Source of the DNA: Lytechinus pictus
Taxonomy: Eukaryota
DNA length: 64,000 nt
Direction of reading: 5' to 3'
Assembly: GCF_037042905.1 (NCBI RefSeq)
Contig: NC_087251.1
Span: forward strand, 35,032,001-35,096,000
Shown here one piece after another: positions 1 through 64,000 of the stretch. The position numbers and the translations under genes were made by a program. The first letter of the stretch is position 1. Each line of letters starts with the position of its first letter. The notes beneath the pieces were generated by a model. That model was given only the letters and a program-made list of their open reading frames with translations. It was not told the origin of the DNA and searched no databases.

Positions 1-183
1 GAAGAAAAAAAGATCGAAGGAGAAGGAGAAAAGACGAACAACGAGAAAAGTCCAAGGAAGCGAGAAGAACAAGAAGGAAAAGAAAAAGGGAAAGAAAGGG
101 GGTGGGGGAAGAGAAAAGAGAAAAGAAAGGGAAAATGAAGAATATGTGGTGGAGAAGAAAGCAAACGGGGGGGGGGGGGGAGG
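1..183. repeat. Purine-rich low-complexity tract ending in a G run
   Basis: almost entirely A/G. Confidence 0.8.
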
Positions 184-230
184 GTGAAAACGCACAGAAT
201 AGTGTTTTCCATTTTATATTTTTTTCACAG

Positions 231-327
231 GTTTTATCTGTTCCGGCGCCCGGTGGTCGTGATCAGTGATCCCGATATTCTGAAAGACATTCTGGTGAAA
301 AGTTTCTCCAAGTTTACCAATCATGAT
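231..327 (+). CDS. P450 exon (FYLFRRPVVVISDPDILKDILVKSFSKFTNHD)
   Basis: ttttcacag acceptor, gtaagt donor; clan-3 N-terminal motif. Confidence 0.93.
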
Positions 328-3300
328 GTAAGTCACAAATTATCTTTCTTGATTAGCGAACAATTAGTTGGACAATATATTTTACAATGTTTATTAACGA
401 TTTATGATTACCGAAGATATCTTATTTGAATTAGTTATATTCGCATAAATATACGATATAGGCCTACTATATTTAAAATGAATTATTCGATACAGTAATT
501 CCAAGAAATAAAAGCTCTAATACTATGCATGCGAGTAGTTTGGCTATAGAATCCCACCTGTTTATGTCCTATTTGTCATAGACATTCGTCTTGAAGAACA
601 GACCTTTAGATCAAAGTTTATTGGATCTTCGTGATCAGAGATGGAAAGATGTGAGAACAGTCATTACTCCTACATTCAGCGCGCTCAAGATGAAACAGGT
701 GTGTTGTAAAGAAGACGGAGTCATCCTCACCCAAACGGTCCAATCAGATATGATTATCTGTTTATTGATTTTTTAGATATTTATTTGTGTTATTTCATTC
801 ATCCATAAATCATTGATATATATGTATAACTATATATATATATTTATTTATTTTACGAATACAATTATGAGAAAAATTCACTTTATTCAATTACATGTAT
901 GTCATTTATGTCTTTTATCATTTTTTATTCATTCAATCAATCATTCATTCACAATCAATTCATTCATTCATTCCGCTTTAATTCAACTTTTATTTTTGTA
1001 TCGGCCTGCTATGATAGTCAAAAGCAATTTAAACATTTATTATTATTTCTTATATCGCAATTATGTGCTGAAAAGTGTCATGAAATGATCAATTTCTGCA
1101 ATGTTCCAAATTGTATTTCATGATTATTAGAAAATGGGAGAATATTGGCTTTGTGATTATCATAGGAGATTAATAATAATATGAAACACTTGTAACAATT
1201 TTGTCATGGGTTGAAAAACAACCCATGACAGCTATATATCTTTTAAGAATCCTCAAATGGTATTAATCAAAACAACGTTCATTGAAATTGCAATTTGAAT
1301 TCTGCATATACGATTGTCTTATTTTTTTTTATTTAGGGGGATATAATAGCATCCATACCCGTTGGTTTTTAATATGGGTAGTGCGAGAAGTTTTACCATC
1401 TATAGTATTATAATTGAATATTTTAGAATGTTTTGTCTTAATTTTATATTCGCTTTCTCGCTCAAGCTTTTATTTCTAGAAACACTTCTCTCTGGTCATG
1501 ATGGTAATATCATAATTAGGACTAGTTTGTTTCAAACAAACACTGAAGATGCGTGAAATTATTTCATAGAAAGTAAGCCTATCAAATGTAATTTTTGAAA
1601 TGATCTAGCCTACATTTGACGATGCTATTCATGATCTAAATTTCATTTAGATGTCTCCCTTGATAAACGAATGTTGTGATGTTCTGGTTACTTATCTGCA
1701 AAAGAAGCGAGAGGAGGACAACGATATAAGCATTTTCAGGTATAATTGTTTCGATCATTCATTGTTACAGTAGTGAAATTTGCTTTAGATTAATTACATT
1801 TTATACAAATCACTGTAGTTTGACCGGGCGCGCGCACACACACACACCCTCACACAAACACACATACCAGACACACACCCTCACACCCCACACAAAAAAA
1901 TATTCCAACTCCTCGTTAGAAAGCAGTAATTTCATTTTAAAATCTGCACCTGCCTTCGGTAATAAAACAAGTATTTGAACAAATATCATTATGAGATATT
2001 GAGAATTATGAGAATTGAATTGTTTTTTCTAACTGCATCGCAACAATTTCATTGAAATATGAAGAATGCGATGCCTGCTTTAATACTCATTATATTTTCC
2101 TTTCTTTCCTTTCTGTATTCAAAGCGTTTTTGAATCATTCACGACGGACGGTATTGCTGAATGTGCATTTGGACTTCAGGTTGATGCCCAGAACAATCCC
2201 GATAATCAATTCGTTAAACATGCTAAAGCGATCATGGAAGCTTCTGTAAAGAGCCCCGTAGCGATGCTGGCAGGTTAGTGCTTATAATTATCATATTAAC
2301 CATGTTAATTACATCGTCATATAGGAATGTATACGGGGGGGGGGGGGTATTATTTGGTTCGGGGGAGGGGGAAATGATATGCGTTCAAGAACATAAAGGC
2401 GTCTACATGGCAAAGGGTGGCAACGAGCACAGAGCACTGATCTGTAGTATGCAGATCAGCGGCATAGAGTTCTCTCTCATTGGAGCTGAACAAGGGTTTT
2501 GACCTAAAGAATAAAATACAGCGCACATATTTGGGTGTATTTTGTGAAAACTTGTATACACAAGAAGATTTTTAGGGGAAGGGTAACTGATATGATAACG
2601 ATGGGAAAAGGAACATCGATAATCGTTGCATTCTTAAATTAAAATGCCCGATTCGTGCACGCATTTTTTTCATTGAACCCTTCACCGCTCCACAACGTTG
2701 TTGCTCAATGGATTGGTCTTCTGACTTTGAAACAGAGGGTCGTTGGTTCGAATCCCAGCCATGACGTAATTTCCTTCAGCAAGAAATGTATCCACATTGT
2801 GCTGCACTCAACCCAGGTGAGGTGAATGGGTACCCGGTAGGTTAAAAAATCCTTGAATGCCTGAGCGCCTAGGCAGCCCAGCTAAAGCAGGGGTAATAAT
2901 AAAAGCAGGGCCCGCTGGGAGAACAGTTTTCAGAACTGAAGTGACTTCCCTGGGTAAATATACATATATTGATATTATTATTTTTCATTGAAAGCAATTT
3001 ACAAAAATAGTTCGATATTCAGTGGATTTATTAAATAGATGGCATTGAATTGTTTAAAGTCTTTTGTTTATATCGTCTTTATGCAGGAATTTTCCCTCCA
3101 TCCGCCTACCTGTTTAATGCTCTTGACATCGGGTTAATTCCCGCCGCAACGAGGACATTCTTTAGAGATGTTGTTGTCAAAGCTATCGATATGAGGAAAC
3201 AGTCCCCTAATAGCGAGGTGGGTTAGAAAATTGATCGCAAGGAGTTATTGCATTAGCTTGTGTAATAATTTGAAAACAGAAAAAATGTCAATCGTATAAA

Positions 3301-6300
3301 AATGTAAAATATTTTACATTGTCAATAAATCTGTAAGCGTGTAGATACAATGCATGTCCTAAGCGCATTATAAATAACCAATCTGTATATTACTAAAGAA
3401 AATCCTTATCATTGCAACCACGCCTAATGCTTGTATTTATATAGAGGAAAGACTTTTTGCAACTTATGATGAACGCCCACAATGATGACGATATCGGCTC
3501 AAAGGTCAACAAGGACACGAACGATCTTCATAACCTGATTGAAGAGCACAGTGATAATCCCCTCTCCTCAACTCAGAAAACTCAACTAACCATGGATGAA
3601 ATATTTGCTCAGGTATAGAACCATGGTATAGTATTGACCCGAGTGTTGCTCGGAAGCCGGGGGGGGGGGGGGGTCACCTAACCTGGCTGGATAGGTAACA
3701 AGTTTCTCTTGTTCATGGTAAAGATTGCACATTTTGAATGACTGGACGCCATCCATTTTCTAACAGGTGGTTTAAACCAGGGAGAGGTTCAAATTTTTCT
3801 ATGAAATAAAAAAGGGATTTATATCAGCTGCAAACCTAATCAAAAGTCCATATGAAACATACTAGCATTGAGGTACACACAACATGTACAATGCCAGACT
3901 ATCAGGCAGTGGAAACTACCTTCAAGACAACCCTTGCTGCACATTTTAATAATCAGTAACATATCTGACGGGCCAAAAAAATTAATAAATACAAATTAAA
4001 AAGGCATTAAAATTTTTACGGGGGGCAACCTGCCCTATCCCTCTTCAGGCACGCTAATAGTCCGAATCTTAAATCGCGTTGCTCTTGATTTCCTGACGCC
4101 CCCTTTTGAATCCAGGCTTTGCTGTTCTTTGCTGGTGGCTATGATACGACAAGCCTTACGCTTGGTTTCCTGGCCTACTCCCTAGCAACCAATCCCGACA
4201 TTCAGGACCAGCTAATCAAAGAGGTGGATGAAATGACACCAACCAGAGATTCTGTCGACTATAACGCGGTCGCAAAGATGTCATTACTGGACATGGTTGT
4301 CTGTGAGACTCTCCGGTTATATCCGCCAGCAGTTGTGTAAGTCGAGCCATCTTCACCGTGCCATCCTTCTCAGTTCTTTCTTGCAGTCTGCTTACCATCC
4401 ATGCAAACATCACCGTGTTTTGCTCTACATTCTTAAGAAATCTTGCGAACTTTTGCGCCATGATGAAACTCTGTCCTCAGATATCACGAGTTCGTGGCAA
4501 GACGACCATTGAAATTTTTATAAGGGACTGAAAACAATATCAGTCCATTTGAAAAACAGGAATTTCACTGATGATCCATATAAATATTAGCTTATACCCT
4601 TTTGATTTTTCTTGTTTTCTTTGCCTCTAATCACAGAGGTGAGCGATGTTGTGGTGAGACACACACCGTTCGAGGATTAACAATTGAGAAAGGAAGCCAG
4701 ATCTTCTACTCTATGTATAACATCCACCGTGATCCATCTCTTTGGCCAGAACCTGAGAAATTCGACCCCTCAAGGTTTGTTCTTCGAAAATATTTCTTCG
4801 AATAAAAGAAAGTAGTTCATAATGCACATAGTTACCTCTCTTACTAGCAGTTTGATGACATACTATTTACAATTATATGACACCTAGATAGATCCTTGTG
4901 ATTTGATTGGTTGTTTGATATCGATCATTCAGCCCATTTTACAATGACGTCATCGACCGTGCAATTTTAGATCCATTCATCGTGCAATTTTGGATCCATA
5001 CGATTTTGTCCATTGCACTCGCGCACCGAGACTGCAGCTGCAGGCACCAGCAGTGCGCTTGTTGTAATGACGTAACAATCAACAGACCGAACTCGCACTG
5101 CATGAGCATGTTTTGCATCGAAATTCATGAATTTCATATGAAAAAAAAAAATTCATGAGGGTGTTTCATATAGCTGTTGAGCTGTTCGTTAAGTTACGCA
5201 CAACTTTACGCACGACTGGAACATGTTCTTAGGTCATAAATCAATTACATAGGGATATCACATAGCACAAGAAAGGATCACCAGTCGTGCGTAAAGTCAT
5301 TTGTATTTATATGCACAGAGATACGATCTTACGTATACGTAAGCTCCCGAAGGGAGCTAGAGAGGGAACTCTTTTCGCGCGTTTTTGATTTTCCATAGGT
5401 TTTGTACATAACAAACATGGCTGCCATTTGGCCAATTTGAAGGTTGATTTTGGAAGGTCAATGTTTAATTCATGAGTAATGACGTCAAAATACGCATAAT
5501 GCACTTGTATGATTGGATAAAACGCTAATGTTTTATTCATGTACTCATGCATTAAACATTTTTTTCCTTCCCACAATTCCCTACGATATCAGTGCGAAGT
5601 GTCGTTCTTTTTTACTCTGCGAAATTCAACATTTGAAATACAATAGCAAGACTAATTATCTGTTTATAGAATTAGTATCCGGAATCATGATTTCTGAGTG
5701 AAATTCAGTTGAGCAGAAAATTATGAGGGAACATTTACATCAAAGTAATGGCATTCCATACAAATAAAAGTAAGTTAAGTTCAATTTCGTGCTTTGATCT
5801 CGGTTGTAATTGTAATGTGTTTGCTGCTGGGGTTCGGCGTCGCAGTCAGGGCCTTATGTACTTTGTGTAGTTTACTTCGGAAACCACAATTTCCATATTT
5901 CCATTACTGAGATCTGACTCCGGATCTGACTGACATATTTTCTCAGAAAATAATAGTTTTTCGTAGAACTAAGTTGGTTAATTAGAATGCTTCATGTCCG
6001 TCCTTATTAAATCTGTATTCCAGTACATTGTCATATATCAGGGGTAGATGTGGACTTGTTCAGTAACGGCAAAGCTGCATTAAATCTAAGCCAAATAATA
6101 TAGTCAGAGCGGGAAATGGGCATTGATACCGCCGGTGCCAGCCGGCTGCGAAATTGCCGATGGCGATGTAGACTAGGTCAGATTAGGTGTTGGGAATTAA
6201 TGTCACTGACAAGCTTGAGTTGAAGTTTAAAGTTGGGCCTGAGCCTACTGATTTTTTGACACCGCTATTCCATCTTTATATGAATCAATATAATTCTCTG

Positions 6301-9300
6301 CATTTAAAAAGAAGTTAATTTTAAATCGATTATTTAAATGAACTAGGCCTAAATCTATTTGGAATGATATTGATATCGGTAGATTTGCCACTGCCCACTG
6401 GTGGAATGGTTTGAGACAGATTTTAACATTAGTCTTTTTTTACTAAAAAGTAAGGCCCTAGGATAGGTCTAACTTAGATCTTGATTTCTAAAAATGAAAT
6501 TCTAGATCTGTCTGGTTTGACTTTTTCTACGAAGATTTAAATTAACTTTATTCTAGTCCCTAGTTGGACTAAAATTATATAACGGAGTTAAATGATTCTT
6601 ATTTTTTGGGGACAACATTTCTTTGTCAGGTTTCAAACTGCTCAGTTATCGTATACCATGAGTGCATTTTTTTTTTGGGAAGGGGTGACAAAATTTAAAG
6701 TGCCCCATTCTGAATTTTATAAGTATAAGTAGAGAGAGGGCTGATCCAATTGATTTATCTTTATTTTCCTCCTCACTTGACCATATTTATGGTGAAAGGC
6801 AAAGGGTCATTTAAACTTGCGAGCAAGCTAACTTTTTTTTAAAATCAAAATCAAACTTGAAGAGGAACTCACTTAGATGTAGAGATTCACATGTTTATAG
6901 ATCTAGACGATTTAAAAAAAAACCAATTGTCTTGCACTGGTGAATGAGCGAGAGCCAAATTATCACACAAATAATAATTATCCTACATCTGTCAAAGCTG
7001 GCTTGCTGTATAAGATTGACAAAAGGCCTCGCTATAGTAGGCCACGAATATGCTTGAACCATTTACTGACTCTTATTGACAATGAAGATGGTCAGTGGAA
7101 ACAGAGCCAGGTAGGCCTATGCCTATGTCGTCAGTGGAACATAATACAGAGAGAAGGAAGTTTTCGGTCAAGACCAGCTTTTTTCTAGTTGGGAATATTC
7201 AGAGGCTTAGGATAGGACTATATGTAGCTGGAAATTTTGAAAATATTGTTTTAAAAGAGGGATTTTGTTTATCACCTCTAAAATTCTAAACTGTATTGTG
7301 TGTATTTTGAATTGCAGATCCAATGGGATCAAGTTCTAAGCAGTCCCAGCCCAGTCAGAAGTACAAAGTCAACTACCTATTACACATCACCAAGAGTTAC
7401 AATCTGATGAGGAACAGGATATTTGAACTGAAAACTTGTAAGGTATGCTTGTTTTCGTTAAAAAAAAGGCCTATTTCTTTTTTATTTGGGGGGGGGGGGG
7501 GGCTATAGCAACTTTTTCTGAATCATGTTATCCCATATAGTAAAGCTCCGTTGTGAGTAAATATTTATTTGGATTCAGATTCACCAGTATTTCCATTCTC
7601 ATCAATGCATACTTATTGTCCATGTCTCTTATCTTATCTACATGAGTCATATGTGATATCACTTTAAAACTCAGTTACTTTGTAGACAGAAATAAAAAAG
7701 GACAAAATATTGAGAGTAATTTTATGATATATATTTGAATGAGTTTACACACTTAATCAAAAAAGTTCTATGAATAATGCTTTATGAATAGTGATCTATG
7801 ATTTTTACCTGGCTATATAGATTACTACATGTGCATTATCTAAACAATATTGCATGGAAAATTAGGGCCTAATTAAAAGTTTAAAACTTCGTAATAAACT
7901 GAACTAGATGAGTAAGAATAATTTATATCAGCAGCTCATTTTGTTCTTTTCTTTTTTTGTGTTTACCATGCAGGTTCCGCAGGCAGTTTGAGTATCACCA
8001 GGGCAGATTATAAGAACAAATATGGAGGCCAAGTTCATAACAAGTAGCTACTTCATCACAATTACATATTTTAAAAATTGAATGAATTTGAATAAACATG
8101 TCAATACATATTGAATGTTGCTTGCACAACACATCTGTAGAAAAAAATTGGAGTATTGATATTTAGGTCCATAGGTTTCACACAAGATTGAAATATTTTC
8201 CCAAAGGGCACACCTACCCACCCTTTATTAATGTTCTAATCATCTACATGTAGTAGTAGTAGTGAAATAACTGTTTATGATATAAGTAGTTTGAAAGGGA
8301 TAAGTTGTATTCTGGTAATATAATCAATTCAGAATGGGTCTTTACTGAGTTCTGGGCTATGTACATGCCTACAGACATACACAAGACAATAAGAAATAAT
8401 GGATTTTCATTGAAAATGTGCATACTAAAAAAAACAAGGTGACAGAACAAAGGATTAAGAAATCACCCTCACTCCTGGACCTCATTTCATTAAGTCTAAC
8501 CACTACTCTAACTCTTTGCCATTCTGGTAATTACCATGGAAACATTAAAGTAACAGATCAACATTGAGGTTCCCATGCTAGTTGCTAGTTACAATTGGGG
8601 CAAATTTACCATAATTGACGTCTTTATGAAACAAGGATCTGTAGTGCTGGACATTAAGCTGTTGAATTTATTTTTTGGGGGAAGTGAAAAGTGGCACTGT
8701 TTTGTTCGTTTTTAATCTCTTTTTGTTCTTGTAGCACTGTATTGTTCATGTCCTGTATTATGAACTAAATTAGCTCTTCAAATGAAAAAAAAAAATTGTT
8801 GGAAATAGAACACAGCTCTAGCAGCACTTCACAACAATAGACAATAAGCAATTTTATTACTAATTTACTAATGTGCAGATTTGGGAAGGCACTCTTTAGA
8901 GAAATGTGGCAATGTGCTCCCTTTTTTGTGAAGTGCCCTCGGTTAGATTAGCATGCTATTTCTTGTCAGCAAATGCTGAAAAAAAATTACTTGATATTTG
9001 AGTAACCGACTTTGAGAGAGAGGTATATCGTTAATTTTTTTAATGACATCCTTGATGTCCCCTTATATTGACTAAATAAGGCTTATCAATACCTATGAAA
9101 GTAATTTTTTTTAATTTGTTTTCTCTAGATTTTACCAAAAGAAATACATCCCCTCCCATGTAACAGCCTTGCAATTTCTGTTGCATTCATTATATGCATT
9201 TTGCTGATGTAATGTGATGCTTTGGCGAGAAAAAGAGGATAGGAATATTTTGATCACATATTCAGAAATTGATTCCTTAATAAATATTTTAATTTGAAAT

Positions 9301-12129
9301 ATACTTTCTAATTTTGATATTCGTGATTTATTTATTCACATTGCGTGAAAGATATGTGATAATGATGTTATTGCTACCAAACTGTGTTGTGATGTAGGTA
9401 ATGATGATAATGAAGAATACTTCTATATGACTGGAATATGATGGTGCTACTGATTGATTGATTTTGTTTGTCAGGTGTCTATGGGTATAATACTAGTACA
9501 ACAGGTAAGAGTATAACAAAGTATCAAAATACCATGCATGCATGGCAAGATAGCCCATAAAAATATGGCATACTGTGACATTTTGAGATCAGGTGCAGCC
9601 AAATTAGATATTCTTCCTAAAGAGATAAATGAGTTTGATACTTTGATTTAAGAGTGGGATAAAAATGATATGAGAATAATTGTTTGCTCGCATGATTATG
9701 TGGTACATGTATGTGTGTGTGTGGAAGAGAGGGGGAAGGGTGGGATCGATGGATAGATTTTGGGGCGGGCAGGTACAAATAAAATTTCATCTTGTTTGGA
9801 AGTGACCTTTTTAAGATAGCCTTGATGAGAGTGAATTCATGCGGGGGGGAGGGGGGGGGGGGTACTGGGCTGTCTTAATTTTGCTCCCATCCCAAACTCA
9901 GAAAATGTTTTTTTTTTAAATCTTTATAAGATTTGCACCAGATTGTTCATTTCAATTTCAAAATAAAGACAAAATGGCCTTCTAAATTGCTTTGCTCTCT
10001 TGCTCTGATCATTTTAAGTATTTACCCCCCCTAAAAAAAACCCCAAACATATAAATAATTTTGGCTATTAATGATGTGTAATGAAAATAATATGCAGTGA
10101 TGACTGCATGAATAGATCGAGCAAGCAGATCCCTAAGTTCAATCCTATATATTAATGAATTCCTTGTAAGCATCCACATTTCTTCAAGGGAAATAGCTTT
10201 AGCAATAAATAATTTTATTAATTGATGTAGTAATAATCGCGACAGGAAAATATGTAAACAAGGAAAGATGAATTAACAACTGAATACCGGGGGGTGAACG
10301 GGGGAATGAATGACATAATCTACCTTATTAATATTATTTACCTAAGACGCAACTCTATGAATTCATTTCATAATCAATCACGTCGCGCATTATGCTAATT
10401 AGTAACAATATACTTATTTGCATATCTTTACGCTGTGCGCGCAGGCCACGCCTCCGTTTCGCTGGTGTGCCATGAAGTTGTGGTGTCCATAGGCTTGTAC
10501 GCGAAAAATGGGAGCAGTGTGCACTTTTGACCTTCCAAAATTTCCCCATGTCTAACCGGATGCAGAAGCGGAGTTTCACCCCCCTGTTTATATGACACCT
10601 AGATAGATCCTTGCGATTTGATTGGTTGTTTGATATCGTTCATTCAGCCCATTTTGCAATGACGTCATCAACCGTGCAATTTTGGATCCATTCATCGTGC
10701 AATTTTAGATCCATACGATTTTGTCCATTGCACGCGCGCACCGAGACAAATAAATACGCATGTTGTAATGACGTAACAATCAACAGACCGAACTCGCACT
10801 GCATGAACATGTTTTGCATCGAAATTCATAAATTTCACATGAAAAAAAAAATCTATTTTTATGTGTCATATAAACCAAATAATGAATGTTTTTTTCATTC
10901 GTGCAATGGACAGAATACTTCATTCGGTGAAAGATGAAATAATGATCCATTCAACTCGGCTGCGCCTCGTTGAATGGATCATTTCATCTTTCACCTCATG
11001 AAGTATTCTGTCCATTGCACTCATAAACATTCATTATTTGTATACTTACGAACAGCTTTATGAAACACCCACCAGGTGCATATAAACCAAATAATGAATA
11101 TTTTTGTATTCGTGCAATGGACAGAATACTTCATTCGGTGACAGATGAAATAATGATCATTTCATCTTTCACCTCATGAAGTATTCTGTCCATTGCACTC
11201 ATAAACATTCATTATCTGTATACTATTTCATCCTGTTGCCACGTTTGTAATCGTCTAAGACTACGTTTGTAATAGCAGAAAGTCCATTCGGTCAAGCTAA
11301 GTTGATTCCAGTGCGCCCTCTACTTGATCTTGATCGCTTATTCAGGTTGCGGTAATGAATAAAAAACTTACGTTGTTTGTCCTTATTCTTATATCATAAC
11401 CATGTATGCCGAAGACTCTCGTCCAGACACGGAAAAGTGCGTAACCTCCATGAAAATATTTATACTTTGTCCCCCTCCCCCCAAAAAGTTATTTTTGAAG
11501 AGATTTAATCATGTATTGTATTATTGGATGTAATATTGGAATAAACAATAAAAATCATAACTAATTTTGAATAATCGATATATCTCCCTTCTTTGAAGGT
11601 TTAGCAAGCAGAATCGTGCTAACCGGCACCCGATGGCCTGGATACCATTTGGTGCTGGACCTAGGAACTGTATCGGGATGCGGTTTGCTTTGATGGAGAT
11701 TAAGATGGCCACTGTTCGTATCCTCCAGAAATTCCGATTTGTGCCAAGTGCAAACACGGTGGTAAGATCATGAAATTATAGGTACACCCTATAAATGGTT
11801 TCGGGAAACAATCAATTTTTAAAGTAAATTGTTTACTTTGCGTGATTTGATGAGGTGATTTGATCATCAATGCAGTTGGACATTAGTCAAATAATTCATT
11901 ATAAAAGACAGAATCCACTAAGCGGGGAATTTCTTTAACATTTTCTTCCCGAATAAGGTAAAAACCGTAATAACAATCTTTCTTTATAAAATAACTATTG
12001 TTTTATATTTGCTCAGATTGCTACTGAACGACATTCGTTTATCTTTTCTAGATTCCTGTGAAGTTCGGTACTGGAGAAAATCTCAAACCTGATGGCGGTA
12101 TGTTCCTTGGGATCGAAGAGCGCGTGTGA
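231..12129 (+). CDS. Cytochrome P450, clan 3 (CYP3A-like), 5'-partial; 10 exons: 231-327, 582-698, 1651-1739, 2125-2273, 3087-3217, 3445-3612, 4116-4336, 4637-4774, 11599-11761, 12052-12129
   Basis: Manual splicing at GT-AG sites gives 1351 nt, an uninterrupted frame of about 449 aa ending in TGA. Motifs: C-helix WKDVR, I-helix AGGYDTT, K-helix ETLR, FDPSRF, heme motif FGAGPRNCIG. Confidence 0.96.
582..698 (+). CDS. P450 exon (TFVLKNRPLDQSLLDLRDQRWKDVRTVITPTFSALKMKQ)
   Basis: catag acceptor, gtgtgt donor; WxxxR motif. Confidence 0.93.
1651..1739 (+). CDS. P450 exon (MSPLINECCDVLVTYLQKKREEDNDISIF)
   Basis: tttag acceptor, gtataa donor; 89 nt, phase fits both neighbours. Confidence 0.9.
2125..2273 (+). 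CDS. P450 exon (VFESFTTDGIAECAFGLQVDAQNNPDNQFVKHAK...)
   Basis: caaag acceptor, gttagt donor; E-helix D-x-I-x-x-x-AFG motif. Confidence 0.92.
2678..2980 (+). mobile_element. tRNA-derived SINE
   Basis: B-box ggttcgaatccc; family core tgctgcactcaacccaggtgaggtgaatgggtac shared with three other copies; (TTA)-like tail; flanked by tttttcattgaa direct repeat (2666-2677 and 2981-2992). Confidence 0.85.
3087..3217 (+). CDS. P450 exon (IFPPSAYLFNALDIGLIPAATRTFFRDVVVKAIDMRKQSPNSE)
   Basis: tgcag acceptor, gtgggt donor; F/G region, frame compatible. Confidence 0.9.
3445..3612 (+). CDS. P450 exon (RKDFLQLMMNAH...LTMDEIFAQ)
   Basis: tatag acceptor, gtatag donor; clan-3 RxDFLQLM motif. Confidence 0.93.
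4116..4336 (+). CDS. P450 exon, I to K helices (ALLFFAGGYDTTS...ETLRLYPPAV)
   Basis: tccag acceptor, gtaagt donor; (A/G)GxDT and ExxR motifs. Confidence 0.96.
4637..4774 (+). CDS. P450 exon (GERCCGETHTVRG...HRDPSLWPEPEKFDPS)
   Basis: cacag acceptor, gtttgt donor; meander region. Confidence 0.95.
5314..10586. mobile_element. 5273-bp unclassified non-autonomous element (D) with 8-bp TSD and no TIR
   Basis: TTTATATG at 5306-5313 and 10587-10594; ends CACAGAG...CCCCCTG; subterminal 15-bp IR at 5447-5461 and 10527-10541. Confidence 0.8.
8478..8640. mobile_element. Degenerate MITE inside element D
   Basis: imperfect TIR ggacctcatttcattaag ... ctttatgaaacaaggatc. Confidence 0.4.
10587..11043 (+). 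mobile_element. Inner copy (C) of the Crypton-like hairpin element; its original first 8 bp are at 5306-5313
   Basis: starts tttatatgacac; internal gtgtcatataaaccaaataatgaat; ~170-bp terminal hairpin ending attcattatttgtat. Confidence 0.85.
11599..11761 (+). CDS. P450 heme-binding exon (FSKQNRANRHPMAWIPFGAGPRNCIGMRFALMEIK...)
   Basis: ttgaag acceptor, gtaaga donor; FxxGxRxCxG. Confidence 0.97.
12052..12129 (+). CDS. P450 last coding exon (IPVKFGTGENLKPDGGMFLGIEERV*)
   Basis: ttttctag acceptor, TGA stop; ATTAAA near 12184 is a possible poly(A) signal. Confidence 0.9.
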   Translation: MPVKFGTGENLKPDGGMFLGIEERV

Positions 12130-12509
12130 AATTTCGTGTCGTCACATGACCCATTACACATGGTGTGTAAAAGTGTAAAACAGATTAAAATTTTTACAAT
12201 GCCTTAACAAACTAATTTTTTAAAAAGTGTGAAGAAGTAATTGTATTTCTACAAGATTGTTATCATTTTTTTGTGGTAATTATATGAAATCAATAAGAGT
12301 TTTCAGTTTGATATTGTTTCAGTGCTCATTATTTTTGGTAGACGCATATCGCCCATTTTAGGTAATCAAGTATGGCACAAGGTTTCAAGTAAATGTCAAA
12401 GCAACAATACGTGAATAATCAACCGATATCAATGAATGAATGAAGAAAACTTTGCATAATAGCCCTTAGGCCTATTTAATAATATCATATTCGATTCTCT
12501 ATTTCTTTA

Positions 12510-14150
12510 GTAAACACAAAAAATCCCTTGAAAATCGGGGTCTTCCTGAAGATTAGGTTTGTCTTCATCAAAATTCTTTCCTGCTTAGCCCAATCTTAGA
12601 AACCTTGTTTTTGGTTTCAAAACCTGCCCCGAAGGTGCATAGATGAGCTGAATGACCATGGTGGTGTTTATAGGGTATATTTCATTTTACTTTAAAGATC
12701 GTGCTAATTAGCGGAAAATCTTTTGATGGTTAGATAAACGTTTATAATACACTCGGGCTCGTGGACCCTCCCTGGAAATTTATAGTTCATTCAAGTAATG
12801 ATTTACAATACATTTGATATTGTTACGTAATGGTAGTAGAGTTCAATCTTACACTTAATGAAGTCTGATCCGTGAATATAGCCGGAGGGTAGAGTCTTTT
12901 AAAAATATTATTCATCTTTTTTTCCTTGTGTTTTTTTTATCACAAAAGTAGAATTCTAAAGAAATTATATCGTTCATTATGTTGTGATAGATTTAAGTGC
13001 TTTCATTTGATTTCTCCTTTTGCTTCTTTTACTTCGTGAACGGTCATCACGCGCATTTAATTTTTCCCTATCTCAACATCAGCCTTCAGACAAAGTTGTT
13101 TATTAAATTGTTCTCAATTCCTATCATTACTATTTAATAATTAGTAGCGAATACAACGAAGCTAATCATCTTTTAACTCATTCCTTGGTGATTTCTTTGT
13201 ATCGTTTTATCCATGTTTTCTACATCATGATATAATTAAGGGTCTCTATTTATTATATTATATTCAAACCTTTCGTTGACTGATATATATGGAAGTTTTT
13301 TGAAATTCTTTGGGTTGCCTAAAAGAAAATGATCTGTCTTCGAACGTATCTTTGTTTTGTTTTATGTGTCGTTATTCGTAAATAGTGTAAGCGTTCAATG
13401 TGTGTTATCTGCCAACGATGTGATTACAATGAGGATTGGATTTAAATTTTATGCTTATAAAGTGTGGAGTTCCACAGGGGAGCACATTAGGCCCCATTAT
13501 TTTTATGTGCTATCAGCGATATGTGTATTTGTGTTTTTTGAAAAATAAATTACTTTGTTATGCTGATTCTTAATATGTGTTTTTTTTATAAGTGTACTTT
13601 GTAATAAGTTACTTACGTAAGGACCCCATTGGAAATTAGCAATATCGGATATCATGGGCAATCCTGTCAAGGTATTTTGATACTTTTCATCTTATTCGTA
13701 CCTGTTTTATATCTGGAGAATAAAATCAATCAATCAATCGTCAATCTTTTTATGTCCCTGGCAGAGAATTTTGAGAGCGATTCTAGCGAAAGTACCAATT
13801 GACTAGCTTTTTTTTTTAATTTTTCATTCAGCTATTTGGAGTATCTGATCTAGCCGTCTCTTTTGTCGGGGAGAGTCCACGAGACCGGGTGTAACCGTGG
13901 GTTTGTCACTTTGTCTTCATCCAAAGATTTTCCGCTGAATAACCTGATCCTCGATGTGAGGTGAAATACCCACACCAGAAAACACCGAAGTCGTTTTTAC
14001 CACCTAGAAGTCAACTATGCACCTTTTGTTAATTTTCGAAACCGAAAACAATGTCTTTGATTGGGCTAAGCATAAAATAATTTTGATGAAGTCAAACGTA
14101 GTTCTCGACCTCGTGTGAGCACCCCGTTTGGTAGCCATGATTTTAGTTGA
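12510..14150. mobile_element. Old TIR DNA element downstream of the P450
   Basis: diverged inverted repeats: cttcatcaaaatt..tgcttagcccaatc..aaggtgcatag (12550-12645) versus its reverse complement at ~14010-14100. Confidence 0.6.
13600..13740 (+). mobile_element. 3' tail of a CR1/L2-type LINE
   Basis: ggaccccattggaaattagc..., AATAAA followed by an (ATCA)n tail. Confidence 0.5.
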
Positions 14151-15360
14151 TTTTTTTTAATTCTGAGAATTTGTTTGTTACTAATCATTAAGTTAACAAT
14201 TTTGTTTTAATGTGCGTGGAATACGGACACCTCATCATGTTAGTTTAAAAAACTGGATTGCCATGCTGGTCTTTATCTACTGTATATATACATCATACCC
14301 GGCTTCTTACATTTATTTCTTCTCACATTTCTGTACACGTTGCCTAATTTACAAGTCTGTTTGATCCAGCAATGTTTCATCAAACATCTACTTGACTTAA
14401 TTTTTTTTTAAAGAATCAAAATCAAGGGGAAGAATAAATTATTACACAAGAAATAAAGCAAGCTTCCCATATTTATTTCACCCCCAAACCACGCATCTTA
14501 TTGGATATATCTTTTGAGGTGTTTTCACCATAAATCTGTGACGGACGCAAGCATGGATTATGGATTAAAAAAGAGACCGAAGAGGGCAGATGTCTGATAT
14601 TGATCACCCATACCGTGGTCAAACAGGTATAACCGGCATAGGTTTCTAAGCCTTACTGCCTCTCCGGAATATCATCATTCATTCAGATAGCGTATAGGTC
14701 TAAGCAGAGGTCCGAGATCGTCTGGGTCATCGACTGACCAGGGAATTCTCTGGATTGACCAGTCAGCGCGCTCCTGTTCAGTGGTACACAGACGGACAGT
14801 ACGTAACACATAATAATTTGTGATAAATATGGATCTTTATTGCAGATTACCAACGGGACATTCCCAATCCGTTCTGGATTAGGCACTCTTGTTTGTCACA
14901 CTCATTCTTGATTCTAAGAAAATATCAGTACTGGTTCTTGATCCCCGGCAATTTCAATATTGCCACACTGGTCATTCTTGTTTAGAGCATGTTTAGAGAG
15001 AGAGAGAACCTCGGCCGGATCACATGAATGACAGTGATTTTGAAATTGATGCTTGAGACGGGGACACGAAGAGCACAAAACTTATTGGAATAAATAAATA
15101 AATCGAAGGGCAGTGGAGGGGCCCGTGGAGGGGTAGGTTTAAGCTCGGTGGGTTTTTGTTTTTTTGAATTATTTTTATTTTGTAAATAATTGTGGGGGAT
15201 ACTTTGTGGTGTAAAAGGGAATCTCAGTCCATTACCACCATCAGCCACCACCCCCCCGAGAAATGGGGAAAGGGGCCATTGAATTGCAGGCAAGAAAGTA
15301 AAGAAAAATTAAAGTAATTGACCTAATGCACTGAAATGTCGTTCGTTCATCCAACGTGTA

Positions 15361-15495
15361 GTGGGCGTGGCAGGAGTGGGCGTGGACATGGTGGAAATGT
15401 CAATAAGAACTTGAGAAACGATACTCAAATTACCTTTTTTTGCAAAAGTGTGGGTAACCGCTCCCTAACCGCTACTGACTGAATGAGCGAAGTTG

Positions 15496-15541
<46 letters not shown>

Positions 15542-15720
15542 TAAGAAACATAGAGAGGGATATAAAGATATTAATAATAATGTATACGCATATAGAGACA
15601 GAGAAGAAGGGGGGGGGTTGCGTTGTTGGCCATCACGCAACACATCAGTAACATATCGTCCAATTACCATCCTCGTTTGTCAGTGTGTGGTGTGATGAAT
15701 GAATGAATGAATGAATGAAT
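15361..15720 (+). promoter_or_regulatory. Candidate promoter-proximal region of gene 2
   Basis: two GTGGGCGTGG (Sp/KLF-type) boxes at 15361-15385, (GA)n at ~15500-15531, (GAAT)n at ~15695-15720; CpG-richer DNA follows up to the first coding exon. Confidence 0.45.
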
Positions 15721-16579
15721 GGGTGAAATTTCTCTTGCTGGGTTTCAAAATAATTTTGGCAGTCACGATCATATCATGTCTCGTCCGTGGCTAGGAAAGC
15801 ACGCACCATCATCTTACACCCGTCACCCCTATCTCTCTCTCAGCTCTTCATTAGCTCAGCTACTTAGAACTATCACCGAGTCGTCCATCTGGATTTAATT
15901 ATGTCTTTTTGATTTGCGTATGATGATGAAATGAACTCCGGGTGACATTGGGGCGTAGTGGTCTATCTGTACTAGTCGACGGATACCTTTCAGTAGTTCG
16001 TCGAGAGCTCTTCGTGAACGGACGTACACCGAGAGCGGAGGGGGATTAGCTACCAGATTCATCCATATAATAACTTCATCAGTTTGCAGACTTCATTTCG
16101 ATCAACGTGCTTCAGGAGTTCTCTCGTCTCCACTGCACTCCGGATTCATTGCCGTCTGATTTGAGGAATATTACCTGAAAGCCTTTTTTTAGGAGTTGCT
16201 AAACGAAACTTTCCCGACTACTTCTAATTAGTATCATCGCATGGCAGATCGTCGATCTTGTTTTATCTTTTCTTGTTGTGGATTGGTTAAAGTGGGTCAT
16301 TAACCCTATTTTTCTTTTTTCACTTGGGAGAATGTAAAGATCAGGGGCAGCGAAGGTGAAACCTCAGTGAGCTCATCGACTTACCTAAAATCAATATTAT
16401 TGACAAGCCAGACAGGTGACGACGTCACGTCCAGGTAGAAATTAAAATAAATTCGCAAATCTCTCTTGGATTTCGGTGAAAATCCATCGAAGCTTGGTCG
16501 AAAGCTGTTAGTTCACGTGGTGACAGGAGACGGAGCTCAGTCATTGCTGAACAAGCCGCTGGACTTTGATTTTTTTAAC

Positions 16580-16722
16580 ATGACGATGGCGAGGTGCTTG
16601 TGGGTCGTGATGGCCCTGCTCGCCAGCTTCCAACTGGCGACGTCGATGAGGTATCAGACATCGGGTACAACCAGACAGGCCACATACCGATACGTGTATC
16701 CCGCCAACCGTGTTATTACCGG
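16580..16722 (+). CDS. First coding exon of a secreted or extracellular protein (MTMARCLWVVMALLASFQLATSMRYQTSGTTRQATYRYVYPANRVITG), possibly fibrillin/EMI-type
   Basis: AACATG start context, classic signal peptide, GC-rich codons, strong GG|GTGAGT phase-2 donor; family call is tentative. Confidence 0.75.
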
Positions 16723-19700
16723 GTGAGTCATACACACAAGATCTTTATACCTACCTAATGTTGGTCATATTATTTCATTAAAAAATAACCCTTTCCAGGT
16801 AGTATTAAAAACAACCCCAAACCAAAAATGTTTCCTTTGGCTTTGATTGACAGGTCATATCGTCATTATGCACATCATAGGGCAGATATTCTTTAATATT
16901 TTATAGCCCTTTAACAGGGCTCTCCTGGTAAAATTTTGATAGTCACGTCTGGAATAAGTGATGTTTATGGAGTATAAACCTTTTCTGGTGGTCACGGCAA
17001 AGATGGTGAAGACCTGGATTATGAGGTAAAAGGATTATTTATGAGAAATTTAAGATCTAGGAAAGACCTTTGCGGGAGAGAGATAGAAAGTGAAGAGGAC
17101 GAAGTAAACTTGAACTAAAAAAGAGAGGGAGAAAGGGCGAAGAAGTTAATATATTCTCTAAAGTTCAAACATTAATTTTATCCATAACCTAAAGAGCTCA
17201 AACGAAACGTAAACGCGTATTTTAATAATAGTTGTGTTAATTGATGGAATAGGTTTAAAACTGTATTCATTTTGATTTCATTTCGAACAAATGACAATGC
17301 TTGTCATTTTTTTTCAGCAACTTCCAACTAGTTTTAATCGGAAGAGCAAACATGTGCGATTGCTAAGTGAATGGGGGAGAACATTAAATTACAAAGTTCT
17401 GAACAAAATTCAGGCGAAGGATTATTCTGGGAATGGTATGTATTCTTTAACATTTACCAGTAGTTAAGCTCCATGAAGGTTGTCTCGCAACTAAAAAAAA
17501 ATGTTTGAAAGTGAAAGGCTCTCCTTTACAAAAGTTGTACTATGGGTGCAAGAACAGTCGCGCTTCTTGTTCAGTTCAGATTTAGAACCAATGAATAATT
17601 CGCCAGACTTGTTCGCTTGTTCTCATGATAATGTTGGTCAACATGAGGACAAATGTACGCGCAGGGAATGTAATATAATAATGACAACCAAGTTGACGAA
17701 TTAAACAGAGATCGCTATGTAAGGTATGTGGTTAAGGAAATTATTAGATTAGCAGTCGAGACATACAGCCAATATTTTTCATTCATTATTTTCTCCTTTT
17801 ATATGTCAATTTCGAAACAATATTAAAATGGAAAGAAGTGTACGTATAATTCGATCTCCGACTGTATGAACTGATAAAAGTCATCTCAATGACTGATATG
17901 TATGATTATATTATACAAGTCGCATTTAGGCCTGTCTGATTGATTCAGGTTGTTGGACAGATAAGTTGCATTTTCAGAAGAAAAATTAAAAACAAATGCA
18001 TCTGACCACTATGAAACAAATTTCCTCTTTATTTATTTTTTTTTAAATAGAAGAAGTCTCTTTTGTTTTTAGGGAAGAAAGAGCGTTTTGAAAGAATGAC
18101 ATAAACTACCTTCAGATGTCTCGAACTCATGTGTCCATTGAAAAGAAAATGACTAATTGTGTAACTGTCACCTGTTATGGCCAGTTACACATCAAGCTAT
18201 AGGGACACGTTCCATATGCCAAAATTCAGATGCAGGGAGGGGATAGGAAACTACTAAATGTTTAACGTATATATACCATATCATCTCAATAACCATGCCA
18301 TGTTTATTTCCTGTAGGATTTTAAAAAGCTTCTGATACCTTCAATGCCCAATCCGTCTTAATACAATATCGATGAGATACAGAAATGATGGTAGAGAAAC
18401 TGACTTTCCAGTCCGGGCGGTTTAACTCACTTTGCCTTTATTCGGTTAAAACGTTTTGTACTGATAAATCGGAATGAATAAATGCTGAATGGGATTCGAT
18501 GTTTGGGGAAGCTGAATAGGACCGTTTACATTAACACTTCTGTGAAAAGATACAAAGGTACTATCATGCGGCTTTTCCGTGGTTCAATTTAGGTGACAAA
18601 ATACGAGTCTGTTCAATCCGTTGCCTGGTCACGAAATCAGTCCTTCGCGATTGCGTTTACTTTGTAGGGCTATAGTTTTACAATCGGAACCCAGTTTCGA
18701 TTTATGGTTTTGATAATGACCATTGTCATGGTTTGATTCTCACCATAGCTTCATTTGTATTTGAGAAGATTGAAATTTTACCTCCCTTACCGTATTTCCA
18801 CGGTGGTCATGGTGGTGTTCTTTGTTAGCTCTAGATAGAGAAAGCTGCATACGCCTCACATCTTCAACGTTGGCTGCCTCTTCGAAATTGAGAACATGAA
18901 TAGAAAATGTAAGGAGAAAAGGAAAGGGAATGAATGAATGGATGGAAAGTGGGCGAAAAAAATGATTTGTAGAATATCCATGATACACGTGAAAGTTATA
19001 TTTAGAATGATAGACCAGCATATTTGACAGAAAAAAATAATTGTTAACTATTATGACGAAGAAGATTCTGTTAGTATTATTCATTGATGGAGGGTGAGAG
19101 AAAGAGATATTATGTGTGTGACAGAGAGAGGGTCGGTGTTTTTGTGTGTGTTACCCTTAAAAATTACTTGAATGATTTCCTATTTACGATGCAACCCCAA
19201 CGTACCAGGAATGTTCTTCCTCATATCCTCGAAGATGTTTACCTTGTAATCATAGCAGCTTAACCTCAATCATTTATCGCTACTATCTGAATGAAATAGC
19301 TGTCAAATTACATACTCAGACTCTCAGATTGGATGAATTAGATAATTGATGAGATTAACAGTTTACCGTAGTATATTCACATGGTGCAGGCAAGCGTGAA
19401 TACGTAACGACTGACATTTTCTTTCTAATGCATTATATTTATTTAATGACCTTACTGTCACTTTAATATTGTGGGGACATATACGATGTGATAAATTAAT
19501 GGGCGGACCCGTGACTGATAAACAGGTACGAATGTTTGTGTGCAAGGTCTAGGAATCAAAAGTGCCACAGGCATGACAGGTGAGTTGTAGCTAAAGTCTT
19601 CTATATTTTTTTTCGGTAAATAAAATGAGTACCATGTTTGTAGGAAATAATGCACTCTCTTACGTGACCAATCGATTAATTGATGATGTCATAAAGTTCC

Positions 19701-22700
19701 TTCATTAACCTAGAATTTGAAATAGATAAATTGTATTTCATTATTCAAAAAAATGTCTTGCCGCCTTAAAATTTCATGAAGGTCAAATCGATTTTAAGAG
19801 TATTTTTCTTTTTAGAAATAGATCTGATAGAAATTTTTGAATTTTATTTCTGAAGGATTGAATTGATGAATAAGGCTTGATGAACGAATGAAATTTCGTT
19901 TTGGAGAGCGTCAAATTTGGCAAGGATATATTTTTTTCGTTGCATATAAATCTTGAGTGGGTCTTTTTTCGATTTTTCTCTAAACTTTGCTTGAGGATTT
20001 CACCTCGATTCCGGACAACAAGAGGCGGTCCGATTTAAAAGGAAATTAAGAAGGCTGGAACCCCTTCAGCAACATGGTCTAAACAGTCCCACATTGATGG
20101 CCCACACACGATTTTTCTCTCATGTCCTTGTCAAAATTCTGCCTCTTGAACATGTTGAATAAAATGTCCATCTTCTCTGCCCTATATGCATCATTCACCC
20201 ATTCGTTTTCGAATAGAGAGGTGTTTTTTTTTCGAGGTGACAGTTTCGTCTAACCCCAAAGAAAAGAAACTTTGAAAAGAAAGTAGCACAATAAATGGGC
20301 CAGTCACGCGATAAAAAATACAAGAAGCCAGTATAAAGAAATCCGATTACCGCCTCGTTATTATGAAAATTCAGAGATATTGTCACAAATGTTATTGAAC
20401 ATTTGTTAGGTTCTGAGTTATGATATTTGTGCTAATTCAATTGCCCGGGGTATATGTCGAGCAGAGAAAAATGATTGTGAAAATACAAAGTGAAACCCGC
20501 GTTCCCGGACAGTATCAGTTTCATGACTGTTGATGTTAAAAACTTGTTTTTGATTTAAGGAACCCAAGAAAAAGCAAGTAAGCCACCAATATCATGAAAA
20601 CTAGAATACCAGTGAGTTAACCCTCTTCTGATATTGAAAAGACGAGTGCATAGTCCTTATTATCGAATGATGAATTTTGAAATGTTATAATAGTTTCGTC
20701 ACATGCGCAAAAAATGACCATACAACATTACTACGACCAAAAAGAACACTTTAAAAGCAATCACGTATATTATTGTAATTGAGTGCAAAAACACGCCACG
20801 ACAAAATAATAATTAAGCCGCTAAAAGCACAATTATCTCATCATTCTGCAGAAGATTGAATCTATCAGAAAAGGTTTGCTGTACATTGTACAACAGGTGG
20901 CATATTTCCGACTAACAAGACCGAAACCAAATAGTTGTAACTGTAACGTGCTCGACAACGAGGAGGATTGTTTCCATGGCAACGGCAAGCGTTTGGTTTC
21001 ATCATGGACCATGGTTTCATCAAACTTTGGCAGCAGACCTAAATCACGTTGATGACGTAGAGGAAACGATTGTCGGCTTTTCATGTGTCTGAAACTTCAT
21101 ATTTACTTTGTCAGGTCTACACGGTAGAGGGGAAAAACTTTTTTTATGTTTCACTTTCATTGCATGATTAGCACCGTAAAACGAAAGTGGAAGAAATTTG
21201 TTTTCGGTGCACATACTCTTAAAAAAAGTTATTGTAAAAACAAGTGTTATAAATACAGAGTCGAATACGTCTCACGGGTTAGTTGATTAGTCTGATTGTA
21301 TTATCAATAAAGCATGCATAAAAATTTGCTTTCGAATTTTCGACTGCATTTTTTTTGCCAAATCGACGCAAACCTTCTTAGCCTTTTGTCTCTTTTTTTT
21401 ATTTTTTTATCACATTTCTATTAGTGCCAGTGTTTTCTTATTTTTCTTTTGGGCTGGGAGTTGTGCTTATAAATTTTCATTTTCAAATTTGATCATCTCT
21501 TTGCGTGTTATCCTTTTCGAAGTCTCTCCGAGAATTGGGCACTGACCATTCTTGGTTGCACGGAATTGTGTCATTTGCCATCAAGGAGAAAACTTAATGA
21601 CAATCCAGACAGCTCGTTTGGGCCAATTATGGACTATAAAGATCTTGGAATCGTCGCAGTGCGTGAAAGGCAGAAGCAGTGATTTTGATCTCGATTAGTA
21701 AACTAAACAGTGAGTTCCGCTTTAAGATGACACGTAGACGAACCTGTTACTAAATGAATTATGAAGGTGTTGAAGTATGATGATCAATGGGCAAGGATTG
21801 TAATCTAATTGTCTACGCATGACCTTGTTTTTGGCTGGTCAGTCATTAATACTCCACTGATTGGCGTCCTATCATTTCTTGCATGCACTGAGTCGTTTGA
21901 TTTAGTTTCCTCTTGAATTCAAGACATATCGGTTTTAACATGTTTAATGAAAATATTCTTGATAAAGCCAGTCTTTACTACAATTTTAGTTCACTTTACA
22001 CAAAAATATGTGAACGTCGACCTACATCGTTACCGTGGTTACTGATACATACACCCGTAGGTTTGAGACATCAGGTATTACACTTTGCGCCGAATAAAAA
22101 AAAAAGATTGACAAAGCCATGGTATTTTTTGCAAGTTTGAGAGAATCAAATATAGCTCACAATAGTCCCGAGCTTTTTTTAAATATATTTTAAACATAGC
22201 GCACTGAAATCATAATAATTTAAGGAAGGGGTTAGAACCTGGGTATTTCAAGGGGGGGGGGGGAAGACAGTGTAAAGGTTACGTCACTATCCTTCTGAAT
22301 CGAACGATAGTGACAGTGGCGCGGATCACTTTTTACACTCTTTTTTTTTTCTTTCTTCGGTTTTTCCCCTTCTTCGTCTTTTCAACATTCCTCTCTATTT
22401 GTGATTGTATTCCTTGAAAAAAAAAAATAATGGGGTAAGCCCCCTGTGTGTTGCAGCATTGCCCTTGGTTCTAGGGAACTTCATATCGAATTGGCGAATA
22501 TTATGTTAATTTGTTTTGTAGTCGATGGATCGAGGCACTCATTATCATGATTATTTTAATATTACGCCAATAATTCTTGAAATCTTGAAATTCTAATAAG
22601 AATGAATTACAAATTTCACTATAATTCTTACGTTGGATGTTCATGATTTTTAAGGCACAATTTGATATGTTTAATTAATGTTCATTATTATTTTAGTAAT

Positions 22701-24064
22701 GGAAGGATTGATAACCCATAAATTTACATTCTATTCCTATAATCACTGATATTTAAAAATAAGGTTCATCGCAGTGACAGAATTGTGTGGGATCAGATTT
22801 TCTCTTTTTTTCTTCAATCGTCCAATGGCCTCGAAATGAACTCGTGCCATAAATTACTTATTTTTCGTGTGATTTCAGTTTTTCACTCCTTTTCCTTCTA
22901 ATCATTGTGAACACCTGGACAAAAATGTTGAATTGACACCATTTTCTGTTATTTCCTTGAATCTTATCCTGAAATATGGTATCAAAATCATATTAACTGG
23001 AGCAGTATTTAAATGCTGACGTAATAAGAAGGAATAAATGGGGGGGGGGGGGTATGTGCGGCAGCCAGTCCTAGTTTTACTCCATTCATTTGGCTTGTAG
23101 TAGGAGACGAATCCATTATCATACTATATCTGGTAGACTTAGAAATAAGTCATTAATTGCAATTATTCATCTAAATAAGTATATTTTCTATTTGTCTATT
23201 ATGGCTTTATGCAATCACTAGTTTAGTTTAGATTTCGATTAGTTTCGAGTTTTACTGTATATTAAATATATATTCAAAAAATCAGAATAGATACTCACCT
23301 GTAATAATGTATGGTAAAGTTGTTCCGTTTGTCGATGTCAACATATCATATTTTGATGTATTTACTTGTATTTTCGCCAGAGCAGTATGTTTTCGGTTAC
23401 ATCCGATTCGAAATAGTAGCTGGATGACCTTGTTTTGCATCATGGGTAGATCCCGTGCAATAATTCGCACAGCGCGCTTCTCGGCTTGATATCGACACGC
23501 GTCGTAGGACAGAAGCGCGACATTTCTTGGTTTTACTCAACCATTCTCTTATTTTCGACACCGAATCATGTTTTGCTTTAACTTTTACAGATTTAACTTA
23601 AAAAATTGAGGTATTTCCAAGGAAAAACATCCTCCATAATCTGACAAATATCGGTAATTTAATTTGGCCTGCTTATTGATACCACCTTTAAATGGACGCG
23701 CGCCCTGAATAACAAAAACATATCGATAGTCAATGTGATGCGAAGTCTCAGTGTCGGCGATCGTAGACGTAGTTGATGTAAATTTTTTTTAATAATCCAT
23801 TGCTAAACATAATTATACCATTTTACCTATCTTAATGAAACACATTTGTCTGTTGTATACAATTTTATGGCATTATCATTAGAAAGAGTGGGCGTATGCA
23901 TTTCTTTTTTCCTTGCACATTATTTTATTTAGTTCATTATTTTGAATCGTCATCATCACTGTTGTGCTGCGATTTTGTTTCTTCTTATTTCTGCCACTGC
24001 GTGGCATTTGGCACCATGTCCCCACCCCACCCCTCTAGATCCACCGCACCCCCTAATTATCAGC

Positions 24065-24325
24065 GTCAACAGGTGGGGTTATAATGCGTCAGAACCCCAC
24101 CCTCCTTTCTTCCCACCTTGTTAGGTGCTCAAGGCGCTCCTCTGTTACCCCGGCGCTCTTTGAGGATTAATTTCCTGCCGGTACCCATTTACCTCACCTT
24201 GGTTGAGTGCAGCACAATGTAGGTGAATATCTTGCTGAAGGAAAACACGCCATGGCTGGGAATCGAACCCGCGTCCCTCAGATTGAAAGACGAGAGTCTT
24301 AACCACTACACCAAGTCTCCCCCAC
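24065..24325 (-). mobile_element. tRNA-derived SINE (same family as 2678)
   Basis: reverse-complement A/B boxes and shared core ttgagtgcagcacaatgt. Confidence 0.85.
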
Positions 24326-25339
24326 AATATATGTTTAGAGGTAGGAGGTCTAAAATATGTTCCAACTCAGACTAAGCTTTAGTAGGTGACTAATAACAGA
24401 ACATGATCATATGATTCTGTGGTGATGTCATATTTAATCCATATCGAGAAATAACCCAACTTCTTGGTTCCGATTTAAATTGGAAAAATAACAATGAATA
24501 TGGTTGATTCATGATTTTCATTTAAAAATTGGCAGAACATGGTGGCATGCCTTTTCATACAAAACAGTCACTGATCACTCGGCACTGCACCGCCTCCAGT
24601 ATTAATCTATTTTGAAGACGAAACGTCATCTCATAGAACCACGCATATGTCTTTTTCAATATAGAAAAGCGTCCTTTCTGCACGCGCCAGGGACACCGCC
24701 AATTGGAGGCGACAGTAGCTTTCAAATGAGAAAGGATGATTTCCTTAATGATAATATTCGTATTTTACGGCGTTGATAGTTTCACGGAAACATTTAAAGT
24801 TAACAAGGTTTAACAAACATTTAGTAAGAAGACGACTATTTCATTAATTATCTCAAAATGTATGCTCGGATTTTATTCTCCATTTCGGACTTAATGGAAA
24901 ATGTTTTGGCCGCGGAATTACCGTGAGAGACTAGAGAGACATAATATATGAATATCTTGCAAAATGTGCACATGTATGTGATATTTTTGGTTATGTCTAT
25001 TGGAGTGTAATTTACGCAGAACATTATTGTTTTGTAGGGAAGAATTATTATGCATTACTAATATTCAAGAAATGATGCTTCCTTTAACCACATGTACATG
25101 AATGCAATTGTGGTGTTCAATGCAGCATGTCCTTAAAACAGATTGCTGTGGTGGGCGGATATCACAGATTACTATGAGGCGCCGAATGTACCAATATTAT
25201 ATAGAACAATTATTTGTTATATAATCATTATTTATTAAATAATAACTATTATTTATATATAATTTACATTTTATTTGTAAATAACTACTATTATATAAAA
25301 TATCATTTCTAATTATTTATATATAATTCCAAGTAATAC

Positions 25340-25945
25340 TTCATTATTTGTAAATAATAATAGTTCGACATTCCATTATTTATAAATAATGATTATTTGT
25401 TTTTCATTATTTATAAATAATGATTATTTGTTTTTCATTATTTATAAATAATGATTATTTGTTTTTCATTATTTACAAATAATGATTATTTGTTTTTCAT
25501 TATTTATAAATAATGATTATTTGTTTTTCATTATTTATAAATAATGATTATTTGTTTTTCATTATTTATAAATAATTTGTTGAGTTTTCCATTATTTATA
25601 AATAATGATTATTTGTTAAATAATGAAAACGTCTACTTCATTATTTATAAATAATTTTTTCGAGTGCACCATTATTCTCATTATTTATAAATAATCATTA
25701 TTTAATGTTCGAGTTTTCCATTATTTATAAATAAAGATTATTTGTTAAATAATGAAATATCTACTTCATTATTTATAAATAATAATTTTGTTTCAATATC
25801 CATTATTTATAAATAATCATTATTTATAAACAATTTTTACAGTTTGCCATTATATACAAATAATCATTATTTATATACAAATAACCATTATTTATTAAAT
25901 AATGCCATTATTTATTAAATAATGCCATTATTTATTAAATAATGG
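25340..25945. repeat. 31-bp AT-rich tandem array in the left arm of the foldback element
   Basis: unit ttatttataaataatgattatttgtttttca, built on the palindrome cattatttataaataatg. Confidence 0.9.
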
Positions 25946-28217
25946 AAAACTCGCTATAACATGCAAATGTGGGACCGCCCATGATATGAATATTCATGAT
26001 GCGATTTCCTTTTTCGTGATTTTTCTTCACAAATTAAGTTTTGTCCATTTCCTCTTCATAATGACATTTCTTGAAGCAATTTTCTAGGGATATGGTCTGA
26101 TTGTAATATTCTTCATTTTCTATATAACCTTGTCTTCGTAGAAATATCAAAAAGTGTAATTTTATACGATTTTTCCTACAGTTCACAATCCCCATAGGCG
26201 CGCGTGTATCGTAGGGACAACCGGTGAATCGACGGAGTGCTCTTCATCGAAATACTACGTTGGTTGGTCCCCGGAAGTGGCGGGCGGAATTTAGCCCGAA
26301 TCCTCGATGGAAGTCGATCAAGTGCATATGAGCTGAGAGAGTGAAATATCAGTGTACTTGTACAGGCCCTTCTACTTTTTATAAATATTTATTGTTGCTT
26401 TTTTTGTTAAGTTAATTTTTCCTGGTGTAGAGATAAGTTTCAGTTCTAATAATGCACTTCAAATACATTTTGGAGTGTCTGTTTGAGGCGTTTGGGGCGA
26501 TTTCACCCTGGCCCCAAAATGCTCGCAACGACAATACGGGGCCATGGTGACCCCTAAATTTTTAAAAACTTATTTTTCTATTGAAAATTATCACAAAATT
26601 CACCAAAAGTGTGCACGAAAGCCTTCGTATTTCACTTTTAAAACTCCAAAAAGTGCCCAAATGACAAGCTTGGTCGCTTCGCTGTGTCGCTTTCAACTTG
26701 AGAACGTTTACGCGTCTGCTTCCCCCCCCCCCTCCTCCGAAAGAAATTCTGTATACGGCCATGCTCTAAAGAGCCTGGCACATTGATTTATGTATACTTC
26801 ATTTTCATTATTTTTATCTCATTATCATCATGGCCTTACGCAAAATTTTTTCCGGGGGAGGGGGGGGGGGGTGCATGGGGGGAGCAGGACGCGCGTAAAC
26901 TTTCTCATAAAAATCTTTAAAAAGCGAAGCGACCAAGCTTGTCATTTGAGCTTGGTCGCCTCGCTGTCTCGCTTTCAAGATTTTTTTGAGAAACTTTACG
27001 CGCGTCCTAGCTGCTCCCCCCCCCCCCCCGGTAAAAATTCTGTGTAAGGCAATGATGATAATGTGATAAAAATAATGAAAATGAAAAGTACATATAAATC
27101 AATGTGCCATATGCTCTTTTGAGCATGGCCGTTCACAGAATTTCTTTCGGGGGGTGGGGGCCGCAGACGCGCGTAAACGTTCTCAAGTTGAAAGCGAGAC
27201 AGCGAAGCGACCAAGCTTGTCATTTGGGCTTGGTCCCGTGGCTGTCTCGCTTTCAAGATTTTTTTGAGAAAGTTTACGCGCGTCATGCTCCGGCCCCGGC
27301 CCCCCTGGAAAAAAATTATGCGTAAGGCCATGTTGATAATGAGATAAAAATAATGAAAATGAAGTATACATAAATCAATGTGCCAGGCTCTTTAGAGCAT
27401 GGCCGTATACAGAATTTCTTTCGGAGGAGGGGGGGGGGGGGAAGCAGACGCGTAAACGTTCTCAAGTTGAAAGCGACACAGCGAAGCGACCAAGCTTGTC
27501 ATTTGGGCACTTTTTGGAGTTTTAAAAGTGAAATACGAAGGCTTTCGTGCACACTTTTGGTGAATTTTGTGATAATTTTCAATAGAAAAATAAGTTTTTA
27601 AAAATTTAGGGGTCACCATGGCCCCGTATTGTCGTTGCGAGCATTTTGGGGCCAGGGTGAAATCGCCCCAAACGCCTCAAACAGACACTCCAAAATGTAT
27701 TTGAAGTGCATTATTAGAACTGAAACTTATCTCTACACCAGGAAAAATTAACTTAACAAAAAAAGCAACAATAAATATTTATAAAAAGTAGAAGGGCCTG
27801 TACAAGTACACTGATATTTCACTCTCTCAGCTCATATGCACTTGATCGACTTCCATCGAGGATTCGGGCTAAATTCCGCCCGCCACTTCCGGGGACCAAC
27901 CAACGTAGTATTTCGATGAAGAGCACTCCGTCGATTCACCGGTTGTCCCTACGATACACGCGCGCCTATGGGGATTGTGAACTGTAGGAAAAATCGTATA
28001 AAATTACACTTTTTGATATTTCTACGAAGACAAGGTTATATAGAAAATGAAGAATATTACAATCAGACCATATCCCTAGAAAATTGCTTCAAGAAATGTC
28101 ATTATGAAGAGGAAATGGACAAAACTTAATTTGTGAAGAAAAATCACGAAAAAGGAAATCGCATCATGAATATTCATATCATGGGCGGTCCCACATTTGC
28201 ATGTTATAGCGAGTTTT

Positions 28218-28823
28218 CCATTATTTAATAAATAATGGCATTATTTAATAAATAATGGCATTATTTAATAAATAATGGTTATTTGTATATAAATAATGAT
28301 TATTTGTATATAATGGCAAACTGTAAAAATTGTTTATAAATAATGATTATTTATAAATAATGGATATTGAAACAAAATTATTATTTATAAATAATGAAGT
28401 AGATATTTCATTATTTAACAAATAATCTTTATTTATAAATAATGGAAAACTCGAACATTAAATAATGATTATTTATAAATAATGAGAATAATGGTGCACT
28501 CGAAAAAATTATTTATAAATAATGAAGTAGACGTTTTCATTATTTAACAAATAATCATTATTTATAAATAATGGAAAACTCAACAAATTATTTATAAATA
28601 ATGAAAAACAAATAATCATTATTTATAAATAATGAAAAACAAATAATCATTATTTATAAATAATGAAAAACAAATAATCATTATTTGTAAATAATGAAAA
28701 ACAAATAATCATTATTTATAAATAATGAAAAACAAATAATCATTATTTATAAATAATGAAAAACAAATAATCATTATTTATAAATAATGGAACGTCGAAC
28801 TATTATTATTTACAAATAATGAA
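28218..28823. repeat. Mirror 31-bp tandem array in the right arm of the foldback element
   Basis: reverse complement of 25340-25945. Confidence 0.9.
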
Positions 28824-29318
28824 GTATTACTTGGAATTATATATAAATAATTAGAAATGATATTTTATAAAATAGTAGTTATTTACAAATAAAATGTAAA
28901 TTATATATAAATAATAGTTATTATTTAATAAATAATGATTATATAACAAATAATTGTTCTATATAATATTGGTACATTCGGCGCCTCATAGATTACTGGT
29001 GAAAGAGATATGCAATAATGATGCATATATAGACTTTCAAATTTTCAGCATGATTTAAAATCAGAGGAATATTGACGTAGGAGTTGCAACGTGAGCAAAA
29101 ACCATGAACCCTCACGAATCAAAATGATATTTAGGCCTACACAGTGTCAAGGGAAGACATGGAATAATGAATTTGACGGCTCTGTCTCTGCATACAAATT
29201 AGGATGTGACTTCGAATATTTATCATTTTGAAATGTGCAATATATCAAAACTGACTGAGAGCCCACGTAATCTACAACCGCGACATACTTCTATAATGAG
29301 CTTTGAACCATAAAGCCC

Positions 29319-29583
29319 TGGGGCGTCGTGGTCTAGTGGTAATGACTCTCGTCTTTCAATCTCAGGGACGTGGGTTCCATTCCCAGTCATGGCGTGTTTT
29401 ACTTCAGCAAGAAATTTACCAACATTGTGCTGCACTCAACCCAGGTGAGGTGAATGGGTATCCGGTAGGAATAAATTCCTCGAATGCTTAAGAGCGTCTA
29501 TATGGCGGCTCGGCTAAAGCGCAGTAGAGTATATTAAAATAGTAGCTGCACTACGTAAATGATCCATATTATTATTGTTATTA
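29319..29583 (+). mobile_element. tRNA-derived SINE (same family as 2678)
   Basis: A-box tggtctagtgg, degenerate B-box, shared core, TTA tail. Confidence 0.85.
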
Positions 29584-29999
29584 TATGAGATTTGTACCAT
29601 GGAGGTCTGTTAGTAACCCCATGGTTGAACGCATGATCATCGCGTGAGCATAAACGATATCAAACGGGCTATCCCGTTCTTTATTTATCTCTTTTTCTGA
29701 TTTCACGTTGGGAGCTTTCCAGGGGTTCCAGCCATCAGCATCTTTAATTTTATTTTTGAAAAAAATATTATGGATGGATATGATATGAGTGTAGATGACG
29801 CATAGGTCTAGCTAGTAGGAAGTAAAGTCTGCCATGAAACACACGAACGAGAGGTAGTAGGTAGTGATGTATGGAGGAGACGGGATTGCAGGAGAAGAAT
29901 GGCCTGTCCTCGGATATCGGGGAACTAACAGATTAAACAGCTGTGATCCGAAGACAGCATCAGGCTCGAAGGTATAGACAAAGTAGAAATATGAAAGTG

Positions 30000-30300
30000 G
30001 AGATGAAGCGTCTGGGAAGAGGCGAAGTAGAAGAAGGTGAAGAAGAAGAAGAATGAGGAGGAGGAGGAGTCGAGGAGAAGAAGAAGGAGAAGGAAGGAGG
30101 AGTAGGGAAAGGAAAAGGGGAGGGAAAGGAAAAAAAGGGGAGGAGGAGGGGAGGAGGAGGGGGGAGGAGGAGGAGGGGGAGGAGGAAGAGGGGAGGAAGA
30201 GTATGAAGAAGAGGAGGTGGAAGAAGAAGAAGAGGAGGAGGAGGAGGAGAAGGAGGAGGAGGGGAAGGGGGAAGAAGAGGAAGATGACGAAATAGAAGAG
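30000..30300. repeat. (GAG/GAA)n purine-rich low-complexity tract
   Basis: direct composition. Confidence 0.9.
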
Positions 30301-32879
30301 CGACAAATAAAGTGCGATTTAATCCTAGATATTCGGACAGGACATGATGGACAGACAATGAGTTTACTTAGGAACCAGCTCAGATCAAACAAAAAGTTAA
30401 CTACTGAATCGGGAAGCGATTACTTTATTTTATTTTATTAATAGATCATGCAATCAACTTTGATTCGTAAAACTTAAACAATGCAAGGCATTAAGATAAG
30501 ATAGCGATCCACGTGAAAGAGACGAATGGAGAGAGTATCGAAAATAAATAGTTTGCAGACAGACGTTGCCATGGCAACCGACGATTTTCGATACGCCCGT
30601 TATGGATCGGACACACAGCTTGACAGAAGTTTGCCAAAACGCGAATCGCGTCAAGGAAAAGTATTGGCAAATTGCAAGATTTGAAAATTCTCTATCAATC
30701 ATTGGAATCAGTGAGACGTTTGCTGTTGGCAAGTTGTGCAAAAGGAAAAAAAACGAGATGGAAGTTTACACTTTAATCTGTATGAGACGATGTAATTCAG
30801 TCAATGGTTAGAAAGAACCTGCGTCAGTGATGGCAAGAGGAAGGTCTACCAGAATTTTGTAACTTTTTTTTTTAACCGAACTTCGAACTAGATGTTTAAA
30901 ACGTTCTGCGCGATGACGAGGGATATAAGAATGAATAGTCATTTCCACTTCAACTGTGCCAGAACTTTGTCAAAAAGTGCTTTAAAGTATCCCCTTTTCC
31001 TCCAGGGAAAGGGATGCAAGTAAGTAACTCCTCGACTTTTCTTGGACTTGATAATTTGTCTTCTATTTTGAGACAAAGTCCGATTAAAAAGAAGTGCTCC
31101 TTGAGTTCAACTTTAAGCCAACTCGTATGGGTTTTATCACATTGTTTCGTGATTTTGAAATAAGAACTGACAACCTGGTTTCAATAGGGTTCAAATGTGT
31201 AAAAATGTAAATTCTCCAAGTTTACGTAAAGTTCAGCGAAAATGTTAACATGGTTAAAGCCCGAACATTTCAACACGCTCTGCAAACGCGACAGTCCCAT
31301 TTCCTGTTTCGAAATTGACAGCATTTTAAAATTGTATTTTCTGTAGGTTATAGCATTTATCTCCGTGGTATTTGGTACAGATATTGTTGTTTACTTCTGG
31401 TTAGTGTTGCATCCTATTTAATATTCAAACAGATTATTGGCATCGTTTATTGTAATGTACAGAAGTAATAATTATCAGTTCATTGGTCCATTTTGTACGG
31501 CAGTTAATGTAAGCCTTAAACTGTTTGAAAACTGAAATTGGAAACTTTGATCGCAAAAACAATCAAATTCTTTAGATTTATTGTTAATTTCCCTCCTTTT
31601 TGACTTGTCTAGTCAACTCATAATAGTTGATGGATGTTATGTAATTCTCCGAAAGATGTTTGGTGAGAAATGCATCCTTGATTAGGACGGAAAACTGCAT
31701 TAAATCGTTAGGGATTTTACAAGACAATCAGGAGTTGTCTATAGACAATGTTTGCTGGGATTTTTACCTCTATAATGTGCTGACTCACAGCGCACACCTG
31801 ACACATAACCATCAAAAATGTTTTTGTTTTTTTTATCAAATAGCCGCACGTGATGATAATATAAGAACAGAAGATATAATAAAAACAAATCGCATCACGG
31901 CTTTCTTTTTTATATCTAACAGAATTAGAAACAGAACAATAAACATTCTATCGTTCAAATTCTGAAGATGGTAAGCATCTGATTATAATTACAAAAGTCG
32001 ACCACAATGAAGCAATGACTTGATATTCGTTATACTTTCGTGATGCAATATAACGCTCATATTTGACTTTGGAAAAAAATTGTTATACACTCGGATAAAG
32101 ATATTATTTGCATATCGCGCTAATCCCCTTTTCGTAGAATACAAATTTCCAAACAAAATTGAATTTCCCCCTAGACAAATATTATGAAAATTGAGAGGGC
32201 GTAAGTATGAAATAACATAATTATCTTTTTATTTTCATAGTTCTGCTTGTTAACTTAATTAGTTATCTTAACACTTAGGGGCCAGGAAACAGTTCAGAAA
32301 CTGCCAACAACCATTTCGAAGTGCCAACAATACGCACACATCCACAGAAGTCAAATTGTGATACATTTTCCCATCAGGAATTCTTTCATTGAAAATACCT
32401 TATTTGGCTGGGTTTCAAACATGTCATTCAGCAGCTCCTAAACTGTGCTTGTTGGGCCTCCACATGGATATTCAGACAGAATGATCTCAACGATTTCTAA
32501 AGATATTTTACCAGTGGTATTATTGCACGGGCGTCAAATAGGCGGACTTACAGACCACTTTGTATTACTCTTGATGAGTTTCTAACAAGCAATTCGTCAC
32601 ATTTCTTTTAATCTTTTAATTCAATTGGTAATTGATGTTTAAAAAGTAGGTTATCGAAAATATAGTTCAGCAATCTAAATCTGCTTATTACGCGCAACCG
32701 TTTAAGTCTGATCTGTATCATCGTAATTGTGTGATTAGGGAATTGTCATGCCCGTGTACAGTATGTCTGTTGGCCTAGATACTGATGAATTGTACTTGTT
32801 ATCTTCGTGTTCATTTTTAAAAATATAATTTTGCCAACAAAGTTGCCCCCTCCCCCAAAAGAAAAAGAAAAAATACATA

Positions 32880-33030
32880 AATAGAAATAAAATGAATAAA
32901 TAAATAAATGAATATAATAATAAATGATAATAATAATAATAATGATAATAATAATGATGATGTTAATGATTATAACAATGATAATAATAATAATGATGAT
33001 AATAATAATGATAATGATAATGTTGATAAC
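32880..33030. repeat. (ATA/ATG)n microsatellite
   Basis: direct composition. Confidence 0.9.
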
Positions 33031-33566
33031 AGAATAAAACGATGATCGTGTGTTTTTCATTTCTTTCTTAATTATGGACCAAAAGTAAATAATTAAATTA
33101 ACGCTGCTATACATTGGGATTCTTCTCATAATTGTTTTGCTAAATTATTGGAAGGATGAGAAATATATCAAACAGCAACAACAGCATGAGCTAAAAGAAG
33201 AAGTCAGACAAGTCAAGTGTCTTCCTTCTCTGTGACTTCCGTATTCGGTAGACTGATCATCATCACTCTTGCGTTTTACGTGATGTAGACATTCACCTTG
33301 AAGTATTATCCAATTTCTTTTATGATTGACCCATGTCTCGTTCTAAACCTCCAGGCTCAATTAGAAATCAATAAACTTTATTTAGCCCAGTGAAACGGAA
33401 AAGAAGATCAGCTGTTGTGGAGATAAATGTAATTTGATTTATTTGGAGTATATATTCATATTAGTGTCCTTTTCAGTGGGGACGGCTTCCTGGCAGGGCG
33501 AATACACCAGTTTTTAGATAATTTTAAATACTTTATGTGTTTTAGGGCGTTTTATATTCCATTCAT

Positions 33567-35065
33567 CCCAGCTGGAAAGAACACAATGCCACACAGTGTG
33601 TTCACACTGTACACAGTTTGTTCATAGTGTATTAAATATTGGACTATGCGAAGATGCGATTCAAACTGCTAAAACGGTAAAATTAAGCAGTGTAAAAGTA
33701 ATTTCACACTGTGGGCACCTCTACAATGTGAGTGTTCACACTGTCTTCACAGTATGTTCGCATAGTGGACCATGTGGAGATGTCATTCACACTGATAAAA
33801 AGCTTAAAATATAATAGTGTGAAGATGATTTCACACTGTGAACATCCCAACAATAAGAGTAGACACAGACTGATCACAGTATATTCAAATTTAACACTGT
33901 TTAAGTGGACTATTTGATAATGTCATTCAAACTGTTAAAAATGTTCAAATTTAATAGTGTAATGGTAATTTCACACTGTGGACATTTCTGCAATGTGAAT
34001 GTTCACACTGTCTTCACAGTGTATTCACACATAGGACTTTGTGAAGATGCGTTTCAAACTGTAAAATGCTCAAATTTAATAGTGTGAAGATGATTTCACA
34101 CTGTGAACATCCCAACAATAAGAGTAGAGACACAGACTGATCACAGTATATTCTTACAGTGGACTGTTTGAAAATGTTATTCAAACTATTAACATGTTCA
34201 AATTTAACACTGTTTAAGTGGACTATTTGATGTCATTCAAACTGTTAAAAATGTTCAAATTTAATAGTGTAATGGTAATTTCACACTGTGGACATTTCTA
34301 CAATGTGAGTGTTCACACTGTCTTCACAGTGTATTCACACATAGGACTTTGTGAAGATGCGGTTGAAACTGTAAAATACTCAAATTTGATAGTGTGTAGA
34401 TGATATCATACTGTGGACACCTCGGTAGTGTGTGTGTGTTCACAGTGGATTCTTGCAGTGGATTGTGTGAAAATGTGATTCGCGCTGATGATAAAATACC
34501 TTAATTTCATAGTGCTAAAATAATTTCAGACTGTGGACACTTCGGTAGTGTGTATGTGTTCACAGTGCATTCTTGCAGTGGATTGTGTGAAAATAGGATT
34601 CGCGCTGATGATAAAATAACTTAATTTCATAGTGTTAAAATAATTTCAGACTGTGGACACTTCGGTAGTGTGTATGTGTTCACAGTGCATTCTTGCAGTG
34701 GATTGTGTGAAAATGTGATTCGTGCTGATGATAAAATACCTTAATTTGATAGTGTTAAAATAATTTCAGACTGTGGACACTTCGGAAGTGTGTGTGTGTT
34801 CACAGTGTATTCTTATCATGGCTACGTGGAGATGTGTTTCACACTATTAAAACGCTCAATTTCAACTGCGTGAAGATAATTTCACACTGTGGACACCTCG
34901 ATACTGTGAGTTTTCACAGTGTGTTTACAATGCATTGTTTTAGTGAACTACGTATAAATGTGGTTCACACTATTAAAGTGCTCAAATTTAGCAGTGTGGA
35001 GATGATTTCACGTTGTTGTCCACACTGTGAACACACTGTGGGACACTGTGTTCTTTTCAAGAGGG
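33567..35065. mobile_element. EnSpm/CMC-like non-autonomous element filled with ~120-125-bp tandem repeats
   Basis: CCC..GGG ends; ~45-bp imperfect TIR (cccagctggaaagaacaca / tgtgttcttttcaagaggg); 2-bp TSD AT; period-120 units at 34400-34800. Confidence 0.8.
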
Positions 35066-36350
35066 ATACTTCCAGTGAAGTCAGGATTAATACGTTGATA
35101 TCAAGGAGATCTCAACACAAATATCCCCATGTTATTATTCCTTTATTCCATGTGATCTTTGTCTTTGTCTATTTTTTGTTTTGTTTACACGTTTTCAAAA
35201 TTCGTTGAAGTATGATATCGCAACCTCTTTTTACAAAATATTATACAAATATGATTTTCAAATACATATTAATATTCATCAGTATAATCGATAATCATGA
35301 CTATCAATAATTTCTTATTATAAACCTGACTTGTATATGCTGTAAATTATAAATAGGTTTTATCATGTTTCATTTGTATATGTGAATACCCTTCTTTATT
35401 TTAATATATATTTAATTTTGTATTGATCATTTTTGTAGGTATCTTATCTCCTTACCTTATTTTCAATTTATGGTAGCCTGAATGCTTCGTTTTCTTTTCT
35501 GATATGCTTTATAAATATGTAGATCTGAATATAAACGATATACCTTTTCATCTACCTCACCGTCAGAAACAGAATAAACGCTTGCTGGACATGCTAAGAT
35601 ATTTTACGATCAACGAACATCAAAAAGTTCAACTCTGATTAAGACCATGTGTTTCACAATGCCCACGTGCCTTCGTGTGTGTCATGTATCATAACATACC
35701 AACATGTTTAAGGGACGATAATGTTTCATTGCCATGCCTTTAAAGTGTATCATATAGTTCAATCATTCGAATTCACAGCTCTGTTTACTCAAACACTTGA
35801 ATCCGTTCTTAAAGTCTATATGCATTTAGAATTGTCAAATAACGCCCCTCGATCTTCGTCAACTACCAAGCACAAACCACTAATCCAGTCGAGCTTCTTC
35901 ATTTTCTTCCAATTTTAGAGATAACCTATAGGACCATGTTTATAGACCATTCGTATATTCTTTGCTGAATTCATTCTAATTCCTCCAATAAGAATAGTTT
36001 TAGAGTTTATCCATCAATATTTGAGAAAAAAAATCGTATCTATAAGCCCCACTCATCTGCCAATAAAAGATGCCATCAGTGTGTGTTTGACCATGGACCT
36101 GGTTTTAATGATTAAAAGACCATCCTATATTTTTTGTTCTGCTTCATCACAAGTGGGTTTTAGCTTTATTAATGAATTTCAATCCAATCTTTGATTTCAG
36201 TTTGTTGTTTTTATTTTGATAAGAAAAAAAATCATATAAATTACAAATTGCTACGTGTGCATGGTAACCCATTTTCAGCTGGAACTATGATTGTTGCTGC
36301 TAGTCTGCCGTGGGACCGGTACATAATTTCATGTAAAAAAAATGTTTAGT

Positions 36351-36400
36351 TTAAAGGTCAAGTCTACCCCCAAAATGTTTATTTGAATAAATAGAGACAA
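36351..36400 (+). mobile_element. Left-end fragment of a Kolobok-like element
   Basis: TTAA followed by aggtcaagtctacccc; assignment from recalled family ends only. Confidence 0.35.
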
Positions 36401-36580
36401 ATGACATAACGCTTACCGCCAGTCATGTTGCATTTTAAATTAAATAATACCTTGACTTTGATTGGCCTCTCAGCAGTGAAACTGGTCAAAGTTAGTATAA
36501 GCATAGTAAACATGATCTTATGGAAATATAAATGTTGTCCAAGAAGCTTTAATGTGGACCGTCTTGAACCATGCGATGAA

Positions 36581-36785
36581 ATACATTTAAAAAACTCCAG
36601 TGTTGATTTACCACCAGGAAAGTGTTAAACAACTCCAGTTTGGTTTGGTCTAACACCAGATAGATGTTTATACAACACCAATTAGTATTAAAACCGCATC
36701 GATTTGATTCCAATTGGGTGTTGTTTCATGGTATGGACATATATAGATTCCGGGCTGGTGTAAATCAACACCGGAGTTTTATACA
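36581..36785. mobile_element. MITE
   Basis: IR aaaactccagtgttgattta / taaatcaacaccggagtttt. Confidence 0.65.
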
Positions 36786-39700
36786 TAAACGTAATCGCAT
36801 TTTCCCTTTTTTTTTTTTTTGGGGGGGGGGGGTAGAATAGAGACTTAATATCATCTAATCCCTTGTCAATCTGAGCTACTTTGTGTCCTCGAATCGTTGC
36901 ACTTGAGTTGCCATTATCACATCTTATCCCCTTTACAAATATTTAAGATCTAAATATTTGGCAACGATTGCGTTTCTGGGATACCGTTATAAGAGATGAT
37001 GATTGGGGAGGGGGTACATGACTTATAGAAAAAGGGTTTCGGCTGCTTATTGAATGTGACCTTCATCGGCGAAACGCCATTAGGCAGGGTGACGCTAGAG
37101 GGAGGGGGGTCAAGGGGGGGGGGGTGACCATTCCTTATGATTCTTAAAGTAGTGAACAGGGGAAAATAGAAAAAAAATGAGAGGAAAATAATCGAAGAAG
37201 AAAATGTGTTTTAAAAACGGATGGGTATGATTCGCGGAACCATAAATTCGTTGTAAGTCCATGATTCCACTGACTTACCTCCTGTAAAAAGTACTGTGGC
37301 GCCGCCCTACCATTGGACGTCGGAAGGGGTGACAATGCCGCTTGAAGTGCTTTTGAAAAAAAAAATTTCTGCCTTCGAGGACTTTGTTGACTTTTCTATT
37401 CAGTAAGTTTTGAATCTTTTCATTTATACAAATCGATTAATAAAATGTCTGTAAATTACACGACTTATATATTATTTTTAAGTTGTCTCTGTAAATAAGA
37501 CATGTTACCACGTCATTAGAATACTCATGTATACATGATCTAAAAGCTATTTCTGAAGACATAAAAACAAAATACGTGTATGTTACTGTGACCAAATGAA
37601 AGCGAGGCAGAAATATGGTAGTTGGGAAGAATGGAAGTGTACGGTAGAAGCATGAAGTATTAGCAACAAAAATATTCAAAATCAATTGTGAATCCACCTC
37701 CTACTGTATATTCAATTAGTATTTACTCGGCTCAAGATTGTGTGACTTTATCATTTGGAATGTGATAAACTGTAATTTCTTCGAGTAACATGGGAATCGT
37801 TTTGTTGAAGTGCGAACAAGAATATAAGCAGTTCAGATTATTCGTCTGTATCCAAAGAGCAAATAGCTGTATGTGGTTTTGATAAGATAATTTCTCGGTT
37901 ATTGCTGTATAATGAACTGCCTGGGTTGATAATTGATCCATCAGTGTATTGGTTTTTTTTCTCCATTCCTTGGAGAAAAAATATCGTCATGAGAACATGA
38001 ATTTTCCTTGAAAATCTTTAAAAAAATTTCGTTCTACGTTCTGACGAAAATATCTTTGGAATGCGGTCATTATAGATATTATACACATAGGAAACGCACC
38101 GTGACACATGTTGCCGACATGATCAGGTGTTGTTTTGATGAGGATCGGTAGCTGGAACCACAGAGCTTGTGCATAACACACGAGGCACCTGTAAGCTAAT
38201 TATATAAGGAAAAATGTTGTTTTACTCGTCACTTGTTTGGTCACTTGCTTACTAATTTCTTAGATAAAACAAAACATTGATTTGTTGCTATCATAATGAC
38301 GGGATACAACACCGGTAATGTGAGGTTAGTATACTGAAAATATAATGAAGAACTTGAAACAAATAAGAAGATATAGATTGAGACAGGATGGGGTATAGAT
38401 AAAACCGTATTGAGTCATGTATTGTTTTATCATGGAATTATGACTCAGACATTGTTACGAATCCAAAAGAAATGTGATTTGATAGGGCATCGGAATCTCA
38501 AAACGCAAAGCCCACGCATTAGATGCCACAATGCCAAGTTTCGCTTCCACCTGCCATCGCGATAATGTCTTAAACATGAAGGACAGCAATAAGAGATTAA
38601 TCAAATTGATTTGAAAGTTTGTCGACTGATTTTGATTGTTCGACAGATGAAAGTCGGTCCAGAAGTAGTAGTGCATTTCCTACATTCTGGTGACATCCCC
38701 ATGATGTCTTTAATTTTAGTAAATTCACTTTGATGCATCAGTATTATCACCATGGTAACATTGAAAATAATAATAATAATAATAATAAGAGAAGTTAAAC
38801 AAACATCATAGAAGTCTTTCATTGTTAAAAATAACCACCGTTAATCTAGTTTAAATCAAGACTATTATCTCTTTCTATGATTTTGGGCGAGTCCCATCAT
38901 TCCTATGACTCTTTTCTAATTTTCTTGACCAAGTCAAAATTTCCTGTCTCTCATGTTTTATCATGTTTTGGATTGAGTTGGAGAACCTTCTTTTGCACCT
39001 TTTATAGACAGTTCTCTTAAAATTCGTGGCTTGTATATTCTTTCGGTATTGCCATTTGCGTCAAATTAATATCGCACCTCGTTCCATCAAACTGGTTTTG
39101 TTTTCCGAAGATTAAAAAAAAAAAAAAATTAGTGATAAGTGCAATTATTTAAGGGCAGCCATACGAACAGATAATTGTCTTTTGTAAGAATATTAAGTAG
39201 AATTATACTCAACTTTAAGTAATGGTTCAACGACATACAAGACGATAACAAGAGTTTTTTTCGGAAGGTTTCAAAGAGTATATCCACCCCCTTCCGCTTG
39301 TCGGTTAACCACATTGCAAATGGACCAAATTTTCGGAGTAAATTTTGGGGAATGTGGATAATCATGAATGAATGGTTCTGGTGGAGGATTGGTAGTAAGG
39401 ATTCCTTAATTCCTCCGTGCTGATGGAGATGTTGGGAATAGGTGCCTCCATACGAGCCCAGAGTTCACCAACTCCACAATGGAATATCATAAGTTGCCAT
39501 GTGTCCAACGTAAACAAATGCAAACAAAATTACCTCAGGCAAGGTGAACGTGAACTGAGTTTAGCGTCGGGCAGGGTCGATACAATTGATATTGTTATAC
39601 GATTTCCTGATGAAAATTGTTACCAGTTACACGATTTGCTCTATCTCTTAGTGATAGTCACAAAGAACAACACACCAACTCGGTAGAATCTTTATTTTCA

Positions 39701-40210
39701 ATTTATTTACAAATTTCTGGTTGCTTTTAGATCATGAATCCAAATAAAAGATGTTATTGATTTTTAATACTATCGTGAACGGTTAAAATGAGCAATTTCC
39801 ACATTGGATTTTTGCGGGTTATACTTTTCATAAGTATTAAATAAAACAAACTATCACACGTTTTGTGCTACCCCGCGCCATTCGTGTAAAAAAATGTATG
39901 TATACTTCCACTTATATTTATGTTTGTATTCAAGTCATTTTCACTTCCATGAGAATCATTTTTGAAACCTACTCTACCTTTAATTCCACGGACAGTGATG
40001 ATGAATAAGGAATATTACCTCTGACTCTACTTACCTTGCATCTGGTGCCAATAACCAGATACATGAATCAGGGACCTGGGAACGATTTTTTCAGTGGGGG
40101 TGCTGAAATCTCTCCTCAAAGATGGGGGGGAGGGGACACAATTGAGTTTTCCATAATTACACACACACATACACCTCTAAGGGCACCACATACACACCCA
40201 CCAACCCACG

Positions 40211-40250
<40 letters not shown>

Positions 40251-40559
40251 ATATATACATATATGACAGTTACTTCTTAGCTTTCTTCTTATAAAAGAAC
40301 AAAGATATACTGTATAATTAGATAACTCGATAACTGAAGCGCGAGCTATTTTTTTGGGGGAAATTTTATGTATTTTGTCCTGAAAATGAACATTTTGAGC
40401 AATGTTTGTGGTCCTGAACAAGATAAGTATGTAACAAATAATAACTGCGAACGCGATCAGATATTTTTTTTAGATACGCTCTGGTCTGATCGAAAGTGAA
40501 CTGTTATAAGGACTGTTTGCAGTAACCCATTAAGACGATACACATATCAACAATCAAAT

Positions 40560-40980
40560 AATGGGAGTGCGAAGCGCGAGCGGAAATAAAAATGAGATTC
40601 AGACCTAAAAACGGGACATCTTAAGCACTTTTCTAATCATGAACAGGATAGGTTTATATTACTATACAATTGATGCGAGCGGGAAGCGCGAGCGGAAATA
40701 AAAATGAGATTTCAGACCTAAAAACAGGACATCTTAAGCACTTTTCTAATCATGAACAGGTTAGGTATATAACTATTCAATTGATGCGAGCGCTAAGCGC
40801 GACCGGAAACAAAATTGAGATTTCATACCAAAAAACGAGACATTCTAAGCACTTTTCTAATCATGAACAGGATAGGTATAATTGTAACTATACAATTGAT
40901 GCGAGCGCCAAGCGCGAGCGGAAACAAAATTAATATTTCAGACCTATAATCGGGACATTCTATTCATGTTTTGTAAATCA
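40560..40980. repeat. 111-115-bp tandem repeat, about 3.5 copies, inside the hAT-like element
   Basis: cggaaa anchor at 40581, 40693, 40804, 40919; gcgagcgcgaagcgcgagc hairpin motif. Confidence 0.85.
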
Positions 40981-41069
40981 AGAAAATGATGGGTAATTGG
41001 ATATATTCGTACATGAATAATGTGAGCGCGAAGCGCGAGCAGAAAATTTTTGATATTCTGATCTGAAAC

Positions 41070-41915
41070 TCCACACTGAATTTAATAAGGTTTGAACAGA
41101 TAAAGAAAAAATCCGACAAGGAATATCAAAGTTATTGCATTTTAAAGATTAGTATTATTCCGGTGAAACAATTTTAAGCATGTCTTCATTAATATTCAAT
41201 GAGCAAACTGATGATGTCATATCCCCACTTTTTCTTTTGTATTTTATTATATAAAATTAGATTTATTCAATATTTTCCCTTCCAGAACCAAAAACAGTTG
41301 AATTGACAACTGATTTAGTCTATGAGATATTCTTTGCTGCAACTTATTTCATTATAAGGGAGACATATCTTTCACACTGGTATGAAAAAATGAAAAAATT
41401 TGATTCCATGTAATAACACAAGAAACAGGATAGTGAGGATGTGACATCTTCAACCCACATGGGCGGAAATCCGAGAGGGGACAGGGGGACGTGTCCTCCC
41501 TACCAAAATAGTAGGGGGACACAATATCAAATGTCCCCCTTACTAGTTTTGGTCCTTCATGGAGAAAAATACATCACTTCACAATCGAAATAATACCTTT
41601 TGGACTAAATGACCTTACATTTTGGGTGAAAACCTTTTTTTTTGGGGGGGGGGGGGAGGGGGGGCTTGTCAAATTTTGTTAGGGTTAAAATGACCTTACA
41701 TTTAGGGTGATCCCTTTTTTTTTGCTCGTCAAATTTTCCAGTCCCTGGTCCCCCTACCTTTGGGGACAGATTTCCGCCCATGTCAACCCACTTATTAAAT
41801 ATTCATGACGACATGCATATCACCATTTTCATTAAATATTGCTAAACTTTAGAATTAAATAACTTAACTATTTGTTATCAGATTTTCATAAAATTGAATT
41901 TGATATAAATATTTT
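41070..41915. mobile_element. Internal fragment of another DNA element (Kolobok-like) nested in the hAT-like element
   Basis: interrupts the host's tandem motif; gatgtcat..ccac motifs; itself split by a MITE; family from recall only. Confidence 0.45.
41458..41782. mobile_element. 325-bp hAT-like MITE
   Basis: TIR catgggcggaaatc / gatttccgcccatg; 8-bp TSD TCAACCCA (41450-41457 and 41783-41790). Confidence 0.92.
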
Positions 41916-42759
41916 CAGCCCGGAGTAGCCCCAAAACAAGCTGCGTATCTGAATAAACATGCGTGCGCGTGTTTATAGTAAGACCTAGTATCTGGGCATT
42001 CACATTTTTTATTATAAAAATCAATAATGCGAGCGCGAAGCGCGAGCAGAAAATATTTGATATTCCGATCTGAAAAAGGGTGAATTTAAACACTATTTTA
42101 AGTACTGTGTCGGAAAATTCTGAAGTGGGGGAGGGGGGGTTACAAAACGTCGTTCATTTTCATTACATTTCTGTCATTTATCAACTTATACCACTAAATT
42201 TCCAGGAGGTGCTGTCTATGGAAAATAACACATGCAGCACCCCCAGCACCCGCGCTTCCCAGGGCCATGGGGCAGGGCGAAAAAGACTGAAATTTTATTT
42301 CTGTTGTCTGACTTGGAATCGTTTATACAAAACACGGCGCGCGCACACTTGATTCGACATAAAACATGGAAGTTCCAAGTCCAACCACACCCTTATCCCA
42401 TATGTCCCTCCCTGCTATGCTATCAAGTAGTGTGTAAACTATGATTATCACGTATCGCGCGCGACCACGTATGTATCGGAGTGCCGGAGCTTGATTGAGT
42501 CGCGTTATATGAGGGATGTTATTGGATATGTGAAAGACTACTGTATGTAAATGATTTGCGATTGTCGGATGTGATAATAATGTACATTATAACATATATA
42601 CAAAATACAAACTGAAAGGGAACCTGATTTCGTGGGGGTGCTGCCTATGGAAAATAATACACGCAGCACCCCCAAGAAAATTTCTGGGGGTGCTTCAGCA
42701 CCCCCAGCACCCCCGCTTCCCAGGTCCCTGACATGAATGGAGATACAACGTGCCGTGTA

Positions 42760-42890
42760 AGACCACAGTCACATCAACGAAACCGATTCCAAACCGACCG
42801 AGGGACTGTCATTCATTGTACAGTTGTCATAAACGTAACCGATTTGGTCGGTTTGGGTTGGTTTCGCCGGTATATTATGACGGTCATTCA
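42760..42890. mobile_element. Degenerate MITE
   Basis: IR gaaaccgattccaaaccgacc / ggtcggtttgggttggtttc. Confidence 0.45.
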
Positions 42891-43082
42891 GTATTTAAAA
42901 GTTTGGTTTATTTTTTCGTTGTTGTTTAAGAGCTGTATACGGTATGAAAAAGGGAATCATTTGGAAATTGGAAGACATGAAGCGCAGATATATGAATGTG
43001 ATCTGCCTATGGTGCGCTCAAAAACCCCACACAGACACCCACATAGGTCTAAGTACTCTTTCGCGTATGGGTGTGTGTGAAA

Positions 43083-43253
43083 ACACACGCACACACAGTC
43101 CCTGGGACACCGATATCACGAACACACTTCCAGGCGTGCACACACACACACACACACCCTCACACAAACACACACACACACACACCGACGCCTATCCCAC
43201 ACTCACAAACTCCTTCCACACACACACACACGCACCCACATGTACACAGACAC
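43083..43253. repeat. Degenerate (CA)n microsatellite
   Basis: direct composition. Confidence 0.8.
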
Positions 43254-46200
43254 ATTTTCCGCCAGTAGATCATATGTTTAAATCAAGAATAACGAGGGGA
43301 TAGCAAAAAACACAAAAATAGTTGCTGGGAGACCAACTCTCGAAATAGACACGATACATTGATAGATTGATGGGTACTCTATTCGAAATCCAGCATAAAT
43401 TTTCTTCCCTGTCGATAGCTAGGTACAGCGTTCTTACCTTTCCAAGGAGAAGAACTACAACTTATAAAATAATTCCTGACAATAGTCGTCATATCCGAAA
43501 CATGGCCCTACCGTCTTACCGAGCTTCCTACTGCAGTTTGACGTGAGAAACAAACGGTTTTCTACTCTTCAAAAGAGATGTCATATTCCCCATTTTTTGC
43601 AAACTCAGAGTAGCCCTATGAGTCAAAGAAACCTTTCGAAACTCTCATGTCATGCTTGGGGACACTTAAGAAAATGACATACCTTCTATTCAATATCCTA
43701 TTCATATGTTGTTTATATTTCTAAACAAATACACCCGTAGCTTCTGGTAGGAATTAAGATGTCTAATCATTTATAAGAATTCTAGATGCTTAGCTGTTTG
43801 CCTATAATTCGTTTTTTTTTTCATTACCTTCTAAATTATTCAACTGTACAGATTTTTATTTCCCACATTTTTTTTCCATTTCAATGTGATTATAGCTTGC
43901 AAAAAATACACATTACCTTTATACAAAATATAGTATATCGAACCACATTGCGCTTTTTTCAATGCTGCAATCAATATGAATATTAGGTCTTACATATAGT
44001 GATATGATCAAATACAATGGTGGTGAAATCTTTAGTGTATATCATAATTGTATACATTTAGTTTATTTGGATAATAATTTTCCCAGAACACTTTTATTTT
44101 CTCTAATATTATGAATGAACGGAAAGAATGCTAACGAGCCATTTCCCGGAACTGACAGATTGTAGGACACAATCTGTAATCATAAATGTTCCAAAGCTTT
44201 CGTGATGAATTAAGAAATGTCACCGCCAATTCTATGACATCCGAATTGAAAATGGCTGCCAAAACCCCCCTATACCAGCCCCGGTTTGTTACCTTTAGAT
44301 AATAACATAATTATTCTCTTGAATATCTAACGACGTTACCCCGGAGTCATGCAGTTCTTCGAAATTATGCTATGTTACATCTTTGTCTGTCTTCTCGCCA
44401 TTTTAAGTCCCTTTCGATCATCGGTGCCAAGAATGAAACCACCTACACGACGCACCTGACATGCCTGAAATAGTATTATTGATCCATATTTCATTGTTAA
44501 CTGGGCCAAAGATATAACTTTTCGTCTACCACCGATAAGATCGAAAAATTTAGGCCTAATCCACGATTAACCATAATCGACCACCTCTGATCTCGGCTGT
44601 TTTTATTGGCGTCTTGTACCATCGGGAAAACGAAAAATTGGACTTGGATGATGGAAGTCTGATTGGAACTTAGTTTGAAGGTGTAGAATATAGATGAGAT
44701 TCATTAAAATATACAAATTAGCAGAGAAACAAGGGCTACCCTCATTATATTCAAGTTCAAAATCAATGTAAACCATGTTTTTTGCATAAATAAAATGTGA
44801 GATCTATTTCTCTTTAAACCATGAAAACTGTGGGGTGGTTATCCGAAGTTTTTAAACCATTTATCTCATATGAATTTTGGCTCAGATTGAGTTGAATATT
44901 AGGTTACGAAACCAGTCTGTCCTTAGCTTTATTGGCTGGTGACATGCTTTATTATGCTTGATGTACATTCACTTTAATGAAATATGAAAATCAATAGGGT
45001 GTTAATATGATAAACCACTTTTTAGTAATATCCAGCCAAAAATATGATTAACTGGGCGTTGTCAGTCATATCGCGTTACAGTTGTACTGGACTTGTGAAT
45101 CGTTCTAACCAATATGAAGTACATGTTCCCTTATGGTAAAAGAGTGAAAAGATACCTATTAAGACTGAAGTCCAACTCTGCACTGGACATGTTGGACATT
45201 TTGTGTGTGTGATTTAAGTGCTTTCCTCGAAGAAACAGCACTCTTAAAAGAATGATAATTTGCTCTACCTTTGTCATATTTGTTATATAAGAAGACGTTG
45301 TGGGTTTATTTCTTGTTCACAAAGCTAATTAAAATAACAATAAACTTCAAGGGTAACTTTTGCATAATGATTCAATAACCCATCGCTAATGATAAAATAA
45401 GGGTGAAATCCGAATAGATATATGAGAAATCAGATGGTAGAATCACGGGAGCAACATGGGCTCGGTATTTGCCCAATAACCAGACAACATTTGGATGCTT
45501 ACACTCGCGTCGATGATTATAGACGAGTTGGTTATCAAGCATGCTAGTCTAATTCGACATTGAGCAGACTCGCTCTACTGGCATGGCTAGTGCAGTAGGA
45601 AGAAGGCCATTGATGGAATAACTTCAAAGGAATCACGAAAGCCCATTTAATAATCTCTTCTTTACATTCACCGAGGAAGAAACTTTGTATTGACGTACCG
45701 CGACTTTGAAATAAAATAAGAACTGACTGCTCGAGAGTAACCACTTTAGGTATATTAAACTAGGATCTGTGAACAGTTTAGCAAATGAGCGTGTGACGCC
45801 ACTGTTGACAGGTAAACGTCAAATACACAAGGCAGCATGGTTTAATTATAAATCTTACACGTGATCAATATGTCTAGAATTTTCTATATGCAATTCATGC
45901 AGGTTAACAACATGTATGCCAACATATCTTTGCATTCGACAAGTCCGAAGTAATTAGTGAAAGTTCTAACATTGAGGTGATAACGCAGAGCAATGATCTG
46001 TTTCTGTCGAAGATCTAGAAAGTAGGACTTGATGGTGACTTGTCATTTCTTCACCATTTTCTCTTCATCAATATTACTGGTCAAAATTTTAGCTTATGGT
46101 GACATGTCATCAAACTCTTCTCAAGGCATCAAATCTTATTTAATGCCCCGGAGTACGGCACTTGCACCGTGTTACCTCCAATGACTAGATTGGAATTAAA

Positions 46201-48686
46201 ACATTTTGCAGATCATGACTTCATAAGGATAAACAGAAAAAAAATCTGTCTTGTGTGATACATACTCTCGAAGAAGAAAAGTGCAAGTCACACACATTAA
46301 TGTCATCTCGTTGAGGGTCGTATCACATATGTGAAATAATGGAGGTAATGATTATCGTTTATGTCCTGAGTTGTCGTTCTGGGGAATAATTGCATTTTCT
46401 TGATCAAAGTCAGGACGAATGTTTCCCACGGAACACTGCCACATTCTCACTTTGAGTGGAGATTGAAAGGAGCTCCTTTAAGCCACCTGTTATATTTTTT
46501 TCGTTTGCATTCAATCAGTTAGTAAATCAAGACATTATTGTAATTTAGCACGATTCGTCACGTGCTTGTCCCGCTTGGTCACATTTTTTGCCACGTTGGT
46601 TTTTAAGGGCACGATTAATCTCAAACCCTAAACTGGAGATTCGTAGGTCAGTATAATAGCCTGGGAATTGACCGTTCCTTTTCCAGAGAGAACAGACAAC
46701 TCATCAATCATCTACAAAAAATTGCCACAATAACCATTATCATTAACACTTAACAAAATAACTAAAGATCTAAATCGCCGAAAGACCTGCAATGATCCTT
46801 ATAAATGATGCCCTGGTAATTAGTACAGTGTGGTCTCGGCAGCGCTGTCTCGTCGGCGCGTGGGTGTGCGTGCCCGATGTGAGTGAGTGATTTCTAGGGC
46901 GTGCATGAAGTGGCGCACATCCAGACCTGAAAACCGAAGATAGCATTGCGGGTCTTGCACTTGCAGGTAACAAAACGAAGTGGCGCCGTTTTAGTATGAC
47001 CTTTTGGTATTCGTTACAGTCATGCCCAAGTTGTATTTGTGGCGTTTCATCTGAGACACATTATGAGGCATTGACTGCTCATGCTGATATTCATTATAGT
47101 GTCTTTCAGACCAGTTTTTTCAACTTCCAGATTCTGTCCTCAAACAGCAAAAGTCTTTACTTAAATGTCCACAGTCTTTCCTTAGACTTCCACAAGCCTT
47201 TCCTTGTAACTCTTTCCTCATACAAAGTAGGAATATGGGAATTGAAGGTATGGATTCTTGTTTTATACAATTTGATTTAATTTAACGGATAAAACAACAT
47301 ATCAGAACATTGATACTTATATGTATGTATGTGTATGTATGCATGTATATATGAATGTATCAATTTAAAGTGATGTACACTTGATTCATTTAATAAAAAT
47401 TTAAGAGATTAACTTCGTACGGTTCAAATGTTCAACATCACGAAGCCGTCAGGGCCAAAGATCTAGTGCATGTAGTGAGGCAATAGTTGGAAAGGTCCCT
47501 TCATATCTCGATATCGTGTTGTTGATTTGGTTGTCGAAATGACAACCCAAAGGGATGATTATGTCTTGATATAATGATGATGGAATAAGCACATGTTATT
47601 TTTCAGTTTGACAAGGGTGATTATGGCTCCCTTTTAAAGCTACCAAAGTTCTCCCCGACAAAGATTGAGGGCAGTTTGCCTGATCTCATAATAGGTATCT
47701 TGAGCGTAATTTTTTCTCTTCTGAATCAGTGATAAATGGACCTGCCTCGGGCATCAAGTGGTTCTAAACGACTTACTGAAGGATGATTAAGCTCTCATAT
47801 TACCATATACTTGAGCGTAATAATTCAGCATGGACACATTCCAAGACTATTTTTATCTAACCTTGGAATGTTTTCGTTTATATATCTTGATATATTTCTT
47901 TTATTTCATTTCAAATGTCCATACGTCATTTGGCGAATGGACCGATCGTTTATTCCCTCGAGAAAGAATGATCAAATCGATGGTCAGTAACGTAATTAAC
48001 ATCACAAAGTAAGACCGTAAAACCAGATCTTTAATCTTTTCACTTGACTTTTTATTTAAAGTAATTCAACATATTGAGATCACAGAAAAATATTATAGAA
48101 AGGTGTGACTAGTAATGTCCAGGTTTTCGAAGGACCGGAAGGATAATTATTATTGATGTAGAAATGTAGCCTTATTAGACATGTTAGACCTTCTGGGCGT
48201 TCCATAATACATAGAAAGATGGATATCGATACATAATGAGGATTAATATTAAGCTAAAGTGAGTGCAGGAATTAATAAATAGATGCATGAATTAATCAAT
48301 AAAATGAAAAAGGAAATGTAATATTTCGACAGTCATTTTTCAATTTCGAGCATATGGACGCATGGCACGTGAGTGGATGTATATGGAATGCAGATAAATA
48401 TATCTACCACTCTGTTACTAAGATGAACAAAGGAAAATAATAACAAGAAAAAAAAAGAGAGACGCTTGCCAAGGAGATGCCTTAACAAAAGCAACATATT
48501 TTTGAATCCTCATAAACATCATTTAAATTAAGGATGGCACGGAGCAGGATAATTTGCCATTTCACCTTGGTGTTACCTAATCATGATTACCTCGTCACAG
48601 ACTTTAAAACTTTACTGTCATGCTACAATCACACACTTGAAATCGATTCAGTACCCATCAGTGGTATAACGTAATACACCACGACG

Positions 48687-49041
48687 TGGAAGCGTCGTGG
48701 TGTAGCGGTTCTGACTTTCGCCTTGTAATCAGAGGGTCGTGTATTCGAATCCCACCATGGCCTAGCGTCCTTTGGCAAGGCGTTAATCCACACTTTGCCA
48801 CTCTCCACCCGGGTGTTAAATGGGTACATGGTAGGATGTGAAAGCCTATATGTAGTATGCCTAGCAATTGAGTCTTGGAACTCTTGTTGGAATGCTCCCC
48901 AGGGAGTGGAGAAGGTGCATACATTGTATGCGGGCATGCAAGGATCCGATGACCGGGGTAATAATATGTCTGTAAAGCGCTTAGAGACGTCGTTCCGATG
49001 TATTAAGCGCTATATAAATGCGGAATATTATTATTATTATT
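48687..49041 (+). mobile_element. tRNA-derived SINE, second family, with L2-like tail
   Basis: A-box tggtgtagcgg, B-box ttcgaatccc, tail aagcgctatataaatg followed by (TTA)n. Confidence 0.85.
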
Positions 49042-49496
49042 CATGTACTTGGTTGGACTTGAGGCGTTGTCACTTGTGTGACTGAGGCATTCATATCTGG
49101 TGTGGGCAAGTCGATGCCCCGTTATCCTCATTACAGTCTTTGATATTTGCCCAAGTCTTCGTACTTAAAGAACATCATGGAGATGAACATGCGAGTCAAT
49201 AACGGGAATGTAATAATTTTTTTGGGATAAATTAGAAATTAGAAACAGGAAACACAAATGCCAATATTTCATAGTGCCTTGATGTACTTCGGTATTAGGA
49301 TGACCAGTCTTTGTAAGGAAGTTCTTAGATTTACCAAAACATCGTACCCATTAAGTAACATATAGTGATGTCAAGAATATTAGATCAATGTGATATTATT
49401 GAAGTACAAGTTTTATAGGCATTGCCCTACAGGCCTTGTTAGATCCCATGAAATACATTTAGGTCTTCTTTATTTCATATATTACACCGAATTAAC

Positions 49497-49638
49497 ATTT
49501 TCTGCTGTAAGAAAAATGTCTCTGTCCAGAGACATTTTTCTTACAGCAGAAAATTAGATAGTACTGGACAAAGATAGATGGAAAACCGTGACATCCAACC
49601 TCTTTAAAGAGAAGGAACAGCGGTAACGTAAGGTAAGA
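49497..49638 (+). mobile_element. 3' end of an RTE-like LINE with a perfect hairpin at its 5' junction
   Basis: encodes ..LDKDRWKTVTSNLFKEKEQR* followed by a (GTAAG)-type tail. Confidence 0.55.
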
Positions 49639-50038
49639 AAATTTTTTACTATCTATCGCTCTTGAAATGGGAACCTTGACCCATTCCGGTTCTTCCATCA
49701 TCTCAGTAAACTTGAACGTCAATTGGAGACAAATTGACCCCATATCTTCTCCATGTCGTTATGCGACCATTATCATAGATCAAATTCTGTGAGGAATATC
49801 TGCAGAATCATCACCCGATAGGTGTAACCCTAGCCGTGTTTACTTGCATGAAAACACATTAGCGTTGATCCACAGTGTGTTTGACGACCCGGTGATCTTG
49901 AGCTTCGGAATATCACCCAAACATGCCAAACATGTCTTCCGAGAGATCTATAGAGGCGAATCCCGTGTAAATGTTTGCATTTGCTCCAGGGGTCAATGGC
50001 ACGGTAGAAGGATGATGCTGCAGTCAGTCCAATGAAAC

Positions 50039-50524
50039 GGTAAATTGCCAACTCGTCCACTCACCACATGATCTACCTTCATTTCGTCTAATGACATTCC
50101 GTCCATCAACATTTCGTCTAACAACCATTTGGTCCAATCATCACTTCGTCTGATCACCAGTTCGTATATTACCAATTCGTCTAATAATCAGATGGTCTAA
50201 TACCCATTTTCTTTTCCTTCATTTTGCACAATTAACACTTTAGTTTAATTAGACCAAATGGTATATGGACTAAATGGCCATTGGACCAACTGGTTATTAG
50301 ACGGAATAGCATTAGACTAAATGAAAGTAGACCATAATGGTGAGTGAACGAACTAATGGTAGATAATTGTGATAATTCACAATAATTGTGAAGCGCTTTG
50401 AACAGTCGTAGATTGATAAAGCGCTATATAAATGTCAATTATTATTATTATTATTATTAGATCATATGATAGTAGACGAGTGGGCAATTAGACGAATTGG
50501 CATTAGACGGACTGGAAATTAACC
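50039..50524. mobile_element. MITE with GG..CC ends and 8-9-bp TSD (MuDR- or Merlin-like)
   Basis: (C)AATGAAAC duplicated at 50031-50038 and 50525-50532; internal ttcgtcta / tagacgaa motif arrays in opposite orientation. Confidence 0.85.
50362..50458 (+). mobile_element. L2/SINE 3' tail inserted into the MITE
   Basis: gtgaagcgctttga..aaagcgctatataaatg followed by (TTA)n. Confidence 0.75.
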
Positions 50525-52399
50525 AATGAAACTGACTCCAAACCGACCAATGATATGCCATTCCTGCAAGTGCACTAGCTTAGATCGGTCTGGAGTCGCC
50601 TTTGTTGGTGTGACGGTAGCAGCAAGCAAGGTAATATGGAACGTGAAGAAGAGCAAAAGGAAGTAGATCAGTGGCTCGATGTCATGTTCACGAACATCAC
50701 TGTCGAAGACCACGTGATCTCAGGTCACTTGTAGTTGTACGTCAGAGGTGAAAGCACTGACCCACTGCCCTTTCGAATGTATCCATTTAAATCTTCTGAA
50801 ATTGGGATCAACACTTATTTGGTTACAATATTAAGGTTACTAGAAAATGTATGACATAAGGCAATAATTACTGTATGTATTACTGTAGAGCTACTTTTGC
50901 TTTTTATACTGTTGTCGTTGTTCATGTTTGCATTATTGTTATTATTATAATCACCATTTGATATTAATTGTCGTTACTTATTGAACAGTTCAAGGCAAAA
51001 AGTCCATCTTAGATTTGTTTTAATGAGTAAATTCAATCAAACAAGACAAGTGCAGTGAAAAAAAAGGTCGGAAATAAACCACAAAAATTTGATGTTTTGA
51101 ACTTTGTACTTTCCGCTATTCATTCAACACAAGTTGATTAGGTGTTGGCCTTTTCTCATCACCGACATTGTCTTGGGACAGTATAATGATGTTGTATTTG
51201 ATAATTGTCTTTATGATTTTCCATTTTGTTCACAAACTCGAATACTGATCAACAGCTAATCTCTCGTTTATTAATTTACATGCATGAGAGTCAGTGTGTT
51301 TTATTTCGAGGAATAATTATGCATCACTGATTACATTGTTTTTTGCTTTAATATCATGGGGATAGATGACGAATAAGTGGATTTCAAATTGTTCTCCATT
51401 TTTGTGTTTTCCATAGAGGTTGGATACCACTTTGTGCTCTTATATCTTGTTTGTGGGGGTAAGCTCTTGGTCTCTTCTTTCCACTCATCTCTGTAGGAGA
51501 GCAAAACTATTCCTTCCTCTCACTCATCTTCAAACTCACACTGATTGATATATTTATAGTATTTACCATGGTAACGTATAGACACCCCACGACGCATATA
51601 TACGAGAGGATATGAGTGACATTCACGAATGAACTTGATGCTACATGGTTCTGTTAAATGCCAGCATATTTTCCTGGGCAAATTAGTCCTTCGGTATTCT
51701 TCAAGATTCAATTCATATATTGATTATGTACACCTTTTAAAAGTGACATATTAACAGACATAATAAAATGCCCACGCATACGTGTTCTAAAGACAGTGAA
51801 AATCATGATAAACAATTCAAGAACAGGTTTTTTTGCTTCCTGATATCGCCTATTCCACATCCAAACAAATTTCGAAATGCTAAATACGTGAAAATGGACC
51901 GGTTTTCCGATATGGAGATAATCTTTTTCCTTTGTGACGTTGTATTTTCATGACATGTCTTATTTCCGACACCTGAGTAGGTATAAAGTATGGCATTCCC
52001 AATAAATCTCTACAAAGGATGCATATGAATAGAGGAGTTGATAATGGATTCGGAAAAAAGTGATAAATGAAGCACTAAATGCTTTTAAAAGATATAGTTC
52101 TTAGGAGAAATGATTAGGAGAAATGTGTTGATTCTAATTTTCGTTGATGTGTTATGACACCAATCTATCACAATTTGTTCTGAAACAAAAGTCCATATTT
52201 CTAAATGTAGTTGATAACGGCGATCCACTTTCGTTCGCAAAGGAAGAACCAAACGCAACCTAAAATTCCATTGATTAAAGCAGAAGCACTGAAAGTGTGC
52301 ACAAGTTGAAACAACAAGTTCAGGGTAGGGAAGAATAGACAATATCATATCTTTTCAAATTATTTCCCTAATTAGTAATCATTATGTTCTTTCCAGTTA

Positions 52400-52950
52400 T
52401 TTTGTCTGGGCACAATATTTTCTGACATCCCACACATCCGGGTGCTACATGTAATTCTACGATTATTGGTTGTTCAAGAACCCAGCAAGGCGACAGTTGC
52501 CAGAAATGAACCCTATGAAGTATTTGGAACCAGCCAGATCACTTAGTACACTCCTTGGATTAAGCATATAGAATACCTCAGAAGACCTTTGACAAATATT
52601 AGCACAGCAGACTGACAAACGACACCAAAAACCTTTATCTTTGGATAGATCCCAGCAAAGAGAAAAAGTCAACCAACTCGTATCCATTGAGGAAAGTGAT
52701 TCCCAATGGCGGAAATCGGAAGTATTAGTTGGTTTTGTCAACAGGAATCAAAAGGGTTGTACTTCCCACCGCCATCTCTACCTTCTATATCGCCTTACAT
52801 CATCGCCCTTCCACCCCCACTCGATAACCGCCTGATGGTGAGGGCAAATTCTTATTCCAAAACTTTCAAGACGCTTCCTACGTCTTTCCTATCAATCTTT
52901 GCAATTAGGAGATCCGATAAAAATCTACACTCTTTTACGAGTCTACCTTG
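52400..52950 (+). mobile_element. Possible highly degraded I/Nimb-type LINE remnant
   Basis: weak echoes of RNase H (HPTHPGATCN versus WIPSHxGIxGN) and a downstream zinc-knuckle region, with stops and frameshifts. Confidence 0.25.
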
Positions 52951-54436
52951 AGTTGATTTCATCATCGAGTGAAATCATCCGCATTTGAATTGTTAGACCT
53001 TTAGCAAAGAAGTCCCCTCCAACGTGTTGGGTTTCAGGCCTTCAATATTCATGGTCCTACTTATGAATCCTTCGTACACAATGAGGAAGGTACTTTCACA
53101 ATCCAAAAACGCTTGTCTATTTAAGCAACGAAGATTTCTGCTTTCTGCACGTGTTCTCTTTTACAAATTAATAATATATAAAAGATATGGAGTATAGAAA
53201 TGTGTAATGTTATAAAAATAAACCATGATTTATATTAATGAGGTATCATTAAAATCAACACTTGTTTAGCCTTTGTTTGAATTGTCATGTCCAAAAATTA
53301 CAATCGACTTGTAAACTGCCTTTGGATGTGCAGACGTGCATAATTTTCGAGACATTCCGTTTCCGCGCTACAAAGCATAACGACTTCCGACAAAGATATA
53401 ACAGTGTCCTTGAAATTTTATGACCTTATCATCGTTTAATATTGTACTTACTAAAATTGCAGGATATTATGATGAAATTCGATATGTGTTGAAATAGTTT
53501 TGTATATTGTCCATGTGAACATTTAGTCTTCGGTTGAGGAAGGATGTAATATAATGGGCGTGTTATTTATTCAATGTCTACATCTTGGGTATAAAACTTT
53601 AAAGACTTTAAATTTGGCTGCTCACATTGTATACAACCAGTTGTGTTTTGACACGTTAGGAAAATATTTATTGTGTTTTGACAAAAGAAAACAAAAATGT
53701 TTCAAGTAAGTTCAAGAAATTTACCTCAGTATGAAAGCATGTATGAATACATCTAGTTAGATATTGTTTAAACCATGGACCTAGGTCCATGTTTGAACCA
53801 ATACAAGTGATTTCTAATATGCATTTTGGAGATAATGGAAAGTTATTTAAAACATCACATAAATTCATACACTAACAAATGCTCACTGGGAAAATATTAC
53901 ATTTTCCCACTTTATCACGCTATGTAGGTCGCACGGAAAAGTGAGAAGCGATTGCAGACTTTTGGTTTTCAGGAAACTTGAAAGGAAAATGTTGAACTTA
54001 ATTGCATCCTTGCCATTTCCTATGCAGCATACGGGGCACTCGTTTACGTCACACCGTCCATGGAAGCAATATTAACCTCGAAAATGGAGGGTGTGGAATA
54101 AAATCATTCGTTGCAATACATTTCCCCCTTTCCTTTCTCATCAGGGAAGTGCTGACGGAAATGAAAATTGCAGGTATGGTATCGTTGTATTGATCTTGAG
54201 TAACTGTGCTCGCAATCTTGACAAAGTCAACAGGATGATGATAACCTTTGATTGAAAGGACTCTCAGATGAGATGTTGGAACCTTCAACTTGGGTGATTT
54301 TCAGGCTATTTACAGCAACTAAAAAGTTGATTGCATGACAGTATCTATGTTATTTTTAACTTTAACGAATTCACTCAAATTGTTATTAAAGTTTTCCCGC
54401 CAACGGACAGAAAATATCTTAAGACTTGCTTACTTT

Positions 54437-54737
54437 GTGGACACGTCGTTGTCTAGTGGTTCTGACTCACGTCTTTCAAACAGAAGGTCAGGGGTTTGAT
54501 TCCAAGCCATTGCGTCTTTTCTTTCTGCAAGAAATTTAACGAGACTGTTCTGCCTTCGATCCAGGCGAGGTAAATGGGTATCCAGTAGGATTAATTCCTT
54601 AAATGTTATTATAAGTGGTATCTCGACTACAGACGAGGTGATCATGGTGATAATAGTTGTGCTTAATATGGAGGTAGTTCTACTTCCATGTTTGTATCCT
54701 CTGGCAACAAGCGCTATATAGATCCAGCTATTATTTT
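54437..54737 (+). mobile_element. Diverged tRNA-derived SINE
   Basis: gtctagtggttctgactc..ggtttgattcc head, core remnants, aagcgctatata tail. Confidence 0.75.
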
Positions 54738-57159
54738 AATGGAAATCTTGAACCTACCTCAATTTTCAGATTCTTTGAAATGGTATGCACCATCACGCGC
54801 CGATACAGGAAACCAAACACTTCAGAATAACATTCACGTGACAAAATAAATGAAGTGATTATATCATTGTTCGATTGTGAAATGTTCTGGTATATCAATC
54901 ACTCCAAGATGATAGCAAACACATGGAAATGAATCCTTACCGTTGAACAGCATTCCCGGTTTGCAATCCTTTCATCGGACATCGTAAGCACTTGGTACAT
55001 TTTTTTTTTTCTGAAAACATTCATTTTCCTTTTTGAAAAAAAAGTATTCGCTGGGAAATCTGAATTTTCGTTGAACATTCCTTCACGAACCAGTTAAGCC
55101 GTGCCAAATTTTCGCCAAATCTTTTGGGGGATGTTATGTATCACAGTGCTTGAAATCTGAAGGCTACTAAGTAAGACATTGTGTATTTTTCCTGCCAGAA
55201 TGTGCGACAGAACTGGAGCAAAAGACGATTTATTTTACATACCAAGCTAGTTTCTTTTTTTCTTCCAAGTTTCATACCCATTGTCTCTGCCTACTTTAAA
55301 TGCTAAAATTAGGTTCACTGGGTTTTCGATGAGAACTAGATTTTCTGACCTCAATACTTTCTTATCAATGAGTTTCTTGATATAGGAAATAGTCATAGTA
55401 ATTTATAAGATACATAACCAACAAAACTATAATCTATAAGGTTCCATGAGTATATATGGACCAGGAGATCTAATCCTTTTGCACACATAATTATTATATA
55501 AATGTTTATATATGCTGAAGATGAATCACAGAGTCATTTTTTAGCCTAAGCTTTATACGAATTTGACGGTGTTCAACTTAATCAATTTGAGTCTGGGCGT
55601 AAAGTGCGTAAAAACTGATCCCATGTGTTAATGTACATATACCATGCATACCTTAGCCCTGTATTGTGCAATGGACCGAAAATACTATAGTCTTTGAGCT
55701 AAATTACCTCTAAATTTGTAGTAAAAATATAATATAGTATTATTATTACTAGTAGTATAAGTTTAAAAATTAACAAGAAGTAGTTGGCATAGTAGTTGAA
55801 GGCATAATAGTAAATTGTGAAACAGAAACAAAATAAATAACTGTGGAATAACAACAACAAGGCAATAATATTAATATTAATGATAATAATGATAAAAATA
55901 ATATTGATATTTATATTGCGATTTTGACAAAGGAATACCTAATTATACCTTTCGCCTGTTTCGCTATTCCCTCCAGTACGTTTTCAGTTTTTACCATCCC
56001 CTCTACTGTATATCTCCCACATTCCACTTCTTCCGTGATGTTAACAAGATGGAATTTCCACCAAAATACCATATATCCCCAAATCCATCCGAATCATCTT
56101 CTACCCTCTTGTCACCCCGGTAATCCCACATTCACCAAATTTCTCTATAAAATTTGACCTAATACCACCCCAATTTCTTTTATTCATTTCATTCTTGCGC
56201 ATGGGATCGTGGAAATTGCTCGTTTCCAGCAAGTGAGAGGATTCCATGTTGCTATCTATTATCATGTCATTGAAAACATCCGATTTCTGCTCTCCGTAAC
56301 ATCCGTTTTAGGGATAACAACAAATCGTCTTGAATTACAGAGGATGAGGATCTATGGATACCGACAGAATCACAATCATGGCAACGATAACTAGCTACAA
56401 GTGGGACCGATTAAAGGAGACACTTTTGAGTGACATGTTACCCATCCTGTCATGTAATTATCGTCTTAGAAAAAGTGATTAACTCATTATCGCTGACGAA
56501 ATCCACGATTTGCCTTCTTCGATTACGCGGTTATGTATTTTTTTTGGTTGTTGCTAGCAAACTGGATGAACTGATTTTGTATCAAATATTGTTTAGCATG
56601 TTTAGTGAAATGGATCGTGAATATAGTTCCGGTATGTATACTAAAACGATAATCGCACATATCTTTAAAAAAAAAAATGTCTGGAATGAATATTGTTAAC
56701 GATTTCAGTTTCTTTGAAACTTCTGATATCTCGAATTTTCACAAAATTTTTCTGAACTGATACCTTTTAAAAGAAATTTAGATGCATGATGTCAATTAAA
56801 TCGATTCCAGTACCTTTCCTTTAAGTATTTTTGATAGCCAATGAACTGTGTAATTGGTGTCAGTATTAAATATCCAATAAACTAGGAGAGAGCTTCCTTG
56901 AAGTGGGGAGGGGGCAATGAAACCTGGTGAGGTCATTGATCAAGTTTAAGAACTTTCTTGGTTACAACGTGGCGGACGTTCACCGTTTAGTGATGACTCC
57001 CTTGCTAACCGAGTTACTAATTGGGTGCTGAATGATACCACTCATGCCCTCATCCAAACACCTTAAAGAGACAAGCGATGAAGTGAGAAGGAATGTTCTT
57101 CTCTGCGAGACCCCTTAAAGGCGATGTGCCACAACCAGCTATGATACTATCAGCTCAAT

Positions 57160-57305
57160 TCCAGGGGAGAATTTAATGAATACCGCTCTCAGTGATTTTC
57201 ATCGTATTCATATGCTATCAGCCAATTAGATGCAACGATTTTCAGTGACATAATTATCACAACTGTCAGTGAAAATCACTGTCAAATTTATTATTAAATG
57301 CCCCT
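57160..57305. mobile_element. Degenerate MITE
   Basis: IR cagtgattttca / tgaaaatcactg; gggg..cccc ends. Confidence 0.5.
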
Positions 57306-59511
57306 AACATCTCTTGGTTCATTTTCCTTTTCATTTGTGTGTTTTATCCTATTTTGTACATATTTGTAATGTTTTCTTTCATATATTATTGTGGAAGTAA
57401 ATTATTTTATTTTATCTTATTTAATCTCTAAGTAACTATTTGAGACTTGTCTTGATTATAACATGTATAATGTAGGAAGATAGCAAATTTATCTTCTGTT
57501 TTGGTTGTCTTACCTCAAACAAGTGACCAAGGAAAGTTAGAATGTTGCTGCCCGAAATGCCGATAGGCAAAGATTATCACGTGATAAATTGTAGATGAGC
57601 CCAATAAGCATGAGGTGATATTCTGCTTTTTGCTTTTCTCTCAAGTTAACAGTCATAACGAACATTATAATGATTTGGAGTAAATAAAAAATTGAAGGTA
57701 TCTTATACAGTATTTATATGAATACCTTTGGTAAAAGTCTGTTACACTGTGTACTATATTAGATAAAAGTTTGTTGCACTCTATATTATCTTTCACATAG
57801 CGAACTTCAGAAACAGTAGTGCATTACATTACAATGCATGAATTTGCAACTACACGTGCGTTTAGAATAACCCATTGCAAAGATCTTTAAGTTTACAAGA
57901 GTATCTTGGGACTTCTGCCCTTAAAATTCCAATATCTGCTGATTTCCTATATGTCGTCGTCACGTTTACACATTATCCAAGAACCCACTTTTATTCTAAG
58001 AATCTGGGACTGCAATATCCCTTCAGAATCTGAAGATCAGTGTATTGAAAGCACATCATTTTGTGAAGTCACTTAACTTTTCACTTAAGTCTTACTGATA
58101 TTTCCTTTAAACATATTGATCATAGGTATTTTTCCTCTAGCGAGGTGAATGGCATCATTGATTTCACGTTTGGAACAGCTTTGTCATGTACAATTAACCA
58201 GTTGTTTTTTACTTGTATATGACAAGGAATCAATACTTAACCACGGACTCTTACAAATAATACACAATCAGATCGATCTTTAGTCTTTATAGTCAAGGTT
58301 AATCACCATTCGATTATTCTGCAGGGGTCTCGCCTTTAGATTATGCGATGGATGATTAATTTATTTTCTGTGATGTTATAGCAGTTGTATAAACCTCTTA
58401 AATAAGCAATTGTTTTAGAAAGACTTCAGGTACCTGCATTTGCTAATGAACATTTGGGGTTTGCTGAGACGAATTCATGTTTAACATTTTTAAGGGTTGC
58501 CACGAACACCTGTAATTGAGGGAAGTCAGCATTTTTATCAAATATATTGACCCCCATGCATGTGTATACCCATCATATGAATTTATTTATTTACGATATT
58601 TCTAGGTTCACATATAACTGAGAATAATAGAAAAGACCGAGGATAGACTCCAGAAACATGCCCTAATATATATATAAAAACACAACATTGAAGTTAATCA
58701 GATGAAATTACATATAATCAAAATGTTAAGTTCGCTCTGCAAAACAGATTGATTTTGATTATTTTGTTTTGCCTAAAGTGAATTCGTTTTTACGCATTTT
58801 TTTTATCAGAAATTTGCTGAAAACGCTATAGCCATATTTCGCCAAGACATTGATGTTTATAATTGTTGATTCAATTATTTTCTACCCACATTCTTTCTTT
58901 ATTTTTATATTTGCTATATTTGATAGTCATATCAGGGGTAATTCTCTTGTTAGACCGTTTAAACAATGTTTCCCTGTTACAGGTTAACAATTAATACTCT
59001 TCATACTTTATCATTGCCTAATCACTTGGAGTGATTGATTTAACAGATCTGTCCTAATTAGGAAATTGATAGAAACCGCACTAGTCACTTAGCTAAGCTT
59101 TAACTAATTGAGAAGTTCAATGAAATGTGCTTAGCAATCAACCATATTGCAGAATCTTTGACGAGGGATTTCGATGAAAACCCACCTCATCCACGAAATT
59201 TATGCTGCACGGGAATTAAAATTATGATCTGATGCCCACCCGGTCAATAACTGAGTTTACTGGGTCGTCATGGTCAAAAACACTCACCGCTTAAACAAAA
59301 CGGTTTCTATTGCCGAATTCAGTGACGGGGCGATGATGGATTTATGTGGATTAAAAAGTCATCAGATTTGAATCACGACACGAATGGACTGGGGAGCACG
59401 AATGATGCCATAGGTCTACTAGAGTTCCAATGGAGGATTACCAGAATTTTAGATGTTAATTTCATGTTCATCTGGGGCGATCAACACCAGTGTTTAGTTC
59501 TTCTCTAATCT

Positions 59512-59695
59512 ATCGGTGATTTATAAAGCTATTCCTAAGTTAAGAATGACGTTACGAACGACTGGTTACCCTTTTCTTGTGTTATATGTTTCATCCCAAT
59601 CATACCAATGTAGCTGAATTGGCACTGAAAAATTGTTCTAATCATGCGTTAAGTCGTATGTAACTTTACCAACAGCTATATGAAGTAACCACCAT
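59512..59695. mobile_element. Degenerate copy of MITE family B
   Basis: ataaagct..taagtta..acgactgg ... aacagctatatgaa matches the split MITE at 5157/11075. Confidence 0.65.
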
Positions 59696-62600
59696 ATACC
59701 AGATTTCTTAGATGAGACATGTAAGATGTGTAACACAAGGTTGATGTCGGTCATTGAAGGTATACGAACATATATATTAGCACTCCACAAAATGGATTAG
59801 AATGTCTTTCATCACCTCAAATTAAGTCTTACAACATAGGGCAACATGAACTACAGGCATGACAGGAAGAATGCCATGCTCCAGAATCGCCTCGATGTGT
59901 TCTGTCAAGAACTCCCATATGGGCAAGGAAGTATCAATAATGATTTATATTGGATGAACGTGGAGGACAACACGAGTCATTTTTGTTAGTCTGTTTACCT
60001 GATGAGGTAATCAGAAAACCGCCTCGTTGCAGGAAACAGAGGGTCTTCCTTACCTGTCAAAGTCTTTACCTTCTGAATAATCTTGGTTTGACACGAAGTG
60101 GATGGTCTAAGCTTTGGTCTGGCTCCGGGCCTGAGATGACTCAGAAATATCAATAAAGATGGCAAAAAGAATTTCAATCTTCTTGAAGAATTGGGCCTAG
60201 GACTGTGATCAAGATGAGATGCAGTAACAGTGGGAGGGTATGTTTGTAGGATTAAGTGGTTCTTCAGAAATATTTGTAATGAATATAAAATGTTACTTAT
60301 CTGAAGAGGATCATCCAGATGATAGTTGATTGAAATTGTGGGTGTTTGATCCATCAATGAATACATATTTTAAGTTGCCACGCAGTCACACCAATGAAAC
60401 CGACGGCTAGGCCGACTGATGAAGTGCCATTGGAGATAACGCAACAGCTTTGGTCGGTCTTGTGAGTCTGTTTCACCTGTGTGAAACTCTTGTTTTATTT
60501 AGGACGAGATGATGTGGGCAATCATGGTTGCAGGTCTGGGAGGGTATGTGCGTTCGTGCGTGGGGGAAGGGAGTGTGAGAGGTGTGTGTGGGAGTGCAAT
60601 GAGAAACAATTTTAATTATGACATAATCGGCAAGTGGGATTATTAAAAAAAAACCATGGTTTTTAATCTTCATAAACAATCTACAAATTAACTGATATAT
60701 TTAGTAAGTGTATGGAGTTTGAATTTAATGCACATTTCCAGTGACGCTCTAATTTTGTATTATGATTTTTTTATTCTCTATCTATTGATGGTTTCTAATA
60801 TTGATATACTTATTTCATACATCTCTTAACTCTCCTCAATAAGTTTTATCCTACAAAAAATATAGCTTAGGCGATCTGCCTGGAGAACAGCAAGTAAATG
60901 TGTTTAAACTGATTGATAGAAGACATTTTAGATTTTGGAATAGACAACCACAGGCAATATCGAAAAATAAGGAAATTCAGACGCTTAACCAAGCAGTCAT
61001 ATTAATTTATCTTTACCTGTGTGTGTTTTTATTTGAAATTTGCTTCCTTCAGCGAACTGCTAGCCATTGATTAAGCATTGAGGAAACTCTAATTAGGATT
61101 GAATTTCGTGCGGGTAAACTAGTTGTTAAAAATCGTTTATCTTTCTGTCAAGAACAAGGTTATAATAATAGAAATAAAGGTCAGAGTTATTTATACAATT
61201 ACACACACTTCAGGTATTCCTGTTGCAGGTTTGAGACTGTAATACTCGTGTTTATATCCAAGAGGAACATTTTGTGAACATTGAAGTAAGCTGAATCGCA
61301 AAAACATGATTTTTTTAAATTCCCAAATAAAGTTATTTCAAATAATACCATGCATTCCTGTTTACCTGATATGTCAGAATGATGGCGTCTGATAATTATC
61401 ATACCATATACCCCCCCCCGATATTCCCTTTGACTTTAACAAAATTAAACCCTATTCCTTTGAGGAATTTGAATATCATGAATGTATCAAATTTGCCAAT
61501 TTAATTTTCATTCAGGTATCGTCGTCTGCACGCATGCCGAGACGGTAGAACCTCCAGATCAATCACAGTCACAATGCCTTGCAATAAAACTCTCCAAATT
61601 ATTCTCTTTTGTTAAAAGCCAAGAAGTCTAAACAAGGATCAGAATTCAACTATTTTCGTTCGTGCCTTTCATAGGTATTTTGCTAAACTCTTGCTTGTTA
61701 AAATCAACTTGGACAACAAAAGCATAAATACCCCCTGCGGTATTTCTATTTCATATCACATAAAGAAGGTATAGAGCATTGTTTATCTTAAATCGACAGT
61801 TTGACAGACTCTCCACTTTTATATTTACAGAGGATTGAAAACGACCATGGGCTCCATTGGCTTGGGTAAAGCAAAATTATCATCAATCTTATTCCGATAT
61901 GATCTCAAAATCCAATATATCAGATTCTTCAAGAATGCTGACTCCTCCAGGAGGGACTTTTCTTACTCCCTTTGAATACCTTCATGCACTTTGTGGACCA
62001 TCTTTCAAAGTGTTCAGCATGGGGACACACACCGACACAGTATATCGCAGATTCCGTTTTTTCATTTCAAACTCTCCCTAGAAAGAATAGTGATAATTAT
62101 ATCAAGACATATAGTACATTTGGTCCATGAACCGTCTAAACATAGCTAAGTAGTAAACAATTTTCATGAAGCATTTAATAGAAAATTTAAAAATCAAGAA
62201 GTACTGAAGATCAGATAATCGTGTAATGTAGCTTGTACACACCACCTTTATTTCAAGTACTTCCTGCTACAACCTAACTCTTTGCTGAACATATCACCTC
62301 TTTCTCTCTTTTTTTTGTCAAGATATTGAGCAAGCAGTTCATTATTATTATCTGACATGCTCCTATAAAGCCACAATGGACCAACCTCCGCAATCAAAGT
62401 AATGGGCTCGACCCCGGTTCCATGCCAGAGTCATGGCCGTGATACATTCTCCTCCAAAGGTCTCCCATTACTTTCCAACTACACATTAAACGCCTATCCA
62501 AGGGCTAATGATAGGAGAACACACGGCGTGATAAGAAAGGCGCCGCTGGTCCGTTCCCACAACAATTGGAACGTGCTCTTGGTACATCAAGACATGCAGC

Positions 62601-64000
62601 TAAAGAGCGCAGTCTGTGTACTTCAGGCGTGCACATCCTTTTAGTGAATGATGTATAGGTAGGAAACATTGCAATGGAAACTGACACTGATCTTAGTCGC
62701 AACTGTCCTTGATAGCGAGGATGAACGTGTCATTACGACTGAAGCTGACGGCGGTGTCTAATATAGCTCCTAGACGTAGGACGGTATCAACGTTTACCTT
62801 AAATGCGAAAGAGTCGGCAAATCTCTGACATAAGGGCTAATTGGTTTCTTAACCATATTTCATTAGTTTACGTCCAAGATTGCTATGCTGACATTGCTAT
62901 CATTATTGGGGGGAAAATATATAACAGGCGTGGCGTAAACACGCACACAACATATAAAACAACTTTCAGTAGTACTTGTCAAAGACTGAATATCGATGTG
63001 ATATCAATCTCTGTTGTTACACAACATTCAGTTAACTTCACAAATAAACCCAACTTTCAGGATTAAAGACCAAGTAATCGCACTTAATACTCTATTTTCA
63101 CACCAAACAGCGTCAACATCAACCCCTTTTAAACGTTCAATTGTACCTTGAATAACGTGTCCAGACAATGATGTTGGAAAAAATACTGCTGAATGTTCAG
63201 TTAGTCTTCACGATCCTGTTAGAAACTCAATTACTAGATGCGATGCTCGTTATGTAATCGGCATCAACATGTGAAACATATTGAAGGATGCCCTTAGAAA
63301 ATCAAATTGTATTTGTAACTAATTAGGTACCGAGGGCGTGGTCTTCTAAACCTATGCTCAGAAGTATGGCCGAAGCATTGGAATTTATCAGAAGCTGCAT
63401 TTGTTTTGCCAGTACATCTATAAAATGTTTGTATTTCACTGAAAATAAACTCTTCAACACGTCTGAACAAGGGTTGTTTTCTGGTTATATTTGCAATAGG
63501 TCAGTACCACAACCAACAAGTATGAAAGGTGAAATCTCGTGTAATATTATTCACGTCCTGGACGTGGTATCTACATGATGTATCAAGGCATGGGGTTGGA
63601 TATTTTTCTCACGCCATGAACTGTCAAAATTTTGATTGTCAGCTACCTTAAGGCAAAATCTAAATATTAGATCCAAACAATGAAATCTTATTAAGATACT
63701 GGGTGGCTAGAGAGCCCCTGTGCATGTAGACACACGACACTTACATACAAAGAGTTTTCAATGGAGTCGTGTGTACCAAGTCAATTTGGAAAAGCGGGGC
63801 AAAATATATCATAAAATTGCTAAGGTATCTTTAAAGTGAAATACCTCAACACAATATCATATGATTATATAGTGGAATCTTATTTTTACTATGTATACCT
63901 GTATTTTTTTGAGCGTCGATGATGAATTTTAGTCACTAAAGCGTCGGGTACCACTCCTGACATGCCTGAGAAGAAAATAATGTACCAAATTCAAATATCT

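Follow-up and report, generated by a model that had tools for sequence, protein, structure and literature searches.

A non-coding transposon family in Lytechinus pictus with exact 8-bp target site duplications and ends that share only CA...TG, probably moved by a hAT-like transposase

The window analyzed here is a 64,000-nt stretch of the Lytechinus pictus genome (contig NC_087251.1, positions 35,032,001 to 35,096,000 of the forward strand), and all positions given below without a contig are positions within it. A non-coding element of 5273 bp lies in the window between two copies of the same 8-mer. The element and its parts are as follows:

5306..5313, unstranded: left copy of the 8-bp target site duplication, TTTATATG, read from the sequence and from the census of paired ends
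5314..10586, plus strand: non-coding element of subfamily A, 5273 bp, delimited by copy comparison and scanned for ORFs and against Pfam and Rfam
5314..5327, plus strand: left terminal 14 nt, CACAGAGATACGAT, the same in 15 of 15 aligned copies from several subfamilies
5328..5343, unstranded: perfect 16-bp palindrome CTTACGTATACGTAAG, element positions 15-30, at the left end only
5342..5358, unstranded: second hairpin, AGCTCCC-GAA-GGGAGCT, element positions 29-45 (DNA fold -9.3 kcal/mol, z -3.7)
5393..5408, plus strand: left copy of the direct subterminal motif, CCATAGGTTTTGTACA, from the sequence and the copy alignment
5447..5461, plus strand: left arm of the 15-bp subterminal inverted repeat, 134 nt from the left end
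5460-5478 / 5542-5560, unstranded: local 19-nt inverted repeat of the left subterminal region, 95% complementary, both arms conserved among aligned copies
10487..10500, plus strand: right copy of the direct subterminal motif, CCATAGGCTTGTAC, from the sequence and the copy alignment
10527..10541, minus strand: right arm of the 15-bp subterminal inverted repeat, 46 nt from the right end
10556..10586, plus strand: right terminal 31 nt, without a hairpin (fold z +0.85), almost invariant between subfamilies
10587..10594, unstranded: right copy of the duplication TTTATATG; the same 8 bp open a host repeat

The element tips read CACAGAGATACG from position 5314 and TTTCACCCCCCTG up to position 10586, and the only thing common to both is CA...TG, or CAnnG if CACAG is set against CAGGG. 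Of the 89 inverted-repeat pairs found in the element, none of the best 25 by length is a terminal pair. A first-pass annotation of this DNA had described an element with a perfect 8-bp duplication and asymmetric ends lacking terminal inverted repeats, and this is what the flanks and tips contain. The 15-bp inverted repeat that it placed internally, at unequal distances from the two ends, is likewise present, with arms that are 100% complementary in an inverted-repeat search, and the ccatagg...gtac motif it had seen near both ends lies there in direct orientation. When the DNA of both ends was folded, hairpins were obtained at the left end only. The central (TA)n of the left palindrome varies in length among copies, with its symmetry kept.

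The absence of a poly(A) tail, an LTR, and a transposase ORF, also part of the earlier description, holds in the window copy: positions 5314-10586 contain no poly(A) or simple tail and no LTR, no stop-to-stop ORF reaches 100 aa, 32 ORFs of at least 45 aa yielded no Pfam match above the cut-off, and Rfam retrieved no match. The boundaries had been said to be fixed independently by the host sequence, and they are. The upstream host repeat breaks at 5305 and continues from 11045, while the downstream host repeat, which opens with the 8-mer of the duplication, begins at 10587 (another copy of that repeat begins at 4872). Contigs of other copies part from the window exactly at 5305/5306 and at 10587/10588. 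The host repeat had been labeled Crypton-like, and no ORF of at least 150 aa was found in positions 1-20000 of the window. DNA contigs of four public runs, under three organism labels, contain the family. Public contigs showed neither an empty site nor presence/absence variation at the window locus, where the surrounding repeats blocked a clean empty-site joint, and no RNA data containing the element were present among the matches listed.

The two ends define a family throughout the genome. The left-end 30-mer occurs 101 times and the right-end 30-mer 117 times at up to 2 mismatches, from which the number of full copies is estimated at about 110. The left terminal 16-mer occurs 192 times and the right terminal 16-mer 105 times exactly. 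Reversed control patterns of the 30-mers, and likewise of the 16-mers, occur 0 times. Of 41 pairs of left and right ends, each lying within one fetched stretch, 38 have the same 8-mer on both sides, and this 8-mer changes from locus to locus; the three mismatched pairs comprise a 1-nt slip in a G run at C7:17.63M and unlike flanks at C3:61.07M and C4:22.30M. The 8-mers also match at 12 further loci paired by coordinate. That the two ends belong together, as had been supposed, is therefore borne out at about 50 loci, where the boundaries are sharp and identical and the 8-bp duplication is particular to each locus, and no version of the family with other boundaries or with ordinary terminal inverted repeats was found.

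The description of the element as recently mobilized also fits, as 40 of the 41 matches listed have identities of 97-100% over the first 200 nt, and whole copies are 94.5-99% identical. There are two main subfamilies, A (5.3 kb) and B (4.1 and 5.8 kb). Between the subfamilies hardly any variation is seen in positions 1-73 and in the last 31 nt, although the rest of their sequence is only 82-87% alike. The 15-bp inverted repeat, in turn, differs between them by one compensatory change, being GGAAGGTC/GACCTTCC in A and GGAGGGTC/GACCCTCC in B. The invariant termini and the compensatory change suggest functional constraint on these parts, and the proposal that the element may be recognized through subterminal motifs gains support from both.

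No coding capacity was found in subfamily A or B, in keeping with the term non-autonomous. In the search for an autonomous copy we fetched about 40 long or orphan copies, and none among them was autonomous. Pfam returned nothing for 32, 31, and 41 ORFs from copies of the family, both subfamilies included, and ORFs of at least 110 aa at 16 loci from long copies showed no coding capacity. We considered the long copies as autonomous versions and rejected this, because their identifiable extra length consists of nested elements or an internal array: a nested LTR retrotransposon, to which the only reverse-transcriptase ORFs we met belong; a nested Tc1-like element; an element with terminal inverted repeats that has inserted repeatedly at position ~110 of subfamily B; and a 2.15-kb internal tandem array. 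The remaining long copies contain extra sequence without an ORF of at least 200 aa.

Transposase domains elsewhere in the genome were also compared with the family. The hAT dimerization domain PF05699 has 62 genome matches, none of them inside a copy among the copies listed (compared by eye). The P transposase family PF12017 has 8, and the 5 of these loci that were fetched lack the 14-nt termini at up to 2 mismatches. One PF12017 locus is an open frame of 817 aa, around which no boundary made of an inverted repeat plus a duplication was found. A link between this P-like frame and the family through subterminal repeats was dropped, since the matches were weak and close to chance.

The insertion sites have a motif in common. 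A CTCF-like motif, GCGCC[C/A][T/C]C, often begins exactly 8 nt beyond the duplication: its start is at +17 in 21 of 66 right flanks, with 4 occurrences at all other offsets together, and 14 of 74 left flanks carry its reverse complement at the mirror place, with 3 occurrences at all other offsets together. Positions outside the search pattern fit the CTCF-like motif as well (A at +16 in 71%, T at +25 in 61%, and G at +29 in 71%). By its likeness to the known motif, we regard it as a putative CTCF site. In 36 paired rows the motif is on the right only in 13, on the left only in 8, on neither side in 15, and on both in 0, so that both orientations of the element relative to the motif occur. We count this placement on either side and in either orientation as symmetric integration. 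The Hermes-type target pattern nTnnnnAn is absent, with T at position 2 in 36% and A at position 7 in 33% of 55 right flanks. Head-to-head pairs of elements with three identical 8-mers are found at C3:21.22M, C5:24.86M, and C11:33.31M, and a tandem pair reusing the same 8-mer at C12:17.86M; all four loci have the motif 8 nt from the duplication. In a literature search with 102 matches, none of the 15 listed describes DNA transposons aimed at the flanks of CTCF motifs.

Many left ends stand alone. Short left ends make up 42 of the 107 left ends sampled. Homology in these is limited to at most 51 nt in 39 and to 60, 66, and 92 nt in the other three, and otherwise it continues as a full end, so that truncation points are not spread. 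About 34 are stubs of 16-50 nt, most commonly of 44-45 nt, a length that coincides with the inner edge of the second hairpin (positions 29-45). Both duplications are kept in at least 12 left-end stubs, and short filler bases are present at some stub junctions. No right-end stub was found among 20 orphan right ends. The 16-mer had given two candidates, of which the one on C17 proved to be another element in the right tip, and the one on C12 is probably the same, by analogy. A 78-bp mini element consists of 17 nt of left end and 61 nt of right end and has both the duplication and the motif, and an internal-deletion copy of 667 bp also exists. Excision from an inner pseudo-end at position 45 was considered and rejected, as no copy starts there and the 3 of 3 pattern matches are internal deletions or a nested insertion.

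We consider it probable that this is a family of non-coding DNA transposons, with exact 8-bp duplications and no terminal inverted repeat beyond CA...TG, which is moved in trans by a hAT-like DDE cut-and-paste transposase, none having been found here. As to kind, the elements are most likely non-autonomous cut-and-paste DNA transposons of hAT-like design. Since this design is the closest, a wholly new superfamily would not be needed as an explanation. The hAT elements normally have terminal inverted repeats of at least 10 bp (about 10-25 bp, often imperfect). When they excise, hairpins form on the flanking DNA, and no transposon sequence should stay behind. The textbook hAT mechanism thus does not predict stubs of 16-45 nt.

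According to the accessible text of PMC10368747, Hermes has dissimilar ends, 8-bp duplications, and a preference for nTnnnnAn targets, and its left end has a quasi-palindrome at 11-27 bound by two BED domains, while its right end binds none. As far as that text goes, the family resembles Hermes and other hAT elements in its 8-bp duplications and in having two dissimilar ends several hundred bp long, and it resembles Hermes in a palindrome a few bases inside the left tip only (15-30 here versus 11-27), which we would regard as a structural parallel. In hAT elements and their derivatives (Ds, hAT MITEs), too, end requirements extend far past the tips and non-coding derivatives are moved in trans. 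Unlike Hermes, with its 17-bp imperfect terminal inverted repeats and its nTnnnnAn preference in that account, the family shares only CA..TG between its ends and targets a flanking motif instead. It also differs from hAT elements in leaving one-sided stubs. We would like to note, as observations that count against a hAT-like origin, the lack of a transposase linked to the ends among the copies fetched or listed, the match of the ends in CA..TG only, and the missing nTnnnnAn pattern.

If the family is hAT-like, a transposase multimer would bind the left-end palindrome and the subterminal repeats, perhaps much as BED domains do on the left end of Hermes. The complex would then synapse the unlike right end, cut at CA/TG, and integrate with an 8-bp stagger, the target being picked either by the enzyme itself, through a DNA-binding module, or by a host protein that occupies the motif. 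Excision would have left the stubs as scars. Their commonest end, 44/45, mirrors the true end 0/1 about the palindrome center 22/23, and could reflect an occasional cut at the mirror position by the palindrome-bound complex or, in another reading, protection of that stretch during repair. A released piece starting at position 45 was not seen reinserted, which speaks against the mirror cut. A bolder proposal is that of a class of DNA transposons without terminal inverted repeats, with an enzyme that reads two unlike ends, is aimed exactly 8 bp beside CTCF-type sites (directly or via a bound host protein), and can also cut at the mirror position around the left palindrome; this we put forward tentatively, as an unlikely though appreciable possibility.

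It is unlikely that the family is instead a non-autonomous member of the P superfamily, served by a THAP9-type transposase, with stubs that stem from a deep staggered cut like the 17-nt stagger of P elements. There are several points of likeness. In the accessible text of PMC10983969, P elements (Drosophila P, Pdre2/THAP9) have 8-bp duplications and distant subterminal inverted repeats, zebrafish Pdre2 combining terminal repeats of 13 bp with subterminal ones of 12 bp and with duplications of 8 bp, and they leave element sequence at donor sites by cleaving with the 17-nt stagger. The left-end stubs of this family are likewise element sequence at what would be donor sites. Dimers with an 8-nt junction, formed by double insertion into a regenerated target, are also known for P elements from what is accessible of PMC5932611, and the present genome has its open 817-aa frame matching PF12017. 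However, the terminal inverted repeats of P elements measure 13-31 bp, and their 17-nt stagger is symmetric, giving scars at both ends, whereas this family has no terminal inverted repeat and has stubs of the left end only, up to 45 nt long. The 0 of 5 fetched PF12017 loci with the family's termini, and the 817-aa frame without a recognizable element boundary, would argue against a P-type origin as well.

Ends that are not inverted repeats have a precedent in the non-TIR Mutator-like elements of plants, which are of DDE type and keep their target duplications; those are 9-11 bp long, versus 8 bp here. Another superfamily that makes 8-bp duplications (Zisupton/KDZ, Novosib, Sola3, or a new one), with an enzyme reading two different ends, would accommodate the lack of a terminal inverted repeat and of a hAT-type target pattern, the motif targeted at a fixed distance, and the one-sided stubs, and neither a hAT nor a P transposase was found linked to the ends among the loci compared. 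Literature searches also found no paper with these termini. Zisupton/KDZ, Novosib, and Sola3 elements have ordinary terminal inverted repeats; for Zisupton/KDZ and Novosib the duplication length fits, and the terminal repeats are absent here. A missing enzyme is, moreover, no evidence for a new one, and hAT precedents for the left palindrome, for the CAnnG tips, and for the 8-bp stagger are found in the accessible text of PMC10368747. We regard such an origin as improbable.

A retroelement copied from an RNA with its 3' end at CACAGAG (the sense strand being the minus strand of the window) would explain why the end kept alone is always the would-be RNA 3' end, why this end folds into hairpins, and why some stub junctions have filler bases, the stubs then being extreme 5' truncations from reverse transcription stalling in the terminal hairpins. 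This is very improbable. Non-LTR retrotransposons and SINEs have duplications of variable length, a 3' tail, graded 5' truncation, and a fixed orientation at specific targets. Here, in contrast, a duplication of exactly 8 bp flanks 38 of 41 pairs, neither a poly(A) nor a simple tail is present, short left ends are not graded, and both orientations are seen at the asymmetric motif (13 versus 8). The far end, moreover, is precise, identical, and free of filler in every full copy examined (the 38 matched pairs and the coordinate-paired loci) and its terminal 16-mer recurs exactly 105 times, the 78-bp mini element keeps both ends, and the family has no reverse transcriptase of its own, the only such ORFs being those of the nested LTR element. 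Helitron, Crypton, and DIRS elements, which make no target site duplication, are ruled against by the 8-bp duplication at about 50 loci.

If the hAT-like reading holds, a cut-and-paste enzyme would work on ends that share two bases, by way of a palindrome at one end and subterminal repeats, which bears on how such enzymes pair their ends. Families of such design would escape annotation tools that seek terminal inverted repeats. If the stubs are excision scars, their abundance on one side provides a readable record of excision that can be dated and mapped. Insertion at a fixed distance from a CTCF-like motif would place the family among the rare animal examples in which a motif guides DNA transposon integration, and could explain transposons piling up at, or spreading, insulator-like sites. 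Should the bolder proposal, of transposons without terminal inverted repeats aimed at CTCF flanks, be true, integration in animals would be aimed here in a new way, and insertions at insulator-like sites would have a natural source in such elements.

The ends of the element were examined at base resolution. At the left junction (5306-5325), host sequence ...tttgta is followed by TTTATATG and then by the start of the element, CACAGAGATACG, and at the right junction (10574-10599) the end of the element, TTTCACCCCCCTG, is followed by a second TTTATATG and then by acacc. Because this perfect 8-bp direct repeat brackets 5314-10586, we take that stretch to be the element (hereafter the window copy) and the repeat to be its target site duplication (TSD). 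The main features are as follows.

Features in and around the window copy (window positions, forward strand)
4872: start of the sister copy of the downstream host repeat
5305: upstream host repeat breaks off
5314-10586: window copy, 5273 bp
5393-5408 and 10487-10500: ccatagg...gtac motif, two copies in the same (direct) orientation
5447-5461 and 10527-10541: arms of an exact 15-nt inverted repeat
10587: start of the downstream host repeat
11045: upstream host repeat picks up again

The first-pass annotation had proposed a perfect 8-bp TSD around unlike ends, an unequally placed internal 15-bp inverted repeat and a ccatagg...gtac motif near both ends, and all three were confirmed. The two tips share CA...TG alone (CACAG versus CAGGG, giving the pattern CAnnG). 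The absence of a transposase ORF, also claimed there, holds as well: the window copy contains no stop-to-stop frame of at least 100 aa, none of its 32 frames of at least 45 aa matched Pfam above cut-off, and an Rfam search returned no match. That the break in the host repeat fixes the boundaries of the element was likewise correct, with contigs from other copies in public data parting from the window sequence at exactly these host-repeat boundaries. No empty site was seen in public contigs at this locus.

The surrounding stretches, 4872-5305 and 10587-11065, form a nest of three levels: a MITE-like repeat is interrupted at 5305/11045 by a repeat beginning TTTATATGACACC, the one with a sister copy at 4872, which itself took the 5.3-kb element within its first 8 bp. 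No ORF of at least 150 aa is found within window positions 1-20000. At 7440-7972, contigs from two public sequencing runs (X1 and X2) skip 531 bp with GT..AG borders, which would mean that copies differ in length there or that the element yields a spliced transcript.

Both ends recur throughout the genome, and reversed control patterns do not.

Matches to end patterns in the 812-Mb genome
Left 30-mer, at most 2 mismatches: 101
Right 30-mer, at most 2 mismatches: 117
Reversed 30-mer control patterns: 0
Left 16-mer, exact: 192
Right 16-mer, exact: 105

The two ends do pair at other loci with different TSDs. Among left/right pairs within single fetched stretches, 38 of 41 carry identical flanking 8-mers that vary by locus; of the other three, one is off by a 1-nt slip within a run of G and two belong to copies whose flanks do not match. 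Ends paired by coordinate gave matching 8-mers at 12 further loci. The family has two main forms. Subfamily A (5.27 kb) includes the window copy, and its copies are 94.5-99% alike; subfamily B is 4.13 kb (e.g., C1:28602508-28606633), or 5.8 kb with an extra 1.8 kb at B position 2263. A and B are 83-87% alike over the outer ~524 nt on the left and ~215 nt on the right and 75-80% alike in internal patches, with positions 1-73 and the final 31 nt near-invariant. Internal-deletion forms of 667 bp and 78 bp were also found. The surplus DNA of longer copies, where identifiable, stems from a nested element or from a tandem array inside the copy, and the rest contains no ORF of at least 200 aa. No form has coding capacity, as judged from the ORFs of A, B and the fetched long copies and from Pfam. 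Of 62 genome matches to PF05699 (hAT dimerisation domain), none lies within the copies listed, and of 8 to PF12017 (P transposase family), none of the five fetched carries the family's ends; neither these loci nor the fetched long copies yielded an autonomous partner. Given the close likeness of A copies and the lack of a coding form, the earlier description of a recently mobilised, non-autonomous element stands: the window copy is a young, non-autonomous DNA transposon with genuinely unlike ends.

Several other observations concern the family or its genome. A 20.5-kb B copy (C3:69341434-69361985; L111-L113; duplication TAAATTTG) contains five tandem units at 2.15-kb spacing centred on B positions 3371-3521, pointing to an array growing within a transposon. 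The family also appears in contigs of two runs filed under two other organism labels (X7 and X10; window 5308-10611), so it is common to related species or strains; some X7 contigs show 0-2 differences across about 270-330 nt, one also with 8 gaps, and word depth over the family is far higher in X10. At C12:261277-263727 (L144/L145), an open 817-aa frame matches PF12017; no boundary of terminal repeat plus duplication was found around it, leaving a THAP9-like host gene or an autonomous P-like element as its possible identity.

The left end consists of 14 nt, a perfect 16-bp palindrome (positions 15-30) and a second hairpin (positions 29-45). Folded as single strands, the outermost 50 nt of this end reach -9.3 kcal/mol (z -3.7), and the last 50 nt of the element show no fold (z +0.85). 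The palindrome's central (TA)n differs in length among copies with symmetry kept. The 15-bp inverted repeat, 134 nt in from the left end and 46 nt in from the right, carries a compensatory change between A (GGAAGGTC/GACCTTCC) and B (GGAGGGTC/GACCCTCC), which is suggestive, not strong, since it is probably a single evolutionary event.

Some copies have altered ends. At six or more loci (L131, L156, L161, L169, L173, L190) the left end lacks positions 26-44 and always follows the identical flank ...GGACATTGTACTGT(G/T)TGTTGTAGG, so it forms part of a segmental duplication or of some larger repeat unit. Another element (2.3-4 kb, ends GTGTA(C/G)CGGCGGAT.../...CCGCCGGTACAC) lies within the left end of five B copies, at one position (~110-117, in ...GCTGCCG|GCGGAC...) and in both orientations, and therefore appears to be a second site-specific inserter; its own tip resembles its target.

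Insertions of the CGGCGGAT-ended element
C2:23.42M (L174)
C7:12.15M (L175/L176)
C7:18.37M (L116)
C20:12.19M (L197)
C7:17.63M (L193)

An A-like copy at C17:14976630-14987223 (L191/L192) carries 5.3 kb of another element inserted into its final 16 nt; roughly 10 bp of the right tip are duplicated, and the outer duplication GTGAGTGC is intact.

Insertions of the family tend to lie at a fixed distance from a CTCF-like motif. Counting from the first base past the element (+1), GCGCC[C/A][T/C]C begins exactly at +17, 8 nt past the duplication, in 21 of 66 right flanks, and its reverse complement occupies the mirror position in 14 of 74 left flanks; all other offsets combined gave 4 and 3 occurrences, respectively, and the calculated expectation under equal base use is ~0.0006 per position. 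The motif is present in 41 of 170 unique flanks. Outside the pattern itself, A at +16 (71%), T at +25 (61%) and G at +29 (71%) agree with the CTCF consensus. In 36 paired rows the motif flanked the right end alone 13 times and the left end alone 8 times; 15 rows lacked it altogether and none had it at both ends. The window copy has it on neither side. Three head-to-head pairs (C3:21.22M, one A and one B copy; C5:24.86M; C11:33.31M) each show three identical 8-mers, a tandem pair at C12:17.86M sits on one reused 8-mer, and at all four double insertions the motif is 8 nt away. P and other elements are documented to insert twice into a target that has been regenerated (PMC5932611). That the element lies either way round at an asymmetric motif speaks against target-primed reverse transcription and favours an integration complex that is symmetric, like those of DDE transposases. 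Four left-end remnants (L070, L135, L073, L158) lie within a satellite-like repeat (...TCGAACATGAATTTGGCGCCC...) with a GGCGCCC motif in every unit, making it a possible repeated landing pad.

Such stubs, short left ends without the rest of the element, are frequent. Of 18 left ends that lack a right end nearby, nine are only 36-47 nt long, and more such ends emerged on further sampling. In a chosen, non-random sample of 107 unique left ends, 65 continue for at least 100 nt and 42 do not; about 8 of the latter are nested insertions or internal deletions, leaving about 34 stubs. Their inner ends lie between the 16-nt detection limit and about 50 nt, with a peak at 43-45 (nine cases). At least 12 are still bracketed by a perfect 8-bp duplication, with 0-4 bases of filler, the filler of 44-45-nt stubs often ending in G or TG, the last bases of the right end, and many stubs lie at the canonical distance from the motif. 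None of 20 orphan right ends was a stub. Two candidate 16-nt right remnants were rejected: on C17 another element lies within the right tip, and on C12 this would appear to hold too.

Excision followed by imperfect repair would be expected to leave such products as the stubs, the 78-bp mini element and the 667-bp copy; the left-only bias of the stubs has no explanation in textbook chemistry. The palindrome is centred between positions 22 and 23, equidistant (22 nt) from the element's true end (0/1) and from the most frequent stub end (44/45), and a complex that binds it symmetrically might occasionally cleave at the mirror position (44/45). No reinserted element starting at position 45 was found. 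Alternatively, the palindrome-bound complex, or the hairpins, may shield that stretch during repair.

The closest likenesses are to hAT and P elements. In Hermes (hAT), the two ends are about 450 bp long, differ from each other and carry 17-bp imperfect terminal inverted repeats; two BED domains bind a quasi-palindrome at positions 11-27 of the left end, none binds the right end, and 8-bp duplications are made at nTnnnnAn (PMC10368747). Similar to Hermes, our family has a palindrome at the left end only, CAnnG tips and an 8-bp stagger; unlike Hermes, it lacks terminal repeats and an nTnnnnAn preference and shows flank-motif targeting and stubs. It shares with P-type elements an 8-bp duplication, distant subterminal repeats and scars retaining transposon sequence, whereas those elements possess terminal repeats and cut with a symmetric stagger of 17 nt (PMC10983969). 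Owing to this mixed likeness, we describe the family as one that works like a hAT-type cut-and-paste element, most likely hAT-like in design, and claim no superfamily membership. The reading of the window copy as mobile, non-autonomous and unlike-ended is thus supported by paired ends at many loci and no coding form, and two unusual properties of its family, fixed-distance targeting of a CTCF-like motif and excision stubs of the left end only, merit follow-up.

Follow-up and report, generated by a model that had tools for sequence, protein, structure and literature searches.

In a model sea urchin, near-perfect kilobase palindromes can give rise to inversions and to errors of assembly, and the one present in the 64-kb stretch of Lytechinus pictus DNA analysed here (contig NC_087251.1; hereafter the window) raises the question of what kind of transposon it is, whose transposase moved it and how recently. 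The element occupies 3,818 bp (25173-28990) and is bounded on both sides by GATTAC. Its arms (25173-26732 and 27431-28990) mismatch at two positions only (25293/28870 and 25370/28793) and, past a C run at 26721 with a 2-nt indel, are identical on to 26827/27334, giving a total of ~1,655 bp at 99.9% identity; together, the two arms (1.66 kb each) make up 87% of the element. The two substitutions, with a homopolymer-length difference further in, had been read correctly in a preliminary description of this DNA. The same description spoke of a giant palindrome, a term that fits the near-identical arms but not the middle ~480 bp of the element, which are only ~88% complementary or less, so that the palindrome is imperfect. 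The termini read TAT..ATA (TATGA at the tip) and the terminal 16-mer has two matches in the window, both being the ends of the element (0.15 expected). The features are as follows:

25167..25172 (no strand): left target-site duplication GATTAC; boundary set by the loose ends of other copies
25173..25200 (+): left tip, 28 bp, non-repetitive (TATGAGGCGCC...), the part most widely common to the copies
25201..25945 (+): left arm outer domain, array of CATTATTTATAAATAATG, 13.6% GC
25946..26654 (+): left arm unique inner domain, with a CpG-rich patch at 26190-26339
26655..26936 (-): inverted 15-bp linker and unit P1 (26670-26936), opposite to P2 and P3
26937..27214 (+): linker and unit P2 (26952-27214), a decayed palindrome
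27215..27508 (+): linker, unit P3 (27230-27493) and final linker; P3 is 89.5% alike to P2
27509..28990 (-): right arm, mirroring 25173-26654 from the inner domain through the outer array to the tip; bears both substitutions
28991..28996 (no strand): right target-site duplication GATTAC, read directly

The longest stop-to-stop frame in the element has 131 codons and lies within the central repeat, and none of the 24 frames searched against Pfam (out of 34 element frames of at least 35 aa) reached the cut-off, the best E value being 0.03; the earlier statement that the element lacks coding capacity was thus borne out, the 24 being the longer frames. Long terminal inverted repeats (TIRs), an outer tandem-repeat domain, an inner domain and a non-coding middle are all present, these being the features by which foldback elements are defined in the accessible text of PMC4079207. 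Near-identical arms would also agree with a shorter element having inserted twice, head to head, and the central repeat could have been the target of such an event. However, a single duplication encloses the whole 3.8 kb, and a search of the centre for the terminal 16-mer gave no match with up to three mismatches, which means that neither half of the element has a second end. With one duplication and no inner terminus, the head-to-head arrangement was rejected and its probability is regarded here as negligible.

Junction of the element with its target

The outer bases of the target AGATTACT are symmetric, and three readings of the junction therefore fit the window equally well: an 8-bp duplication with ATG..CAT ends, a 6-bp duplication with TAT..ATA ends or a 4-bp duplication with CTA..TAG ends. 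The three readings point to different superfamilies and, since the window alone is ambiguous, other copies were required to place the boundary. Contigs of four of the 24 sequencing runs listed (X1, X2, X3 and X15), placed on 24340-25370, served as the boundary test. In the 13 loose-end rows listed (of 37), those of the 'before' type comprise 26 contigs; 14 of these contigs start at 25173 and five at 25172, three at 25167-25171 and four further inside (variant ends), with none (0/26) starting at 25174. The statistics refer to run X3, in which, with three contigs with inner ends left out, 17 contigs lie at 25172/25173 and the complete absence of stops at 25174 has a probability of ~4e-9 under the 8-bp reading; the one-C extension carried by five of these 17 contigs (start at 25172) is compatible with chance (P=0.18). 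Contigs of X2 and X15 also begin exactly at 25173, and a contig of X1 that is identical to the element over 198 bp, at another site, breaks at the same base. Organism C (X3) contributed the bulk of these boundary data, through a sister family that is distinct from the element at the fixed sites 25285 and 25303. The 8-bp reading was rejected on this P value and on the lack of loose ends at 25174 among the contigs listed, and the 4-bp reading was rejected as well, given that it would permit no stops at 25173, where 14 of the listed contigs stop. Therefore, as the loose ends of other copies stop at 25173, the element has TAT..ATA ends and, at this site, a duplication of 6 bp, a length that derives from one copy; the TAT..ATA termini and the exact 6-bp GATTAC proposed beforehand hold once the boundary is fixed on other copies.

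The same ends are present in many copies at unrelated sites. Depth in run X3 reaches 3,100-13,000 at the terminus, being highest at the tip, against ~80 on the flank, and the sister family in that genome amounts to ~20-80 elements by bin (30-80 over most bins), an estimate made for a related genome from summed contig depth, which is no exact copy number. Contigs of X15 with differing flanks match the 28-bp tip. At the two variable positions (25293 and 25370) X1 and X2 carry the letters of the left arm. Both substitutions are therefore assigned to the right arm, an indication that the two arms were assembled separately. This bears on a reading in which the element is real but its near-perfect, full-length palindrome is partly a product of the assembly, either because the arms were homogenised in the consensus or because of an artefactual fold-back read. 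Assemblers have difficulty with long inverted repeats, and the contig evidence covers 24340-25370 only; yet the duplication is exact and the flanks are unique on both sides, the arms differ at the very two sites where the left one matches X1 and X2, the centre, with its distinct units P1, P2 and P3, lacks symmetry, and the same ends exist at many other sites. We thus hold a contribution of the assembly to be very improbable.

Arm anatomy, re-copying and age

Each arm consists of a 28-bp non-repetitive tip, an outer array domain and a unique inner domain. The outer domain is built on the perfect 18-bp palindrome CATTATTTATAAATAATG, which has 12 exact copies inside the element and is absent from the rest of the window; with up to two mismatches the figures are 28 inside and none outside, and nine copies sit in 31-bp units at 25340-25617. 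We infer that this is a candidate transposase-binding array. The patch at 26190-26339 of the inner domain has 15 CpG per 150 bp, a value reached by 0 of 1201 windows outside the element, and it contains words that we take to be ETS-like and GC-box-like; possibly, it is a leftover promoter. At the loose ends of X3 and X15 within 25179-25200, related sequences start with TATGAG or TATGA and diverge afterwards, so that several families have this tip in common. Run X15 (organism F) holds a fraction of 0.31 of the sampled words of 24330-26730, yet it covers only 25167-25248 of 24340-25370, and most of its share must therefore fall further into the arm (25371-26730).

The centre is composed of three units of 263-267 bp, P1, P2 and P3, with a 15-bp linker between them, each unit being a decayed palindrome, 75-77% self-complementary and with near-perfect ends of ~27 bp. 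P2 and P3 stand in tandem, 89.5% alike, and P1 is inverted, with an outer half identical to P3 and an inner half 88% alike. Within this centre the identity of the arms steps from 99.9% to ~88%, a sharp change which implies that the arms were re-copied from each other. The simplest reading of the inverted P1 together with the identity step would be two rounds of arm-to-arm copying, of which the older extended across a whole unit and the other, a recent one, stopped near 26830. TIR extension and sequence transfer between TIRs have been described for Galileo in the accessible text of PMC4168063.

Given the arm-to-arm re-copying, arm identity is no clean clock, as it dates the last copying and not necessarily the element, and dating by arm identity alone was rejected for this reason. 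The orthologous left flank is present in run X3, with 15 differing letters in 500 and 8 in 275, plus gaps, and record 14 of this run tracks the flank to 25173 at flank depth and continues with 151 letters that are off the element. At an empty site GATTACT would be shared and the match would stop exactly at 25173; record 14 thus fits an empty orthologous site, on the assumption that its 151 extra letters are those of the right flank. Missing flank cover in X1, X2 and X15 was not counted as evidence. The insertion is recent, since the duplication is intact, the element is absent in a relative ~3% diverged and an identical end is found at another site. Therefore, the element may still be called very young, as it had been at the outset, in the sense of a recent insertion with an empty orthologous site and an identical end elsewhere, but not with arm identity as the sole basis for the term.

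Superfamily assignment

The locus contains a real, recent, non-autonomous foldback transposon, and we consider it likely that it is a cut-and-paste element of the IS3EU/GingerRoot type, moved in trans. Complete IS3EU families, which are joined with GingerRoot, have termini that are always TA..TA and duplications usually of 6 bp, according to the accessible text of PMC10045372. The TIR-bounded element has likewise TA..TA termini and a 6-bp duplication (in one copy) and its host is also an aquatic animal; it is built like a foldback, yet it carries IS3EU end marks. Thus, it probably belongs to IS3EU/GingerRoot, an assignment based on the ends and one duplication, two to three terminal bases and 6 bp being weak marks. 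The preliminary description had given TAY..RTA as the IS3EU termini; TA..TA is what the accessible papers state, and the exact TAY..RTA wording was not found in them. Rust-fungus IS3EU families have TAYGG..CCRTA ends in the available part of PMC12730594, a motif that is a subgroup trait only and is not that of the TATGA end described here. In the accessible sections of PMC6839031, GingerRoot TIRs measure 100-150 bp, in contrast to the 1.66 kb of the element, which differs from GingerRoot also by its modular tandem arrays and by having no transposase. Styx of Zymoseptoria is IS3EU-related and has 6-bp duplications and degenerate copies that are still mobilised, but this element is fungal, ~7.9 kb long, carries coding sequences and is not a foldback (as far as the accessible text of PMC10853768 goes). 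The earlier view of a foldback derivative of IS3EU is therefore retained in its foldback layout, its non-autonomous TIR nature and the match of TAT ends and 6 bp to IS3EU/GingerRoot, and not in its link to a transposase.

Under the preferred explanation, an IS3EU/GingerRoot-type DDE transposase encoded elsewhere in the sea-urchin genome would move the element, presumably binding both the 28-bp tip and the 18-bp palindrome array, pairing the ends and inserting them with a 6-bp stagger. By analogy with Galileo, whose internal TIR repeats act as extra binding sites (as cited in the accessible text of PMC4079207), we infer that the internal 18-bp repeats could be additional sites for the transposase. 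The gene-bearing middle would have been lost, and the inward growth of the arms would reflect at least two repair events in which one arm served as the template for the other.

Drosophila FB and sea-urchin TU are foldback elements with long modular TIRs. The ends of the P superfamily and of Galileo are CA..TG, as compared with TAT..ATA here, and the 7-8-bp duplications given for this group in the accessible sources are not those of the element. The described foldbacks Tetris, Tm1 and Galileo belong to Mutator or P in those sources; Tetris of Drosophila virilis has TIRs of up to 1,735 bp and duplications of 8-10 bp (PMC4079207), whereas the duplication is of 9 bp in Tm1 of root-knot nematodes (PMC3169594) and of 7 bp in Galileo (PMC4168063). 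The three share with our element a non-coding middle and long TIRs of modular build, made up of a tip, an outer domain of tandem repeats and an inner domain; however, 7-10-bp duplications and membership in Mutator or P contrast with its 6 bp and TAT ends, and its middle is itself an array of decayed palindromes, unlike theirs in the parts of the sources available.

A real foldback TIR transposon could also be mobilised by the transposase of some other or undescribed superfamily that leaves 6-bp duplications as well. In the accessible text of PMC4079207 foldback structure is thought to have arisen independently in several lineages, mostly Mutator, and further elements with 6-bp duplications exist, namely Polinton, Ginger2 and some LTR elements (accessible sections of PMC6839031). 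Nonetheless, in the latter source Polinton has AG.. ends and a polymerase and Ginger2 has TG..CA ends, unlike an element that ends in TAT..ATA and is without genes, and the 8-10 bp of Mutator-type foldbacks such as Tetris and Tm1 disagree with the loose ends listed, which exclude the 8-bp reading. A transposase of another superfamily is, in our judgement, unlikely.

With the IS3EU/GingerRoot assignment preferred, we lean, with modest confidence, towards a wider reading in which this group would be a further superfamily with foldbacks beside Mutator and P, moving them now in a laboratory sea urchin, the 18-bp arrays being binding sites and the CpG patch an old transposase promoter mirrored in both arms. 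If true, the element would offer a donor substrate, ready for use, in work on a superfamily of hardly studied mechanism. Being recent, non-autonomous and present in many copies, with ends that are defined and an evident candidate binding motif, it is usable in tests of end recognition and cutting by the transposase. The element is not a new kind of system; it suggests that TIR extension leads convergently to foldback structure, which would then not be the mark of one superfamily.

Scans of metagenomes, viral contigs and prokaryote genomes returned no true copy of the element. A 20-bp metagenome match on a prokaryote-like contig (L001) and one 18-bp plus four 23-bp matches in viral contigs did not extend and were taken as chance, and two element patterns had 0 matches in the prokaryote genomes. 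An Rfam search of the 64-kb window gave 0 matches. Among the papers listed in searches of the literature on Lytechinus there was no description of the family, which Repbase, Dfam or paper supplements may already include.

Surroundings of the element in the window

Exon-like frames occur within 14900-60400, for instance at 15898-16092, 20082-20249 and 29584-29811 on the minus strand; protein searches with the candidate exons around the element and a Pfam search with 20 frames were without match. Decayed tandem arrays are found at 33644-34986 and 40542-40991, with periods of ~120, 267-310 and 111-115 bp. A dispersed repeat of ~110-170 bp is present in both orientations at 2725-2841, 24159-24327, 29320-29476 and 54435-54603, its copies being 72-85% alike, and with its tRNA-like start it looks like a SINE. 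A multi-exon cytochrome P450 3A-like gene extends over 232-12126 (+), its cleanly aligned exons being 98-100% identical to a protein named from Lytechinus pictus. Inside this gene a ~280-bp repeat, possibly a small non-autonomous element, occurs in two copies that are 96% identical (4873-5150 and 10588-10851); the second copy leads into repeats of 178-211 bp, which have inverted parts at 10890-11224.
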